Shown here: positions 1 through 64,000 of the stretch, piece after piece
Numbering within the stretch: the stretch's first letter is position 1
Layout of the letters: each line of letters starts with the position of its first letter
Source of the DNA: Nanoarchaeota archaeon SCGC AAA011-G17
GTDB lineage: Archaea; Nanobdellota; Nanobdellia; SCGC-AAA011-G17
Assembly (NCBI GenBank): GCA_000402515.1
Contig: AQRL01000035.1
Location: 36,006-100,005 of the forward strand
Reading direction: 5' to 3'
Length of the DNA stretch: 64,000 nucleotides
The notes under the pieces: model-generated
Told to the model about the DNA's origin: nothing
The model's database searches: none
What the model saw: the letters and a program-made list of their open reading frames with translations, nothing else
Translations under genes and position numbers: made by a program

Positions 1-52
1 TGGATGTGTATCTGCAAGAGATGAGGCGATTTTCAGTGCTGCTGTTGGTTTT

Positions 53-1192
53 TCAGTTACAATCATTATTTTTGACATTTTTAGCGTACCATAAGTATTC
101 ATATACAAATTTTCTCTTTAATTTCTTATAATCTACTTTATTTTGTTTTTTTAGATTATTTAAATGATGTTGTATTGTTCTTTTGTCTCGTTTTAATATA
201 AACGCTATTTCCTTTACTGTTTTTAGATTTTGCTCTTTTAAAAAAGTGTATACTACATCCTTTGCACCATATCCATAAGTTTCTTTTGTTTCGGTAATTC
301 TTTTAATGAGACGATAATGCTTTTTTGGATGTATCAAATGAATTTGATTATAAAACTTTTTAAGGTTTGGTATTCCACTAATAGTAAAATAGTATGCTTG
401 TTTACCCTGCCAATTTAACTCTTTCTTTATTTCTGAACATTTTATTGGGAAATCTTTTTCAAGCATATTTTTAACATCTTCAACATAAGGTTCATATTTC
501 ATCTTTAGCCTCATTTGTCCTGTTTTATGGTGAACTGAGCCTTCATCATCAAAGACTGCCCTTAGATATGCTGATTTTATTTCTTTTGAAGAATTTTTTA
601 TTTGAAAGGGTATTTTGTTACTATAAATATCAAATTTGTGATATAGAAGTTTTCCTATAAAACAAGGGATTCTAATATTGATTGTTTTATTATCTTGACT
701 TATTCTAGTAGGAAATTCTATAAATCCAAATGTTTTAATAAAATTAGATTTAAATTCTCTAAGAAGTTCCTCACTTTGATTAATATATCCTGTTATAAAT
801 CCATTTTTAAATTCTATACATCCATCACAATAGAGATTTGCTATCAAAGAAGCCAATTCTGGTGTTAAGTTTATTTTTATGTTAGGATTTAAAATTAATT
901 GTGTTGTAGATTCTCCTTTAATCCCTTTTATTTGTGTTTCATCAAAATTTTTATTTAGATAATTTGATAACCAATAAATTATATCTAATCTTAATGTTTT
1001 TCTCTCTATCCATGATGACACTGTGGCTTGGCTTATCTTTGTATTTTTAAATGATTTTTTTAATTCTTTTGATAGAAGTCTTTGTGAGCCTGCTTTGTTT
1101 ATTGCATCATCTAAAATAGAATTTTTATAATTTTCTTCCAAATATAAAAATAACCTATTTGGTTCAAATTCTTTTAATAAATTAATTTCCAT
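53..1192 (-). CDS. Free-standing LAGLIDADG-family homing-endonuclease-like protein with C-terminal winged-helix
   Basis: Two LAGLIDADG-like motifs ('LIANLYCDGC', 'YLRAVFDDEGSV') about 100 aa apart. Basic C-terminal wHTH-like tail. No flanking extein context, so it is free-standing. Confidence 0.45.
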   Translation of the reverse strand: MEINLLKEFEPNRLFLYLEENYKNSILDDAINKAGSQRLLSKELKKSFKNTKISQATVSSWIERKTLRLDIIYWLSNYLNKNFDETQIKGIKGESTTQLILNPNIKINLTPELASLIANLYCDGCIEFKNGFITGYINQSEELLREFKSNFIKTFGFIEFPTRISQDNKTINIRIPCFIGKLLYHKFDIYSNKIPFQIKNSSKEIKSAYLRAVFDDEGSVHHKTGQMRLKMKYEPYVEDVKNMLEKDFPIKCSEIKKELNWQGKQAYYFTISGIPNLKKFYNQIHLIHPKKHYRLIKRITETKETYGYGAKDVVYTFLKEQNLKTVKEIAFILKRDKRTIQHHLNNLKKQNKVDYKKLKRKFVYEYLWYAKNVKNNDCN

Positions 1193-1195
1193 TTT

Positions 1196-1945
1196 TTATT
1201 TTTTAGCCATTGCCCAAATATTTTCAAAGTAGGCTTTCATCTCTTGAGATACTTTTCTGTTCTTTATTTCTATTGTGTTTGGTCTATCTTCAATAAAAAA
1301 GAAAACCACATATCCATCAAATATAATTGTTGTTGCATCAGAAGGCAAATCAATAAATCTATTATCCCCTAGCACAGAAAACTTTCTCATAAAATCATTC
1401 TTTCTAAACTGGGGGTCCCATAATCCCCTACATTTAACAACATTTTTGATATTGGCCCTTGACAATTCATTAATTAGTCTCTGGATTAAAATAGTTGAAC
1501 TTTTTGTGGTTATTTTTGGATTATTTCCCATCATATAAACAAATGTTAATTCTTTCTTCTTTGCAAGTTCGGATATTTTGCTGTCTATACCCAAGAAAGC
1601 ACTTTCAGAATCAACATGTTTAACAAATGTCTGCTCTTTTGATTCAAGGGTTTTAATTTTTGGGATTAAAGAGGTTAGTAATTCTTCTTTGCTCTTTACA
1701 ACACCCAAAATTTCAGTTATGTCTCTTGTGGAATAAATCATCTTATTCTTTTCTACAGATTTAGAAACAAACCCCTTAGTAATTAATCTTTCAAGCACAT
1801 CATAACATGTAGATTTGTATATCTTTGTCCCATTAGCTATCTGGTAGGCAGTTGTACTATTATTTTCGACCATAAATAAGAATACCTTAATCTCCTTATC
1901 TGAAAGACCATACTCTTTTAATATTATTGATATTTCTTCTTCCAT
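1196..1945 (-). CDS. TrmB-like transcriptional regulator (N-terminal wHTH)
   Basis: N-terminus 'YGLSDKEIKVFLFMVENNSTTAYQIANGTKIYKSTCYDVLERLITKGFV' is a typical TrmB/MarR-type wHTH. About 250 aa. Confidence 0.4.
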   Translation of the reverse strand: MEEEISIILKEYGLSDKEIKVFLFMVENNSTTAYQIANGTKIYKSTCYDVLERLITKGFVSKSVEKNKMIYSTRDITEILGVVKSKEELLTSLIPKIKTLESKEQTFVKHVDSESAFLGIDSKISELAKKKELTFVYMMGNNPKITTKSSTILIQRLINELSRANIKNVVKCRGLWDPQFRKNDFMRKFSVLGDNRFIDLPSDATTIIFDGYVVFFFIEDRPNTIEIKNRKVSQEMKAYFENIWAMAKK

Positions 1946-2063
1946 CTATCTATTTATGGATATATAACTTATAAATCTTTCTATTTGGTCGGAGAAAATG
2001 GACTATTTATATTTATAAGAGCATTGTTATCCTTAGATTGTAATAAAAATAAGAAGAAATCAA

Positions 2064-2603
2064 ATGTCAAAAACAATATACTTACCTAAAATAGAACCTT
2101 CAAGGGGACTTTATATAGATGAAATGCTAACTCTTGCAAATGAAGTTCCAATAAATAATTGGGAAATGGTTAGTCCCAAATACGCAGAAGAAATTGTTTT
2201 TGTTCAAAATACCACAAACAGAGAATTTACATACAAATACCATGTTACATCAAAAGACCTTGCTTTTTATCTTACTGATGATCTTGGTATTTTTAGAAGA
2301 AAAGGAGCTCTTAAAATACTCAAGAAAGATACACTTAAACAAGGTCTTTCTGTGGGATTACTTATGGAAGATATACTTAAGCAAGATACTCCTGTTGGAT
2401 ATTCTGGGAAAATCCTCTTAAGAAAATATCCAACCTTTAGGGATTTATGTGATAAGGTATTCAAATACCTGTGGATGAGCGAGAGAGAAAGATTAGATGC
2501 AGAATTCAAAGCTGAGGATTTAGAAGAGAGAAGAAAACTAAAAGAAGAAATAAAAGAAAGAAGGGAAGCAATTAAGGATATTAGAAAAAATTTATTAAAA
2601 TAA
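2064..2603 (+). CDS. hypothetical protein with charged coiled-coil C-terminus
   Basis: 179-aa ORF with coding-like composition. No recognisable motifs. Confidence 0.3.
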   Translation: MSKTIYLPKIEPSRGLYIDEMLTLANEVPINNWEMVSPKYAEEIVFVQNTTNREFTYKYHVTSKDLAFYLTDDLGIFRRKGALKILKKDTLKQGLSVGLLMEDILKQDTPVGYSGKILLRKYPTFRDLCDKVFKYLWMSERERLDAEFKAEDLEERRKLKEEIKERREAIKDIRKNLLK

Positions 2604-2611
2604 AGAAAGAG

Positions 2612-3214
2612 TCATATTTTAATAACTTTGCCTTTTCTTCCAACATTAATTACTCTTGTATTGCCTATTTTTTCCTCTATCCCTTCTGCCTCATGAATAT
2701 GGCTACAAAGCAAAATATCCGGCTTTAATGTTTTTATTGCTTTCTCAACACCTGAAGAGCCAGGAACAAAAGAAGAAAGATTTTCCATCAGTGTTCCTTT
2801 CGGATGAACATGGGTTACCATTATTTTTTTCTTTAGATTTTTTATATTTGAGAACCCCTTTTTAAGAATACTATAAATCTCTTTTTCAGACAACTGAAAT
2901 AATCCGATATTTGCAGAACCACAACCAAACAAACCAACATCATTTACTTTTATTGAATAGCCGTGAAGGTTTGTTGCACCGTACATCTCTGCAAGAAAAT
3001 CTGCTGTTGCAATGGTTTCATGATTACCTGGGATTAAAACAACTCTTTGATTTTTCTTGATAAATGGACCGATTATCCCTTTTGTTTCTGTGTCGTTATA
3101 AGTCAAGTCTCCACAAAGAACAACCAGATCAACCTTTTCTTTCTCTGCTTTTTCTGCCAGTTCATTTGCAAGTCTGGTATCCCCATGTATGTCTCCTGCT
3201 GCAAGTATCTTCAT
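2612..3214 (-). CDS. Calcineurin-like metallophosphoesterase (YfcE-like)
   Basis: 'AAGDIHGD' N-terminal motif, 'CGDL', 'GNHE', and 'VTHVHP' metal-ligand motifs. Confidence 0.75.
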   Translation of the reverse strand: MKILAAGDIHGDTRLANELAEKAEKEKVDLVVLCGDLTYNDTETKGIIGPFIKKNQRVVLIPGNHETIATADFLAEMYGATNLHGYSIKVNDVGLFGCGSANIGLFQLSEKEIYSILKKGFSNIKNLKKKIMVTHVHPKGTLMENLSSFVPGSSGVEKAIKTLKPDILLCSHIHEAEGIEEKIGNTRVINVGRKGKVIKI

Positions 3215-3459
3215 TTTTGTCTTTTTTCAAACTCTTTTAAACATTCAGAACAACAAAATTTATAGTTAAATCCTGCAAATTCTTCTTCAACACCTTCATC
3301 TTCTATCAACCCCTTGCAATGCGCACATTTTATAGCATTACTTTCTTTTTCATAACCTTTCATAAATCCTTCTTCTAATTCATCGTCCTCTTCTAAATCT
3401 TCTTCAATTTTTTCATGATAGTCATCTTCTAAATCTTCTTCAAAATCATCTTTTTTCAT
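3211..3459 (-). CDS. Small acidic protein with C-terminal zinc ribbon
   Basis: Asp/Glu-rich N-terminus, then C-x2-C ... C-x2-C ('CAHCKG...CCSEC'). Overlaps the neighbouring genes by 4 nt, consistent with an operon. Confidence 0.4.
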   Translation of the reverse strand: MKKDDFEEDLEDDYHEKIEEDLEEDDELEEGFMKGYEKESNAIKCAHCKGLIEDEGVEEEFAGFNYKFCCSECLKEFEKRQK

Positions 3460-4727
3460 TTTATCTCTTTAAGACCTCCCATATATTTTTGCAGTGCTTT
3501 TGGTATTTTTATTGTTCCATCTTTTTGCTGATGGTTTTCTAGTATCGCAACCATTGCACGTGATGTTGCAAGAACAGTATTGTTTAATGTATGCGCATAA
3601 TACTTTCCATTATCTCCCTGGATTTTTATTCCCAAGCGCCTTGCCTGGGCCTCTTCCATATTTGTTAAAGAACCAACCTCAAAATATTTATTCTGTCTTG
3701 GACTCCAAGCCTCTACATCACAGGACTTTGCTTTCAAATCTGCCAAATCCCCTGAACATATTTCTAAAATCCTTGTTGGAATTTCTAACTGCTTGAAAAT
3801 ATCAACTGTGAATTTCAGCATTTTATCATACCATTTGTAAGAATCTTTCGGCTCACAGATAACAATCATTTCCTGTTTGTGAAACTGGTGAACTCTGAAT
3901 AATCCCTTTTCATCTATACCATGCGAACCTATCTCTTTTCTAAAACAGGGAGAGAATCCAGTTATTTTTATCGGCAGTTCATCTTTTTTTAGTGTTTTAT
4001 TAATAAACATACCAATCATTGGGTGTTCTGATGTACCAATCAAATAAAGGTCTTCACCTTCTATCTTATACATCATGTTTTCCATTTCCTTGAAAGACAT
4101 TACTCCTTCAACAACTCTTTTTTTTATCATATAAGGAACATGGATATATTCAAATCCCTGTTTTAACATATAATCGCGTGCAAAATTAATCAAGGCCATA
4201 TCAAGCATGGCAAGCTTCCCTTTTAAGATATAAAATCCTTTACCGGAAATCTCTGCAGCAGAATCAAAATCAGCTAACCCTAATTTCTCAACAAGTTCTG
4301 CATGATTTTTAATTTCATAACTAAATTTTTTTGGCTTGCCTATTTTTTTTATTTCAACATTCTGTGAATCATCCCTCCCGATTGGGACAGATGGATGAAT
4401 TATATTTGGAATCAGCATTAAGTCTTTTTTTATTTCCTGATCTAATCTATCCTGCTTTTCTTCTAACTTTTTTATCTTTTCTGGGATTTCTTTTACCTGT
4501 TTTAATTCAGAAGAAGCGTCTTTGCTGTGTTTTTTTAACAGATTTATTTTTTCAGAAATTACATTTCTTTTGTGCCTTAGCTCTTCTGCCTCTTTTTTTA
4601 GTTCCAACCAAGAATCATAATTTTTTATTACCTTGTCTACAAGAGGAATTTTTTGTTCTTGAAACCTCTTTTTGATATTCTCTTTTATCCTTTCTGGATT
4701 GTCTTTTATAAATTTTATATCCAGCAT
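3456..4727 (-). CDS. serS: Seryl-tRNA synthetase (class II)
   Basis: N-terminal coiled-coil arm. Class-II motifs ('FRKE', 'GSHGIDEKGLFRVHQFHKQE'), C-terminal 'GS..N.....ARRL'. 423 aa. Confidence 0.9.
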   Translation of the reverse strand: MLDIKFIKDNPERIKENIKKRFQEQKIPLVDKVIKNYDSWLELKKEAEELRHKRNVISEKINLLKKHSKDASSELKQVKEIPEKIKKLEEKQDRLDQEIKKDLMLIPNIIHPSVPIGRDDSQNVEIKKIGKPKKFSYEIKNHAELVEKLGLADFDSAAEISGKGFYILKGKLAMLDMALINFARDYMLKQGFEYIHVPYMIKKRVVEGVMSFKEMENMMYKIEGEDLYLIGTSEHPMIGMFINKTLKKDELPIKITGFSPCFRKEIGSHGIDEKGLFRVHQFHKQEMIVICEPKDSYKWYDKMLKFTVDIFKQLEIPTRILEICSGDLADLKAKSCDVEAWSPRQNKYFEVGSLTNMEEAQARRLGIKIQGDNGKYYAHTLNNTVLATSRAMVAILENHQQKDGTIKIPKALQKYMGGLKEIK

Positions 4728-4770
4728 AAATTAAATGTTTTATTGTTATTTTTAAATATATTGGTCAAAT

Positions 4771-4800
4771 CCCTACCGATAGATATTTAAATATATACTA
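4771..4800. promoter_or_regulatory. Divergent promoter region with TATA-like box between serS and a wHTH gene
   Basis: 'tttaaatatata' archaeal TATA-like element in the 90-bp divergent intergenic spacer. Confidence 0.3.
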
Positions 4801-4818
4801 TAATATACCTCTTGTAAC

Positions 4819-5127
4819 GTGTATAAAAAGGGGGAATTTTTAGGGGGTTTAATTATGACAAAAAGCAATAATATGTTTGAGGTGTTTTTTAGAAAGAAAC
4901 CAGCTATGATTTTGGTAGCTTTAAAAAGGGACTCAAAAAACAAATACGGCAGTATTTTAGCAAAAGAAGTTGACTGTACTTATTCTCATACAGTAAAAAT
5001 TCTCCAAGAAATGGAAAAGGCAAAGCTAGTCAGCTTTGAGAAACAAGGCAGAATAAAGACAATAACCTTGACAGAGAATGGAACTAGAATTGCTGAAAAC
5101 ATTGAAAAAATAAGAAGTTTATTATAA
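4819..5127 (+). CDS. Small winged-helix transcriptional regulator
   Basis: About 100 aa. wHTH pattern 'YGSILAKEVDCTYSHTVKILQEMEKAKLVSFEKQGRIKTITLTENG'. Confidence 0.4.
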   Translation: MYKKGEFLGGLIMTKSNNMFEVFFRKKPAMILVALKRDSKNKYGSILAKEVDCTYSHTVKILQEMEKAKLVSFEKQGRIKTITLTENGTRIAENIEKIRSLL

Positions 5128-5177
5128 GGTTTAAAGAATAATAAACTATTTATATCTTCTTTTTCTTTTTTTCCTTT

Positions 5178-6305
5178 ATGGCAGGCGGGAAATTAAGATT
5201 ATTTGCTTGTAGAAGTGGAAAAGAATTTGCTTCTAAGGTTGCTGAGCATTTGAATAGAAAGTTAGAGGAAGAAAAAAGAATTCTAAATGAATCAACCCAC
5301 AACTGCAATCATGATTGTTACTTTTATTCCGAAGAAAGAGAAAGGCTGGGGAATGTTGTTGTTGAGAGTTATGGGTCTGAGGGCCTTGTGTTTAGAGAGT
5401 TTGCTAATGGTGAATATTATTACAAAATAAAAGACGAAGATAAATACAGTGTGCGGGGGGATAAGGCATATGTTATTCAGTTAACAGAAAAAGATCCTGT
5501 TTTAAGTTTATCAATACATGATAATATTTTTGAATTGATTGTTCTGTTGGATATGCTAAACAGGAGCGGTGTTGAAGAAACAAATCTTATAATACCCATA
5601 TTACCTTATTCAAGACAGGATGCCCAATCTGGAAGGGAGCCTGTTATGACAAGAAGGCTTGCTAAAATCTTCGAGACGAGCTTGATTAACTCCCTTATCA
5701 CAATTGATGTTCATTCCAAATCAGCTATTGATAATGCCTACGATATAAAAAAAGAATTACTATATGCGTCAAAGATAATTATTCCTGCATTGATGGAGGA
5801 GTTAAATGGAGATATTTCAAACCTTGTGCTTGTGTCTACTGATGCTGGGGGAGCCAAAAAAGTAAAATATTATGCAAAAGAAATTGGTGTTGACTCGGTT
5901 ATTTCATTCAAAGAAAGGATAAAAGCAAACCTAGTTGATAGTGTTTCAATAAAGGGAGATATAGAGGGGAAAGATGTTTGTTTTGTTGATGATATAATTG
6001 ATACTGGGGGCACAATAATAAAATCGATTGAAGAAGCTCATCTGAAGGGCGCAAGAAATATTTATATTATATGCACCCATCCCCTATTCAATGGAGATGC
6101 TGCAGAAAAATTTGAAGATTTATATTTAAGGGGGATGTTAAAAAAAGTAATTGGGACTGACACTGTAAATAAAAATAAAGAATTTTTAGAAAAGTATAAA
6201 TGGTTCAAACAGGTGGCTGTTTCTGAATTATTTGCAGACGTAATTTTTTGTTCATTTATGAAACGACCAGTAAGTTCTGTTTACAAGCCTGCAGAAAAAT
6301 TTTAA
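5178..6305 (+). CDS. prs: Ribose-phosphate pyrophosphokinase (PRPP synthetase)-like, with Cys/His-rich insertion
   Basis: N-terminus 'LRLFACRSGKEFASKVAEHL' and PRPP-binding loop 'VCFVDDIIDTGGT'. Extra 'NCNHDCYFYSEE' insert. Confidence 0.65.
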   Translation: MAGGKLRLFACRSGKEFASKVAEHLNRKLEEEKRILNESTHNCNHDCYFYSEERERLGNVVVESYGSEGLVFREFANGEYYYKIKDEDKYSVRGDKAYVIQLTEKDPVLSLSIHDNIFELIVLLDMLNRSGVEETNLIIPILPYSRQDAQSGREPVMTRRLAKIFETSLINSLITIDVHSKSAIDNAYDIKKELLYASKIIIPALMEELNGDISNLVLVSTDAGGAKKVKYYAKEIGVDSVISFKERIKANLVDSVSIKGDIEGKDVCFVDDIIDTGGTIIKSIEEAHLKGARNIYIICTHPLFNGDAAEKFEDLYLRGMLKKVIGTDTVNKNKEFLEKYKWFKQVAVSELFADVIFCSFMKRPVSSVYKPAEKF

Positions 6306-6636
6306 AAATAAAAAAAATAAAAAAAATAAAAAAAGAAAAGTTTATTTTCTCTTTTTTGCTTTCTTTTTTGCCATGTATTTTCACCTCTTTTTTTAATGAT
6401 AAATATTTTTTGTTAAATTATATATTATGTTTTTCTTTATATAGTTTTCTATTTTTTCCGAATATAAAACGAGAAAAAATTTTGGTGGAAATTATTTTTA
6501 ACTTACACAAGATTTAATTATTGCTTAAATTATTTATTATCGTATCTACAATTTATAGTAATTAATATATATTGTTTATGCGATAGGTAAAAAATAAAAT
6601 AAAAAGATTTAAATATTAGACTACCGTCGTAATTTT

Positions 6637-6930
6637 ATGGATTTGCAATCAATTATCAAAATTAAAAACTTGTTAAGGCTTCAAATTTTATCTGAATTAA
6701 AGAGAAAAAAATTGTGTGGTGATGAATTAGCAGATATCATTGGAGAAAATAAAAATGAAAAATTGAGCCCTGGAACAATTTATCCTGCTTTGAAATTTTT
6801 GAAGAAAAAAAAATTAATAATTCATAAACGAATTGGGAGGAAAAAAATTTATTCTCTAACAAAACAAGGGGAAAAAGAATTATTATCAGCAAAAAAAACT
6901 TTTAGAAAAATGTTTGAGAAGTTATTATAA
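6637..6930 (+). CDS. PadR-family transcriptional regulator
   Basis: 'ILSELKRKKLCGDELADIIGENKNEKLSPGTIYPALKFLKKKKLI' matches the PadR wHTH signature. Confidence 0.55.
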   Translation: MDLQSIIKIKNLLRLQILSELKRKKLCGDELADIIGENKNEKLSPGTIYPALKFLKKKKLIIHKRIGRKKIYSLTKQGEKELLSAKKTFRKMFEKLL

Positions 6931-7186
6931 AATAAAAAAATAAAAAAAAGTTAAGTTTATTTCTTTTTGGCTTTTTTCTTGGCTTTTCTTTTTCCACCAC
7001 GTGCCATCTTTGCTTCGCAGACATAATAGGTCTAAGAGAATTAACTCATTAGATTTCCTTTGCCATCGACGTAGTAAAGATAGCCTGGTTTTCTACTAAT
7101 AACATTTTTGGCTATAATTGTTCCCATTTTTCACCTCGTTTTTGTTTATTTTACCGACGATAGAAAAGCGCTTGAAGTATATAAAT

Positions 7187-8323
7187 TTATTGGTGCTCGA
7201 GGAGGGGATTATTAATGTGCCTTTCTATCTCATTGACGCACCTTATTGGGGATTTTTTAATATCTGACTCAAAGAATCTTAAAATTTTCCACCCTTTTTT
7301 ATTTATATACTTATCTTTTATTTTATCTCTATAAATGTTTATTTTTTGTCTTTCTCCTAATTTTTCCTTGTTGTATAAAGAAGGATTTCCATGCCAATAA
7401 TCCCCATCGCATTCGATTACTAATTTTGAAGAGGGTATTGCAAAATCACAAACAAACCTATTATCTATATTGAATTGGCTTATAAAGGATATATCCCCTT
7501 TGGTCATTTCTTCAGATAATTTTAATTCTATTTTTGTGTTAAAAAAGGGAAATTCATTATTACTTATCCTCCTTATTATTGCCTTTCTTGCCCTTACCGA
7601 AGCCTTCTTTCTTAATTCATAGGCTTTCTCTTTACCAAAAAAAATTTCCCAAGATTTCCCAAAATGGGAGTGGTTGGCTCCCTTTAAAGAAGAAATGTAT
7701 TGAAAATTTGGTCTTAAATTTATATCATATTCCTTAAAAAGATTAGATAATATAACTCGGTCATAACCTAATTTTTTCCCTATTTTTTCTAAGCTTAATC
7801 CTTCTATCCAATATAATTGGTTTAATAAATCTCGGAAAGTTTTATTAAATTTGAGTTCTATATTTTTTATTCTTTTTTGTTTTCTAATCCCCCAAATTAT
7901 TTTTAATTTATTGCTTATATTCTTTAAACGGGGGTCTTTTTCCTTTGATTTTCCTTTGGTCCATACAATATCCCATTTAAAACGCTCTTTATTGGCTTCT
8001 GATTTATCCCTTCTTTTTATCTTGTATTTATTAAAATAATATTCTATTGTTGTTTTACCAACATTTAGTTCTTTGGCAATTCTTCTTATAGAAATCTTAT
8101 TTATTAAATATAATTCTTCTAACTTTTTTTTATTAATTTCAAGGGGTAAATGCCTTCTTGCTTTGCAATAAAATTCTTTATCTTTTTTGAGGTTTAATTC
8201 ATAGGCCTTATTATTTATAGAACTTTCAGTTTTTTTAAGTTTATTAGCTAAGTCTTTATTCTTATTATTACAATATTCTTTTTTTAAATAGATAATCTCC
8301 TCTTTTTTCCAATGATTTCTCAT
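7187..8323 (-). CDS. DUF559/Vsr-like (PD-(D/E)xK) endonuclease with N-terminal repeated HTH DNA-binding modules; homing-endonuclease-like
   Basis: C-terminal 'VIECDGDYWHGN...GWKILRFFESD' is the DUF559/Vsr-type nuclease motif. Two sigma-70-region-4-like HTHs ('ISIRRIAKELNVGKTTIEYYF', 'LSLEKIGKKLGYDRVILSNLF'). Confidence 0.55.
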   Translation of the reverse strand: MRNHWKKEEIIYLKKEYCNNKNKDLANKLKKTESSINNKAYELNLKKDKEFYCKARRHLPLEINKKKLEELYLINKISIRRIAKELNVGKTTIEYYFNKYKIKRRDKSEANKERFKWDIVWTKGKSKEKDPRLKNISNKLKIIWGIRKQKRIKNIELKFNKTFRDLLNQLYWIEGLSLEKIGKKLGYDRVILSNLFKEYDINLRPNFQYISSLKGANHSHFGKSWEIFFGKEKAYELRKKASVRARKAIIRRISNNEFPFFNTKIELKLSEEMTKGDISFISQFNIDNRFVCDFAIPSSKLVIECDGDYWHGNPSLYNKEKLGERQKINIYRDKIKDKYINKKGWKILRFFESDIKKSPIRCVNEIERHINNPLLEHQ

Positions 8324-8359
8324 AAAAGATTACTAAGACACGCGCATATAAAAACATTT

Positions 8360-9181
8360 CTATGTGAGTGTATCCAATGGGTATTTTATTTTTTTTAATT
8401 GTTCTTTAGAAACATGAGTATAAATTTGGGTCGTACTAAGCGAGGAATGACCAAGACATTCTTGTATAAACCTTATATCAACACCCGAATCAAGGAGATG
8501 GGTAGCAAAAGAATGACGAAGCTTGTGGGGGTTTACTCTTTTTGCTATACATGCTTTTTCAGCTGATTTCTCCAACAGCTTCTGTATATTACGGGGAGAA
8601 AGAGTATTCTTCTTTCCTGGAAATAAGTATTCATTAGGGGTGTCTAGAGTAGAGATATGATTCTTAAGATCATCTATTATCAGCGGAGAGAGTGTGAAAA
8701 ACCTGTCTTTTGCTCCCTTCCCTCTTCTTACCCACCCTTCTTTCTCTTCCAGACTAAGGTCCTTCACCTTCAGATTAACAAGTTCTGATACTCTCAAACC
8801 AGTAGAATATAACAATTTTATGATCAAGCGTGTCTTGCTTGTTGGTGCTGCATCAATTAATTTCTTGATTTCTTCCCTGGATAAAACTTCTGGTATTTGC
8901 TTAGAAGTTTTAGGCGTCTTAATATTTACAATACCTTTCTTCATCATCTCATCATAAAGAAATTTTAATGCTGATTTTTTCAGAGAAACTGTCTTGCCTG
9001 AAAGTTTTTTTACTGCCATGAGATCTGCCATGTAATCCTTGACATCATCCTCTGTAACTTCTTCCGGCTGCTTTTTTAGTGCTTCCAGGAATAATTTGTT
9101 ATGCCTGACATAGGTGTCTACTGTTCTTTCTGAGAATCCCCTCAATTTTAATTCTGTTTCAAGTTTTTTCAGCATTTCCAT
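8360..9181 (-). CDS. Tyrosine site-specific recombinase (XerA/XerC-like integrase)
   Basis: Catalytic region 'HKLRHSFATHLLDSGVDIRFIQECLGHSSLSTTQIYTHV' (R..H..R..Y). About 270 aa with an N-terminal core-binding domain. Confidence 0.8.
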   Translation of the reverse strand: MEMLKKLETELKLRGFSERTVDTYVRHNKLFLEALKKQPEEVTEDDVKDYMADLMAVKKLSGKTVSLKKSALKFLYDEMMKKGIVNIKTPKTSKQIPEVLSREEIKKLIDAAPTSKTRLIIKLLYSTGLRVSELVNLKVKDLSLEEKEGWVRRGKGAKDRFFTLSPLIIDDLKNHISTLDTPNEYLFPGKKNTLSPRNIQKLLEKSAEKACIAKRVNPHKLRHSFATHLLDSGVDIRFIQECLGHSSLSTTQIYTHVSKEQLKKIKYPLDTLT

Positions 9182-9182
9182 T

Positions 9183-9563
9183 TTATTTCTTAAATATTTT
9201 CCTTTTTCTTTTTAATTCTTCCCATATTTCTCGAGAGATATCCTCTAAATTAAGCCCCAAATCACCCTTGTGCGGTTTAAAAGTTTCTTTAAACAGAGGA
9301 TCTATGCTGTAAACATTTGATAGCTCTTGCTTTGATAATACCTGATGCTCATGCTCACTTAGCACATGAAAACCCCTTTTTAGATCACTTAGATTATATG
9401 CCGAGAAGTATTGGTGAAAGACTGTAATATCTGCCTTAAAGGTAAAATTATCCGGGAAATAATAAAGAATAGTCTTAAGGTCATGAAAACTTACCTTATT
9501 TTTTATTTTTAATGTATCATTCATAGCAATATAAATAGGCAGGAAGTTATAAAGATTACGCAT
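9183..9563 (-). CDS. hypothetical protein (operonic with recombinase)
   Basis: 126-aa ORF. Its stop abuts the start of the XerA-like gene. Confidence 0.3.
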   Translation of the reverse strand: MRNLYNFLPIYIAMNDTLKIKNKVSFHDLKTILYYFPDNFTFKADITVFHQYFSAYNLSDLKRGFHVLSEHEHQVLSKQELSNVYSIDPLFKETFKPHKGDLGLNLEDISREIWEELKRKRKIFKK

Positions 9564-9624
9564 AATTCTGATTAATAAAAAGAATAAAAAAATACAAAAG
9601 AAAAAGTCTAGTTAATCTTTATTT

Positions 9625-9867
9625 TTACAATAATTGTACGTTTTTTGCTTGTTTTCCTCTATCGGTTTCAGTAGCTTCAAAGGATACTTTGTCATTTTCT
9701 TTCAAAAATGCACCTTGCGGCAAGGCTGAGTGATGTACAAAATAATCCTGCCCATCTTCTCCCTGGATAAACCCAAATCCTTTTCTTGAATTAAACCATT
9801 TTACAGTACCTTCCATTCTTGTACCGTCTGTAGTACCTTCTGTACCTTCCTCTTGTTCGTCTGTCAT
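9625..9867 (-). CDS. csp: Cold-shock protein (CspA family, S1-like OB fold)
   Basis: 'GTVKWFNSRKGFGFIQGEDGQDYFVHHSAL' RNP1/RNP2 motifs. Locally GC-richer than its surroundings. Confidence 0.85.
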   Translation of the reverse strand: MTDEQEEGTEGTTDGTRMEGTVKWFNSRKGFGFIQGEDGQDYFVHHSALPQGAFLKENDKVSFEATETDRGKQAKNVQLL

Positions 9868-9946
9868 TTACTTTTCCTCCAATCCTTTAGGATATAATTT
9901 TTGAGAATTTTGTTCTTTTTATAGTTTTGGATTTGAAAATAGATGC

Positions 9947-10513
9947 TTAGAGTGTGTCTAACGGATTCTTTATTCCCTTTAATTGTTTTAATCTATTATC
10001 CTTGAATTTTAAAAAGAGGTCCCAATTCGGTCCTTTTTTGAAGATAAACCATTGTATTTTCTTATTAAAAACGGGTGTTTCCCATGTATTTTCTCCCCTA
10101 GTTATTACCCATACTTCATCGGCTTTTGGTAAATAGTCCAATATTTTATCAATCCTGCATGAACAACATTCTACTACTATAATTCTATCTTCTTTTTCTG
10201 CAAAAATATCCGGTCTAGAACCCAAAAACATTCTCTCAAAATAAATCTCATTATCATTAAATCCTTGCTGGTGTAGAAGAGTTTTAGCTACATATTTCTC
10301 ATCTTTTTGTATTCCTTTGACAAGTAAAAGATCTTCTTTTTCTGGTTTGTTTATGCTTAAAATTTCCCTTTCCTCCAAATCAACCGTTTTATTAAAAATA
10401 AATGATGAGAGAATCATCTCGTCTTTAGGGTTATTATATCTAGAATCGCCTTGATTTAAGATATCATAGACTATCTCCATTGCTTCTTCTTGGGTTTTTG
10501 GGTCTATTCTCAT
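9947..10513 (-). CDS. hypothetical protein, possible PD-(D/E)xK nuclease fold
   Basis: 'GSRPDIFAEKEDRIIVVECCSCRIDK' resembles the D...E.K restriction-endonuclease-like/Hjc core. Weak. Confidence 0.3.
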   Translation of the reverse strand: MRIDPKTQEEAMEIVYDILNQGDSRYNNPKDEMILSSFIFNKTVDLEEREILSINKPEKEDLLLVKGIQKDEKYVAKTLLHQQGFNDNEIYFERMFLGSRPDIFAEKEDRIIVVECCSCRIDKILDYLPKADEVWVITRGENTWETPVFNKKIQWFIFKKGPNWDLFLKFKDNRLKQLKGIKNPLDTL

Positions 10514-11277
10514 TTAAATCCTGCGTTTATTAGCTTATTTTTTGCTTGATCAAATAACTGTTTGTCTATTATTGGTTCATGCTGACCTTCTGACTCCTGT
10601 TTTGCAAATTTGACCTTTCCTAAATAAGTAGTATTTTTGAGTAGTTTTTTTATGCCTGCGGTGGTCATACCATATTTTTTTGCTAGTTTTGTTAGAGATA
10701 TCTCTGAGTTTATAAATTCCTGGAAGATTTGTTTAACTTCTTCTGCTTGTTCTGTATGTGGAACTAGCTTTTTATTTACCATTTTATATCCCTTTGGTGC
10801 TTTTGTAATGAATCCCCCATCTTTTGCTTTTTTTTGCATGCCAAAAGTGGTTCTGTCCCCTATAATATTCCTTTCAAACTCTGCAAAAGCTCCGATTATC
10901 TGGAACATTAACTTTCCGCTTGCACTGGCTGTTTCAATTTTATCTTGCATGGAAATAAAATCAATCCTCCATTCTTTTAGTCTGTCAATAGTTAAAATCA
11001 AATCTTTAAGGCTTCTTGAGAATCTGTCCAGCTTGTAGATAAAAATTGCCTGAAACTTCCTTTCTTCAGCATCCCTAAGTAAATTTATCATCTCTGGGCG
11101 GTTCAGGTCTTTTGCGGATTTTCCCTCATCCCTATAAATTTTGAAAATTTCATAACCCAAGGCTTTTGCATAATTCTGCAGGGAATCTTCCTGGGCATCT
11201 AAAGAAAACCCGTGCTGGGCCTGGTCTTGAGTTGAGACTCTGATGTAAATTGCTGCTAAAGGCTTATTTTGGGTCAT
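10510..11277 (-). CDS. Serine recombinase (resolvase/invertase family)
   Basis: 'AAIYIRVSTQDQ...GFSLDAQ' catalytic Ser motif, 'YKLDRFSRS', C-terminal HTH. The start is probably the internal Met 'MTQNKP'. Confidence 0.8.
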   Translation of the reverse strand: MTQNKPLAAIYIRVSTQDQAQHGFSLDAQEDSLQNYAKALGYEIFKIYRDEGKSAKDLNRPEMINLLRDAEERKFQAIFIYKLDRFSRSLKDLILTIDRLKEWRIDFISMQDKIETASASGKLMFQIIGAFAEFERNIIGDRTTFGMQKKAKDGGFITKAPKGYKMVNKKLVPHTEQAEEVKQIFQEFINSEISLTKLAKKYGMTTAGIKKLLKNTTYLGKVKFAKQESEGQHEPIIDKQLFDQAKNKLINAGFK

Positions 11278-11287
11278 TTTTACTCTT

Positions 11288-11764
11288 TTAATATTTCTTT
11301 GGATATTCTTTAAAATCACTTATAATTTTAGGCATTCCAATCTCATCCACTTGTTTATGAATTTGCATCCAAGAGACCATATCTTTTAATCGTTTTTCTT
11401 TATCCTTGTGCCCGGGAATTTCATTTCTAAATTCTTTTAAGAGGAGGTTATAATTTGGAATTTTAGATAGATTAATTTCTTCTAATTTACATATGTCATA
11501 AAAACTATTTATTTCTAAGATAATATACTGGTTTAATACATCAGAAGGATTAAATCCTGCTTTTATTGAAATCTGATGGGCTTCTAACTTTAGTTCCTTT
11601 TTATGTTCATCTATCAATTCTTTGAAGTCTAATAAACTTAAAATAGTAGCATAAATGTATTTTAAACGAAATTTTGGATCTAGTTCTCCTTTTTTAGATT
11701 CAAGATAGTCCAAAACTTTTTTTGAAGATCCAGATTTTAATATTTCTCTAAATTCTTTATCCAT
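11288..11764 (-). CDS. hypothetical protein
   Basis: 158-aa ORF with coding-like composition. Confidence 0.3.
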   Translation of the reverse strand: MDKEFREILKSGSSKKVLDYLESKKGELDPKFRLKYIYATILSLLDFKELIDEHKKELKLEAHQISIKAGFNPSDVLNQYIILEINSFYDICKLEEINLSKIPNYNLLLKEFRNEIPGHKDKEKRLKDMVSWMQIHKQVDEIGMPKIISDFKEYPKKY

Positions 11765-11933
11765 TTCTCCTCTTTTTTGTGAACTTATGGACTATAATGG
11801 CTCGTCCACAGCAACTTAGGGTGCCCTAAGTATATAAATATTATGGTAAATTTGGGGGTTTAGAAGGCTTAAAATGCTTGTTGGTATTTTTGAATAACTT
11901 TTCGATGATTTTTTATGTTTTTGTATACTTGCT

Positions 11934-12269
11934 TTGATAATGAAAGAAAAAGTGTTTAGGTGCAAACAATGCGGTAAATGCTGCTTGACAACAGAATATG
12001 CTGATATTTCAAAGGAAGATATTGAATTGTGGAAAAAGATTGGCAGGTATGACTTATTTACTCCAGATATGTTGGTGGAATGGGATTATTTTGGTTCATC
12101 TGGATGGTTTAGAAACCAATTGTCTACTAGATGTCCTTTTTTAAGAAAAAAGAAGAATGAAGATACCTATTATTGTAAAATCCATAAAATTAAACCACTA
12201 TTTTGTAGGTCGTTTCCAAAGGACAAAGAACATGCTAAGAACTTTTGTGGTTGTGTTGGTTATCTGTGA
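11934..12269 (+). CDS. YkgJ/UPF0153-family Zn/Fe-S cluster protein (CxxCxxCC)
   Basis: 'CKQCGKCC' and downstream Cys residues. Confidence 0.5.
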   Translation: MIMKEKVFRCKQCGKCCLTTEYADISKEDIELWKKIGRYDLFTPDMLVEWDYFGSSGWFRNQLSTRCPFLRKKKNEDTYYCKIHKIKPLFCRSFPKDKEHAKNFCGCVGYL

Positions 12270-12566
12270 TTAAATTATTATCAAAAGATTTTATTGTTTG
12301 GGATGTGGTTTCTTGCTATACAAACGTTCTATAATCCACATATATATATTATGATTTTATCTGTTTCTTATTCTTCTAGTATGCCCTCTGACCCTTATTT
12401 CTCTATATCTTGGTCTTCTTGTTAAAAACCATAATATAAAAATTATGGCCAGGACCACCAACAAAAATGTTCCAAATCCCATAATAACACCTCTTACGGC
12501 ATATAGATATTTTGATATTTAAACTTTTCTAGAATATTTGTTGTTCAAATAAATGATTTTGTGTTT

Positions 12567-13334
12567 TTAAGATACTGGAATCAAACAAAGAACATCTACT
12601 ATTGGTCCTAATGTTCCACTACTACTTATAAATATAGTAGCTATACAAGCAACATTCCATAAATCTCCTATTTCGCTCTTTGGTTCAGCATATTTAACAC
12701 TACACTCAGTTCCTACTCTTTCTGCTTTTTCACATAAATCCAAAAAACCCTTTTCTTGTTCTACTCTTGAAGCTCCTTCACTTGTTTTAGCATCTATTAT
12801 TTCAATTTTTTTAGGATAAGATTGATGAATCGTGTTATCCCCCTTAACTATCAAAATATCCGGTTCTTTTAAGAAATAGGGGTCTATTTTTTTGTTTAAA
12901 TAATACTGGGTATTTTTTCCACCAATAAGAGTAAAATCTTCTATTTCAACATATCTATCACCAAAGTTTCCAGCTCTTGTTAATTCATCAATTGAGCTAA
13001 AAGAACGTTGTGCTTTCTGTGCATAATATTTCTGAACTGCTTTTTCCCAATCTGCTCCTTTCAGTCCATTATATTTTATTTTTTCTGTTGATGTTTTAAT
13101 TTCTTTCTTAGCCAAATCATCGGCTTCTTTAAAGGTTTTAGTTTCTTGTCTTGATATTTTTTGTGTATCATCAATGTTCTTTTTGACTACATTTCCAGTA
13201 ATCTTAGCCTCTTTAGATGATTTTACTCCCCCCTTGAATATATCACTTAACCAACCCCAACCAGCATTAACTGGTAGGGATATTACTAAAAATAACAAAA
13301 AACCCAAAAGAATAAATCTAATCCCCTTATTCAT
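12567..13334 (-). CDS. Secreted protein with N-terminal signal peptide and Cys-containing C-terminus
   Basis: 'MNKGIRFILLGFLLFLVISLPVNA' signal peptide. Confidence 0.4.
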   Translation of the reverse strand: MNKGIRFILLGFLLFLVISLPVNAGWGWLSDIFKGGVKSSKEAKITGNVVKKNIDDTQKISRQETKTFKEADDLAKKEIKTSTEKIKYNGLKGADWEKAVQKYYAQKAQRSFSSIDELTRAGNFGDRYVEIEDFTLIGGKNTQYYLNKKIDPYFLKEPDILIVKGDNTIHQSYPKKIEIIDAKTSEGASRVEQEKGFLDLCEKAERVGTECSVKYAEPKSEIGDLWNVACIATIFISSSGTLGPIVDVLCLIPVS

Positions 13335-13383
13335 AAATATTTAATATTTTTATTATTTTTAAGGGTTTTGGTGTTTAGAAATA

Positions 13384-14196
13384 TTATCCCCCATTGGTTC
13401 TAAAAAATCCTATAATTCTTTTAGCAAGTTCCACCATCCTTATTTCCTTCTTTTCTGGGTCGTCTGATGTATAAAATGAAACTTTTCCATTAATACTAAT
13501 CTTAAAACTAATGCCTCCCTGTTCTTTTCCTTTTACATAAAGAGGCTTTGAAATCGGGAGGAAACCCCTATCAATTAATCTTGTTTTTTTTAAATTTTTA
13601 TCTTTTTTATGTTCAGTACTAAATCCTGCAGTCTCCCCATACTTTCCATAATCCTCTATTATTTGTTTCATATATTTTGAGGGAAAATGGGGGTTGGGTT
13701 TTATTTTTCCAGGGTCTGTTATTTTTAATATAGAGACTGATTCTGCTTTGGTATAGAATTCCTTTAATAACTTATAATCAAATTCCTTAATCTCTTCTAT
13801 TTTTATTTTACCTGGAAATTTAGAAGATCCCAATGCATCTATTATCCTATTTTTTATTTCCATAAAACTACCTCTTCCAAATCCAAATCCCTCATAAGCA
13901 ATATATCCATCAGAAAAGATAATAACCATCTTTGATTCTGAATCTGTGTAGTTATCTTGTTGAAATCCACTATTTTCCTGATTAAGAAATTGACTTCTAG
14001 AGGGTAAATCTTTATAATAATTAAATGTTAAAAAGTCATTATCTTGTTTAAAATTAAGAAACCCCTTCCTGTTCCTCTTATAAGACCCCCTCATACCAAA
14101 GCTTTTTAAATCAGAGTAAAGAATTTTTATTAAATCTTCCTTTTTTGGAGGGGAACTTATGACCAATCTAGCAAAGCTAAGAGTCACGGATGCCAT
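13384..14196 (-). CDS. hypothetical protein
   Basis: 270-aa ORF. Confidence 0.3.
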   Translation of the reverse strand: MASVTLSFARLVISSPPKKEDLIKILYSDLKSFGMRGSYKRNRKGFLNFKQDNDFLTFNYYKDLPSRSQFLNQENSGFQQDNYTDSESKMVIIFSDGYIAYEGFGFGRGSFMEIKNRIIDALGSSKFPGKIKIEEIKEFDYKLLKEFYTKAESVSILKITDPGKIKPNPHFPSKYMKQIIEDYGKYGETAGFSTEHKKDKNLKKTRLIDRGFLPISKPLYVKGKEQGGISFKISINGKVSFYTSDDPEKKEIRMVELAKRIIGFFRTNGG

Positions 14197-14229
14197 AAAA
14201 TTAATATATCAACAAAGTATATAATCTTT

Positions 14230-14682
14230 ATGGTAAAAAAGAATCTTTTTTTGGAGAATATTGATTTATTTTTTTCAGGGCTCCTATTGATCTTTTTGAT
14301 ATTCTCAAATTACAGGGGGTGGGTTACTATTTTTTTTATCCCAGAACACATTTTTTTTCAAGGATACTTAATAGTATTTGGAGTTGTTCTTGCTGTATTA
14401 ACTATTTTTTTATCTTTGGATGAGAAACTATTTTATGTTTTAGACAAAAGAAATTTTAGAAAATTAACATTCAATATGTTTAAATTTCCCTTAATTGCTT
14501 CTGTTTTGGGATTCCTTCTAACCTTACTAAATCAGGGGGAGAAAAGTATCTGGTTTTTTTTCATAAATGTATCTATCCTTTTATATGTTATTTTATCTTG
14601 TTTTGAATTGTTTAAATTTATTTTTAACATCACTTATGGGATAAAAATAAAAAAAGCGGAAAAAGAATTAGAAAAAAATTAA
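14230..14682 (+). CDS. integral membrane protein (4 predicted TM helices)
   Basis: Hydrophobic helices throughout. Confidence 0.35.
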   Translation: MVKKNLFLENIDLFFSGLLLIFLIFSNYRGWVTIFFIPEHIFFQGYLIVFGVVLAVLTIFLSLDEKLFYVLDKRNFRKLTFNMFKFPLIASVLGFLLTLLNQGEKSIWFFFINVSILLYVILSCFELFKFIFNITYGIKIKKAEKELEKN

Positions 14683-14760
14683 AAAATCCTGAATAGTGGA
14701 ACTTTAGATAAGCTTAAAAGTTTTAAGATTTTATTAAAATTAAGGTGATGGGAGATAAAA

Positions 14761-15099
14761 ATGACTGAAAGAGGAAATAGAAAATATATCAAAAATAAAG
14801 TTTATGAAGATGGGAGATTACCTTCTATCTTGAATGATATAGAATTAGGAGACCTTGTTGAAATTGTTAGTGATGATGATAACAAAGAAGTTCAATTCCC
14901 CCCACTTAAAATGAGTGGATATGTCATAACCTTAGGTTCTATGCAAAGAGAAGAAAATGGTCCGCATTACTTGTGTATTGCACTGAGTGTATTTCACCCT
15001 TCAATGATAGAAGAGATAGGCAGGACACAAAAAGAATGGATGCCAAAGAATCCCCCTATTCCTGCAAAAGATATAGACAAGTATAGAGTTTTATCTTAA
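14761..15099 (+). CDS. hypothetical protein
   Basis: 112-aa ORF. Confidence 0.3.
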   Translation: MTERGNRKYIKNKVYEDGRLPSILNDIELGDLVEIVSDDDNKEVQFPPLKMSGYVITLGSMQREENGPHYLCIALSVFHPSMIEEIGRTQKEWMPKNPPIPAKDIDKYRVLS

Positions 15100-15147
15100 T
15101 TTTTTCTTTCTTTTTTCTCTGTCTAAAACTTTTAAGCAATGTTTAAA

Positions 15148-15675
15148 TTATTTATTTATTTTTTTATAGCCAACATAGATTAGAAGTATTAATGCAACCC
15201 CTGAAATTATGAATCTCAAGTAATCATCCATTGCTGACCAATATCTTATTACACCAACTAATATTGATAGTATCCCCCCAAATAAGAAGCCGTTAGCAAC
15301 TGCATCTACTGATATTACTGTAAGGCCTAAAATCAATGTTATAATGCCCAGGATAGTCAAAATTACAAAAACATTCCGGTCATATACCTCTTTTACTGCA
15401 GTGTATTCCTTATTGCATTTGTAGGTTACATCACAATAACCCATTATTACTGCACCGGTTGCTGTTGCTGTTTTTGGAACTTCTGGCCCTGAATAATGCC
15501 ATAAACCACCTGCATCTGTGCATTCTTTTTCTGTTTGAATATTTTTAGAATAAAGTGTTTCCGGACAGAATTGAGTATATTCTGGTGATTTGTAGAAGGT
15601 AAAAATCCCATAATTAAAAAAAACATTTAATAAAATTACAATCCCTATTGCCAAAGCTATTTGTTTGAATTTCAT
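15148..15675 (-). CDS. membrane protein with signal anchor and Cys-rich ectodomain
   Basis: N-terminal TM, 'CPETLYSKNIQTEKECTDAGG...CDVTYKCNKEY', C-terminal TM helices. Confidence 0.35.
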   Translation of the reverse strand: MKFKQIALAIGIVILLNVFFNYGIFTFYKSPEYTQFCPETLYSKNIQTEKECTDAGGLWHYSGPEVPKTATATGAVIMGYCDVTYKCNKEYTAVKEVYDRNVFVILTILGIITLILGLTVISVDAVANGFLFGGILSILVGVIRYWSAMDDYLRFIISGVALILLIYVGYKKINK

Positions 15676-15684
15676 TTTTTCCTC

Positions 15685-16272
15685 TTATTTTATTGATAAT
15701 AATCTTTTTTCTTTTTCTGTTAATCTTTTGGCTAACTTATGACCCTTATCTGTTAAATTTAAAATAATTTCCCTTCCTTTTCTACTCTTTTTTAATAGCC
15801 CCCATGTCGATAAAATATCTGTATAGTTTGAAACTAAAGATTTAATGTTTATATATTTTGTCCTTGGATAGAGTGTTTCTGCTAGCGCCCTCATTGGGAT
15901 CCATTCCCCACTTGATTCATTAAGAAGATTTACCATTCTCATCAAAAAAACCCCCTGTTGGTCAGTTATTAGGGTTTCAATATCTATTTCTTCATTTTTT
16001 AAAATCTCTTTTCTGGGTTCTTTGTAAGCTTCTTCTCTTTCATCTTCTTTTACTAAATAGCTTTCAAGCTTAGCTAATTTCATTTCTATATCTAATAATC
16101 TTCTATCAAAATTTTTAGAATTGTTTGTGTGGTGAGTATGGACCATATTTATCCGTTCATTTAATTTGCCCATATCACTTTTTATATTAATAAAGGAGTT
16201 CTGGACGGAATTATGAATATGATCTATTTTTTTATGTACGTCCTCTTTTTTTTTGAATAACCACCAAACCAT
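15685..16272 (-). CDS. Coiled-coil + C-terminal winged-helix DNA-binding protein (paralog of 16872..17486)
   Basis: Shares N-terminal 'V.NSFI..K' and coiled-coil with the downstream paralog. C-terminal wHTH 'IPMRALAETLYPRT...LTDKGHKLAKRL'. Confidence 0.45.
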   Translation of the reverse strand: MVWWLFKKKEDVHKKIDHIHNSVQNSFINIKSDMGKLNERINMVHTHHTNNSKNFDRRLLDIEMKLAKLESYLVKEDEREEAYKEPRKEILKNEEIDIETLITDQQGVFLMRMVNLLNESSGEWIPMRALAETLYPRTKYINIKSLVSNYTDILSTWGLLKKSRKGREIILNLTDKGHKLAKRLTEKEKRLLSIK

Positions 16273-16319
16273 TATATATATTAAAAAGTTTTTGTTTAAA
16301 TAGTTTTGGGTGTTCTCTT

Positions 16320-16660
16320 ATGAACTATATGAACGGTTCAGCAACGGTTCAGTGAATCCTGTGAACGTTCAGTGAACGTTCAGTGAACAGTAATTATAAT
16401 AAATTACATGTAAGTACTTACGTAAGTTACGTAAGATGTGTAAGTTACGGTTTATTTTTATATTTCACCGACGGTTTAAGTTGAAGTGTAAGTTACGTAA
16501 GTTACAGATCATGAAAGTGTAAGTGAACATTTGGTGACGTCATAGGAGTATTTTAGTGACGTCAGCGACGCTTTATTTTTAGTGAATATGAAGGAGAAAA
16601 ACGATAATTTATAGGCATCTGTGATGGTTAATCAGCGACGAGGAATAGATTAGTTCGCAC
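16320..16660. repeat. Iteron/palindrome-rich non-coding region (origin-like)
   Basis: Tandem 'AACGGTTCAG' x2. 'GTGAACGTTCA' x3 with a perfect palindrome TGAACGTTCA. 'GTAAGTTACG' family x5. Palindromic 'GTGACGTCA' x2. 'CAGCGACG' x2. Confidence 0.6.
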
Positions 16661-16764
16661 AATAGGGGTGTTTTGAGGAGATATATTAGGTTAATGTGAC
16701 TATATAGAGGAGAGAAAGAGTGAATAAATACGCAAAAAACAAGGGAATTAAGAGGGTTCTATTC

Positions 16765-16812
16765 ATGAATAGGATGTGCACAGACCAAATTAGATGTGTT
16801 TAGGATGTGCAT
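16765..16812. repeat. 46-bp direct repeat, copy 1 (TGAATAGGATGTGCACAGAC...GTGTTTAGGATGTGC)
   Basis: Near-identical to copy 2 at 17497..17541. The pair brackets the wHTH gene 16872..17486. Confidence 0.6.
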
Positions 16813-16871
16813 AAGTGAATAAGTGCATAGAATACAGGTTAAAATTACGTATAAAAATAGAGAAATGATAG

Positions 16872-17486
16872 CTAAAATAGTCTTTTCTGTCCTGGATCGG
16901 ACCCATAGTAAGCGGTGATTATTCTTTCCTTGTAGTTGAGGTTCCTAAAATCATCGAGTATCGAGAGAAAAACAGTCTTATTGTTGTGTTTTTTCTTAAT
17001 TATGGGAGCACCCTTTTGTATCAGAGAGCTTATGTAGGTTCTGATGCATCCTTCGGATAATCCCATCTTTTTTGAGACATCGATATAGGTTACATTGCTT
17101 TTCTGATCCTCCTCTAGCTGGTAGATTGTCAAAAAAGCCAGTAATTCCTGTTTTGTAAGGGTTTTAAGCAGGCTTTCAATGTTCTCAACTACTGTCTTTA
17201 ATCCTGATTTGTCATGTGAATAACTGTTGAATGAATGAATGAATGAATGAATAGACCCTATTTTTTCCTCTGGAACTATTGTGTTTTCTTCACTATTTGG
17301 CTTTGATTTTGTTATTTCCCCCCTTAAATCCTCTATTTTCTTTAGGAGGGTGTCTATTTGTTTGTTTTGCAGAGAAATAAGGTGTCTATTGTCTTCTATT
17401 TCTTTTTCAAGCTTGTCTGCGTGCTTTTTAGCCTCAATAAAGGAGTTTTTTACATTTTCTTTGAAAAAGGGGTCAATTTCTACCAT
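16872..17486 (-). CDS. Coiled-coil + winged-helix DNA-binding protein (iteron-binding/Rep-like candidate) containing a coding tetranucleotide SSR
   Basis: N-terminal coiled-coil. C-terminal wHTH 'TYIDVSKKMGLSEGCIRTYISSLIQKG'. Paralog of 15685..16272. Contains (TGAA)6. Confidence 0.45.
   Translation of the reverse strand: MVEIDPFFKENVKNSFIEAKKHADKLEKEIEDNRHLISLQNKQIDTLLKKIEDLRGEITKSKPNSEENTIVPEEKIGSIHSFIHSFNSYSHDKSGLKTVVENIESLLKTLTKQELLAFLTIYQLEEDQKSNVTYIDVSKKMGLSEGCIRTYISSLIQKGAPIIKKKHNNKTVFLSILDDFRNLNYKERIITAYYGSDPGQKRLF
17228..17251. repeat. (TGAA)6 tetranucleotide microsatellite inside a coding sequence
   Basis: Six perfect TGAA units, encoding 'IHSFIHSF' on the minus strand. Confidence 0.8.
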
Positions 17487-17496
17487 TTTTATCTGA

Positions 17497-17541
17497 ATAG
17501 GATGTGCACAGACAAATTTATATGTGTTTAGGATGTGCTTA
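17497..17541. repeat. 46-bp direct repeat, copy 2
   Basis: Matches 16765..16812 with a few mismatches. Confidence 0.6.
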
Positions 17542-17675
17542 ATATATGTTTAAGTGAATAATTGAATGAATAAATTGAATTCTTCAGAATTTGGGCATTA
17601 GAAGGCTATAAAACCATAAATTTTATAAATAAGCTAACTTTGTTTTTAAAATATAAACTAGTCGAGGTGAATAAT

Positions 17676-17843
17676 ATGACAGAATTATTGGTTGTAAGAA
17701 GCAAAATAAAAGAGTGCACAGATTTAAATGTTGCTGGAAACTTTGCAGATGCCTTAAGTGAAAAAGTAAGAGTTATGATTATGGATGCTGAGAAGAGAGC
17801 AAGAGGAAACGGAAGAAAAACATTAAAACCAGAAGATTTGTAA
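17676..17843 (+). CDS. small histone-fold-like protein (DUF1931-like)
   Basis: 'ELLVVRSKIKE...NVAGNFADALSEKVRVMIMDAEKRARGNGRKTLKPEDL' resembles small histone-fold DUF1931 proteins. This is a tentative call. Confidence 0.3.
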   Translation: MTELLVVRSKIKECTDLNVAGNFADALSEKVRVMIMDAEKRARGNGRKTLKPEDL

Positions 17844-17862
17844 ATTTTTTCTATTTCTTTTT

Positions 17863-18300
17863 TTATCCAATATACCCTTTAGCCTTATCTACATGGGGAT
17901 TTAGTGTTGGCATTGGCAAGTGAGGAGGCAAATTAACATCCTGAGAAAGATTCAATGCCTTAATATTACATTTTATCAAGGCTGTATTGAGCAATTGCGC
18001 CTTTAATGTTAATTCTATTTTTTTATCCTTTTTCCATCCATTTGCTATCTCCTTTATTTTAGCAGGAGTATCCAGATATAATAAGTGACCTTGTAATATT
18101 GTTGAACCGACGTCGGGATCATAGAACACACTATATTCAAAGGAAAGTTTTAGAACGTCTTGTTTTTTATCCTGACTTAAAGAAATTTCGTCTATAGATA
18201 TATCCTTAACTTCGATATTATTTCTAACTTTAATTCCCTTTTCTATTTTTCCTGTTCTCTCAACAGAAAACTTATCAAAATTAAAACCTACAACTGGCAT
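17863..18300 (-). CDS. hypothetical protein
   Basis: 145-aa ORF. Confidence 0.3.
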   Translation of the reverse strand: MPVVGFNFDKFSVERTGKIEKGIKVRNNIEVKDISIDEISLSQDKKQDVLKLSFEYSVFYDPDVGSTILQGHLLYLDTPAKIKEIANGWKKDKKIELTLKAQLLNTALIKCNIKALNLSQDVNLPPHLPMPTLNPHVDKAKGYIG

Positions 18301-18344
18301 GAATATTAGGTCTTGGGATAGTTTTTAAAGATTTTGGTTCTGAA

Positions 18345-20042
18345 TCACATCTCTTCTGGAGCCGTTATTGCCAAGAGATTTAACCCATTGCTTAGAACTT
18401 GTTTGGTTGCCTGCAGCAAGGATAAACGCGCCTGTTTTATCTTTTCCGGGGCTTGTAATACCTTGTGTTTATGATAGAATTCATTGGATAAATGGGATAG
18501 TTCGAGGAGATAATTTGCTATTAAATATGGTTTGTATTCTTCTGCTGCTTTCTTTATTACAGAAGGGAATAAGGACAGCTTTGTGATTAAATTAAACTCT
18601 TCTGACTGTTCTAATGCCTTGTAGTTTACATTCTTTGGTTTTTCTTTTCTTAAGATTGAAGAGATTCTTGCATAGGTATACTGAATATATGGGCCTGTAT
18701 CTCCCTCAAATTCCAAAGCTTTGTCTGGTGAAAAAATAATAACTTTTTCTGGTCCTTGTTTTAGAATATCAAACTTAATTGCCGAGGAGAAGATTGCCTG
18801 AACTGCTTTTTGTTTCTTCTCTGAAGACCAGGATTTATGGCGCTTTTTTACCTCTGATTCTAGTTTTGATAATAACTCTTTTTTAATCTCTGAATAGGTT
18901 ATTATCTTCCCCTTTCTAGAGGCCATTCTCCCTTCTGGCAGCATTACTAATTCATAAGACAAATGATAGCATTTTTTTGCCTGTTTAAACCCGTATAATT
19001 CCAAAATCTTGAATAGCTGCTGGAAATGTAATTTTTGTTCTGAACCTGTAATATAAATTAATTTATCCAGTTTATAGCTGTTTAAACGATCTATTGCCAT
19101 TGCAATATCTTTTGTTATGTATAAAGAGGTAGAATCACTCTTAAGGACCAGGGCCTTGTAAAGGTTATATCCCTCTAAATTAATTATAATTGCCCCTTCA
19201 CTATGCTCTGCTATCTTTTTCTTTAGCAATTCTGAAACAATTAATTTACCTTTGTTAATATAATCTGAATCAAAATAAGTTTTATCAAATTTCACGTCGA
19301 GATCTTTATAGATTTTATTAAAATAATCTAAGCTGTCTTTTACCCCCTGTTTCCATATCTTCAGATATTTTGGATCTTTTTCTTCTATCTTTTTATGAAT
19401 CTCCTGCTCTATGCCTGAATCCCCTAATTTTTCTGATGCTAAGGAATAAACATAACCAAGCCATTCTCCTCTATCTTTTGTTGGTTTTTCTTTTAGATGC
19501 TCTAGACCCCAGATACATTTGGATACATGGGTTCCTGTATCATTCAGATAGTTTACTGGAATCACCTTATATCCCTGAAATTTAAGAATTCTAACTAAAC
19601 TTTCTCCCAAAACAGTATTTCTTAAGTGACCTATGTGAAAGGCCTTGAAGGGATTAGGGCCTGAGAATTCAACCATTATTTTTTCTTTATTTAGTGATGA
19701 GCCATATTTGTCTTTTTTCTTTAGAATTTCCTGGATTGTTTGCTTTGTCAGCTCTGCCTTATTTATGTAAAAATTCAGATAAGGTCCTTGCGCCTGAATT
19801 GATTGTATAAACCCCTGCGGTTTTATTTTTAGCTCTAGATAATTTGCTATCTCATGTGGCGGCTTTTTGAATAGTTTTGATAGCTGAAAGCAAGGCAAGG
19901 CATAGTCTCCAAGTTCTGGATTTGGAGGAATTTCTAGTTTCAGGTCCTGCTTTGTCTCTTTTTTTAGAAGTTTTAGGATTTCTTTTTCAAAGTCCATTTG
20001 CAAAAAAAAGCTTAATTTGTATATAAATCTTGGGATTGTCAA
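18345..20042 (-). CDS. argS: Arginyl-tRNA synthetase (class I)
   Basis: 'FHIGHLRN' HIGH motif. C-terminal DALK-type anticodon-binding domain ('ANYLLELSHLSNEFY'). The start may be the internal Met 'MDFEKEIL'. Confidence 0.9.
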   Translation of the reverse strand: MTIPRFIYKLSFFLQMDFEKEILKLLKKETKQDLKLEIPPNPELGDYALPCFQLSKLFKKPPHEIANYLELKIKPQGFIQSIQAQGPYLNFYINKAELTKQTIQEILKKKDKYGSSLNKEKIMVEFSGPNPFKAFHIGHLRNTVLGESLVRILKFQGYKVIPVNYLNDTGTHVSKCIWGLEHLKEKPTKDRGEWLGYVYSLASEKLGDSGIEQEIHKKIEEKDPKYLKIWKQGVKDSLDYFNKIYKDLDVKFDKTYFDSDYINKGKLIVSELLKKKIAEHSEGAIIINLEGYNLYKALVLKSDSTSLYITKDIAMAIDRLNSYKLDKLIYITGSEQKLHFQQLFKILELYGFKQAKKCYHLSYELVMLPEGRMASRKGKIITYSEIKKELLSKLESEVKKRHKSWSSEKKQKAVQAIFSSAIKFDILKQGPEKVIIFSPDKALEFEGDTGPYIQYTYARISSILRKEKPKNVNYKALEQSEEFNLITKLSLFPSVIKKAAEEYKPYLIANYLLELSHLSNEFYHKHKVLQAPEKIKQARLSLLQATKQVLSNGLNLLAITAPEEM

Positions 20043-20084
20043 CCCATTATTTTAAACGGATGATAGGAATTCTTATATAGTATT

Positions 20085-20363
20085 TTGCATTTTAAGACCT
20101 TGATGAGCCTAATCTCTGATAATAAAAAAGAGAAGATAAGAATGGATATATTAAGATTTCTTTATGATGAATATCCTAAAATGCTTTATACCTATGAGGT
20201 TGCGGATGCACTTACAAGGAATGATGAGTTTATTTTGGGTTTATTAATAGAACTGAGAGATAAAAAAGCAGTACATTGGATTGAAGAGACTAAAGGAGGA
20301 AAGATTAAGAGGAAATGGGGAATGAATGAACTGATATTCAAAACCTATAAGGAATTACTTTAA
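20085..20363 (+). CDS. small winged-helix protein
   Basis: 92-aa ORF, '[40 protein letters not shown]'. Confidence 0.35.
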
Positions 20364-21710
20364 TAACTTTTTAAGAACCAATTCGTGCCCTTTCCAGACC
20401 AGAGCTTCTTTTAGAACATCCTGGATTGTTGATGCGGGAATAATTTTTATCTTTTCCTGATTTTCTTTGGATAATTTAACATCTTGAATATTTGATTGGG
20501 GGATTATAACCCTTGATATACCTGCTTCAATTGCTGCTTCTATTTTTGGAGTAACGCCCCCTACTGCCAATACCTCCCCCCTTATTGATAATGAACCAGT
20601 CATTGCTGTGTCTTGTCTTATTGGAATTCCTTTGAATGCTGAAATGATTGCTGTTGCTACTGCTATTGAAGCTGAATCTCCTTCTACCCCCTCTGAGGCG
20701 GTTTGCAAAAACTGAATAAAAATATCATGTTTAACATCCTCGCCAAAATGTTTTAAAATAATTGCTGAAACATTCTTTACTGCTTCCTTTGCAATTATCC
20801 CAAGCTTTCCTGTTGCTACAAATTCTGATTTTTTTCCGCCGGGGGTTACTTCTGATTCTATTGGCAAGACAATTCCGGAGAATGCAAAACCATCCCCTAT
20901 AACTGCCAGACCATTAACTCTCCCTACTCTTTGTCCTTTTGTTATTATTATATCATATTTTTTCTTGTCTTCTATATACCTGTCTGCCATTTGCTGCTCT
21001 AGTGTTCTTGCGAGTTTTTTTGCTTCAATTATCTGTTTTCTATCTACTACATTTAATCCCTGTTCTTTTGCTAAATCCCCTGCTGCTCTTATTAATCCGC
21101 CAAGCTCTCTTAATCTTAATGTTAATTTCTCGGATGTATTTGCCCTTCTTTTTGCCTCATTTATTATTTCCTGAACAGCTTCATGAGTAAATGGGGGTAT
21201 TTTTTTGTCCTTTGCTATTTCCTGTGCTACAAACAAGGTCAATTTATTCCTGTTTTCCTGCGTATCATCTATCTCTGAATTCATATAAATTTCATAACCA
21301 TAACCCCTTATTCTTGATCTTAATGCAGGATGCATTCTTTTTATTGTCTCAACGTTTCCTGCTGCTACTAAAATAAAGTCTGTTGGAACTGGTTCTGACA
21401 TTGTTGTTGAGCCAGATGAACGTTCGGATTGCCCCTTAATCGGATATTTTTTTTCCTGCATTGCTGTTAAAAGTTCTTGTTGTGATTCTGTTGTTAGTGT
21501 TGCAACCTCATCCATAAATAAAACTCCCCCACTTGACTTGTGAATCATCCCTGGTATTAGTCTCTCATAGGCAGGAGTACCCAGACCCCCTGAATTCTTC
21601 ACTAGAATTCCATTTACTATTAGATTGCCTGACTTTGTAGTTAAATTATACAAATAACCCCTGTAAGACACTTTTTCTATTTTCTTTATTTTTTCTGTTT
21701 TTAGTTCCAT
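20355..21710 (-). CDS. lonB: LonB protease, C-terminal part: intein C-segment (39 aa) + AAA+ remainder + Ser-Lys protease domain
   Basis: Begins '[39 protein letters not shown]' (intein blocks F/G), then '[29 protein letters not shown]' (LonB sensor region). Catalytic 'GDSASIA' and a downstream Lys. Confidence 0.85.
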
Positions 21711-22115
21711 TTTTCCAATGATTGTTGTGTTAGGATGAAATTTAATATATTATTATTTTACAAAAACTTCTTCCCCTTTTTTTAGTTTTGAGGCTTCTGT
21801 ATACTGCTTTTTTCCTTTGTTATTAACTGCTATTTTGTGCTCTGGTGTAACTAACAACGTTTTCCCTGACTCTGTTGTTATTTTATATAGATAGGGTTTG
21901 TCTGATTTGTATTTATTAACTGAAAGTACTTCTACAGGCTGGATTTTCCCATTCTTTTCTGCTAATATGTATAATTCATCTTTTTTAAGATATACTGCTA
22001 TGTATCCCTTTTTCTTAATTAATTCTTTTTCGTGCTTTTTTAGTATTTTATTTACTTCTGTTGAAATATTTACTTTTTTTCCATTTTTTATGAGTTTATT
22101 GTTACCACTAAATGA
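21594..22115 (-). other. Mini-intein in LonB interrupted by tandem in-frame TAA TAA stops (N-segment 120 aa, C-segment 39 aa)
   Basis: Block A 'SFSGNNKLIKNGKKVNI' and block B 'LLVTPEHKIAV' lie in the upstream ORF. Blocks F/G '[21 protein letters not shown]|S' lie in the downstream ORF. Both are in the same frame, separated by TAATAA + 13 codons + ATG. Confidence 0.75.
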
Positions 22116-22730
22116 TTGTAACGGGTCATGAAGTACATCACCAAGCAATGCCCCTATTCTCGCCCCTGTTGCATCTAAGAAGGGTGCCTTTGACTGCTTA
22201 GAGTTATCAATTAGTAATTTTGGTATTTGTATTTTTGAAAAATTTATTCTTTTTCCAATATTAATAAATAAAATAAATCCTGCTAAGAATATCATTGAGC
22301 CTATCAGTGATGCTGCGGCCATTATATCTCCATATTGCTTTCTTACTATCCATGGGGTAATTAGAGAGATTATTAACAAAACAAAGAAAAGTATATTCTG
22401 GTTTTTTGTTGAAGCAACTGCCTGAATTTTTAGTTTATCTACTATTTCCTTTCCTTTTCCCTTTGCAACTGTTTTTATTAATGGGGTGTTATCATCAATG
22501 GGATTTGGATAAGACAAAATATCTTGTAATTTTTCTTCTGGCAATAATTCTGCAAGACCCTGAGCAAGCATACTCTTACCTGTTCCCGGATCTCCAATAA
22601 GAAGGATGTTTCTTCTTTGTTTGGCTGCTTTCTTGATTAAATTTACTGCTTCATTCTGACCTATAATCTGGTCTACTAATTTCTCCGGTATTTTAAGTTC
22701 CTTAGTTGTTTTAAATTTTAGATTGGTCAT
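21753..22730 (-). CDS. lonB: LonB protease, N-terminal part: AAA+ Walker A + membrane anchor + intein N-segment
   Basis: 'GDPGTGKS' Walker A. Two TM helices inserted in the ATPase domain (the archaeal LonB hallmark). 'PFLDATGARIGALLGDVLHDPLQ', then the intein N-segment. Confidence 0.85.
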   Translation of the reverse strand: MTNLKFKTTKELKIPEKLVDQIIGQNEAVNLIKKAAKQRRNILLIGDPGTGKSMLAQGLAELLPEEKLQDILSYPNPIDDNTPLIKTVAKGKGKEIVDKLKIQAVASTKNQNILFFVLLIISLITPWIVRKQYGDIMAAASLIGSMIFLAGFILFINIGKRINFSKIQIPKLLIDNSKQSKAPFLDATGARIGALLGDVLHDPLQSFSGNNKLIKNGKKVNISTEVNKILKKHEKELIKKKGYIAVYLKKDELYILAEKNGKIQPVEVLSVNKYKSDKPYLYKITTESGKTLLVTPEHKIAVNNKGKKQYTEASKLKKGEEVFVK

Positions 22731-22759
22731 AATAAGAAAATAGTAAGATAAAAAAGCTT

Positions 22760-23023
22760 TTAAATTATATCTTCTTCGGCAACTACTACAAAGTCACCTA
22801 CTGCCATAACAGAACTAAAAGGTATTAGTAATTCTCCATTTGGTGTTCTTTCCAACTCAAGTCCCTCTGTGTACCCTGTTGGGTTTCTAAGAACTATTTG
22901 AAGTAGTTCACCTGTTCTTGTTTCAAATGTTATATCGGCAACTTCACCAAATCTTTTTCCTGTTTTGCTTACAACAATCTTACCCATTAGTTGTCTAGAA
23001 TACTTTTTTTCGTCTTCTGCCAT
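22760..23023 (-). CDS. PRC-barrel domain protein
   Basis: 'GKIVVSKTGKRFGEVADITFETRTGELLQIVL...LLIPFSSVMAVGDFVVV'. Confidence 0.5.
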   Translation of the reverse strand: MAEDEKKYSRQLMGKIVVSKTGKRFGEVADITFETRTGELLQIVLRNPTGYTEGLELERTPNGELLIPFSSVMAVGDFVVVAEEDII

Positions 23024-23099
23024 GACTTGTGTAGAATGTTAGGTTATTTATATACTTTTCTTTTATTTAATGCAGATTTTTGAGTTTATGTTGGATATA

Positions 23100-23459
23100 C
23101 CCACACACCTATATTTCGTATGGAGTAATGGAGATTATTATTTCTTATGAATAACTTTTATTTATTATTTATTAATTAGTTTCTTTTTTAGTTAATAAGC
23201 AAATGGTTAATTTCGATGATTTTGGGGTATGATAAAATGATAGTAGAAGGCTTGTATTAACTTATCTCTATTTCCCATTATAAATTTTTCTATGTTATAT
23301 TATATTATATACTATTATATATATTTTGTATTATACTTTTTAGAGTGTTATAACTAAAAAGTTCTATGAGAAACATAGGTGTTCTTGATGAGTGATTATA
23401 ACTGAAAAGATGGCTAAGTTTCAGCAATACAATCTCCATAGGCAATGATGGTGTGGGTG
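23100..23459. promoter_or_regulatory. Candidate chromosomal replication origin (oriC): inverted ORB-like repeats flanking an AT-rich unwinding region, directly upstream of orc1/cdc6
   Basis: 'CCCACACACC...TATGGAGTAATGGAGATT' at 23100..23136. Its inverted partner 'AATCTCCATAGGCAATGATGGTGTGGGTG' at 23431..23459. About 295 bp of (TA)n-rich DNA in between. Direct repeats 'T(G)ATTATAACT(A/G)AAAAG' x2 at about 23351 and 23391. Confidence 0.5.
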
Positions 23460-23509
23460 TTATTTCCTTTAAAGAAAATTCTTAAAAGCAAGCAGATGAT
23501 TTTAGTTAT

Positions 23510-24715
23510 ATGGTTAAGGTAGATTTAAACAATTTTTTTAAGGATTATCTCGATAAGAAACCCTTAATTCTAAATAAAAGATCATTACAAAATAATTATA
23601 CCCCAAGTGAGATTCCCCATAGGGATGAACAGATAAAGCAAATTGCTGGGATTCTTGCACCTAGTCTGAGAATGGAAAAACCATCTAATCTATTCATTTA
23701 CGGAAAAACGGGAACGGGCAAGACAGTTGTTACAAAATATGTCACTGAACAAATAATCAGCGCAAGCAAGGAAAAAAAGATACCACTAAAGGTATTTTAC
23801 TTAAATTGCAAGATGAAAAGAGTTGCTGATACTGAGTATAGAATAATTTCTCAATTGGCAAAGGCCTTTGGTGAAGAGGTTCCTGCCACTGGTTTGCCAA
23901 CAGATGAGGTTTATAGACTATTTTTAGATGCAATAGATAAGGAAAAACAGCTATTAATCTTAATTTTAGATGAAATTGATCAATTAGTCAAGAAAGCAGG
24001 CGATGAAATTCTTTATAATTTAACAAGATTAAGCTCTGAATTAAAAAATGTTGAGATTTGTATAATTGGAATAAGTAATGATTTATTATTCACAGAGAAT
24101 ATAGATCCTAGAGTAAAAAGTTCTTTAAGTGAAGAGGAATTGGTGTTTCCTCCATATAATGCCTTGCAATTACAGGATATTTTGAGAACAAGGGCAAATT
24201 TGGCATTTAGGCCAAATGTTTTGGCAGATGGTGTTATTGAAAAATGTGCGGCTTATGCTGCTAGAGAGCATGGGGATGCAAGAAGGGCCTTAGAATTGTT
24301 GAGAGTAGCTGGTGAATTAGCTGAAAGAAAGAACGAGGATAAAGTAGTTTTAGACCACTTGGATGAAGCAGAAGAGAAAATTGAGAAAGATAGAGTACTT
24401 GATGTTATTAATACACAGCCCAAACAATTCCAAATTACTTTACATTCTATTCTATCTTTGGATTTAGAGAATGAAAGTATTTTTACCGGAGATTTATATG
24501 ATGTTTATAAAACTAATTGCTTAACAATGGGATTAAAACCATTGACACAGAGAAGAGTTTCTGATATTATAGCTGAATTAGATATGTTAGGAATTATTCA
24601 TGCAAAGGTAATTTCCAAGGGAAGATATGGCAGAACCAGACAAATTTCCGTGGCAATCCCCCCCTCAACAATTCCAAATATAAAAAACAGTTTGAAAGAA
24701 AATTTAGGTTTATGA
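23510..24715 (+). CDS. cdc6: Orc1/Cdc6 replication initiator (AAA+ with C-terminal winged helix)
   Basis: 'YGKTGTGKT' Walker A. 'LILDEID' Walker B. The wHTH is at the C-terminus. 401 aa. Confidence 0.9.
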   Translation: MVKVDLNNFFKDYLDKKPLILNKRSLQNNYTPSEIPHRDEQIKQIAGILAPSLRMEKPSNLFIYGKTGTGKTVVTKYVTEQIISASKEKKIPLKVFYLNCKMKRVADTEYRIISQLAKAFGEEVPATGLPTDEVYRLFLDAIDKEKQLLILILDEIDQLVKKAGDEILYNLTRLSSELKNVEICIIGISNDLLFTENIDPRVKSSLSEEELVFPPYNALQLQDILRTRANLAFRPNVLADGVIEKCAAYAAREHGDARRALELLRVAGELAERKNEDKVVLDHLDEAEEKIEKDRVLDVINTQPKQFQITLHSILSLDLENESIFTGDLYDVYKTNCLTMGLKPLTQRRVSDIIAELDMLGIIHAKVISKGRYGRTRQISVAIPPSTIPNIKNSLKENLGL

Positions 24716-26364
24716 ACGAGAACATCAGTTATTTTTTGAAAAGGGGTTTTTTGGTATCTCCTGATTTTTTAGATAAATTGAATTCTATTGATAAATCTGA
24801 ATTTTTTAAATTAATAGAAGAAAAAATAAATAATAAGGAGAATCTTATTTTATTAAACAATGATTTGAGCTCGAATATCTTTAGCGGGAACAAGTTAACT
24901 CTTAACTGGCTGGAATTTGATAATTCAAGAGTACTTTTTGAAAAAAATAAAAATAGTGAATTGTATAAAACTTTTTTGGATATCTTGAGTTATGATTTAG
25001 ATTCAAACAAAAAAGAAGAATTAAATCATTTATTAGAAGAAGTGAAAATAGATGAAAAAAATTTAGGATTAGCAGAAGAAAATGGCGATGAAAACAATGT
25101 TATTATCCTAAAATCTTATAATGATGAGTCTAAAAAGAGGGATATTCAGGATTTTGTTGCCTATTTTAAAAACAGATATGAATTTTTGAAGGAGGTATTA
25201 TCAAACAGAAAAGAATTACAAAATGCGATTTCGATTAAAAGATTGTTAGGCAGAGATAAGAATGAGAAAGGGGCTGTTTCTTTAGTAGGATTAATTTATG
25301 ACAAAAATATTACAAAAAATGGAAATATAATATTAAAATTAGAGGATAAAACAAGCATAATACCCCTAATTATTACTAAAAATAACCCCGAGATTTTTAA
25401 TTTAGCAAATAATCTGGTTTTAGATGAGGTTATAGGTATTAATGGCTTTTGTGGGGATAATGTTGTTTTTGTAAATAGTATTTTTTTCCCGGATGTTCCA
25501 CTAACAAAAGAATTAAAGAAATGTAATGAAGAAGTTTATTGTGTTTTTACTTCCGACTTACATATTGGAAGTAAATTATTTTTAGAAGAGGATTTTAGCA
25601 GGTTTATAGATTGGTTGAATTGTAAGGATTGTAATGATGAAGAAAAGAAGATTGTTGAGAAGATTAATTATCTTTTCATAGTGGGAGACCTTATTGACGG
25701 CATTGGCATCTATCCAGGGCAAGAAGAGGATTTGATTATAAAAGACGTATATAAACAATATGAAAAATTTGTTTATTTTATAACTAAGATTCCAAAAAGA
25801 ATAAAAATAATTATTTGCGGAGGAAATCATGATGCACTAAGAATTTCTGAACCCCAGCCAATATTAGAAAAAAATTATGTTGGGTCCTTATATGAAAAAG
25901 ATAATATTTTTTTTGTTACAAACCCTTCATTAGTGAATATTCAATCTTCAAAGGATTTTTCTGGTTTTGATGTTTTGATGTATCATGGATATAGTTTCCC
26001 TTATTTTGCAGATCTTGTTGATGCTATAAGAATGGAAGGGGGGCAGAAGAGGGCCGATTTAATCATGAAATTTTTATTACAAAGAAGACATCTTGCTCCC
26101 ACACATACTTCAAATTTATACATACCAGATGCCAATCAAGACCCCTTACTTATTGATAAGATTCCTGATTTTTTTATCACAGGGCATATCCATAGAGTAA
26201 ATAGTATCAATTACAGAAATATAACCGGACTGAATTGTGGGTGTTGGGTTAGCCAGAGTGAAGAGCAGAAGAAGAGAGGATTGGTTCCAGACCCATCTAA
26301 GATTTTTTTGGTTAATTTACAAACTAGAGAGGTCAAAATAAGAGATTTTAGTAAAAATGAGTAA
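24712..26364 (+). CDS. DNA polymerase II (PolD) small subunit DP1, calcineurin-like phosphoesterase/exonuclease
   Basis: Metallophosphoesterase motifs 'FTSDLHIGS', 'VGDLIDG', 'CGGNHD', 'GHIH'. Overlaps cdc6 by 4 nt and DP2 by 8 nt. Confidence 0.85.
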   Translation: MNENISYFLKRGFLVSPDFLDKLNSIDKSEFFKLIEEKINNKENLILLNNDLSSNIFSGNKLTLNWLEFDNSRVLFEKNKNSELYKTFLDILSYDLDSNKKEELNHLLEEVKIDEKNLGLAEENGDENNVIILKSYNDESKKRDIQDFVAYFKNRYEFLKEVLSNRKELQNAISIKRLLGRDKNEKGAVSLVGLIYDKNITKNGNIILKLEDKTSIIPLIITKNNPEIFNLANNLVLDEVIGINGFCGDNVVFVNSIFFPDVPLTKELKKCNEEVYCVFTSDLHIGSKLFLEEDFSRFIDWLNCKDCNDEEKKIVEKINYLFIVGDLIDGIGIYPGQEEDLIIKDVYKQYEKFVYFITKIPKRIKIIICGGNHDALRISEPQPILEKNYVGSLYEKDNIFFVTNPSLVNIQSSKDFSGFDVLMYHGYSFPYFADLVDAIRMEGGQKRADLIMKFLLQRRHLAPTHTSNLYIPDANQDPLLIDKIPDFFITGHIHRVNSINYRNITGLNCGCWVSQSEEQKKRGLVPDPSKIFLVNLQTREVKIRDFSKNE

Positions 26365-29300
26365 GGAAGATAGTGAAAAATATTTTGATGAAATAAACAA
26401 AAAGATCAATGTAGCTTATGCTATAGCAAGTGAAGCTAGAAAAGAGGGCTATGACCCTGTTGATTCTGTTGAGATTCCAATTGCAAAGAATATGGCTGAA
26501 AGGGTTGTTGGATTAATAAGTTCTATTGTACCACAAATCAAGGATACTAATATTGTTGAGAGGATTCATGAATTAGAGAAAGAGTATGGAAGTCAAGACT
26601 GGAGAGTTGCTTTGAAAATTGCTGAAGAGGTAACAAAAGAAAAATTTTGTAAATTTAAAGATAAATTGGGAGCAATGGAAGTTGGAATCAGAGTTGGGAT
26701 AGCTTATGTAACTAATGGGGTTGTTGCTAGCCCTTTAGAGGGATTTACCGGAATCAAAATCAGAAAAAGAAGAGATGGAGGAGAATATTTTTCATTGTTT
26801 TTTTCTGGACCCATAAGGAGTGCAGGCGGAACAGGGGCTAGTGTTAGTGTTTTGATTGGCGATTATATCAGGAAAATTATGGGCTATCAGAAATATGATC
26901 CCGATGAGAAAGAAATTAGCCGGTTTGTTATTGAACTCAGAGATTATCATGAAAAAATTACTAATCTACAGTATTTTCCAAGCGAAGAAGAATTAAAATT
27001 TATGGTTGAAAACTTACCTGTGCAGATAGACGGAGATCCTTCTGAAAAATATGATGTCAGTAACTATAAGGGATTGGACAGAATGGACACCAACAAATTA
27101 AGAAATGGCGTCTGTTTGGTTTTGGGAGAAGGATTAACACAGAAAGCCCCAAAATTATGGGCGAAGATAAATACCTGGGGAAAGGAGTTTGGAATGGATG
27201 ACTGGTTTTTCTTAGATAAATTTTTGAAACTACAAAAAAGTATGAAGGCCAAAGAAAAAAAGAGCGATGCAGATTCTAATGTAAAAATAAAACCGGACTA
27301 TACCTACATAAATGATTTAGTTGCTGGAAGACCTGTTTTGGGGCATCCATTGAGAAATGGTGCATTTAGATTAAGATACGGTAGGGCAAGAAATAGCGGA
27401 TTAAGCGGAACTGCAATACATCCAGCTACAATGATTATACTAAATGAGTATATTGCCATTGGAACACAATTAAAGTGGGAGAGACCGGGCAAGGGAACTG
27501 TTGTTAGCTCATGTGATAGTATTGAGGGACCAATTGTAAAACTAAACAACGGATGTGTTTTGTTATTAGAAAATGTAGATGATGCCAGAAAGTATTCAAA
27601 GGACGTTGAGGAAATTATCTTTTTGGGAGATGCTCTGATTTCCTATGGTGATTTCAAGAATAGAGCACATCCTTTAGTTCCTTGCGGGTATAATGAGGAA
27701 TGGTGGAAATTAGAATTTGATAAAGCAATTAAAAACAAAGGGATTATTGAAATTACTCAAGAACTGGATGTTGATAAAGAATTTGTAAAGAATTTGTTTA
27801 AGGAGAGATATGTCAAGGTTAGTTTTGATAATGCACTTAAGATTTCTAAAAAATTGGATATACCCATGCATCCAAGATGGACATATCACTTTAAAAATAT
27901 AAATCAAGAGCAATTTCTTAGTTTAATGGATTGGCTTGAGAATGTGAGTGTTAAAAGAGATGAAAAATTCAAGATTATTTTACCCTTTATTTTTGATACG
28001 GCGAAATTAGTTGAGAAACCGGATCCAAAGAGAGTTTTAGAATTATTAGGAATACCTCATCTTGTTGTAAATAAAGAGTATGTTGTTATAGAAGGAGATG
28101 ATGCAAAAGCCTTTGCCTTTAGCCTTGGATTCTTAGAAAAAAATATTGATGAAGACTTATTAAAATTAATTGGAAAGAATTTGAGAGAAGATATTTTAGA
28201 GTTGATAAATAAGATTTCTGGAATTAAATTCAGGGATAAGAATGGAACGTTTATCGGTGCTAGGATGGGTAGACCAGAAAAAGCAAAGATAAGAAAAATG
28301 ACAGGCAGTCCGCATGTTTTATTTCCGGTTGGAGCAGAGGGGGGGAGATTAAGATGTTTTCAAGAAGCATTAGATAAAAAAAGTGTTACTGCAGACTTTC
28401 CTGTTTATTTGTGTGAAGGCTGCAGCCGAGAAACAATTTATCCCACATGTGAATATTGCCATAAAAAAACCAAGAAAAGATATTATTCTAATAAGACAAA
28501 AATGTTTTTAGATGAACCTCCGGAAAATATTACAAAAAGTAATTTTGGAGAATATCTTCCCCATAGAAAGAAAGCAGTGGATATAAATTATTTCTTTGAT
28601 AGAGCAATGCAAAAATTGAGAATCAGAACATGCCCAGATTTGATTAAGGGGGTAAGGGGAATGAGTAATGAGGAGCACATTCCTGAGAACCTTGCTAAGG
28701 GGATATTAAGAGCATTTCATGATATTCAGGTAAATAAAGATGGAACCATAAGATATGATATGACTGAATTGCCCATAACTCACTTTAAACCTAAGGAAAT
28801 AGGAACAAGTGTTGAGAGATTAAAAGAATTAGGCTATGAAAAAGATATAGAAGGAAAAGATTTAATAAATGACGAGCAAATTTTGGAGCTAAAAGTACAA
28901 GATGTTATTTTACCAAGTTGTGACGGTTCTTTTGAAAGGGGAGCAGATGAGATTTTATTTAGGGTAGGTAATTTTGTTGATGATTTATTAGTCAAATTTT
29001 ATGATATGGACTCATTTTATAATTTTAAAGAAAAGGGAGATTTAGTTGGTCATTTAGTTTTATGTCTGGCTCCACATATTTCTGCAGGGATGATTGGCAG
29101 AATAGTTGGATTTAGCAAGACGCAGGGATTTTATGCACATCCATATTTTCATTGTGCTGTCCGTAGAGATTGTTTTGATTATAATACCTTCATTACAATA
29201 AAAGAGAATGATATTTGGAAAAATTTGAAGATTGGTGATTTAGTAGAAAGATTAAATCCAGAGAAGGTCGTTGATAATTTTAATACAAAAGAGATTAAGG

Positions 29301-31330
29301 TTGAAAACTATAAAACCATTGGTGTTGTAAAAAAATTGAGGGAAGTTAATATTAATAATTTTACAAAACACAGTAGACAAATGATGTATAAACTTAGGAC
29401 CTCCTTAGGTAAGGAGGTGATTGTTACAGAAAATCATAAGTTCATTATTGATGGTAAAATTAAAAGAATGTGTGATTTGAATATTGGGGATAGGTTACCC
29501 TTGGCATATAAAATAAATATAAAATCAAAAGATAAAAGAGAAATTAACTTATTGAAATATCTGAAGGATGAGAATTTAATGGTTAGGGGAATTAGTAATA
29601 TTCTCTCTAAATTAAAACAAGATAAGATTATTAAAATTCTTGATGGATTAGAAATAAGTAAAAAACAGTTTATGAATTTTAGGTTGAGAGATAGTTACCC
29701 CCTTTCTTTTGTTTTGGGGTTGGATAAGAATATTCAAAATGAAATTTTTAATATCGGAAAAATTGCTGCGAAAAGAGATAATATAGAAACTCCAATAAAA
29801 ATAAATTTAGGTGATGATTTACTTGAAGTTATTGGTTTGTATATAGCTGAAGGTTATTCCAGAACAGTTAAGCCAAAGAAAGGTCTAAATCAGGTATATA
29901 TTGCATCAAATGATGTGGATATTAAAAATTTTATCAAGAAGGTTATTAAAAAATATTTTGGATTGATCCCTACAGAAAATAAAAATGATAGAGTTACCTT
30001 TTCTTCAAAAATATTTTATCTGTTCATCTCAAAAATTCTTGGCTGCGGTAATAATGCTAAAAATAAAAGAATACCTAGTCTGTTTTTAGATTTGCCTTGT
30101 GATAGATTGGCTTGTGTTTTGAGGGGATATTATGAAGGGGATGGAAGTGTTTCTTTGAGTGACAGGAGAGTTAGTTGTGATAGTGTAAGTGATGGTCTAC
30201 TTTATGATTTGGAATTTTGTTTAGGTCGATTTGGAATTTTTGTTAAGAGATATAAATATAAAAAACAGCCAGGTCCAAAGGTTAGACAGTTTTATATTAA
30301 CAAAAAAAGAGACATCCCTGAATTTGAGATAACTAAATTAATCATTGGTTCAAACTTTGTTGATAATTTTATGAAGATTGGATTTTTATCTGAAAGGAAA
30401 AAACGTATTTTAAGATTTCATAAAGATAAAAAATATTTGGGCATGAGGATTGATTATGATGAGAATTTTGTTTATGATCCTGTAATTTTAATAGATTATG
30501 TTGGTGAAAAAGAGAGTTACTGTTTAAATATTGATTCTGATAATCATTTAGTTTTAGCAAATTCAATTATTAGTAAACAATGCGATGGCGATGAGGCCGC
30601 GGTTATGCTGCTGATGGATGCTTTACTAAACTTTTCAAGGAAATATTTACCCGGGCATAGAGGTGCAAAGCAGGATGCCCCCTTGGTTCTAACCTCTTGC
30701 TTAATCCCCGGAGAGGTAGATGATATGGTTTTTGATATGGATATTGTCAATAGTTATGGTCTAGAATTTTATGAGGCTACCCAGGAATATAAACTTCCGG
30801 GAGATATAAAATTAGAGCTTATTAAAAATAGATTAGGAAAAGATGAACAGTATTTTAATTTTGGATTTACCCATGATACTACAGATATTAATCTGGGTGT
30901 TACAATAAGTGCTTACAAAAAGCTACCAACAATGATGGAAAAGGTTTTTGGACAGATGGATATTGCTGAAAAAATAAGGGCTGTTGATGAGGATGATGTT
31001 GCTAGATTAATTATTGAAAGGCATTTTATGAGAGATATTAAGGGTAATTTAAGAAAATTCAGCCAGCAGGAATTTAGGTGTGTTGCATGTAATGAGAAAT
31101 TCAGAAGACCTCCATTAACAGGCGTTTGTCTGAAATGTGGCGGAAAAATAATATTTACCATTGCTGAAGGAGGGATTACCAAATATATGGAGCCTGCTTT
31201 AAGCTTGGCTGAAAAATATGACCTGCCTGCTTATCTTAGGCAGGATTTGGAGCTGACACAGAAGAGAATTGAAAGTGTGTTTAGCAAAGACAAGGAGAAA
31301 CAGGAAGGATTGGGGAAGTGGTTTGGTTAG
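26357..31330 (+). CDS. DNA polymerase II (PolD) large subunit DP2, containing one 470-aa LAGLIDADG intein
   Basis: Extein is about 1187 aa. The catalytic motif is split: 'HPYFHCAVRRD' | intein | 'CDGDEAAVMLLMD'. C-terminal Zn finger 'CVACNEKF...CLKCGG'. Confidence 0.85.
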   Translation: MSKEDSEKYFDEINKKINVAYAIASEARKEGYDPVDSVEIPIAKNMAERVVGLISSIVPQIKDTNIVERIHELEKEYGSQDWRVALKIAEEVTKEKFCKFKDKLGAMEVGIRVGIAYVTNGVVASPLEGFTGIKIRKRRDGGEYFSLFFSGPIRSAGGTGASVSVLIGDYIRKIMGYQKYDPDEKEISRFVIELRDYHEKITNLQYFPSEEELKFMVENLPVQIDGDPSEKYDVSNYKGLDRMDTNKLRNGVCLVLGEGLTQKAPKLWAKINTWGKEFGMDDWFFLDKFLKLQKSMKAKEKKSDADSNVKIKPDYTYINDLVAGRPVLGHPLRNGAFRLRYGRARNSGLSGTAIHPATMIILNEYIAIGTQLKWERPGKGTVVSSCDSIEGPIVKLNNGCVLLLENVDDARKYSKDVEEIIFLGDALISYGDFKNRAHPLVPCGYNEEWWKLEFDKAIKNKGIIEITQELDVDKEFVKNLFKERYVKVSFDNALKISKKLDIPMHPRWTYHFKNINQEQFLSLMDWLENVSVKRDEKFKIILPFIFDTAKLVEKPDPKRVLELLGIPHLVVNKEYVVIEGDDAKAFAFSLGFLEKNIDEDLLKLIGKNLREDILELINKISGIKFRDKNGTFIGARMGRPEKAKIRKMTGSPHVLFPVGAEGGRLRCFQEALDKKSVTADFPVYLCEGCSRETIYPTCEYCHKKTKKRYYSNKTKMFLDEPPENITKSNFGEYLPHRKKAVDINYFFDRAMQKLRIRTCPDLIKGVRGMSNEEHIPENLAKGILRAFHDIQVNKDGTIRYDMTELPITHFKPKEIGTSVERLKELGYEKDIEGKDLINDEQILELKVQDVILPSCDGSFERGADEILFRVGNFVDDLLVKFYDMDSFYNFKEKGDLVGHLVLCLAPHISAGMIGRIVGFSKTQGFYAHPYFHCAVRRDCFDYNTFITIKENDIWKNLKIGDLVERLNPEKVVDNFNTKEIKVENYKTIGVVKKLREVNINNFTKHSRQMMYKLRTSLGKEVIVTENHKFIIDGKIKRMCDLNIGDRLPLAYKINIKSKDKREINLLKYLKDENLMVRGISNILSKLKQDKIIKILDGLEISKKQFMNFRLRDSYPLSFVLGLDKNIQNEIFNIGKIAAKRDNIETPIKINLGDDLLEVIGLYIAEGYSRTVKPKKGLNQVYIASNDVDIKNFIKKVIKKYFGLIPTENKNDRVTFSSKIFYLFISKILGCGNNAKNKRIPSLFLDLPCDRLACVLRGYYEGDGSVSLSDRRVSCDSVSDGLLYDLEFCLGRFGIFVKRYKYKKQPGPKVRQFYINKKRDIPEFEITKLIIGSNFVDNFMKIGFLSERKKRILRFHKDKKYLGMRIDYDENFVYDPVILIDYVGEKESYCLNIDSDNHLVLANSIISKQCDGDEAAVMLLMDALLNFSRKYLPGHRGAKQDAPLVLTSCLIPGEVDDMVFDMDIVNSYGLEFYEATQEYKLPGDIKLELIKNRLGKDEQYFNFGFTHDTTDINLGVTISAYKKLPTMMEKVFGQMDIAEKIRAVDEDDVARLIIERHFMRDIKGNLRKFSQQEFRCVACNEKFRRPPLTGVCLKCGGKIIFTIAEGGITKYMEPALSLAEKYDLPAYLRQDLELTQKRIESVFSKDKEKQEGLGKWFG
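29171..30580 (+). other. Intein in DP2 (Hint domain + LAGLIDADG homing endonuclease), Cys1 ... C-terminal Gln
   Basis: Starts 'CFDYNTFITIKENDIW'. LAGLIDADG motifs 'LLEVIGLYIAEGYS' and 'CVLRGYYEGDGSVS'. Ends 'YCLNIDSDNHLVLANSIISKQ' immediately before extein 'CDGDE'. Length is an exact multiple of 3 (1410 nt). Confidence 0.8.
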
Positions 31331-32529
31331 AGAAGAAAGTATAGTATAACGGGGATAATCAAACAGCCCATCATATGGTTTTTTGCAATTCCTAATAAAG
31401 ACGGAACAATACCAAATGCAGTTGAAATTAATAACACTAATAGTCCTAGAGGACCGGTTAGGATTATAACTATTGCAACAATAAAAATAATTATTCCAAT
31501 ACAGAGTTTTTGATAGTTTATTTTTGTTATTATAGAGGAAAAGATTCTTGCTATTCCTTTTGTTAGATAATATGCTATGAATGCACTAACTAATGTCGCT
31601 GCTAAAAAAATTATAAAATCAGAAAATGTTATTTTTTCCATTATTTTTGAGATGATAACTACTGAGCCATTTCTTGCTTTGTCTATTGTGTAGAGTGCGA
31701 TAAATGAGATTACCATGACGACTGTGTTTATTGCTCCCGTTAGCAACAAGAAATATTCTGAGGTTATTTTTTTGAATGGTGAAGAAGCAATTATTGCTGC
31801 CTCTGCCGGTCCTATTCCAGGGAGGAATCCGCACAGAGAGGAGGTTATCAATCCTGATGAGAGTACTTTTGCAGATTCTTTTTTTTCTAACTTTGGATTT
31901 GTAATTTTTTGGGGGGGTATTTTTGACTTTTCAGATAAACTCACAATTAAAATAGAAATACCAAATAAACCAGATAATAATGGAAGAAGCGGCTGTTTTA
32001 GTGTTGGCAGATTGAAGACTGCTATTCCTAACGTCCCTGATAATAAAAATATTATTAATGCTAATAATCTGGATTTATGCTCCTTGGATATTAAAAAGAT
32101 TGATGAGATAATTAAGATATAGGGGATGTAATCTTTGATTAAGGGATAAGTAAATTTTACAAAGGGTATCAATAAAGGGGTAATCATCAATGTCAGGATA
32201 ACTGCTGCTAATGAGCCAATTGCAGTCAGCATTACTGCCTCATACCCTCTTCCTTCTAAGAGCAATCTGTGCCCCGGAAGAACAGAAAGCACTTGGTCTG
32301 AATCTGGCGCCCCAAGGAAAATAGACGGAAGCGCATCCAAGAAAGTGTGGGTTATTGACATTGCAATTATAAACACTGAGATTGTTACTGGTGAAATAAA
32401 ATTCAATAAAAAGTATGAAGCTGAGAAGGTTAATACTGCCACCAGATTTATATGCAGACCCGGAGTTAAACCTGTTATTATCCCGGTAAAACATCCAAGA
32501 AGTATTGCAATCAACAGTTCAAGAATCAT
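31327..32529 (-). CDS. Polytopic membrane protein, TctA/DUF112-like
   Basis: At least 10 TM helices. 'GFLPGIGPAEAAII' resembles the TctA-family G.PG.G loop. Confidence 0.4.
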   Translation of the reverse strand: MILELLIAILLGCFTGIITGLTPGLHINLVAVLTFSASYFLLNFISPVTISVFIIAMSITHTFLDALPSIFLGAPDSDQVLSVLPGHRLLLEGRGYEAVMLTAIGSLAAVILTLMITPLLIPFVKFTYPLIKDYIPYILIISSIFLISKEHKSRLLALIIFLLSGTLGIAVFNLPTLKQPLLPLLSGLFGISILIVSLSEKSKIPPQKITNPKLEKKESAKVLSSGLITSSLCGFLPGIGPAEAAIIASSPFKKITSEYFLLLTGAINTVVMVISFIALYTIDKARNGSVVIISKIMEKITFSDFIIFLAATLVSAFIAYYLTKGIARIFSSIITKINYQKLCIGIIIFIVAIVIILTGPLGLLVLLISTAFGIVPSLLGIAKNHMMGCLIIPVILYFLL

Positions 32530-32875
32530 TTTTAATAGTTATCTCATCTGCTATTATTTCCAAGACATTGTTATATTCAGCTATCTTCCCTGTAACACTT
32601 ATATTTTCTCCCTTGGTCAGGTTAATCTGGAAATCCTTGAAGGCAACCACTGTCATTTTTGAAGTATTGTCTTTTAGGTCAAGAAGGAATAAACCTGGAA
32701 GATCTTTTGTTTTTGTTATTGTTCCCTCAATTTTTATCTGTGTGTCCAGCTGTTTGTCTGTTATATCATTTATTTGATAGTATTTTGGCTGGGAGAATTC
32801 TGCAATTGACAACAAGAGAAAAATACCTAGAATGGATATGACAAGGCAAATTTTCAGCAATCTTTTTTCATTCAT
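32519..32875 (-). CDS. Membrane-anchored OB-fold (tRNA_anti/BOF-like) nucleic-acid-binding protein
   Basis: N-terminal TM/signal anchor, then a short beta-rich OB-like domain 'IKIEGTITKTKDLPGLFLLDLKDNTSKMTVVAF'. Confidence 0.45.
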   Translation of the reverse strand: MNEKRLLKICLVISILGIFLLLSIAEFSQPKYYQINDITDKQLDTQIKIEGTITKTKDLPGLFLLDLKDNTSKMTVVAFKDFQINLTKGENISVTGKIAEYNNVLEIIADEITIKNDS

Positions 32876-32989
32876 CGGATTAGAGAAAGTTTTATATTAT
32901 AAATAAGTCTTTTGCTTTTGAAAAAATATCAGGACTCTACAACTTTAGTAGGGAAACATTTATAAAATTATACCAAAGTTAGACTGCTT

Positions 32990-33349
32990 ATGCATACTAA
33001 ACACCCCAAAAGATTTATTATATCCATATCTGTAATAATCTTTGTAGTATTGTTAATTACTATTTTCTATCTCTCTAAAACACTTTCCAATAGCTATAAT
33101 GAAACCATGCCTATTTGGGTACACAAGGGAACTATAATCCACAACACAGCTGAAGGAAAAGATTTTTGGGGATTGAAAATAAGCTTTTTGGATCGTCCAT
33201 TTGGTCCGAGAAAATTACGAATAAGCAATCTCTCCAATGATTTCCAATTAGATCAATTAAAAGTAAGAGTTAAATATGGAACAGCTGATGTAATAGGCAC
33301 TTCCGACTGGGATGTGATAGTTAAAATTATTGATATTCAAAAGATTTAG
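32990..33349 (+). CDS. membrane-anchored hypothetical protein
   Basis: N-terminal TM helix followed by a 90-aa domain. Confidence 0.3.
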   Translation: MHTKHPKRFIISISVIIFVVLLITIFYLSKTLSNSYNETMPIWVHKGTIIHNTAEGKDFWGLKISFLDRPFGPRKLRISNLSNDFQLDQLKVRVKYGTADVIGTSDWDVIVKIIDIQKI

Positions 33350-33374
33350 ATAGAGATTCTGATTAAGAATTTAA

Positions 33375-34691
33375 TTATATTTTTTCTAATATATTTTTGG
33401 TATACAGTCCTTTATCTGTTAATTCGTAGATTCCTCTCCTTATTTTTTGTACTGTCCCTTCATTTATTCTTTTTTTAACCCAGTTATAACATATTTTTTT
33501 AGGCATTAATTCTCTTATATGGTTTCCACAAAATATTGGATTGAGATTTTTGAAATGTTTTTGAGATTTATACCACCTATGATTTTTTAAATTCCATATT
33601 AGTTTTTGATGTTGTTTTTTGGAATCTTTTATTAAATCTGTTTCTATTAACTTTAATAATTTATCCCAGTTTAAGTAAATATTCAAAATGTATAGATTTT
33701 TATTTCCTTCTTTTCTGATTTTTCCATTTAATTCTAATTTTTCCAATAATCTTTTGTAATCTTCTATGTATTGTCTTTCTCTTTCAAAAAATCTAAGAAA
33801 GGAATGCAAACTTCCATGTTTGTCTTTAGCACAAGCAAAGTTTCCATCCCCATTGAATAGGCCCCTTAGAAATAATTTAGTTAATTTTTCACTTTCTTTA
33901 TCACAATTTTCTGATAAATAGTTTCTTGTTTTGTCCACCATATTAATAAATATATCTGTTAAGATACTACTACTTATCCATAATTTAATGCTGTAATTCC
34001 TAATTCTTTTAGCTTTGTTTATATAGAGATTTTCTTCTCTTATACCATATTTAATTAGTTTTTCTTTAACTTTTTCAATTCTATCTTTACTGAGTTTTTT
34101 ATTATAATAAATTGTTGTTTTTATTATTTTTATGTCTATAAGGTATTTTAACAGACCTATAAAATCTTTTATTATTTTTAACGAAGTATTAACAAAAGAA
34201 AATTCTCTTGCTCGTCTTTTAGCTAATTTGGGCTTTCCTCCTTCTGCTTGATAATATCCTAAACATTTTGCAAACTTGGAAGGCATATTTTTATTGATTA
34301 TTACTTCTTTAGAACCTCCATAATTCAGATACCAACATAATAATTTGTTTTTCTTTTCTAAAACTAAAATAGGATATCCTGATAATGTTTTTTCTGGAAT
34401 GAATGCTAAACTATTAAACTTGTTATTTTTGATTATCTCTTTTTCTCTTTTTATATTTTTTATTTCTTTTATATTAATTGTAATTATATCTTTAGGTTCT
34501 AAGTTTAGTTTCTTCCTTATATCCCTTGGTATGAAAAATCTTCTTTCTTTGTTAAGGTATTTTATAAATGAGAGTGATTTATTATTTTTTTGTATTTCTA
34601 CTTCAAAAAATTTATCTTTAAATTTATGATATTCTTCTTTGTGTAAATAGATTCTTCCATCTTTTAATATAGTCTCTTGTTCTGTTGACAT
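33375..34691 (-). CDS. Free-standing LAGLIDADG-family endonuclease-like protein with N-terminal AbrB-like and C-terminal wHTH regions
   Basis: 'CLGYYQAEGG' and 'FLRGLFNGDGNF' LAGLIDADG motifs. C-terminal 'IRRGIYELTDKGLY'. Confidence 0.45.
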   Translation of the reverse strand: MSTEQETILKDGRIYLHKEEYHKFKDKFFEVEIQKNNKSLSFIKYLNKERRFFIPRDIRKKLNLEPKDIITINIKEIKNIKREKEIIKNNKFNSLAFIPEKTLSGYPILVLEKKNKLLCWYLNYGGSKEVIINKNMPSKFAKCLGYYQAEGGKPKLAKRRAREFSFVNTSLKIIKDFIGLLKYLIDIKIIKTTIYYNKKLSKDRIEKVKEKLIKYGIREENLYINKAKRIRNYSIKLWISSSILTDIFINMVDKTRNYLSENCDKESEKLTKLFLRGLFNGDGNFACAKDKHGSLHSFLRFFERERQYIEDYKRLLEKLELNGKIRKEGNKNLYILNIYLNWDKLLKLIETDLIKDSKKQHQKLIWNLKNHRWYKSQKHFKNLNPIFCGNHIRELMPKKICYNWVKKRINEGTVQKIRRGIYELTDKGLYTKNILEKI

Positions 34692-34692
34692 T

Positions 34693-34884
34693 TTATTCTT
34701 TTTTAATTATTATTGTTAGCTCATCTCCGACTTTGAGTTCCCACTTTTTGACTATTCTTTTTGGTATTGTTATCACATAACCATTGCCTGTTTTCCATAA
34801 TTTTGTATCTACTTCTCTTCTCATTTTGTATTTATTTTGTAAATACTTTAGCCTATATAAATATTGTTGTTTTATAGAATACAT
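34693..34884 (-). CDS. AbrB/MazE/SpoVT-type swapped-hairpin DNA-binding protein
   Basis: 'GNGYVITIPKRIVKKWELKVGDELTIIIKKE'. Confidence 0.45.
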   Translation of the reverse strand: MYSIKQQYLYRLKYLQNKYKMRREVDTKLWKTGNGYVITIPKRIVKKWELKVGDELTIIIKKE

Positions 34885-34944
34885 TTGGGTATTGAAAGAA
34901 TAGTTAAATTTATATTATATACAGCATTTTTAACTTCTATGGGA

Positions 34945-35979
34945 ATGTCGTCATTTGAATTAATAAAGAGAAACACACAAGAGATTATTACTGAGCATGA
35001 ATTGAAGGATTTGTTAATGGAAAAAGCTCATCCAATTGCTTATATTGGTTACGCTACTACTAATTTATTACATATAGGGCATTTTTTACCTATTGTGAAA
35101 GTAGCGGATTTTTTAAAGGCGGGCTTTAATTTTAAGTTTTTACTTGCTAATTTACATGCACATCTAGATGATCAGAAGAGTCCCTGGAGTTTGTTGGACG
35201 CTAGAACTGCGGTTTATGAAGAATTAGTTAGAAATATGCTTAACTCTATTGGTGCTGATATAACAAGACTGAAATTTGTAAAGGGAAGTGATTTCCAGAC
35301 AGAGCAGCAGTATAGCATTGATGTTTTAAGAATGAGTGCTTTGACAACTTTGAGTAGGGTTAAGAGGGCTGCTTCTGAGGTGGTTAGGTTTGGTGATGAA
35401 CCAAAGATGGGTGGATTTATTTATCCTTTAATGCAGTGTGAGGATGTAGTTGCTTTAGAAGCAGATATTGCATTTGGCGGGATTGATCAGAGAGGAATTT
35501 ACATGCTTGGTAGAGAATTATTACCCGAGCTTGGATACAAGAAGCCATTATGTGTGTTTTCCCCATTATTACCTTCTTTTAGTGGCGGAAGGATGGGTGG
35601 AAAAATGAGCTCTTCTGAAAATAAGGGAAAGGTTGGTTTATTGGATGAGGAAGATGCAGTTAATAAGAAAGTAAATGATGCGTATTGCCCTGAAGGAATT
35701 ATCAAAGAGAATGGGGTTATGGCTTTTGTTGAATATATTATATTTCCATTAAAATATGACCAAGGCAAGAAACTTAAGATTGAGAGAAGTATTAAATTTG
35801 GAGGAGATGTTGAGTATACTAGCTATAAAGAACTTGAGAAAGACTTTGTTAAAAAAGAATTACATCCTATGGATTTGAAAAAAGCTATAAGCAGAGAGAT
35901 TAATATTTTATTAGAACCAATAAGGAAGAATTTCAGCAAGAAAAAAGATTTGTTAAGGGAAGCTTATCCTGAAAAATGA
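34945..35979 (+). CDS. tyrS: Tyrosyl-tRNA synthetase (archaeal type)
   Basis: Near-collinear with M. jannaschii TyrRS: 'FELIKRNTQEIITEHELKDLL', 'HIGH' ('LHIGHF'), 'KMSSSE' (KMSKS), 'ELHPMDLKKAI'. Confidence 0.9.
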   Translation: MSSFELIKRNTQEIITEHELKDLLMEKAHPIAYIGYATTNLLHIGHFLPIVKVADFLKAGFNFKFLLANLHAHLDDQKSPWSLLDARTAVYEELVRNMLNSIGADITRLKFVKGSDFQTEQQYSIDVLRMSALTTLSRVKRAASEVVRFGDEPKMGGFIYPLMQCEDVVALEADIAFGGIDQRGIYMLGRELLPELGYKKPLCVFSPLLPSFSGGRMGGKMSSSENKGKVGLLDEEDAVNKKVNDAYCPEGIIKENGVMAFVEYIIFPLKYDQGKKLKIERSIKFGGDVEYTSYKELEKDFVKKELHPMDLKKAISREINILLEPIRKNFSKKKDLLREAYPEK

Positions 35980-36437
35980 AGATTCTTGTTATATTTTATT
36001 CTAGAACCGGAACAACCAAAACGGTTGGAGAAAATATTGCAAATATTTTGAAATGTGATTCTGAGGAAATTTTTGATACAAAAGATAGAATGGGAGTAAT
36101 GGGCTATATGCAAGCAGGCAAGGATGCTATGTTAAAGAAACTTACAAAATTAAAAAAAATACAAAAAACTTCTGGATTGTATGATTTGGTTATAATTGGC
36201 GGTCCTGTCTGGGGATTTACAGTTTCTACTCCCATAAGAACTTACATTACAGAAAATAAATTCAAGAATGTTGCTTTTTTTTGCACCCAAGGGGGGAGTG
36301 GAGCAGAAAAGGCATTTAGTGAAATGGAAAGATTAACTGGAAAAAAGCCAAAGGCATTACTTGTCTTGAGAACAAAAGAGGTTTTAGATGGAAGCTATTC
36401 CAATAAAGTTAAAAATTTTGTTAAAGAAATTAAGTAA
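35976..36437 (+). CDS. Flavodoxin-like fold protein
   Basis: 'MKILVIFYSRTGTTK' flavodoxin phosphate-binding loop. About 150 aa. Confidence 0.55.
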   Translation: MKILVIFYSRTGTTKTVGENIANILKCDSEEIFDTKDRMGVMGYMQAGKDAMLKKLTKLKKIQKTSGLYDLVIIGGPVWGFTVSTPIRTYITENKFKNVAFFCTQGGSGAEKAFSEMERLTGKKPKALLVLRTKEVLDGSYSNKVKNFVKEIK

Positions 36438-38165
36438 TTATTCAATCTCCTTTATCATCCTTCCAATCTGATCAAATCCTTTCTGCCAGAATCTCTCATC
36501 ATCAATATCAAAACCAAGTTCTTTTACTAAATCCTTTGGCGATTTTGATGAACCTTCTGACAGCATTTGGATTAGTTTTTGTTTTGTATTTTTATTTTCT
36601 AAATATGCTGAATATACTGCCAATGATAAAAGATTTCCAAATGCATATGCATAACAATAGAAGGGAGTATTAAAGATATGGCGGATGTATAACCATTCAT
36701 ATTTGAAATAATTTGGAATATACATCTCTGGGCAAAAATGCTTTTTTATTCTATTAAGATACAAATCACTAATTTCATCTACTGTTGGGTTATTTTTTAT
36801 TATCTTATGGATTTCTTTTTCAAATTCTACAAATTCTATCTGCCTTGCTATAGTCCCATATAGTTGATCTAACTGCTGAAAGATTAATTCCTTTGCAATA
36901 GATGGATTTTCTTTTTTTAGTTTTTCAATTAAAATTAATTCTGAGAAGATAGATGCTGTTTCTGCTATTGGCAAGGCTGAATGGGCATTAAATATGTTCT
37001 GTTTTTTTGCCGATAAAATGAAATGTATAGCATGACCTAATTCATGCGCTAATGTTGTTGTACTTTCATAATTATCTGTGAAATTTATTAAGATATATGG
37101 ATAAATTTCTGGGATTGAACTGGAGCAAAATCCTCCCCCTCTTTTTCCCCTTTGGATTGTTGAATGAATATGCTTTTTATCCAGAATATTTCTTGCTTCA
37201 TTATAAAATATCTCTGAGAAATTTTTAAAAGAGGATAAAACTTTATCTGCTGCTTCTGAATAATTTATTTTTTCTTTTGATTTTTTTAAAGGAGCATAAA
37301 TATCTGTCCTGCTTATTTTTTTAATTTTTAATCTTTTGGCCTTTAGCTTGAAATATTTTTGAAATAATATTTGATTTTTTTGTGTAACTTTAATTAATGT
37401 CTCAATTGTTTTTTCAGATATATCCTGCGATTTGTTCCTTACAGATATTGGTGAAGGATATTTCCTCAAGAAGATGTTTTCATCATGCCAGTCTGATACT
37501 ACTGCCTTATAAATTTCTCCAATTATTTCTTTATGCTGAGAATAAGTGTTTATTAATGTTCTATATGCCAATTCACGAATTTTTGGACTTGGGTTTCTTA
37601 CTTCATTTACCAATTCTTCCTGCGTTACCTTCTTACCTTTAAAATCAAATAATAGATTAGATGATAGAATTTCATATATTCTGTCAATTATTTCTATTCC
37701 ATTTTTATCTTTAATATTTATTATCTTTTCTTCATTTTCTTTTAGTTTATACTTTTTATTTTTTACAATTTGCTCTAAATAATATTTAATGTGCGGGCAT
37801 GAGCCAATCAATCTTTTGATATCTTTTTCAGGAAAATCTACAAAATTTAAGCTAAACCAAAGAAGCCTATTGCTGATATCTGTGTCTATTTCATTTATTT
37901 TTGTTTCAAGTGCAATAGCCTTTTGATTTTTTGTATTTTCTGAGAACAAGAGAGCAGCGTATTGCTGTATCTTCGCTAAGCTTAAATGTAATTTTTCAAA
38001 ATTAGCTATAATTTCTCTGAACTTTTTTTCTGATATTTTATTATTAAATCTTGATTTATATGACTCTATCTTTTTTGTTATTAGCTCTACTTCAGATAAT
38101 AATCTTGGGATATCTTTTTCTGAAAGAATATCCTTTAAGTTCCATTCCTCTTTTTTGTAACCCAT
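36438..38165 (-). CDS. pepF: Oligoendopeptidase F (M3B family metallopeptidase)
   Basis: 'TLAHELGHAIH' HExxH zincin motif. About 575 aa. Confidence 0.8.
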   Translation of the reverse strand: MGYKKEEWNLKDILSEKDIPRLLSEVELITKKIESYKSRFNNKISEKKFREIIANFEKLHLSLAKIQQYAALLFSENTKNQKAIALETKINEIDTDISNRLLWFSLNFVDFPEKDIKRLIGSCPHIKYYLEQIVKNKKYKLKENEEKIINIKDKNGIEIIDRIYEILSSNLLFDFKGKKVTQEELVNEVRNPSPKIRELAYRTLINTYSQHKEIIGEIYKAVVSDWHDENIFLRKYPSPISVRNKSQDISEKTIETLIKVTQKNQILFQKYFKLKAKRLKIKKISRTDIYAPLKKSKEKINYSEAADKVLSSFKNFSEIFYNEARNILDKKHIHSTIQRGKRGGGFCSSSIPEIYPYILINFTDNYESTTTLAHELGHAIHFILSAKKQNIFNAHSALPIAETASIFSELILIEKLKKENPSIAKELIFQQLDQLYGTIARQIEFVEFEKEIHKIIKNNPTVDEISDLYLNRIKKHFCPEMYIPNYFKYEWLYIRHIFNTPFYCYAYAFGNLLSLAVYSAYLENKNTKQKLIQMLSEGSSKSPKDLVKELGFDIDDERFWQKGFDQIGRMIKEIE

Positions 38166-38174
38166 TTTAAGAAA

Positions 38175-39251
38175 TTAAATCAACCATTTGCCGTTTTTTT
38201 GAATGACTTTTCCATCTAAAATAATTTCCCCACCTTTTTTTAAATCTTTGACAATATCCCAGTGAATTGCTGAATCATTCGGCTGACCGCACTCTTTGTA
38301 AGCCATACCAAATGCCAAATGAATACTAAACATCTTTTTTTCATCAAATAAAAGTTCTTTTGTAAACCTATTAACTCTTGGATTCATTCCTATACCCAAC
38401 TCCCCGATATATCTTGAGCCTTTATCTGTATCAAGCATAGAATTCAAAAACCTTTCATTTTTGTCAGCTGTGGCCCTTACACATTTTCCATCTTTAAATT
38501 CGGCATAAATATTTGTAACCTCTACCCCTGATTTTATTGCTGGGTAGGTAAATCTTATATGTCCCTTTACAGATTTTGTAACTGGGGCGCAGAATATTTC
38601 ACCTCCTGGCATGTTTTCTTCTCCATAATCTGCAACAAAACTTTTATTGTATATCTCCATTTCTATATCTGTATCTTCACCAATTATCCTTACTTTTTTA
38701 CCTTTGTTTAACTGGTCTTTTAGATAACAGAACCTTTTTTTTAATTTTTCCCAGTCTTGTATCACTGAATTAAAAACAAAATCCTCAAATTCCTGGATAG
38801 ACATTTCTGCATCTTGTGCCAGGGCCTTGGTTGGATAACATGTTGTGCATCTTCTTATATTTGGCCTGCCATTTACTATATAATCCCCTACTGGTCTCAT
38901 AACTTTATTCCTTAAAGAAATAATCTTCGGATTAATATTCGTCAAATCCCTAGTATTACTCGGAGAGTTAATACTAAAATAGACTTGGACCTTTTTTAAT
39001 TCATTCATTCTTAGCTGCGGGAATTTACTAATTTGTTCTTCAGAGGCGTTTTTATAATAAATGTAGTTTAATTCAGGAAATTCAATATCTAATAAGGGAT
39101 ATGCCCCTTTTTTTAAAACTGCTTTGTAGAGTTCAAGAATTAAGGGCTTTGCTTCTGTTGTTCCCCTTATCTTTACATACTCCCCCTTTTTTACTTTCAT
39201 AGAATAATTAACAAGAATATTGGCAAGTTTTTCAACTCTTTTATCTACCAT
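38175..39251 (-). CDS. Aminopeptidase, M29 (AmpS/ApT)-like
   Basis: C-terminal 'GELGIGMN', 'SIHLAFG', 'SAIHWD' resemble M29 metal-binding motifs. Confidence 0.5.
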   Translation of the reverse strand: MVDKRVEKLANILVNYSMKVKKGEYVKIRGTTEAKPLILELYKAVLKKGAYPLLDIEFPELNYIYYKNASEEQISKFPQLRMNELKKVQVYFSINSPSNTRDLTNINPKIISLRNKVMRPVGDYIVNGRPNIRRCTTCYPTKALAQDAEMSIQEFEDFVFNSVIQDWEKLKKRFCYLKDQLNKGKKVRIIGEDTDIEMEIYNKSFVADYGEENMPGGEIFCAPVTKSVKGHIRFTYPAIKSGVEVTNIYAEFKDGKCVRATADKNERFLNSMLDTDKGSRYIGELGIGMNPRVNRFTKELLFDEKKMFSIHLAFGMAYKECGQPNDSAIHWDIVKDLKKGGEIILDGKVIQKNGKWLI

Positions 39252-39301
39252 AAATTAATAATCGCAATAAGATATTTAAGCCTTTTGAATTTAGTATATT
39301 T

Positions 39302-40042
39302 ATGAAAATTGTTAAGGTTAAGAGCAGTTTGGGGGGATTAGGAAAAAGCAATAGTGAAGATGCTCCTGATTTGGTTGTTAATCAGTTAAGGAATTATACC
39401 CAGAATTTTGAAGTTGATGAGATTAAGATTATTAAAGAAAACCTTGATGAGACCAACAAAAACATTTCTGAGAAAGAAGGGGATATTTTTATCGGTGGGG
39501 ATCATAGTATAACTTACTCTTGTTTTAAAAATTTCTGTAAGAAACATAAAAATCCCGGGCTGCTTGTTTTTGATGCACATGCTGACTGCATGGATAATTT
39601 CAAGATTACACACGAGGACTGGCTAAATGTCTTGGTTGAAGAAAAACTGGTCAAACCTGAGAATGTTATTTTGGTCGGACTAAGAAAAATTGAGAAACAG
39701 GAATTTGAATACCTTAATAAGAAGAAAATAAAATTTTTCGGAATGGATAAATTATTTGGCAATATTGAGGATATTTGTGACACGATTATGGAAGACTTAA
39801 GGAGTTGTGATGGTTTGTATATTTCTGTTGATATTGATGTTGTTGATCCTGCATTTGCTCCTGGAACGGGCTATCCTGAACCGGGCGGATTAAGCAGCCA
39901 GGAAATACTTTATTTTACTAGAAGACTGAAATTGTTGAAGAATCTTAAAAGAGTTGATTTAGTAGAAATTAATCCTAAGAAAGATATTAGTGAAATGACT
40001 GTTAAACTTGGAGCTAGAATCATTTGTGAATTTCTTAAGTAA
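39302..40042 (+). CDS. Ureohydrolase-family protein (arginase/agmatinase-like)
   Basis: 'GGDHSITY', 'LVFDAHADC', 'ISVDIDVVDPAFAPGTGYPEPGGLS' Mn-binding motifs. Confidence 0.7.
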   Translation: MKIVKVKSSLGGLGKSNSEDAPDLVVNQLRNYTQNFEVDEIKIIKENLDETNKNISEKEGDIFIGGDHSITYSCFKNFCKKHKNPGLLVFDAHADCMDNFKITHEDWLNVLVEEKLVKPENVILVGLRKIEKQEFEYLNKKKIKFFGMDKLFGNIEDICDTIMEDLRSCDGLYISVDIDVVDPAFAPGTGYPEPGGLSSQEILYFTRRLKLLKNLKRVDLVEINPKKDISEMTVKLGARIICEFLK

Positions 40043-40078
40043 TATTTAAATAGAAGTTGTATCTTTCTAAGTTTATTT

Positions 40079-40432
40079 ATGGAAACATTAGTTGAAGGGG
40101 TGGATATAGGGTTAGAACATCAACTTAAAGCTATTAATGACAAAATTTTAATTCTGGATAAGTCAGTTTCTTCATTAGAAAAAGGGTTAAAAGAGGCATC
40201 TTCAAAAGAAGTAAAAAAAGACGACCCAATTTGTTATGCGTCTACTCTTGTCATGTTGCTTGGTTATTATCAGGAATTGAAGGAGGAATTTATAAATTTA
40301 GGCAGAAATTGTATGGGTTTAAAAAATAAGTTTCCGGATTTATCAGATAGTTCTATTAACAGAGAATATAAAATTAAACAAAGATTAGATGGAATTCACC
40401 AGAAATTCAATTCTTTACTGTACTCTCCATGA
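40079..40432 (+). CDS. hypothetical protein
   Basis: 117-aa ORF. Confidence 0.25.
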   Translation: METLVEGVDIGLEHQLKAINDKILILDKSVSSLEKGLKEASSKEVKKDDPICYASTLVMLLGYYQELKEEFINLGRNCMGLKNKFPDLSDSSINREYKIKQRLDGIHQKFNSLLYSP

Positions 40433-40950
40433 CAATGAGATGTTTCATAGCAATTGACGTTCCTGAAGATATTTCTGATAAATTAAAAGAATTACAAAAA
40501 AAATTTGAAAATTTAGCCAGCATTACTTTTCCAAAAATATTCCACTTAACTTTAAAATTTTTAGGAGAGATTAGTGAAGAACAGATTGAAGAGGTTAGAA
40601 ACAGCTTAAGAAAAGTAAAATTTAAACCATTTAACTTGGAATTAACTGAAATTGGAAGCTTTCCAGATGATAAAAGGATCAATGTTTTATGGATTGGTGT
40701 GGAGCCAGCTGATAAGGTGATTGAATTACAAGAAGAGATTGAGCAGAATTTAAATGGATTTGCCAGGGATTTAAGATTTCACCCGCATATAACTATTGGC
40801 AGAGTCAAATTTGTTAAAGACAAAGAGGGAATAAAAAGATTATTAAAGAGGAAAGTAGAAGGCAAATTTAGGGCAGAAAACTTTAGGCTTATTAAAAGTG
40901 AATTAATGCCTGAAGGTCCAAAATATACTAATTTAGGGGTCTATTCATGA
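40429..40950 (+). CDS. 2H phosphoesterase (2'-5' RNA ligase LigT/ThpR-like)
   Basis: Two H-x-T/S-x motifs: 'FHLTLKFLGE' and 'HPHITIGRV'. Confidence 0.75.
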   Translation: MTMRCFIAIDVPEDISDKLKELQKKFENLASITFPKIFHLTLKFLGEISEEQIEEVRNSLRKVKFKPFNLELTEIGSFPDDKRINVLWIGVEPADKVIELQEEIEQNLNGFARDLRFHPHITIGRVKFVKDKEGIKRLLKRKVEGKFRAENFRLIKSELMPEGPKYTNLGVYS

Positions 40951-41066
40951 AATGCGAACTGTGTGGAAAAGAGCTAAAAGAGAAAGAAAAGAAATTATGT
41001 AAGAATTGTTTTAAAAGGATTAATAGCCATAAATTTTTTTAGTACAATAATGTATATAAATTAGTA

Positions 41067-41438
41067 ATGCTTCCTATTTTTTTTAGGATGACGAATATTC
41101 CTAAAGTTGAAGAGATTGTATCTTTTTTTTATGATTATGTTGTGGGATTAGGTAATAAGGCATTACACAGCAATCTGGTGAAGGGGGAGTATATCACTGT
41201 TGAAAATTTTTCTTTGCCTGATAATGTTTATTCCAGAAGACTTTTTTACTTTCCATATTATGTTTTTTTAGAACATAATCGAGACCATATTAAGAATCCT
41301 TGGAGATTAAATGAGGACCATTGTTGGTTGATTAATGGAAATTTTCCAGAGAAAAAGGTTTTTGTTAATGAAGTTTTAGCTAAATATAAGCCCAATTTAG
41401 AAGAGAACTTAAGACTTGCTTTTCAATCTGTTTCATAA
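41067..41438 (+). CDS. hypothetical protein
   Basis: 123-aa ORF. Confidence 0.25.
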   Translation: MLPIFFRMTNIPKVEEIVSFFYDYVVGLGNKALHSNLVKGEYITVENFSLPDNVYSRRLFYFPYYVFLEHNRDHIKNPWRLNEDHCWLINGNFPEKKVFVNEVLAKYKPNLEENLRLAFQSVS

Positions 41439-43627
41439 AACTCATTTAAAATTCTTATAATTTCTTCTGTTTTTTTAGGGCCCATTTTATCAACTTTCTG
41501 AATTTTTTCTGGCTCTGCATTAATTAAGCTTTTTACTGTTTTGAATTCCAATAATAATGATTTTGCCAGAGATGGTCCAATACCCGGAAGAGATTCAATG
41601 ATAAACTCCTGTTGCTCTTTTGTTGTAAGCGGTTTTTTTTCCAGCCTTACCCCGATATCTTTTGATTCTGCATCCTGCTCTCTCTTTGCTATGACTTTTA
41701 TTAGTTCGGCAGTGTCTAGCTGATTCTTTGTTCTTATTATAGGTATGCCAAAAGAGATTGCAATTGTTGCCAGCATCCCCCTAATTGCATTTGGATGAAT
41801 GTTTCTTACTGAATATATATCTTCTTCCCCCTCCAGAATAATCAGCGGATTAGAAAAATTTTCTTTAAGGTTTTTTATCTGTGAGAATAACCTTTTATCA
41901 ATTATTGAGTTTACAAAGTCTTTTACATCCTTTCTTTCTATTCCTACTCTTTCACTGATTATATAATCTGCCACATCCAGATTTTTTGTTTCTACGGACA
42001 ATCCCAAGTTAATAAGCTCTTTTAGAATTGTTGACCCCTTTTCCCTTGAATCAGCAAATACCTTTAATTTCTTTTCATCTGTAAATTCCTTTAATGTTGA
42101 TTGCAGTTTTTCTAATTTCCCCTGCAATCTTTCTTTTAATTTTGATAAAAGCTCATTCATTCTTTTTTCTTTGTGAAAAGAAACCCAATAATACATTTCG
42201 TCCCGTGTATTCTTGGTCATTAAAACAATCACTCTGCCTTTTTCTAAACGTGCAGTTCTTCCCCTCCTTTGTATACTTCTTATTGCTGAGGGGATTGGCT
42301 CATAGAAAATTACTAAATCCACCTGCGGAATATCGAGGCCTTCTTCTCCAACAGATGAGCTTACAATAACATTATAATTGTTATTAGTAAAGTCCTCTAT
42401 AATTTTTACCTGTTCCCTTTGGGTTAATCCAGTGTCTGCTTTTTTTGCCTGTCCTACAAACAGTTTTGCCTTTACATTTTCTATTTTATTCAATTCTTTT
42501 TCTATAAAGGATGCCGATTCCCTATAATGATTAAATACCATAATTTTTATATCTTGTTTTTTAGAAATCTCATGCTGGATTATCTTTTTTAGTTCTGTTA
42601 TTTTTGGATGTTCTATATTCTCTTTTATTAAATTCTGTGTTTTTATATATGCAGAATGGAAGTTTAGATCTGCTGCTAAATTTTTAGTTGCTTTTACTTT
42701 TGTGTTTTCTGCTTCGTGATATAAATTTTTTAGGTAAACATACAAGGGATAGGCTCCCTGTGTCTCTAATAATTCCAGTGCATGTTCTATCTTGATTATT
42801 TCTGCAATCACTGAAATTGCCCGCATCACCTGAAAATCTTTTTCTCCCCTGATTAATTTTCCCTGCAGCGCTGCCTGTAGATTTAGGAGGTCTTTTTTTG
42901 TTAGGTCTGTGTTATTTACAACCCCTAGTTCTTTTATTATTCCTAATTTTGTTTTTAATGCTTCTTTTAGAAAGTTTCTCGTTTCTTGGAATTCTTCAGG
43001 GAGGGATAGTTTTATTAAATCAATATCTAATTTTTGGATATATGGAGCAACATCGGGAGAATCTTCTGTCCTTATTTCAACATCTTCAATAAATAAATTT
43101 TTTGAAACATGCTCTATTTTTTCTAAAGTGTCTCCAGGGGAGGCTGTTAGCCCTATAATCCTTGGAAATCTTGCTTTTTTATGATACTGTTTTGATATCC
43201 AGGTATAGGCGTAATTTTGCACGGCTCTGTGACACTCATCAAATACCAGCAAAGAGACATCCTCAAGATTTATCCTTTCATTGACAATATCTGATTCTAT
43301 TGTCTGCGGTGTTGCTACAACTACATTTGCTGCTTCCCAAAGCTCTTTTCTTTTTAATGGAAGAACTGTACCTGTAAATAACTCTACATTCCCTATATTA
43401 CTATGGGTCTGAATTGTTTTTTGATGCTGAGAGCATAAGGGCTTAGTCGGCGCTAAAATTAAAACCTTGGATTTTTGGAAATTATTAAGGCGTGAAATTG
43501 CAGCTAAAAGAAAGATGATGCTTTTTCCCATTCCCGTGGGCAATACTATTAATGTGTTTTTTTTGATTATGGTTGCAAGAATTGTTTCCTGGTATAACCT
43601 TGGTTTTAAATCTTTAATTTCAAACAT
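41423..43627 (-). CDS. hef: Hef helicase-nuclease (archaeal XPF/FANCM homolog)
   Basis: 'VLPTGMGKS' Walker A and 'DECH' box. C-terminal XPF nuclease 'VGIERKDVKDFVNSI' (ERK motif). Terminal HhH2 'GIGPSLAKSLLLEF'. Confidence 0.85.
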   Translation of the reverse strand: MFEIKDLKPRLYQETILATIIKKNTLIVLPTGMGKSIIFLLAAISRLNNFQKSKVLILAPTKPLCSQHQKTIQTHSNIGNVELFTGTVLPLKRKELWEAANVVVATPQTIESDIVNERINLEDVSLLVFDECHRAVQNYAYTWISKQYHKKARFPRIIGLTASPGDTLEKIEHVSKNLFIEDVEIRTEDSPDVAPYIQKLDIDLIKLSLPEEFQETRNFLKEALKTKLGIIKELGVVNNTDLTKKDLLNLQAALQGKLIRGEKDFQVMRAISVIAEIIKIEHALELLETQGAYPLYVYLKNLYHEAENTKVKATKNLAADLNFHSAYIKTQNLIKENIEHPKITELKKIIQHEISKKQDIKIMVFNHYRESASFIEKELNKIENVKAKLFVGQAKKADTGLTQREQVKIIEDFTNNNYNVIVSSSVGEEGLDIPQVDLVIFYEPIPSAIRSIQRRGRTARLEKGRVIVLMTKNTRDEMYYWVSFHKEKRMNELLSKLKERLQGKLEKLQSTLKEFTDEKKLKVFADSREKGSTILKELINLGLSVETKNLDVADYIISERVGIERKDVKDFVNSIIDKRLFSQIKNLKENFSNPLIILEGEEDIYSVRNIHPNAIRGMLATIAISFGIPIIRTKNQLDTAELIKVIAKREQDAESKDIGVRLEKKPLTTKEQQEFIIESLPGIGPSLAKSLLLEFKTVKSLINAEPEKIQKVDKMGPKKTEEIIRILNEFYETD

Positions 43628-43668
43628 TTTCAGAAAGTTTTATTAAATTACCCCCTATCTTTTGATCA

Positions 43669-43935
43669 ATGATTGTTAACCTCTTCGGCATTATGGACTT
43701 TTTAGCAAGCATCGCTTTTGTGATGATTAGTTTTGGCTGGTTTAAAGGTTTTGCTATTTTTATGGCTCTTTATTTAATTATAAAAGGAATTATATTCTTT
43801 AGTGATATTGTCAGCTGGATTGATTTTGCCTGCGGTGTTTATTTATTATTAATTGTTATTGGGGTCAACCCCATTCTCAGTGTTTTATGTATTATCTGGC
43901 TGTTACAAAAAGCAATAATCAGTTTTTTTAGCTAA
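43669..43935 (+). CDS. small membrane protein (3 TM)
   Basis: Hydrophobic 88-aa ORF. Confidence 0.3.
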   Translation: MIVNLFGIMDFLASIAFVMISFGWFKGFAIFMALYLIIKGIIFFSDIVSWIDFACGVYLLLIVIGVNPILSVLCIIWLLQKAIISFFS

Positions 43936-43937
43936 AT

Positions 43938-44681
43938 TTATTGTGAATATTCTTTATAATAAAAATAAAAGGTTGTTAATATTACTGCTAAAACCCCTGC
44001 AAGGATTATTGAAAGTATTACCGGGAATAAATATAAAAAGCTTACAGATGCTACTATAAAACTAATGCTCAAAACATAAAATATTCTATTTCCAAAAAAT
44101 ATTTTACTTCCATTTAGGGGAGGCAAGGGAAGAATGTTTACTATTGCCATTGTTGCTGCAATATACATCCCCTTTTCAAAGAAAGGCAGGCCGGTTAAAC
44201 TAAGCAACTTAAATGCAATTACAAAAATTAGACTGACTATTGTTCCAGCAAATGCAATTTTTGCTTCTTCAAATTCTGTAAGCCTTGTAAATCTTCTTCC
44301 TGTTCTTTTTAATTGATCATCTTCTGTTGAAAAGCCACCAACCATTGGCAGGGCTAGTGAACCATTTGAAATTACTGAGAATACCAAAGGAACAATTATT
44401 CCCATATATATTTTAGTTTTAATAATGTGGGTTATGTACCTTGGCGCTTTTATTTTCCAAAGTGAGTAAAATACATTTACTCCCCACCTTTCTCCTATTA
44501 CCTTTTCTATGTACACCTGGGTGAGTAATATAATTGCAGAAAGAATTATTGCTCTTATTAAATTTTTTATCCCAATTATAAAATTAAAGCTTTCAATACC
44601 CCACTCATTAAATGAAAATATAAATCCTAGGATTAAAATTACTATTGTTAATTCGGCTGTTTCTTTTTTTGTGAATAGCAT
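43938..44681 (-). CDS. Membrane protein resembling site-2 protease (M50) but lacking HExxH
   Basis: 'NILPLPPLNGSKIF' matches the M50 'LLPxPPLDGG' motif. No HExxH is found. Confidence 0.35.
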   Translation of the reverse strand: MLFTKKETAELTIVILILGFIFSFNEWGIESFNFIIGIKNLIRAIILSAIILLTQVYIEKVIGERWGVNVFYSLWKIKAPRYITHIIKTKIYMGIIVPLVFSVISNGSLALPMVGGFSTEDDQLKRTGRRFTRLTEFEEAKIAFAGTIVSLIFVIAFKLLSLTGLPFFEKGMYIAATMAIVNILPLPPLNGSKIFFGNRIFYVLSISFIVASVSFLYLFPVILSIILAGVLAVILTTFYFYYKEYSQ

Positions 44682-45313
44682 TTTATTGTATTTATTATTC
44701 CCTCCTCATGCCCTGCTCCCAATACTGCCACTACTTTTTTATTTGCTGACATCAGGGAATATAATCTTTTTGCCATGAATACATCTCTTTCTTCAACCAG
44801 TACCTTATAGATTGAAGGATATCTTTTTTTCACTATTTTCAGCAATTTATTTATAATCTTTTTTTCTGGGACTCTTGTTAAGTCTATTTTTAATTCCTCT
44901 GACGGGATTAATGATGATTTTATTATATCATATATTATTTTTATCTTTTCTTTAAATGTTAATTGCTTTTTTAATCTTTTTAATGTAATTCTTATATCCT
45001 GGTCAATTAATGCAATCTGTATTTTATTTTTTTCGGCTAATTTTACTGCTTCTTTCATTTCAGCGCCCGGTGAGACGCCTACTTTTTCACCTAATTTTTT
45101 TTCTATATATGCACCTATTAAGTTGAGCAAGTTTATATTCTTTATGTTAAATTTTTCTTTTTTGTCAAAAATCAGCTTGTTAAATCTTAAGGGGTCTAAT
45201 TCCAGGGCAATAATATCAGGAGATTCATTTTTTATGACAGAATTAACCTCGTTTATGCTTTGTTTTGCAATGTGGGATGTTCCAATAATCACCAAGTTTT
45301 TATATTTTAACAT
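44648..45313 (-). CDS. TraB/PrgY/GumN-family protein
   Basis: 'VIIGTSHIAKQS...IIALELD' N-terminal signature. Confidence 0.5.
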   Translation of the reverse strand: MLKYKNLVIIGTSHIAKQSINEVNSVIKNESPDIIALELDPLRFNKLIFDKKEKFNIKNINLLNLIGAYIEKKLGEKVGVSPGAEMKEAVKLAEKNKIQIALIDQDIRITLKRLKKQLTFKEKIKIIYDIIKSSLIPSEELKIDLTRVPEKKIINKLLKIVKKRYPSIYKVLVEERDVFMAKRLYSLMSANKKVVAVLGAGHEEGIINTIKCYSQKKKQPN

Positions 45314-45389
45314 ATATTGCAGAAGGAAAATCTTTATATATATAAAATGTATCTTAAGAGGTTAAGAGCAAGACTAAAAGGAGGCTAAA

Positions 45390-45671
45390 ATGCTAAAAAC
45401 TAAAAAAATAAGTGATTCGATTGATATGCGCGTTTTTACAGACGTGGGTGAGTATTTCGGGGATGTTGAGGAATGCATACTTACATTAAATAAGATTTCT
45501 GGATGGAGAGTTAAAGCTACTAGAACATCAACTTTGAGTAAGTTATTGGGCGGAGCAAAAGGTGTCATTGTACCTCATCAGCTTGTTAAGGCTATGGGCG
45601 ATGTAATGATAATAAGCAAGGCTGCAATACCATCTTATACGGAAGAAGAAAAACAAGACGAAACTATTTAG
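45390..45671 (+). CDS. PRC-barrel-like small protein
   Basis: 'GEYFGDVEECILTLNKISGWRV...GVIVPHQLVKAMGDVMIISKA'. Confidence 0.4.
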   Translation: MLKTKKISDSIDMRVFTDVGEYFGDVEECILTLNKISGWRVKATRTSTLSKLLGGAKGVIVPHQLVKAMGDVMIISKAAIPSYTEEEKQDETI

Positions 45672-45711
45672 AAAGGAAACTTTTAAATAGGAAATCTACT
45701 AATCTTCTCTT

Positions 45712-46260
45712 ATGGCAGACAGTGCACTAGGGGTGACTATTGAATTTTTTAAGAGATTCGGCATCTTTGATGTAGTTCTTCCATTTTTACTTGTTTTTAC
45801 TGTTGTCTTTGCTATTTTACAGAAAAGCCAGATATTAGGCGAGAATAAGAAGAATCTGGATGCTACTGTTGCTTTTGTAGTTGCAATGCTTGTTGTTGCT
45901 GCTACCAGAATTGTTGGAGTTATAAATGAGGCCTTACCTGCAGTTGTTTTGCTTATAATTGTGTCTATGTCTTTTTTGTTGTTAGTTGGAATGTTTGTTA
46001 AACCAGGGGAGATTTTTAAGAATTTAGAGGGTCCATGGGTTAAATTTTTGATGATTTTACTTTTTATTGCAGTACTTTTAATATTCTTAGCAAATATAAG
46101 AATGGAAAATGGGGATAGCTGGCTGGAGTATACCCTGAGTTATGTTAGTGTTTATTGGAGCGGGGCAGTTGTCGGCTCTATTATTTTAGTTGTAATATTT
46201 ATAGCTGCAATTGTTTGGGTTACAATTGGTGAAAAAGATAAGAAGAAAAAGGAGGATTGA
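45712..46260 (+). CDS. Membrane protein, paralog 1 of tandem triad
   Basis: 'FDVVLPFLLVFTVVFAILQKSQILGENKKNLDATVAFVVAML', shared with the next two ORFs. 4 TM helices. Overlaps the next gene by 4 nt. Confidence 0.4.
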   Translation: MADSALGVTIEFFKRFGIFDVVLPFLLVFTVVFAILQKSQILGENKKNLDATVAFVVAMLVVAATRIVGVINEALPAVVLLIIVSMSFLLLVGMFVKPGEIFKNLEGPWVKFLMILLFIAVLLIFLANIRMENGDSWLEYTLSYVSVYWSGAVVGSIILVVIFIAAIVWVTIGEKDKKKKED

Positions 46261-46811
46261 TTATGGTTTTAGAGCAAGTTGATTTTGGCGGGATGTTTAA
46301 TTGGTTTGGAAGTATGGGGGGATTTGATGTTATTTTACCTTTCCTGTTAGTATTTACTCTTATTTTTGCTTTAATGGAGAAGGTTAAATTATTTGGGGAT
46401 AAAAAGAAAAATGTGCATGTTATAGTTGCTTTTGTTGCTGCTGCGTTTGTAGTTGCACAACCAGATATTGTTTTTTTAATCCGCGGGTTTATACCTAATG
46501 TTAGTATGTTTATTTTAATTATATTAATGGGTTTATTAGTTATGGGTATGTTTGGCTTAACTGGTGATACCAAATGGTCGTGGGGCTTTGCTGTTATTGT
46601 AGCTGTTGTGGCTATTTTGTGGAGTTTGAGCGCTGCTACTAGTGCCTATTACTGGCCATTTTATGACCTACTTACTTCGCAGGATATTGCATGGCTTATT
46701 GCAATTGGTGTTTTTATTTTAGTGATATGGCTTATTGTTAAAGAACCAGGAGATAAAAATAAACCAAATAAATTTTGGGATTGGGCTTCGGAAAAAATTC
46801 AGGGGAAATAA
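46257..46811 (+). CDS. Membrane protein, paralog 2 of tandem triad
   Basis: 'FDVILPFLLVFTLIFALMEKVKLFGDKKKNVHVIVAFVAAAF'. Confidence 0.4.
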   Translation: MIMVLEQVDFGGMFNWFGSMGGFDVILPFLLVFTLIFALMEKVKLFGDKKKNVHVIVAFVAAAFVVAQPDIVFLIRGFIPNVSMFILIILMGLLVMGMFGLTGDTKWSWGFAVIVAVVAILWSLSAATSAYYWPFYDLLTSQDIAWLIAIGVFILVIWLIVKEPGDKNKPNKFWDWASEKIQGK

Positions 46812-46814
46812 ATT

Positions 46815-47336
46815 ATGGCTAGTCTTTTAGATACGGGATTACTTGGATATGTTGCTCCAATCTTTTCTTTCTTATTGGTTTATGCTGTTATTTATGCTAT
46901 ACTCCTCAAGAGTAAAATTTTTGGAGAGAATAATTTAATAAATAGTGTAATTCCCTTGGCAGTTTCTGTTATGTTTTTATTAATGCCTGGTGCTGTTGAT
47001 TTTGTTAACTTTATAACTCCCTGGTTTGTTGTCTTGGTGATTGTTGGCTTTGCTGTTGCTCTGTTATTCTTGTTTTTGGGCGCTGAAAAAAGCACTGTTC
47101 AGGGATGGATGAGTAATCCGACTATTTACTGGACTGCATTGATTTTTGGGATGATAATTATTGTAGCTGGACTAACCCATGTCTTTGGAAATTTTTTTGG
47201 ACAGCCAGATACTGGCAGCGGTTCAATTGGTTCAGAGGTACAGTTTTCAATTTTTAATCCAAAAATTATTGCTACTATCTTTGTTTTGATAATTGCAACC
47301 TTTGCTATTAAATTTATATCAGAAGAAACCAAATAA
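46815..47336 (+). CDS. Membrane protein, paralog 3 of tandem triad
   Basis: 'VAPIFSFLLVYAVIYAILLKSKIFGENNLINSVIPLAVSVMF'. Confidence 0.4.
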   Translation: MASLLDTGLLGYVAPIFSFLLVYAVIYAILLKSKIFGENNLINSVIPLAVSVMFLLMPGAVDFVNFITPWFVVLVIVGFAVALLFLFLGAEKSTVQGWMSNPTIYWTALIFGMIIIVAGLTHVFGNFFGQPDTGSGSIGSEVQFSIFNPKIIATIFVLIIATFAIKFISEETK

Positions 47337-47975
47337 TTATTTCTTTTTCATTGCTTCAGTAATTCTTCCTAATTCCTTAACATTCATGGTTAAGGGCTCC
47401 ATTATTTTCTGGAATACCTGGTTTAGCGCTTTCATTTCTGCACTCACTCCACCTATATTTTTATTGTATTCATTTACTTTTCCAATTACTCCTACTTGTA
47501 GATTTTCAAAAGAATTTCTTAATCTTATTATTTCCTGTTTTATTGCTTCTATTTCTTCTATTGTTTTTTCTTTCCAGAGATTAATATCCCCAACATCTGC
47601 CATTAACTGATCCCATTTTTCGTTTATTATCTCTTCTGCTATCTCCTCTATTTGTTCTATATACTGTCTTTGTGATGGAATTTTTGTCGGCTCTGCATTA
47701 GGAAGCTTATACTTTTGCTGATAAGAAGATGGTTCTGCATATTCTTCAGGCTGGGTCATATAATCTTCCTGCCCTTCTTCCTGTTCTGGCTCACCTGGGC
47801 TTGGAGCCTCTAAACTAAAATCTTCAGAAGGGGGCTGTACGTTAAAATCTTCCATGCCCTGATAGATATCTTTGCTAGAATGCCCTTCTTGTTTTAAATT
47901 ACTAACTATAGATGGATCGGATATTCCTCTTGATTTCATAGTCTGTATTTTTTTCTTAATTATTTGCGGGGGCAT
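47337..47975 (-). CDS. Acidic coiled-coil protein (possible pilus/archaellum accessory)
   Basis: Glu/Pro-rich linker plus C-terminal coiled-coil. Divergent from the pilus ATPase. Confidence 0.3.
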   Translation of the reverse strand: MPPQIIKKKIQTMKSRGISDPSIVSNLKQEGHSSKDIYQGMEDFNVQPPSEDFSLEAPSPGEPEQEEGQEDYMTQPEEYAEPSSYQQKYKLPNAEPTKIPSQRQYIEQIEEIAEEIINEKWDQLMADVGDINLWKEKTIEEIEAIKQEIIRLRNSFENLQVGVIGKVNEYNKNIGGVSAEMKALNQVFQKIMEPLTMNVKELGRITEAMKKK

Positions 47976-48312
47976 TTCCTTTATCTTTTAAACTCTTATC
48001 AATTAGTAGTTTTACCTCTTTTTCTGTTGTAAAATGAAGGGGGTTCCACAGGTTAATATATCTTTCTAAAACTTTTAAGTCATCCTTTCTTGCAAAGGCC
48101 TCTACTTCTGTTATCATATGCCTAATTGTTTGTTTGACTTTTGTAAGGTCTGCTTTTATCCCTTTCATTTCATTATTGATATTTTTTAGTTGCAGGTTTA
48201 TACTTCTGTATTCTTCAATCATATTCTGGTCTGTTACAAATATTCTATCCCTAAGAATTACGACTTTATTTTCTATATCCCTTACTCTTCCAATTACATC
48301 CTCTTCAGGCAT
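47956..48312 (-). CDS. Coiled-coil protein
   Basis: 118-aa heptad-rich ORF overlapping the next gene. Confidence 0.3.
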   Translation of the reverse strand: MPEEDVIGRVRDIENKVVILRDRIFVTDQNMIEEYRSINLQLKNINNEMKGIKADLTKVKQTIRHMITEVEAFARKDDLKVLERYINLWNPLHFTTEKEVKLLIDKSLKDKGNAPANN

Positions 48313-48385
48313 TTTAAAGAATAATGTTTTCTTATATATTAATTTAATGGTTAGGTTTATATAATTCTGTTATAATTATTAATTT

Positions 48386-51300
48386 ATGGAAAAAGAGGAA
48401 ATAACTCCTGGCGGATATCAGATTATCAAACAAGGCAAAGAAGATGTTCTAAAAATAAATATGGAAAATGTGAGCTATCCTCCTTCTTTAGAAAATAGTT
48501 CCTTGTGTATGATGCAGACTATTTCCAAGCTTGCTCAGGTTCCAGGTGTTGGAAGGATTATTTTTTCTGACGGCAGAAATTATGAATATAACTATGAGCA
48601 GACACAAATACTTGTTGAGATTGCCGGAATTTATAACCATTTAATTAAACAAAAAAATACCTTAACCTTTGGGTTGGATGAAGGGGATAGCACAAGAAGA
48701 GAGATTATACAGAGCTTAATAATTAATTTATTGAGAAGTGACCCCATTGGATGTTATGTTGAATTAAAGAGGATTATCAGAGAAGAAAGAATAAGGGTGA
48801 GGGGGTTAACAAACGATACAGAGATAAGATTAACACAAATGTATGTTTCTTTATTGGATTATATTCTTGGGCTGCTTGACCGAACAAAGTTAGTACAAAG
48901 AGTCAGAGAGTCTTTAGACGGGCATATTGTTGGTGACAGGCTTGTGTATAAAAGAATTTTCAGCCCAATTATAACTCCTGACTTTATGTATACCAAATTA
49001 ATGTCCAGAATTCCTCTTAATGGCGAATTGGTGGATAGTTATAAAATTGACAGGGATACAGAGGTAAATATTTTTAGGATGCCGGGGCAAATAAAAAATC
49101 TGTATCATTTGAATCCTCCGGAATTTAAATTTGATGATGACAAGTTTGAGTTAATTCATTTAGCAAGAACTGTTTTAGCAGAGCATAAACCAAGAGAAGA
49201 GGAGTTTATTGATCCTGAAAGAATGAGAACTACTTTTTTTAATATCGGAAGGGATATGCTGCAGGAACTTGCAGACAGAAAGGGACTGAGGTTAAATTAT
49301 GCTGAGTTAAAGCAATTAACAAATGTTCTTGTCAGATATACTGTTGGATTTGGTTTGGTTGAAACTTTATTGAAAGATCAAAAAGTACAGGATATTACTA
49401 TAAATGGACCGATGGGCCAGACACCGATTTTTATAGTTCATGAGAATTTTGATGAGTGTGTTACCAATATTGTTCCATCTAGGGAGGATGCTTTAAGCTG
49501 GGCAACTAAATTCAGAATTTTAAGTGGCAGACCATTGGATGAGGCTAATCCTGTTTTGGATACTGAGCTTGTAATTCCAGAGGCAAGAGCAAGAGTTGCA
49601 ATTGTTTCTACTCCCTTAAGCCCATGGGGACTAGCTTATGCATTTAGAAGGCACAGAGACAAGCCGTGGACACTGCCTTTATTTGTTAATAACAAAATGA
49701 TTACACCTATGGCTGCAGGGCTATTGAGTTTTTTAATTGATGGTGCTAGGACATTAATTGTTGCTGGAACAAGAAGCTCGGGTAAGACTTCTTTATTGGG
49801 AGCAGGTTTGGTTGAAATTATGAGGAAATACAGAATATTAACTACTGAGGATACTTTAGAGCTGCCAACAGATGCACTTAGAAATCTTGGATATAATATA
49901 CAACCGATGAAAGTAAGAAGTGCTTTATCAAAAGGAGGAACAGAGGTTGCTGCTGATGAGGGAATCAGAACTGCATTAAGAATGGGAGATAGTGCATTAA
50001 TTGTAGGAGAAATTAGAAGTTCTATTAGAGGAAGTGAAAAAGTAGTTGTTGTAGATAATGGGGAAACAAAAAGAATTCCAATTGCAGACTTAGAAGGGAA
50101 AGATATAGAGAAAATGTATGTTCCTACTATAGATTTTGACTTACAGGTTAAATTGTCCAAGCTTAATGGGTTTGTTAAACATCCCAAAAGAAAAAAATTA
50201 TTAAAAGTCAAAACAAGAACTGGAAGAGAGGTTACTGTTACACCCGACCATAGTTTATTTACTTCTCATAATTTTAAAATATATCCAATAGAATGTAAGG
50301 ATTTGAAAGTTGGAAGTAAGATTGTTTTACCTTCTAAATTGCCTTGCGGGTATAATGATATAGGTCATTTAAATCTTTTAAATATTATTGGGGATGCTAG
50401 AGTTGAGAATTTTGAAGAACCGATTAGGCGGGTTATATCTAAAATAGGATGGAAGAAAGCCACTTCTCTTTGCAATATAAAATGTGGAGATATCTATAAT
50501 TATTATAGAGTAAATCAAAAGACCAATATCCCTATAAATTCTTTTAATAAATTAGTATCCCTTGCAGAAGAGAATAATAATCTAGAAAGTTTGTATATAA
50601 AGAATGGAACAAGTAATACTTTAAGTGCTTTATTCCCTATAAATGTAGATTTTTGTAGATTTTTAGGTTATTTTATTTCTGAAGGGTATTTCCATGATAC
50701 TTCTATTGTGATATCAAATGATAATGATAAAATAGTCTCAGATATTACTTCTTTATGTAAAACTCTCTTTAATCTTGAACCATATGTTAGAGAAACAAAA
50801 GGATTGGGGAGGTCTAAACAGATAGCGATCAGTAATTCTCCATTGGTAAAATTATTTGAAAAGATTGGATGCGGAAGAATTAGTAAAGAAAAAAGAATTC
50901 CTTCATTTATCTATGGTTTATCTGAATCTAAGATATACTCATTTTTAAGTGGATTATATGCTGGTGATGGAAGTTTCACATCATCAAAGTCTTCTGGTAA
51001 TTGTATTAGATATTTTACTATTTCAAAAGAACTTGCAGATGATTTGATGTATTTATTATTACATATAGGCATTGTTTCAAGAAAATTAATGAGGAAGAGC
51101 AATGGCTTATCAAACAATCCTATTTATATTGTTGAGTTTAAGGATAGGAATTTTGTAAGAAGATTTATAGATAATGTTGATTTTGTTAAATATAAACCAG
51201 TGATGACTGAAAAAAATGTTTCACACTCTCGTTTTAATAATGTAAGTTATGATATAAAAGAACTTGAGAACCATTTGAAATTAATTAGAAAATATAGGCA

Positions 51301-52150
51301 TTTGAGAAAATATAATTCATGCGGAAAAGAGTTTCTTAGAAAGATAGTTTTAGATAAAAATACTAATTCCGATTCTTCAATAAAAACATTTGTGAATGGT
51401 GAATTTTATTTAGACGAAGTCAAAGAAATAGAAGAAATAAATTTAGAGGAAGGAGAGTATGTTTATGATTTGTCTGTTGATCCAAGCCAGAATTTTATTG
51501 GGGGATTTGGAGGAATTTTATTACATAATACAGAAGCTTTAGCACTTTATGAGGCTATGAGAATTGGTGCATTGGCTAATGTTGTTGCCGGAACAATTCA
51601 TGGTGATAGTCCGTATGGTGTTTTTGACAGGGTTGTAAATGATTTGAAAGTTCCTAAGACTTCTTTCAAAGCCACAGATATAATTATTGTTGCTAATCCT
51701 ATAAAAAGTGCAGATGGATTACATAAATGGAGGAGGGTTACACAGATTACTGAGGTAAGAAAGAATTGGCAAGATGATCCATTAAGGGAGGGAGGATTTG
51801 TTGACTTAATGAAATATGACAGCAAAGAAGACAGATTAAAACCAACTGATGATCTGATTAATGGGAATAGCGAAATAATAAAAGGAATTGCTGCAAATGT
51901 AAAGGAGTGGGCTGGTGATTGGGATGCTGTTTGGAATAATATAGTATTAAGAGCAAAAATAAAAGAGGCTATAGTTAATTATTCAAGAGTTTTCAAAAAA
52001 CCAGAAATGTTAGAGGCTGAATTTGTTATCAAGGCTAATGATATGTTTCATATTACAAGCGGGAGTGTTCAGGAGAGAGAGGGGTGGCTGAATTCTGAAT
52101 TGATTTATACTGAATGGGAAGACTGGCTGAAAAAAGAAATTAATGGTTAG
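48386..52150 (+). CDS. Type IV pilus/archaellum-type assembly ATPase (GspE/VirB11/FlaI superfamily) containing a ~503-aa LAGLIDADG intein
   Basis: 'DITINGP', Walker A 'GTRSSGKTS', 'LIVGEIRS'|intein|'TEALALYEAMRIG', 'GTIHGDS'. About 470-aa N-terminal extension before Walker A. Confidence 0.8.
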   Translation: MEKEEITPGGYQIIKQGKEDVLKINMENVSYPPSLENSSLCMMQTISKLAQVPGVGRIIFSDGRNYEYNYEQTQILVEIAGIYNHLIKQKNTLTFGLDEGDSTRREIIQSLIINLLRSDPIGCYVELKRIIREERIRVRGLTNDTEIRLTQMYVSLLDYILGLLDRTKLVQRVRESLDGHIVGDRLVYKRIFSPIITPDFMYTKLMSRIPLNGELVDSYKIDRDTEVNIFRMPGQIKNLYHLNPPEFKFDDDKFELIHLARTVLAEHKPREEEFIDPERMRTTFFNIGRDMLQELADRKGLRLNYAELKQLTNVLVRYTVGFGLVETLLKDQKVQDITINGPMGQTPIFIVHENFDECVTNIVPSREDALSWATKFRILSGRPLDEANPVLDTELVIPEARARVAIVSTPLSPWGLAYAFRRHRDKPWTLPLFVNNKMITPMAAGLLSFLIDGARTLIVAGTRSSGKTSLLGAGLVEIMRKYRILTTEDTLELPTDALRNLGYNIQPMKVRSALSKGGTEVAADEGIRTALRMGDSALIVGEIRSSIRGSEKVVVVDNGETKRIPIADLEGKDIEKMYVPTIDFDLQVKLSKLNGFVKHPKRKKLLKVKTRTGREVTVTPDHSLFTSHNFKIYPIECKDLKVGSKIVLPSKLPCGYNDIGHLNLLNIIGDARVENFEEPIRRVISKIGWKKATSLCNIKCGDIYNYYRVNQKTNIPINSFNKLVSLAEENNNLESLYIKNGTSNTLSALFPINVDFCRFLGYFISEGYFHDTSIVISNDNDKIVSDITSLCKTLFNLEPYVRETKGLGRSKQIAISNSPLVKLFEKIGCGRISKEKRIPSFIYGLSESKIYSFLSGLYAGDGSFTSSKSSGNCIRYFTISKELADDLMYLLLHIGIVSRKLMRKSNGLSNNPIYIVEFKDRNFVRRFIDNVDFVKYKPVMTEKNVSHSRFNNVSYDIKELENHLKLIRKYRHLRKYNSCGKEFLRKIVLDKNTNSDSSIKTFVNGEFYLDEVKEIEEINLEEGEYVYDLSVDPSQNFIGGFGGILLHNTEALALYEAMRIGALANVVAGTIHGDSPYGVFDRVVNDLKVPKTSFKATDIIIVANPIKSADGLHKWRRVTQITEVRKNWQDDPLREGGFVDLMKYDSKEDRLKPTDDLINGNSEIIKGIAANVKEWAGDWDAVWNNIVLRAKIKEAIVNYSRVFKKPEMLEAEFVIKANDMFHITSGSVQEREGWLNSELIYTEWEDWLKKEING
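50021..51529 (+). other. Intein in pilus ATPase (Hint + LAGLIDADG endonuclease)
   Basis: Block A 'SIRGSEKVVVVDNGETKRIPIADL'. Block B 'VTPDHSLF'. LAGLIDADG 'FLGYFISEGY' and 'FLSGLYAGDGSF'. Blocks F/G 'YVYDLSVDPSQNFIGGFGGILLHN|T'. The N-terminal boundary is uncertain by about 4 codons. Confidence 0.75.
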
Positions 52151-52181
52151 ATTTATATAATTCTTTCTTGTAGTTTAAATA

Positions 52182-54335
52182 ATGAGTAAAAAAGAGGTAG
52201 AGGATATTCTAGAGAAATACAGGAAGAAACTAAAAGAAGAGGTTAGTCCAGATCTTAACCAGGGTGCATTTTCCAGAGAATATTCAAAATTTAAAACTGA
52301 GGTAATTGGGAAAGAACTTACATTATATGAAAAACTTTGTAATTTATCTGAGAGAATATTAAGAATAGGAACAAGTTCTGAAAAAAGACAAAAATTAGAG
52401 GAGAGCATTTATCATACTGAATTAAATATCAGCCCTGAAGGGGCTATGAGTTTTGCCACCTTATTTGGTTTTTTTCTTATTATTTTGTCCTTTGTAATTG
52501 GCGGGATATGGTATTTATTTAGTGGCTTAACTGCTGGAGTATCTTTTTCTGTTATACTAATAATTCTTATTGGACTAGTCAGTATGAGAGTTTTAGCTGA
52601 AGTTCCAAACAGAAAGGCAATGATGTGGAGGATAAAGGCCAGTGACCAGATGGTTTTGTGCATTCTGTATATTGTTATGTACATGAGACATACTTCTAAT
52701 CTAGAGCATGCTATTAAATTTGCAGCGCAGCATCTTGATGATCCATTATCTGCTGATTTGAAAAAAGTTTTCTGGAATTTGGAAACAGGGAAGGCCAAGA
52801 CGGTTAGTGAGAGCCTTGATATTTATTTAGAGGGATGGAGAAAATATAATATGGAATTTATCAATTCTGTCCATCTTATTGAGAGCTCATTATATGAGCC
52901 AACTGAGAAGAGAAGATTAGAGATTTTGGACAGAGCATTGGAGGTTATTTTAAACGGAACTTATGAAAGGATGATGAACTATGCGCATGATATAAAAAAT
53001 CCAATCACTACTTTGTATATGCTTGGTGTAATACTTCCGATACTGGCATTGATTATTCTTCCTCTGATGGGGGCATTTTTGGGAGTGAAGTGGTACTGGC
53101 TTGCATTCCTATATAATATATTACTTCCATTATTTGTTTATTTCAAGGGAAATGATATTTTGAATAAGAGACCGGGTGGAAGCAGTGAGAGTACTTTATT
53201 GCAGGGAAAGGATTATGAAGATTATAAGAGAATAGAATTTTTGGGAATACAGATGGATCCTTTAGTTCTTGGCTTGCCTATTTTATTTTTGGTTTTAATA
53301 GTTGGATTAAGCCCCTTGATATTACACTCTTTATTTCCTGCAAGCCTTTTCTTGAATGCTGAAGGTGTTTTTGGTTATTTTAGTGATAATGGGCTTTGTA
53401 CTGGAAAGAATTGTATGGGTCCTTATGGAATCTTGGCACTTTATCTGAGTTTGTTGATTCCTCTTAGCTGGACTTTGGGAATTGGATTGTATTACAGATT
53501 AAAGACGAGAAAATTAATAAAAATAAAGGATGATACTACAAGATTAGAAAAAGAATTTTCAAGCAGTTTATTCCAATTAGGAAACAGAATTGGAGATGGA
53601 TTACCGGCTGAGATTGCAGTTGAGAAAGTGGCTGAGAATATGAGGGGAACTGCAACTGGTGATTTCTTCAGGATGATTGCAATCAATATCAGAAATTTAG
53701 GGATGGATCTGAATGAGGCTATTTTTAATAAATCAAGAGGGGGAATTATTTACTATCCTTCAAATGTTATCCAGAGCTCGATGAGAGTACTTGTTCAGAG
53801 TGTTCAGAAAGGCCCTGCAATAGCTGCCAGTGCAATGATCAGCATTTCTAATTATTTGGATAATATAAATAAAATAAATGAGAGACTTAAAGATTTATTG
53901 TCTGATATTACCAGCAGTATGAAGGGGCAGATAAATTTTCTAACTCCTCTTATTGCCGGAATTGTTATTGGTATTGGGGCTATGATAACAAGCATTATTG
54001 TCAAGCTTGGTCCATTATTAGCAATGACTGGGGGAGATAAGGTTGAGGGATTTGGTGTTGACCTGAGCATTATTGCAGACATCTTTCCGCTTGACAAGGT
54101 AATTCCCCCATATTTCTTCCAGTTGGTTGTTGGGATTTATATTTTACAACTTGTTATTATTTTAACTAAACTAAAAAGTGGGATTGAATTTGGTGTTGAC
54201 AGATTAAGAGAGGAGAATGAAATGGGTGGAAATTTATTTAAGGGAGTGGGGCTTTATGTTATTGTATGCATAGTTGTTGTATTCATATTAACTATGCTAT
54301 CGGAAGGAGTAATGTTAACAACAGGTGGACTATGA
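52182..54335 (+). CDS. Polytopic membrane platform protein (FlaJ/TadC/GspF-like)
   Basis: 717 aa. Two blocks of TM helices separated by cytoplasmic domains. Immediately downstream of the ATPase. Confidence 0.6.
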   Translation: MSKKEVEDILEKYRKKLKEEVSPDLNQGAFSREYSKFKTEVIGKELTLYEKLCNLSERILRIGTSSEKRQKLEESIYHTELNISPEGAMSFATLFGFFLIILSFVIGGIWYLFSGLTAGVSFSVILIILIGLVSMRVLAEVPNRKAMMWRIKASDQMVLCILYIVMYMRHTSNLEHAIKFAAQHLDDPLSADLKKVFWNLETGKAKTVSESLDIYLEGWRKYNMEFINSVHLIESSLYEPTEKRRLEILDRALEVILNGTYERMMNYAHDIKNPITTLYMLGVILPILALIILPLMGAFLGVKWYWLAFLYNILLPLFVYFKGNDILNKRPGGSSESTLLQGKDYEDYKRIEFLGIQMDPLVLGLPILFLVLIVGLSPLILHSLFPASLFLNAEGVFGYFSDNGLCTGKNCMGPYGILALYLSLLIPLSWTLGIGLYYRLKTRKLIKIKDDTTRLEKEFSSSLFQLGNRIGDGLPAEIAVEKVAENMRGTATGDFFRMIAINIRNLGMDLNEAIFNKSRGGIIYYPSNVIQSSMRVLVQSVQKGPAIAASAMISISNYLDNINKINERLKDLLSDITSSMKGQINFLTPLIAGIVIGIGAMITSIIVKLGPLLAMTGGDKVEGFGVDLSIIADIFPLDKVIPPYFFQLVVGIYILQLVIILTKLKSGIEFGVDRLREENEMGGNLFKGVGLYVIVCIVVVFILTMLSEGVMLTTGGL

Positions 54336-54439
54336 ACAAAAAAGGTATTGCTGATAAAACTATGATTGTAATTGGTATTTTAATACTCGCTGTTATTTTG
54401 ATTTTAATCTTGAGGGGGATTATTAACAATGTATTCTAA
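54332..54439 (+). CDS. 35-aa prepilin-like micro-protein (class III signal peptide + TM only)
   Basis: 'MNKKGIADKTMIVIGILILAVILILILRG'. ATG overlaps the TGA of the previous gene (ATGA). Confidence 0.4.
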   Translation: MNKKGIADKTMIVIGILILAVILILILRGIINNVF

Positions 54440-55187
54440 AAAAGGAATCGCTAAGCTTACAGTTTTTCTTATTGTTGGTTTACTAGGAGCGATTGCTCTT
54501 TTTTCTGTTTGGGGAGGTATTTTTCCAGCTTCTAGAGATATTGTTATGCATAAGGTGTGCACTTGGAGTATAAACTTTAAAGACAAGCTCATTATAGGAA
54601 CTAATTTGTGTTATACTGATGACAAGGAAGTAAGTGAAAAAGATAAGGAAGCTGTAATGAAAGATATTGCAGACAAGATGGTTGAATGCTGGAAGAGAAT
54701 GGATGAGGGAAGAACTCCAATTGATACAAATTGGTTTGTTGGGGGATATAAATGCTTTAAGTGTTATAGAATAAAAATTACAGGACTAAAAGATAAAATT
54801 AGTTATGAAGATTTTTTTAAATTTTTAACTGAAAATCCTATTAAGGGAAAGGAAGAAAGCTATAATACTTTCTTTAAGAAATATGATGAGGATAATGCGA
54901 TTGTTCTTCTTGGAAAAAGTGGCACTATTAAAGAGGCGTTTATTGATCCAAAACAATATGAATATTATACTGTGGCTTTTAAGGGCTATACTCCTGCTGG
55001 GAAGGGAAGTGTTGCTGCTACAGCATATAGCTCTGTAAAATTAGCCCCATTTACTGGAGGATGGTCTCTTCTAGCAGGTGCCACAGCCCTGACTACTGGA
55101 GGTGTTCGTTACTGGATTAGTGAAAACTCAATAATTGTTGCATCTTATGATAAATTGGAGGAAGAGTGTTCATCAACTTTAAGATGA
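54429..55187 (+). CDS. Prepilin-like protein (class III signal peptide)
   Basis: 'MYSKKG|IAKLTVFLIVGLLGAIALFSVW' followed by a 220-aa domain. Confidence 0.55.
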   Translation: MYSKKGIAKLTVFLIVGLLGAIALFSVWGGIFPASRDIVMHKVCTWSINFKDKLIIGTNLCYTDDKEVSEKDKEAVMKDIADKMVECWKRMDEGRTPIDTNWFVGGYKCFKCYRIKITGLKDKISYEDFFKFLTENPIKGKEESYNTFFKKYDEDNAIVLLGKSGTIKEAFIDPKQYEYYTVAFKGYTPAGKGSVAATAYSSVKLAPFTGGWSLLAGATALTTGGVRYWISENSIIVASYDKLEEECSSTLR

Positions 55188-55327
55188 AAAAGGGACAGAC
55201 AGTTATGGATACAACAAGAGAGTTAATTTGGGTATTATTAATACTGCTCGCTTTGGTTTTTTTTGTTTATTTTTTGAAGGATAAAATAACTCATTTCTTT
55301 GAGGTGATGTTTGATGCTCTCAAATAG
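55184..55327 (+). CDS. 47-aa prepilin-like micro-protein
   Basis: 'MKKGQTVMDTTRELIWVLLILLALVFFVYFL'. ATGA overlap with the upstream gene. Confidence 0.4.
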   Translation: MKKGQTVMDTTRELIWVLLILLALVFFVYFLKDKITHFFEVMFDALK

Positions 55328-55985
55328 GAAGGGGAATGAAGGAATGTGGTGGACAATTGCTGGTGCAGGGATTGCACTCATTATTTTAATTATCTTAATT
55401 TTTGCTTTTCTTTCTGAAGGAGGTATTTGGGGAAAAACAAAAGTAGCTATTACTAAATTTTTTGAAAAGGGTGAAGAGGGGATTAAGCTATATAAGGAAT
55501 ATTTTGGAGATAATCCCAGCAAACAGGTAATAAAGGCAGGGCTAATAAAAGATTTTATTATAACTAATCTTAGCCGGATTGAGAATAAGGACTGCATAGG
55601 TTATCTTGATTTGTCTGGCATAAATGAAGATATTGATGGCTATTCTGTTTATTTTAAGAAAACAGATGAGGGAACTGATTTTTATGTGTATAGTGGGGGG
55701 AAGAAAGATTATGGTGAGATATTAAAAGACCATCTTGCTTATGGTCATGTCAGTACTAATCTATTTGGGTATAATCCTGTCTTTAAAGAAGAATATAGTG
55801 AATTTTGGCTTCTTAATGGGATGACAAGTATCATTTTTCCAGTTGGTGTAAGCTATCCACTTTTATATTCCTCTTCAAAAGCTAATAATCCTTATTACTT
55901 AAATTACAAAGACAAGAGATTGCGTTTTGTTGTATTACCTGATGAACTTTCCAAAATAAATAATCCAAGTATAAATAAATGTTAG
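55314..55985 (+). CDS. Prepilin-like protein
   Basis: 'MLSNRKGNEGMWWTIAGAGIALIILIILIFAFL'. Confidence 0.5.
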   Translation: MLSNRKGNEGMWWTIAGAGIALIILIILIFAFLSEGGIWGKTKVAITKFFEKGEEGIKLYKEYFGDNPSKQVIKAGLIKDFIITNLSRIENKDCIGYLDLSGINEDIDGYSVYFKKTDEGTDFYVYSGGKKDYGEILKDHLAYGHVSTNLFGYNPVFKEEYSEFWLLNGMTSIIFPVGVSYPLLYSSSKANNPYYLNYKDKRLRFVVLPDELSKINNPSINKC

Positions 55986-56044
55986 ACGAAACATTTAAAT
56001 AGAAAATAAAAGAATTTATATATAAGTATATATTGAGAGGTGTT

Positions 56045-56497
56045 ATGAAAATGAATAAAAGAGGTCAAGGTGGACTTTCTATGGATACTATTATTATAGC
56101 TGTAATTGCTATAATTGTTTTGTTATTGATTGTTACTTTCTTTACAGGCGGAATGGCTAATGTTTTCGGCAAGATAAGGAATGTATTCTCGACTGGGACA
56201 GCAGGAACAGATATTGATCTTGCAAAGAAAAGCTGTGAAAGTTATTGTGAAAGAGCACAGGGATTAGCAACAGAAGGTGAAAGAAAGGTATCAACTTATT
56301 GCACTTATGAATTTAAAATAGATACAGATAGTAGTGGGAAAGTTGATAAGGCTGATGGGGATGGATGTACTAAAAATAGAAGAGATAGTAATGGTAATTC
56401 TGTAACTGCAAAATCTGATTGTTCTGTTGGGGTTGTTTATTGTGATAAATCTCCAATTGTAATCAGTTGTCCAGGAGTAACTTGTGCTACAGTTTAG
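56045..56497 (+). CDS. Cys-rich prepilin-like protein (candidate major pilin)
   Basis: 'MKMNKRGQGGLSMDTIIIAVIAIIVLLLIVTFF', then a 110-aa domain with 12 Cys. Confidence 0.55.
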   Translation: MKMNKRGQGGLSMDTIIIAVIAIIVLLLIVTFFTGGMANVFGKIRNVFSTGTAGTDIDLAKKSCESYCERAQGLATEGERKVSTYCTYEFKIDTDSSGKVDKADGDGCTKNRRDSNGNSVTAKSDCSVGVVYCDKSPIVISCPGVTCATV

Positions 56498-56520
56498 TAA
56501 TTTTTTTTCTTTTTATTAAA

Positions 56521-56748
56521 ATGAACAAAAAAGGGGATTTGAACTGGGAAGTAATTGTTACTGGTATTATAGTTGTAATTGTTTTGGTTGTTCTTGTAAT
56601 ATTTTTCAGACAGCAGATAATGGATGTTGCTAAGGGTTTTAAAAGTATTGTTGAAGGGGGAACAGCTGGTGTTGATGAGATAGATGTCAATAAAATGGCT
56701 GGAGAGGGAAGCAAGACATTTAGCAGAAATTTTATATATACCTCCTGA
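56521..56748 (+). CDS. Prepilin-like protein (75 aa)
   Basis: 'MNKKGDLNWEVIVTGIIVVIVLVVLVIFF'. Confidence 0.5.
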   Translation: MNKKGDLNWEVIVTGIIVVIVLVVLVIFFRQQIMDVAKGFKSIVEGGTAGVDEIDVNKMAGEGSKTFSRNFIYTS

Positions 56749-56760
56749 TTAGCTATTGTT

Positions 56761-57321
56761 ATGTTAAATAAAAAAGGGGATGAAACAGTATGGCAATATA
56801 CCATTGGCTTATTTATTATGTTTTTTGTTCTTTTTGGTTTGACCAGCTGTGGTTATAAAATACTCAATCCTAATTGCGATCCTGCTTCTGTTGAGGCTTT
56901 TAATGAATTTGTTAAATATTATGAAGAATGTACCGGCAAGAATGGAGACTGTGGGAAGTTTAATTATTCCAAGTTGGACAAGCTGGATAATATAGTTGTT
57001 GAGCCAACAGGCAATAAATTAGAGAGTACAAGCATTAATCTGAGATGCAATGGAAAAACTTCATTCAGAAACAGCAGAAAAATTGATGTTAAATTATGCT
57101 TTAAATACGGAGAAAATGTCAGATTAGCAAATAGCGGTGATTCTGTGAATATTTATCCTGATGAAGGGAATGATCTTGAATATTTTTTAAATAATAATTT
57201 GAACTTATACAACATAAATCAGGATAATGTTTGTTTTGTTATGATTGGGAAAACTATGGAAGAATATACTAAGGAAGAAGCAAGAAAACAATTTATGGAT
57301 AAAGATTATATGTCTAAGTAA
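56761..57321 (+). CDS. Prepilin-like protein with Cys-containing domain
   Basis: 'MLNKKGDETVWQYTIGLFIMFFVLFGL'. Confidence 0.5.
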   Translation: MLNKKGDETVWQYTIGLFIMFFVLFGLTSCGYKILNPNCDPASVEAFNEFVKYYEECTGKNGDCGKFNYSKLDKLDNIVVEPTGNKLESTSINLRCNGKTSFRNSRKIDVKLCFKYGENVRLANSGDSVNIYPDEGNDLEYFLNNNLNLYNINQDNVCFVMIGKTMEEYTKEEARKQFMDKDYMSK

Positions 57322-57326
57322 GTGGA

Positions 57327-57713
57327 TTGATTAAAATGAATAAAAAAGGCCAGGATTTACCGACTGTAACAACTGTTGAACTTTTTATTTTATTATTAAT
57401 ATTTGGAATGCTTGCTTATGTAACTTTTAATGCAAATATCAGCAATGATGTCAATAATATAAGGGCAAAGGATTTGGGATTGGCAATAAGCCTAATCAGC
57501 TCTTTTGACAAGAATGTTAAATTCAGCTATAATCTTGAGGATGAAAAAAAAATTAATTTTATAGATAATAATGTTGAAATTTCCAATAAAGACGGAAGCC
57601 ATTTTGAGAAAAGCAAATTTAATCTTAATAAAAAAAATACATTTAACGGGAAAGACGGCAATTATCAATCATTAAGCATAAAAAAATCAGGAGATAGTGT
57701 TGAGGCAAAATGA
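57327..57713 (+). CDS. Prepilin-like protein
   Basis: 'MIKMNKKGQDLPTVTTVELFILLLIFGML'. Confidence 0.5.
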   Translation: MIKMNKKGQDLPTVTTVELFILLLIFGMLAYVTFNANISNDVNNIRAKDLGLAISLISSFDKNVKFSYNLEDEKKINFIDNNVEISNKDGSHFEKSKFNLNKKNTFNGKDGNYQSLSIKKSGDSVEAK

Positions 57714-58117
57714 ATAAAAAAGGCGGGGGAGAGATATTATCAGGAAAAACAGGGTATTATATTGTTTATATTTTTATTTTTGCAATAAGCATTGCTATTG
57801 CTGCAGCTTATATTAATAATAAAGTTACAGTGAATGTTGATTTTTCTGTACTGGAAAGGGATGTTGTCAGCAGCATGGTTTTTGACTGTTTGAAGGGCAG
57901 TGAATTTGGAATTATTGATTATAACAAATTCAAGAGTGAAAATCTGAAAGAGTGCTTTGATGAAAATACATATTATGTCAAGGTCAAATTGAGAGAGAGC
58001 GGAGAGATAAGGAATTTTGATTTCAGCAGTGATAATCGTGTTGAATATTATGTTCTTGTTGACAAGGGAGAATTACAAAGAGATTTTTTATCTCTGGAGT
58101 TTGAAAATGTTGCCTGA
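57710..58117 (+). CDS. Prepilin-like protein
   Basis: 'MNKKGGGEILSGKTGYYIVYIFIFAISIAIAAAY'. ATGA overlap. Confidence 0.5.
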   Translation: MNKKGGGEILSGKTGYYIVYIFIFAISIAIAAAYINNKVTVNVDFSVLERDVVSSMVFDCLKGSEFGIIDYNKFKSENLKECFDENTYYVKVKLRESGEIRNFDFSSDNRVEYYVLVDKGELQRDFLSLEFENVA

Positions 58118-58586
58118 TGATGTTAGTGATTTGATTATTGCAATGATTCTTCTAGTCTTGCTTGCTTCTGTTGTCTGGGCTTTGCAGAGCCCCATTGGAA
58201 AAACCCTTGCTGGTGAGGGATTAAACAGAGAGGCTAAAATAACTGCAGATATCCACAATTACAATTTTGAGGAGAATATATTTTTAGTTAATTATCTAAG
58301 GACACCAATTGCCAAACTTACAGTGGCTGATTATATTTTGATGTGCGATAATGAAGAGAAATTTGGGAATTTAAAAAAAGAGACAGACAAGATTTTGAGA
58401 GAGTATGGTAAGAAAATAAATATTATTGTCAGCTGCAAGGATGAGAAAAAGATTGTTGCTGGATATTTGATTGATGAAAGTGAAAGCAGGACTGGCTTAT
58501 TTTTTAATGGTGAGAAGGGGGTTGAGATTAATTTCAGCCCAGAATTCAAACAAAATTATTATTATGGATTACCCTATGTACACTAA
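58107..58586 (+). CDS. Pilin-like/membrane-anchored protein
   Basis: 'MLPDDVSDLIIAMILLVLLASVVWAL'. It overlaps the stop of the previous gene. Confidence 0.4.
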   Translation: MLPDDVSDLIIAMILLVLLASVVWALQSPIGKTLAGEGLNREAKITADIHNYNFEENIFLVNYLRTPIAKLTVADYILMCDNEEKFGNLKKETDKILREYGKKINIIVSCKDEKKIVAGYLIDESESRTGLFFNGEKGVEINFSPEFKQNYYYGLPYVH

Positions 58587-58587
58587 A

Positions 58588-59562
58588 ATGAACAAGAAGG
58601 GAATGGTATTTGCAACATTCACAGTAATGATTGTATTCCTCTTTATCATAAGCAACATTATCTACAAGATGCATACAGAGAATAAGAGCAAACTAAAAGA
58701 TGTCGGCTTGGGAACTGTAGACTTGATTAGGCAGAGAAGTGATTTTGAATTTGACAATCTGATTAGTGAGAAAGAGGTTGAGCTTAAAGTAAATAATGCA
58801 CTTGTAAAATTTGCTAATGGCGAGGGGAAGAATTATCTTAATGATAACAAATTTAATGAGATGTTTTTTCAGTATCTGAAGAAAGACAGCAATTTCATAT
58901 ATGATTATGATTTTAATTTAATTGGAAATATAATTGAATTCAGTGTTAAAGAAACAGCTGCAGGAGAGATGATTAAAAAAACAAGCATTGGAAAGACTGA
59001 GGAGTGCAAAAAAAAAGTGGTTGAATTGGCTGAAAAGCAGCTTGGTTGCAAATATGTATTGGGTGCGAAGGGACCGTGCGGGAGTGCATTTGACTGTTCC
59101 GGACTTATTAAGTGGGTTTATATTAATGCAGGTGTTGGTGTAAATTATTTCCCAGATGGAAGCTGGATACAGGCTGATTGGGGAAGGAGAAGCAATCTTG
59201 AGGTCAGCAATGATATTGGAAAAGATGCTAAATTAGAGGTTGATAAATTAGAGCCAGGAGATATTGTTTTTTTTAAGGGTAGCCTGCCTACTGATGGTTA
59301 TGGGGCTGAAGAACTGGATATAAGGCATGTTGGAATTTATATTGGTGATGGAAAGATTATTGAAGCAGCTGGAAAGGATTCTGGGGTTATTGAGTCTGAT
59401 ATCAGCAATAAAAGGAATTATAGGGGGGCTATAAGGGTCTGCTCTGAAAACTTTGTGGAAAATGAAGGTGTTTTTAGCTTGGATTCTAAATACGAATATA
59501 AAATTGAGCTGAATAAGAGGGATTTTATCACTCCAGACGGCATTAAGAGCATTAATATTTGA
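58588..59562 (+). CDS. Prepilin-like N-terminus fused to NlpC/P60 cysteine peptidase (cell-wall hydrolase) domain
   Basis: 'MNKKGMVFATFTVMIVFLFIISNIIY'. C-terminal 'GAKGPCGSAFDCSGLIKWVY' (catalytic Cys), 'PGDIVFFKG', 'RHVGIYIGDGKIIEA' (catalytic His). Confidence 0.65.
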   Translation: MNKKGMVFATFTVMIVFLFIISNIIYKMHTENKSKLKDVGLGTVDLIRQRSDFEFDNLISEKEVELKVNNALVKFANGEGKNYLNDNKFNEMFFQYLKKDSNFIYDYDFNLIGNIIEFSVKETAAGEMIKKTSIGKTEECKKKVVELAEKQLGCKYVLGAKGPCGSAFDCSGLIKWVYINAGVGVNYFPDGSWIQADWGRRSNLEVSNDIGKDAKLEVDKLEPGDIVFFKGSLPTDGYGAEELDIRHVGIYIGDGKIIEAAGKDSGVIESDISNKRNYRGAIRVCSENFVENEGVFSLDSKYEYKIELNKRDFITPDGIKSINI

Positions 59563-59619
59563 AATAACTAATTAAGTATAATCAACTATATAAACTAACT
59601 AAGATTTTTTGTTTCTAAT

Positions 59620-60624
59620 ATGATTAAAATAAGCTATGATGATATAATCAGAAAAATAAAAGAGGAAAAAAAGATAAGTGATGAAGAGATTAATTCTAAA
59701 ATAGAAAAGAAGATTGAGCAATTAGCCGGCCTTATTTCCAGAGAAGGGGCTGCACATATTGTAGCACATGAATATGGGGTTAAGGTCTTTAAAGAGGGGG
59801 CTATGAAGATCAGTGAGATTCTAAGCGGGATGAGAGAGGTTGAAATAAACGCCAAGGTTCTTACTGTCTTTGGAGTTGTCAGCTTCAAAAAAGAAAGCAG
59901 AGAGGGAAAGGTTGCAAGCTTTTTAGTCGGAGATGACAGCGGTAAAATAAGAATTGTTTTGTGGGATAATTCACATATTTCTTTTATTGAAAACGGGCAG
60001 ATAAGAGAAGGCAGTGTAATCAAAATTAAGAATGCATATGTCAAGGATAACCAAAATGGGCTTAAAGAATTACATTTAGGAGAGAAATCTGAGTTAATCT
60101 TAAATCCTGATAATGTTGAAATCAAAGAAATCAGCTCGGTAAATAATGCTGTATTTTCCAATTTAACTGTAAAAAAAATAAATGAATTAACTGAAAATGA
60201 CAGGAGTGTTGCTATCAGAGGGGCTGTTGTGCAGGTTTTTGAGCCAAGGTTTTATGAAATGTGCAGCGAATGCAACAGGAAGGTTGTTTTAGAGGATGGA
60301 CAGCATAAATGCAGTGTACATGGAGCTGTTAATCTCAGATATGGAATTGTCAGCAACTTTGTTTTGGATGACAGCACTAATACTATAAGAATTGTTGCTT
60401 TCAGGGAGGCTGCTGAGAAATTTTTTCATTTAAATAATGATGAGTTAATGGCAATAAGAACAAATCCTGGGAAATTTGAGGAGATAAAAGAGAATTTATT
60501 CGGAAGACTGGTTGAAGTGAAAGGGAGAGTTATTAAGAATATTATTTTTGACAGACTGGAGTTCAATGCAAATAATATTGAAGATTTAAAAGCGGAAGTT
60601 CTTTTGAAAGAATTAGAGAGATAG
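59620..60624 (+). CDS. rpa: Replication protein A-like ssDNA-binding protein (OB folds + zinc ribbon)
   Basis: Two OB-fold-like segments ('VNAKVLTVFGVVSFKK..GKVASFLVGDDSGKIRIVLWD'; 'RGAVVQVFEP'). 'CSECNRKV...CSVHG' Zn ribbon. Confidence 0.55.
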   Translation: MIKISYDDIIRKIKEEKKISDEEINSKIEKKIEQLAGLISREGAAHIVAHEYGVKVFKEGAMKISEILSGMREVEINAKVLTVFGVVSFKKESREGKVASFLVGDDSGKIRIVLWDNSHISFIENGQIREGSVIKIKNAYVKDNQNGLKELHLGEKSELILNPDNVEIKEISSVNNAVFSNLTVKKINELTENDRSVAIRGAVVQVFEPRFYEMCSECNRKVVLEDGQHKCSVHGAVNLRYGIVSNFVLDDSTNTIRIVAFREAAEKFFHLNNDELMAIRTNPGKFEEIKENLFGRLVEVKGRVIKNIIFDRLEFNANNIEDLKAEVLLKELER

Positions 60625-60698
60625 ATATTTAATTATTATTGAACATCACATTTGTAAAAGATAATAAAAAGGTTTTTATATAATATTTATTATTAAAT

Positions 60699-61235
60699 TT
60701 GAATATGAGAGATAAAATAAGACAATTTCTAAAAAACAAGAAACAACCTATTTTGTTATTGAAGCATAAGGGCAATACCAATCCTCTTTATGAATGGAGT
60801 AAGATTAGAAATCCCCTAAGAACAGCCTTTAATGCGTTTATTATAAATATTTGTAAAATTTTACCCTTAGGAATGAAAGTTTCTTTTTTAAGATTTTTTT
60901 TGGGAATTAAAATTGGAAAAAATGTAGGAATTGCTCCTAGCACAGAAATCGACCCATATTATCCCGAATTAATCTCAATAGGTGATAATGTGACTATAGG
61001 ATGGAAAGTTAATATACTTTGTCATGAGTTTACACAAGCCCGCATTAGGTTTGGTAGGGTAAATATTGGAAAAAATGTTTTAATTGGTGCATTTAGTTTA
61101 ATACGTTCGGGAGTTAGTATTGGGGATAATTCTGTTATAGCAATGGATAGCTTTGTAAATAAAGATATACCTCCGAGTGAGTTGTGGGGGGGAGTTCCAG
61201 CTAGAAGAATTAGAAAATTAAAAGAGGCCATATAA
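60699..61235 (+). CDS. Hexapeptide-repeat (LbH) acetyltransferase
   Basis: Repeated [LIV]G.N..I hexapeptides ('IGDNVTIGWKVNI', 'IGKNVLIGAFSLI', 'IGDNSVIAMDSFV') and C-terminal 'GVPARRIRKL'. Confidence 0.6.
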   Translation: MNMRDKIRQFLKNKKQPILLLKHKGNTNPLYEWSKIRNPLRTAFNAFIINICKILPLGMKVSFLRFFLGIKIGKNVGIAPSTEIDPYYPELISIGDNVTIGWKVNILCHEFTQARIRFGRVNIGKNVLIGAFSLIRSGVSIGDNSVIAMDSFVNKDIPPSELWGGVPARRIRKLKEAI

Positions 61236-61271
61236 CCAAAAACATTTAAACCAATAAGTATTTCTTGTTTT

Positions 61272-61829
61272 ATGAAAAAAGAGCTGAATATATTACTTCT
61301 TGTCAGCGCCTTCTTTATGCTTGCCGGGGGATTATTCGGGCCAATCTATGCTATCTTTGTTGAGAAGATTGGCGGGGATTTGATTACAGCAGGAACTGCT
61401 TACAGCATTTATTATATATTTGCAGGCATTCTGATATATATTGTTTCTAAATTTGAAGACAAGATGAAGAATCAGGAATTTTTAATTGTAATTGGCTATT
61501 TTATCAACTGCATTGGTTATCTTGGTTATCTGTATATTTCAGAGCCATTGCATCTTTATATTGTCCAGATAATATTCGGCATTGGGGCTGCAATCAATGT
61601 ACCGGCCTTTAAAGGAGTTTTCAGCCATAATCTTGACAGAGGGAAATTTGATTCTGAGTGGGGATTGTGGGATGGAATGTCTTATTTCTTCTGGGGGATA
61701 AGCGCTTTTGTTGGCGGCTATGTTGCTAAGATTTATGGATTTGAAATATTATTTTTCATAATGCTTTGTCTGTCTGCTATTGGCTTGATAATATCTACTA
61801 GGTTATTTTTTATAAAGAAAAGAAAATGA
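61272..61829 (+). CDS. integral membrane protein
   Basis: 5-6 TM helices. Confidence 0.3.
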   Translation: MKKELNILLLVSAFFMLAGGLFGPIYAIFVEKIGGDLITAGTAYSIYYIFAGILIYIVSKFEDKMKNQEFLIVIGYFINCIGYLGYLYISEPLHLYIVQIIFGIGAAINVPAFKGVFSHNLDRGKFDSEWGLWDGMSYFFWGISAFVGGYVAKIYGFEILFFIMLCLSAIGLIISTRLFFIKKRK

Positions 61830-62293
61830 TGTTCAGAACGCATCTGGCTTTTGCACTTCTTGTTGGTTTGCTTACAATGAATTTATTTGATTTTAATAAG
61901 TATTTATTTATTAGTTTGGTTTTATTTTCCGGGATAGTTCCTGATATTGATTATCCAAGATCAAAGATAGGGAAGAAGCTGAGAACAATAAGCATTCCTA
62001 TCAAGTTTCTTTTTGGGCACAGGGGATTATTTCACAGCGTGTTTATGGCTGGAATTATTTCTTTAGTTATATGGTGGTTTTTTGACAGATTATGGATTCC
62101 TGTTTTTATCGGCTATTGCTCACACTTGATTATTGACGGCTTTACAAAGTTAGGTGTTAATTTTATCCATCCATTTAGTCAATTACATTTATCCGGATTT
62201 ATAGAAACAAACGGGTTTATTGAGAAATTATTATTTTATATCTTAGTTGGATGTAATGTTTTAATCATAATAAAGAATATAAACCTGTTTTAA
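61826..62293 (+). CDS. Membrane-bound metal-dependent hydrolase (DUF457/YdjM-like)
   Basis: 'THLAFALLVG...PDIDYP...HRGLFHS...HLIIDGFT' His/Asp pattern. Confidence 0.45.
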   Translation: MMFRTHLAFALLVGLLTMNLFDFNKYLFISLVLFSGIVPDIDYPRSKIGKKLRTISIPIKFLFGHRGLFHSVFMAGIISLVIWWFFDRLWIPVFIGYCSHLIIDGFTKLGVNFIHPFSQLHLSGFIETNGFIEKLLFYILVGCNVLIIIKNINLF

Positions 62294-62968
62294 TATTTTT
62301 TAGGCATGAAAGAGGGATTAGAAGAGATTTTCGATACTGATTTGCTAAAAGAAAGCGAGGATGATTTTGAATTTGATGAAGAGCTGAATGAACTGATAAT
62401 GAGCAAAACTTTCAGAAGACTATATGTTGCAAGTTAAAAATGAACTTAGAAGATAGAGCAGATAAAAAAGGAAAATTTAGTTTGACAGAAGCAATATTGA
62501 ACTATCCTTTTTTTGATACTAACTATAGACCTGTAGAGTTGTTTAAGGAAACGGAAAGAACAAGAAGATGGAGAGCAGAATCTTCTTATTCCAACTTAAG
62601 GATTGGCTAACTAATAATAAAAAATGACAGAAGAAAACTTAGAAAAACAATTAGGGCTAGGGAGGGAAGTAACTACAGAAGAATTATTATATAAAATAAA
62701 CAACCCACGAAGTTCCCTCTTGGTGTATCAGAACTTTGACCTTAAAGAAAGACTAGAATCTTTAAAAAGATGGAGAGATTTATCTAGCCGTTCACAGCTT
62801 CTTGTTGGGTATAGTTAATTGTAATAAGAAATGAGTTTAGAAGAGAAAACTATTGAAAGAGAAGATTTTAAGAGGGCATCTTCCAATTGTTGTTTTTCAA
62901 GCTTTTTATTCTTGGTCTAATGTTCTTTTTAGGGAAAAAAGAGAAATTTTATTAGTTTAAATATAGAA

Positions 62969-63430
62969 TTATTCTCTAATCTTTTTAGCTAATTCTGCCA
63001 AATCCTTATCTTCTGCCCTTTTATGGTCGTGAGATGAAATATATCCTTCATAAGTTTCAAAATACTTATCTACGTTGGATTTTATCGGTTTCCATTCTTT
63101 CATTTTTGTGCCATGCATTGGAAATAATTTGGCGTGTACATGATCTACACCAAACCCCTCAAAGATCAGTCCAGTTCTTCCAACAGTTTCTAATTTTGAA
63201 TCTATTAATCTAGCAACCTTTTTAGCTGCAATTATTAGATCTTTTAAAACGTGGTCCGATAAGTCAAAAGCATAACTGGGATAGTGCTCTTTTGGAATCA
63301 ATACAGAAAAACCTTTTGTGTTTGGGAAGATACTTAGAAAAGCTAAATGTTTTTCATCTTCCCAGATTTTATGACAAGGAACCTCTCCCCTGACAATCTT
63401 ACAAAAAAGGCAGTTTTCTTGTGTTTTCAT
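62969..63430 (-). CDS. HIT-family (histidine triad) nucleotide hydrolase/transferase
   Basis: 'CLFCKIV' N-terminus. 'GVDHVHAKLFPM' H-x-H-x-H-xx motif. Confidence 0.7.
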   Translation of the reverse strand: MKTQENCLFCKIVRGEVPCHKIWEDEKHLAFLSIFPNTKGFSVLIPKEHYPSYAFDLSDHVLKDLIIAAKKVARLIDSKLETVGRTGLIFEGFGVDHVHAKLFPMHGTKMKEWKPIKSNVDKYFETYEGYISSHDHKRAEDKDLAELAKKIRE

Positions 63431-63472
63431 AATTTTATTTTACCCCTTATTATTTAAAAATGTATCTAAGAG

Positions 63473-64000
63473 TTATTTTAAATCATACTTTTCAATTAAA
63501 CTCCTTAGATTTTCACTTCCATAATCATTTAGCCCCATATTCTCTGGTGTAATTATTTTTCTATCAGGGTAACGTGGCCATGGTTTTGTTAATCTTATAT
63601 GGTCTAAACCCAATAATCCATATAATATTCTTTCTGGAGCAGCACCAATCCCACCATGAGGGGGCATTCCATTTTCTCTTAAAGCAATATAATTCCAATA
63701 ATGTCTAACATTATGTTTTTGCCCCTTTTCTATAAGATTTTGGATAATCTCCTCAGGATCTGTGATTTTCTCAGCTACTCCCACCATCTCTCCCGCGCCA
63801 TGCGGAGCAATTAAATCGCAGGTCATTGACAATCTGCGATCTTCAGGAAGCCTTCTATAAGGAAATCCTTCAGAGACAAAAGGAGGAAAATCTACCCAAA
63901 CATATCTATCACCAAAATAATCAGTTAATATTATCTCATCTCTTCTTTTAAGACCCTCCCCCCATTCAGTAGTAGATCCTTTTCTTTGTGTTAAGATTAA
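63473..64000 (-). CDS. Class-II AsnRS/AspRS-like catalytic domain protein (asparaginyl-tRNA synthetase or archaeal AsnA), N-terminus beyond window edge
   Basis: 'CDLIAPHGAGEMVGVAEKI', 'YWNYIALRENGMPPHGGIGAAPERIL', 'KPWPRYPD' match class-II motif 3 and the AsnRS C-terminus. The frame stays open to position 64000. Confidence 0.55.
   Translation of the reverse strand, partial: LILTQRKGSTTEWGEGLKRRDEIILTDYFGDRYVWVDFPPFVSEGFPYRRLPEDRRLSMTCDLIAPHGAGEMVGVAEKITDPEEIIQNLIEKGQKHNVRHYWNYIALRENGMPPHGGIGAAPERILYGLLGLDHIRLTKPWPRYPDRKIITPENMGLNDYGSENLRSLIEKYDLK

Follow-up and report, generated by a model that had tools for sequence, protein, structure and literature searches.

Modular type IV pilins, in which a pilin-type N-terminus displays a functional module, are known from bacteria, with S. 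sanguinis PilB (vWA) and PilC (lectin), CofB and GspK as examples, and these bulky, low-copy subunits are presumed to sit at the filament tip (PMC8179133). Among the 264 architectures of that survey, as far as its accessible part goes, none with an NlpC/P60 or SLT domain was found. In archaea, class III signals consist of a short charged leader, with G, A or S at position -1 and a charge at -2, and of about 20 hydrophobic residues right behind it (PMC4371748). Their occurrence on large non-pilin cargo is established, for example on the sugar-binding proteins of the Sulfolobus bindosome, and many further cases are predicted (PMC4371748; bioRxiv 10.64898/2026.04.22.720090). The bindosome cargo depends on type IV filament machinery and comprises binding proteins encoded beside ABC transporters.

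Peptidoglycan hydrolases of bacterial type have also been described in murein-free archaea, prominently in Nanoarchaeota. They include the SLT giants of DPANN Pace-/Woesearchaeota (PMC8204110), GH23 enzymes in Woesearchaeota (PMC9723730) and the LysM+SLT, LysM+NLPC_P60 and zoocin-like Woldo hydrolases (PMC12352652), and have been read as tools against bacteria. Lineages of the Pace-/Woesearchaeota type are already suspected of attack on bacterial walls (PMC8204110, PMC9723730). The published enzymes are secreted via Sec or Tat, are huge multidomain proteins, or bear LysM, SH3 or PG_binding domains, and the terms 'pili' and 'pilin' are absent from all three papers.

Known NlpC/P60 DL-endopeptidases, whose target in murein stem peptides is the gamma-D-Glu-diamino acid bond, include C. 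difficile Acd24020, B. subtilis LytE and CwlO, E. coli MepS and M. tuberculosis RipA, and the laterally acquired NlpC1/2 of Trichomonas vaginalis are murein hydrolases in a murein-free organism. Papain-like wall hydrolases are also mounted on cell-contacting devices, namely the diffocin hub-hydrolase CD1368, phage tail-tip lysins and T6SS Tae/Tse1, all belonging to contractile or tail machines. Peptidoglycan hydrolases in DPANN archaea and modular pilins in bacteria are each already known; no description of a pilin-like carrier combined with a murein hydrolase was found in the literature. The protein described below would share with modular pilins the display of a module by a pilin-type N-terminus, with the bindosome a prepilin-type signal on a large extracellular protein, with the archaeal and Trichomonas enzymes a bacterial-type murein hydrolase in a murein-free organism, and with the contact devices a papain-like wall hydrolase.

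The type IV filament operon

The window, meaning the whole 64-kb stretch of DNA analysed, belongs to an archaeal genome, in which PolD, Cdc6, LonB and Hef are present. SerRS shares 65-70% identity with proteins of Nanoarchaeota, Pacearchaeota and Woesearchaeota and, as judged by protein sequence, the closest relatives of the host are Nanoarchaeota and Pace-/Woesearchaeota. The hydrolase gene is the last of an operon for a type IV filament (Table 1).

Table 1. Coordinates of the filament operon and of the parts of the hydrolase gene in the window.
Feature	Position (nt)	Strand	Description
Assembly ATPase (T2SSE/FlaI/TadA-like) with intein and LAGLIDADG endonuclease	48386..52150	+	Pfam T2SSE, Intein_splicing, LAGLIDADG_3; NCBIfam FlaI, TadA partial
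Presumed platform protein	52182..54335	+	Polytopic membrane protein, 717 aa; behind ATPase in every related locus
Nine-gene array	54332..58117	+	M-x(0-3)-[KR][KR]-G leader and hydrophobic helix; six-frame motif scan
Array genes 1-5	54332-54439, 54429-55187, 55184-55327, 55314-55985, 56045-56497	+	
Array genes 6-9	56521-56748, 56761-57321, 57336-57713, 57710-58117	+	
Candidate major pilin	56521..56748	+	75 aa, MNKKG/DLNWE..., Glu at +5; weak Flp1_like
Membrane-anchored protein	58107..58586	+	~159 aa, MLPED(I/V)xDL and hydrophobic helix; no KKG leader
Hydrolase gene	58588..59562	+	Pilin-like carrier with nested NlpC/P60 hydrolase, 324 aa
Class III-type signal	58588..58665	+	Leader MNKKG (residues 1-5), then hydrophobic domain MVFATFTVMIVFLFIISNIIY (residues 6-26)
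Carrier, N-terminal part	58588..58959	+	Residues 1-124: helix 3-77, short helices 79-104, beta-hairpin 107-120 (AF2)
Inserted module	58960..59448	+	Residues 125-287, 163 residues: linker and NlpC/P60 domain (Pfam residues 154-275 = nt 59047-59412)
Catalytic Cys170	59095-59097	+	Codon; within FDCSGLIKWVY
Catalytic His247	59326-59328	+	Codon; within RHVGIYIGDG
Third triad residue Glu259	59362-59364	+	Codon; IEAAG, at His+12
Carrier, C-terminal part	59449..59559	+	Residues 288-324: predicted beta-strands 301-305, 312-315, 318-321

Orthologs of the ATPase in the related contigs L085 and L091 are 750-751 aa long and give no intein match. The platform protein of the window has no Pfam match, and its 697-aa ortholog in L091 matches T2SSF weakly (E=0.0015). 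The order ATPase, platform, array and, last, hydrolase gene is kept in L085-L087, L091 and L092, even in contigs with proteins only 30-58% identical. The MLPED-start protein is 153-161 aa long in its orthologs, four of which were aligned, always lies immediately upstream of the hydrolase gene and also has orthologs in L088 and L089. A prepilin peptidase gene (Peptidase_A24) was found ~7 kb downstream in related contigs (L001, L091/L092; in L091 at 17516-18394), and none among the scanned ORFs of the 64-kb window, which represent part of it. No sheath or tube genes lie near the operon, and the window contains no tRNA or Rfam matches. A bacterial-type scan for promoters and terminators was uninformative, with 55 found against 55.6 expected.

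The first-pass annotation had described the hydrolase as sharing the start MNKKG and a hydrophobic helix with an array of genes that it called pilins, and the shared start is borne out. A six-frame scan of the 64 kb for a hydrophobic stretch preceded by M-x(0-3)-[KR][KR]-G identified 10 ORFs, the nine array genes and the hydrolase gene (listed once more as a longer reading), all on the + strand between positions 54332 and 59562. This confinement indicates that the N-terminal motif is not due to chance. Array orthologs were found in L085, L001, L084 and L091. Most array neighbours have 4-11 polar residues between KKG and the hydrophobic stretch, in which they differ from textbook class III signals. 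The only pilin HMM match in the array is that of the 75-aa protein to Flp1_like (E=5.9e-4, under the curated Pfam cut-off); the 62-aa ortholog in L091 matches the same model with E=7e-6, and further weak matches occur in L085-L087.

The N-terminal signal

The hydrolase ORF begins with an ATG 1 nt past the stop of the preceding gene and ends with TGA at 59560-59562. A second in-frame ATG at 58576 gives the longer reading MYTKMNKKG, so that the leader is either 5 or 9 aa. In the motif MNK(K/R)G, residues M1, N2, K3 and G5 are invariant across 9 homologs. The N-terminus conforms to the class III rule, since position -2 is K, position -1 is G and the hydrophobic domain, 21 residues long, starts right behind the Gly; comparable KG/Q sites are seen in the Epd pilins of Methanococcus (PMC4371748). 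The protein carries no acidic residue at +5. Neither the protein nor the carrier alignment matched known pilin or class III models (PF04021, Flp1_like, N_methyl) at E values up to 10, and the protein has no exact match in a collection of 15 billion proteins.

If signal peptidase I cleaved the N-terminus as a Sec signal and set free a soluble hydrolase, the protein would be an ordinary secreted enzyme, and about a third of the surveyed archaeal peptidoglycan hydrolases do have Sec or Tat signals (PMC12352652). However, the 21-residue stretch is of transmembrane length, and KMHTENKSK, which comes next, contains no small-x-small site; by inspection, no AXA-type site lies behind it, and the cleavable Sec signal that would have undercut the earlier annotation is not seen. 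The invariant Gly5 and KK motif are, moreover, common to the nine neighbours. Release as a soluble enzyme is hence extremely unlikely.

An NlpC/P60 module nested in a carrier

The NLPC_P60 match (PF00877, MEROPS C40; E=5.2e-14, 52.6 bits against a curated cut-off of 23) covers residues 154-275, and there are partial NCBIfam matches to RipC, p60, MepS and RipA/B. Profile searches of PDB also gave NlpC/P60 enzymes, and the module has the papain-like alpha+beta fold of the family. The three motifs quoted in the first-pass annotation, FDCSGLIKWVY, PGDIVFF (residues 223-229) and RHVGIYIGDG, were all found. In this family the third catalytic position is held by His, Glu or Asn. In the alignment with 7cfl, Cys170, His247 and Glu259 pair with its Cys, His and His, Glu259 corresponding to the His of autolysin Acd24020, and the spacing of +12 between His247 and Glu259 equals that of His432 and Glu444 in RipA, as numbered in the PDB entry titles. 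Across 9 homologs (54-90% identity) none of these three residues varies, nor do Cys140, 154, 164 and 285. By alignment, the module is a true NlpC/P60 domain with an intact triad. As compared with known DL-endopeptidases, it is nested in an unrelated carrier and has an extra conserved loop, FPDGSWIQADWGRR, along with the four additional invariant cysteines.

When one genome per GTDB species was scanned with the family alignment, only bacterial NlpC/P60 domains were retrieved and no full-length relative; they came from Gemmatimonadales (~39% identity over residues 141-288) and also from Actinomycetes. The G+C content is 0.41 in the insert and 0.31 in the carrier, and at third positions 0.32 and 0.37, respectively. 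As the third-position values were taken to be the same, there is no sign of recent transfer of the insert.

The earlier annotation had assigned the domain to the C-terminal ~150 aa. The domain itself was confirmed, but not its position, since the final 37 residues are carrier sequence. In the alignments the hydrolase is a 163-residue insertion in a carrier of ~160 aa (residues 1-124 and 288-324), rather than a C-terminal fusion. The boundaries at residues 125 and 287 are defined by two orthologs that join the carrier halves directly (P0183, 160 aa; P0185, 143 aa), in which residue ~124 runs straight into the conserved C-terminal tail. G294, F296, Y304, I306 and G318 are kept in orthologs with and without the insert.

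An AF2 prediction on 35 sequences reached a pLDDT of 71; an earlier run on 9 sequences gave a mean pLDDT of 54 with the hydrolase domain unfolded. In model 2, pLDDT is 86-95 for residues 61-120 and 84-90 for the C-terminal carrier part, and below 50 for residues 31-50. The predicted helix of residues 3-77 exceeds the usual alpha-1 of pilins in length, and the succession of elements in the model, from a long N-terminal helix through a helical loop to beta-strands, resembles the topology of pilins. The C-terminal strands and the hairpin may form one sheet.

The N-terminal part of the carrier has just 6 relatives among 1.84e9 representative proteins. In profile searches with the carrier alone, neither PDB sequences nor Pfam yielded a significant match, the top ones being a ferredoxin reductase (E=0.08) and a gp6-like helical domain (E=0.005 in 2/8 members). 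Known pilin models (Pfam, NCBIfam, PDB profile) did not match the carrier, and no pilin was retrieved among the PDB structural matches of the model. Residues 1-47 are homologous to the 125-aa family of array neighbours (hhalign probability 81%, E=1.2e-5), with which they share the motif KD(V/L)GL. Against the 135-aa and MLPED-start neighbour families, hhalign gave no significant result.

Empty carriers and SLT proteins in positional orthologs

P0183 and P0185, the insert-free orthologs, occupy the same slot with complete ORFs, flanked by the MLPED-start family gene on one side and an RPA-like gene on the other; the contigs that carry them are just 0.9-1.0 kb long. In a neighbour-joining tree, P0183 falls inside the NlpC-bearing clade, which points to secondary loss of the insert.

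Other relatives have proteins with Pfam SLT matches (P0186 and P0188-P0190; E=6e-9 and 6e-16), in which the motifs ES...GLMQ...AYNGWG are invariant. In the contigs that cover the neighbouring genes, the last position of the same operon is occupied by P0186 in L088 and by P0189 in L091/L092, as by the hydrolase in the window. Homology to the carrier is limited to the N-terminal 80 residues of the SLT proteins (hhalign probability 97%, E=1e-10), and the nested layout is evident for the NlpC/P60 form. The aligned orthologs thus present the carrier in three states, with NlpC/P60, as a homologous N-terminus followed by an SLT lytic transglycosylase, or empty. This suggests that the scaffold serves to deliver wall-lytic cargo that can be exchanged.

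As far as is known, SLT lytic transglycosylases need a MurNAc-containing glycan, and pseudomurein lacks MurNAc. Owing to the exchange for SLT, pseudomurein was set aside as a target, and the presence of two unrelated peptidoglycan-cleaving modules in one slot argues for bacterial murein. With regard to the host or partner wall that the first-pass annotation proposed as a target, the exchange speaks for bacterial murein and against pseudomurein.

Alternatively, the module might act on a substrate other than murein, whether pseudomurein, poly-gamma-glutamate or S-layer proteins, or serve the maturation or cross-linking of pilins. The NlpC/P60 superfamily also holds poly-gamma-glutamate hydrolases, amidases and acyltransferases, and every cultivated DPANN archaeon that we know of attaches to archaea. 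Weak Pfam matches to LRAT and C92 were seen as well, and the known DPANN hosts are archaea (PMC11291902). However, the closest matches of the module are all murein DL-endopeptidases, and this is joined by the SLT enzymes in positional orthologs, so that a non-murein role is improbable.

The first-pass annotation had also considered passage of the filament through the cell's own envelope. The hydrolase would then open the producer envelope, like VirB1, FlgJ and the NlpC/P60 enzymes of Gram-positive conjugation. Specialised hydrolases are common in bacterial secretion, pilus and flagellum gene clusters, and Tn916-like conjugative-element hydrolases are among the structural neighbours of the module. 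To our knowledge, however, no murein is known in these archaea, the exchange for SLT speaks against such a role, and orthologous operons with an empty carrier indicate that the enzyme is dispensable for the machine. Nor does the protein group with VirB1 or CwlT/Orf14-type hydrolases, given that its operon contains no conjugation genes (VirB4/VirD4-type), its host is archaeal and insert-free orthologs exist. According to the published survey, most archaeal peptidoglycan hydrolases act elsewhere than on the producer's wall (PMC12352652), and remodelling of the own wall is very unlikely.

Proposed role of the hydrolase

On balance, the protein is more likely than not a minor-pilin-like component of a type IV filament system in an archaeon, with a P60/Spr-like NlpC/P60 endopeptidase in a surface loop of the carrier. 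The MNKKG leader and 21-residue helix would send it across the membrane in an N-in, C-out orientation, the A24 prepilin peptidase would cut the leader off after Gly5, and the hydrophobic helix would then retain the protein in the membrane until the ATPase and platform protein of the operon load it into the filament. A low-copy position at the tip, as presumed for bacterial modular pilins, would be likely in view of the bulk of the protein and of the missing acidic residue at +5. Where the filament meets another cell, the exposed Cys170-His247-Glu259 enzyme would cut bacterial stem peptides, possibly in the service of attachment, feeding or killing. It counts against this reading that an enzyme at the pilus tip would have access to murein only if the bacterium lacks an outer membrane.

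A bindosome-like arrangement would account for much of the same evidence. The class III N-terminus would do no more than tether the hydrolase to the membrane or to a pseudopilus of very short length, with no extended pilus, and the surface enzyme would serve nutrient uptake or antagonism by cleaving murein or muropeptides from debris or neighbouring bacteria. In favour of this arrangement, archaea are known to place class III signals on large cargo, the carrier lacks detectable pilin homology, and the sequence features that point to an extracytoplasmic, active hydrolase would fit equally well. However, bindosome genes adjoin transporters and do not lie in filament operons (bioRxiv 10.64898/2026.04.22.720090), whereas the hydrolase gene has a fixed place as last gene of one. 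The carrier is also pilin-sized, its N-terminus is homologous to a small array neighbour, and its retention without cargo suits a filament subunit better than a mere anchor. This arrangement is considered rather unlikely.

The minor-pilin-like subunit proposed here differs from the systems that it resembles. Unlike bacterial modular pilins, it is archaeal, has a K-G leader and lacks the N-methylation motif IPR012902, and its cargo is a murein-cutting enzyme that is exchangeable or absent between close lineages. Bindosome cargo consists of binding proteins, whereas here a hydrolase is nested in a pilin-sized scaffold. The hydrolases of the diffocin, phage tail and T6SS devices are structural neighbours of the module, but the operon in the window encodes a type IV filament. 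In contrast to the published archaeal hydrolases, the protein has no recognised wall-binding domain; the pilin-like carrier and the operon would instead provide its targeting. The definition used in one survey (PMC12352652) would therefore miss it, and published surveys of archaeal hydrolases, which demand a known wall-binding domain and score Sec/Tat only, would overlook this class.

Implications

Pacearchaeota and Woesearchaeota are among the most abundant DPANN of groundwater and sediments, and the findings touch on the question of their partners. A murein hydrolase within a pilus-operon subunit, together with a second unrelated module in sister lineages, is specific genomic evidence for contact-dependent wall action. 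The principle of the modular pilin, hitherto surveyed in bacteria only (PMC8179133), is extended to archaea and to wall-lytic enzymes. We tentatively put forward the possibility that DPANN archaea of the Pace-/Woesearchaeota type carry a pilus tip scaffold with interchangeable murein-cutting modules (NlpC/P60 endopeptidase, SLT lytic transglycosylase or none) that drills into monoderm walls (for example CPR, Actinobacteria or Firmicutes) of hosts or prey. If true, it would be the first case of an archaeal pilus armed with an enzyme and would serve as a direct molecular sign that these archaea make physical contact with bacteria rather than archaea. The data suggest that archaea of these lineages display, on a pilus or next to one, enzymes that degrade peptidoglycan and would attack bacterial walls, and the locus identifies proteins to examine for archaeal action on such walls.

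The enzyme domain at the end of the pilus-type operon

The hydrolase gene is the last of a type IV pilus-type operon (Table). Its ATG lies 1 nt past the stop codon of the gene before it, and an alternative in-frame ATG at 58576 would prefix MYTK, giving a leader of either MNKKG or MYTKMNKKG. The stop codon is followed by an oligo-T run, then an A/T-rich stretch resembling a TATA box, and then an RPA-like gene. Hence, the hydrolase gene is the final gene of the co-directional cluster.

Pfam NLPC_P60 matched residues 154-275 of the product with an E-value of 5.2e-14 and a score of 52.6 bits, where the curated cut-off is 23 bits. Partial NCBIfam matches were to RipC, Listeria p60, EntFM, MepS, RipA and RipB, all of which are murein endopeptidases. 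Among solved structures, the family profile matched the NlpC/P60 enzymes Acd24020 of C. difficile, NlpC1/2 of Trichomonas, Tn916-type hydrolases, the diffocin hub-hydrolase and Spr/MepS. In an AlphaFold2 model built from 35 sequences (mean pLDDT 71), most of the hydrolase domain scored 77-95. The three motifs quoted in the first-pass annotation (FDCSGLIKWVY, RHVGIYIGDG and PGDIVFF) are all present, and Cys170 (FDCSG), His247 (RHVG) and Glu259 (IEAAG) are invariant across nine homologs of 54-90% identity. Glu259 is 12 residues past the catalytic His, a spacing equal to that of His432 and Glu444 of RipA (residues named in PDB entry titles), and aligns with a His in Acd24020. As judged from the profile score and these residues, the domain is a real NlpC/P60 enzyme, as first proposed.

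Table. Locations of the features discussed. Positions are those of the window unless a related contig (L-number) is named.
Feature	Position	Strand	Remark
Hydrolase ORF	58588-59562	+	324 aa
Codons of Cys140, 154, 164, 285	59005-59007, 59047-59049, 59077-59079, 59440-59442		
Segment extra to insert-free orthologs	58960-59448		residues 125-287
MLPED(I/V)xDL + hydrophobic helix gene	58107-58586	+	directly upstream of hydrolase gene
MLPED-start orthologs	L085 9540-10004; L001 2538-2999; L084 1177-1662; L088 374-835		
75-aa array protein, MNKKG-DLNWEVIVTG...	56521-56748	+	weak Flp1_like match
Pilus ATPase, T2SSE/FlaI/TadA-type	48386-52150	+	upstream of hydrolase gene; intein-split
RPA-like single-strand-binding protein gene	starts 59620		next after hydrolase gene
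A24 prepilin peptidase loci	L001 11048-13150; L091 17516-18394		~7 kb downstream of operon, after HIT-family gene
PolD DP2 with intein	26357-31330	+	
LonB as two ORFs	21753-22730, 20355-21710	-	AAA part ending in intein start; lid + Lon_C part
Free-standing LAGLIDADG ORFs (two)	53-1192, 33375-34691	-	
Mobile-element-like cluster	7187-11319	-	DUF559/MTES_1575 endonuclease-like protein, tyrosine integrase, serine recombinase

Nesting of the hydrolase and its exchange among orthologs

When residues 1-148 served as the profile query in an exhaustive search of 1.84 billion representative proteins, only six relatives were recovered. In two related proteins without a hydrolase, P0183 (160 aa) and P0185 (143 aa), the N-terminal ~120 residues run straight into a conserved C-terminal tail (...G.F...KY.YKI.L.K..F.T..G.K.I). 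Both are complete ORFs and occupy the same genomic slot, between the MLPED-start family gene and the RPA-like gene. The model has a confident hairpin (residues 107-120) before the extra segment and three confident strands (residues 301-321, pLDDT 84-90) after it. Given the insert-free orthologs and the agreement of the predicted structure, the enzyme is an insertion inside a ~160-aa carrier (residues 1-124 and 288-324). The first-pass annotation placed the NlpC/P60 signature in the C-terminal ~150 aa; such a C-terminal fusion does not hold, since the insert precedes the carrier tail. Neighbour-joining analysis of the carrier sequences placed P0183 and the window protein as sisters within the hydrolase-bearing clade, which implies loss of the insert. 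Cys140, Cys154, Cys164 and Cys285 are invariant in the family besides the catalytic Cys; Cys140 and Cys285 lie at opposite ends of the module and could form a disulfide stapling it into the carrier.

An SLT lytic transglycosylase domain (Pfam E-values of 6e-9 and 6e-16) replaces NlpC/P60 in P0186 (414 aa) and in P0188-P0190, retrieved together with it, and the motifs ES, GLMQ and AYNGWG are invariant in these proteins. They begin with MNKKG (MIKIKKG in P0190) and a hydrophobic helix. Homology to the carrier covers their first 80 residues (hhalign probability 97%, E-value 1.1e-10) and is demonstrable for the N-terminus only. In the two with genomic context available, P0186 (contig L088) and P0189 (L091/L092), the gene likewise holds the final position of the operon.

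The N-terminus and the KKG-leader array

In the hydrolase protein, MNKKG is followed immediately by 21 hydrophobic residues, MVFATFTVMIVFLFIISNIIY, and then by a charged stretch. A six-frame scan of the 64-kb window for M-x(0-3)-[KR][KR]-G preceding a hydrophobic segment matched 10 ORFs and one longer reading of the hydrolase ORF, all on the + strand within 54332-59562, in agreement with the earlier view that this N-terminus is common to the hydrolase and the array of small genes upstream. M1, N2, K3 and G5 never vary within the family, although identity over the N-terminal 148 residues is only ~50% in its more distant members. Archaeal prepilin peptidases require a charged residue at -2 followed by G, A or S at -1, and cut before the hydrophobic domain, the site in Methanococcus Epd pilins being KG↓Q (PMC4371748). 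The K-G↓M of the hydrolase protein conforms to this rule, and (K/R)G↓Q sites occur in three neighbouring genes. Sec-type cleavage is unlikely because the hydrophobic stretch is of transmembrane length and, on inspection, no small-x-small site follows it.

Profile comparison showed homology between the first 47 residues of the family and the N-terminus of a 125-aa neighbour family (probability 81%, E-value 1.2e-5), with a post-helix KD(V/L)GL motif common to both. The 75-aa array protein would begin with DLNWE after the presumed cut. The Glu at +5 and the Flp1_like match make it the probable major pilin; it would belong to the short Flp/EpdE-like type, which lacks a globular head. The MLPED-start protein (153-161 aa) has an acidic N-terminus without a KKG leader, unlike every other array member, and might be an opposite-orientation anchor or a subunit for which leader removal is unnecessary.

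Conservation of the operon and the host

A gene for a 717-aa polytopic membrane protein and then the array lie between the pilus ATPase and hydrolase genes. This order recurs in L001, L084 and L085-L087, whose hydrolase proteins are 54-58% identical: a 750-aa ATPase free of intein hits, a ~700-aa membrane protein, about ten small genes and the hydrolase, then an RPA-like gene, usually an MFS gene, and YdjM. It is also found in L091/L092, from a more distant Nanoarchaeota assembly (GCA_018831025.1), where the membrane protein matched T2SSF weakly and a Peptidase_A24 gene (E-value 2.4e-12) lies ~7 kb downstream. The Peptidase_A24 gene of L001 adjoins one for a 396-aa KKG-leader protein (MGKNKKGGEST...), so this leader type is used outside the operon too. 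No A24 gene was found among the scanned ORFs of the window.

The window is archaeal, encoding both PolD subunits, Cdc6/Orc1, LonB and Hef. Its G+C content is 31.6%, and its seryl-tRNA synthetase shares 65-70% identity with proteins annotated as Nanoarchaeota, Ca. Pacearchaeota, Ca. Woesearchaeota and Ca. Nanoarchaeia. Inteins and homing endonucleases abound in the window. The ATPase intein, with a LAGLIDADG homing endonuclease, spans about residues 549-1050; no intein hit was obtained in the L085 and L091 orthologs (750-751 aa). Several ORFs without family hits follow the mobile-element-like cluster, up to ~17.5 kb. GC skew is strongly positive (0.28-0.39) at 24000-32000 and 48000-62000, coinciding with long + strand gene runs (PolD and the pilus operon), and near zero or negative elsewhere.

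Relation to known systems

Huge SLT proteins have been reported in Pace-/Woesearchaeota (PMC8204110) and GH23 in Woesearchaeota (PMC9723730). A survey of archaeal murein hydrolases, which includes experimental proof for a haloarchaeon, took in only proteins with a recognised wall-binding domain and reported Sec/Tat signals alone; its entries include LysM+SLT in Woesearchaeales and LysM+NLPC_P60 in Aenigmatarchaeota (PMC12352652). The words 'pili' and 'pilin' are absent from these three texts. Bacterial modular pilins have been documented, with no NlpC/P60 entry in the accessible part of the dataset (PMC8179133). Class III-signal binding proteins are covered by a 2026 preprint about type IV filament systems of archaea, from which 'NlpC', 'hydrolase' and 'peptidoglycan' are absent (bioRxiv 10.64898/2026.04.22.720090). 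Full-text searches pairing NlpC with DPANN, or joining pilin, lytic transglycosylase, archaea and Nanoarchaeota, yielded no match. The locus resembles both DPANN murein hydrolases and bacterial modular pilins and, as both are already documented, is not a new category.

Probable function

NlpC/P60 enzymes cut the peptide stems of murein and SLT enzymes its glycan strands. That two such unrelated enzymes share one scaffold position would be difficult to account for if murein itself were not the substrate. SLT enzymes are known to require MurNAc, which pseudomurein lacks, and this speaks against a methanogen wall being the target. A role in passage across the producer's own envelope, also suggested initially, is unlikely because no murein synthesis is known in these archaea and the carrier persists without cargo.

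The leader would be cleaved at Gly5 and the protein would enter the filament, perhaps at its tip, a position suggested by the bulk of the protein, by a +5 residue that is not acidic and by the analogous GspK, PilB and CofB (PMC8179133). The main rival is a bindosome-like display on the cell surface, with no extended pilus. It is favoured by the carrier itself, for which neither sequence searches nor the best structural matches revealed similarity to any known pilin, and this is the main weakness of the filament-subunit reading. Of the initial interpretation, a murein hydrolase with a pilin-like N-terminus is retained, and a nested, swappable insertion replaces the fusion. A filament-associated delivery scaffold is the most economical reading, its wall-lytic cargo presumably displayed for use against bacteria. 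On balance, we lean modestly towards a pilin-like carrier, encoded in a pilus operon, that would present a murein endopeptidase to bacterial cell walls.
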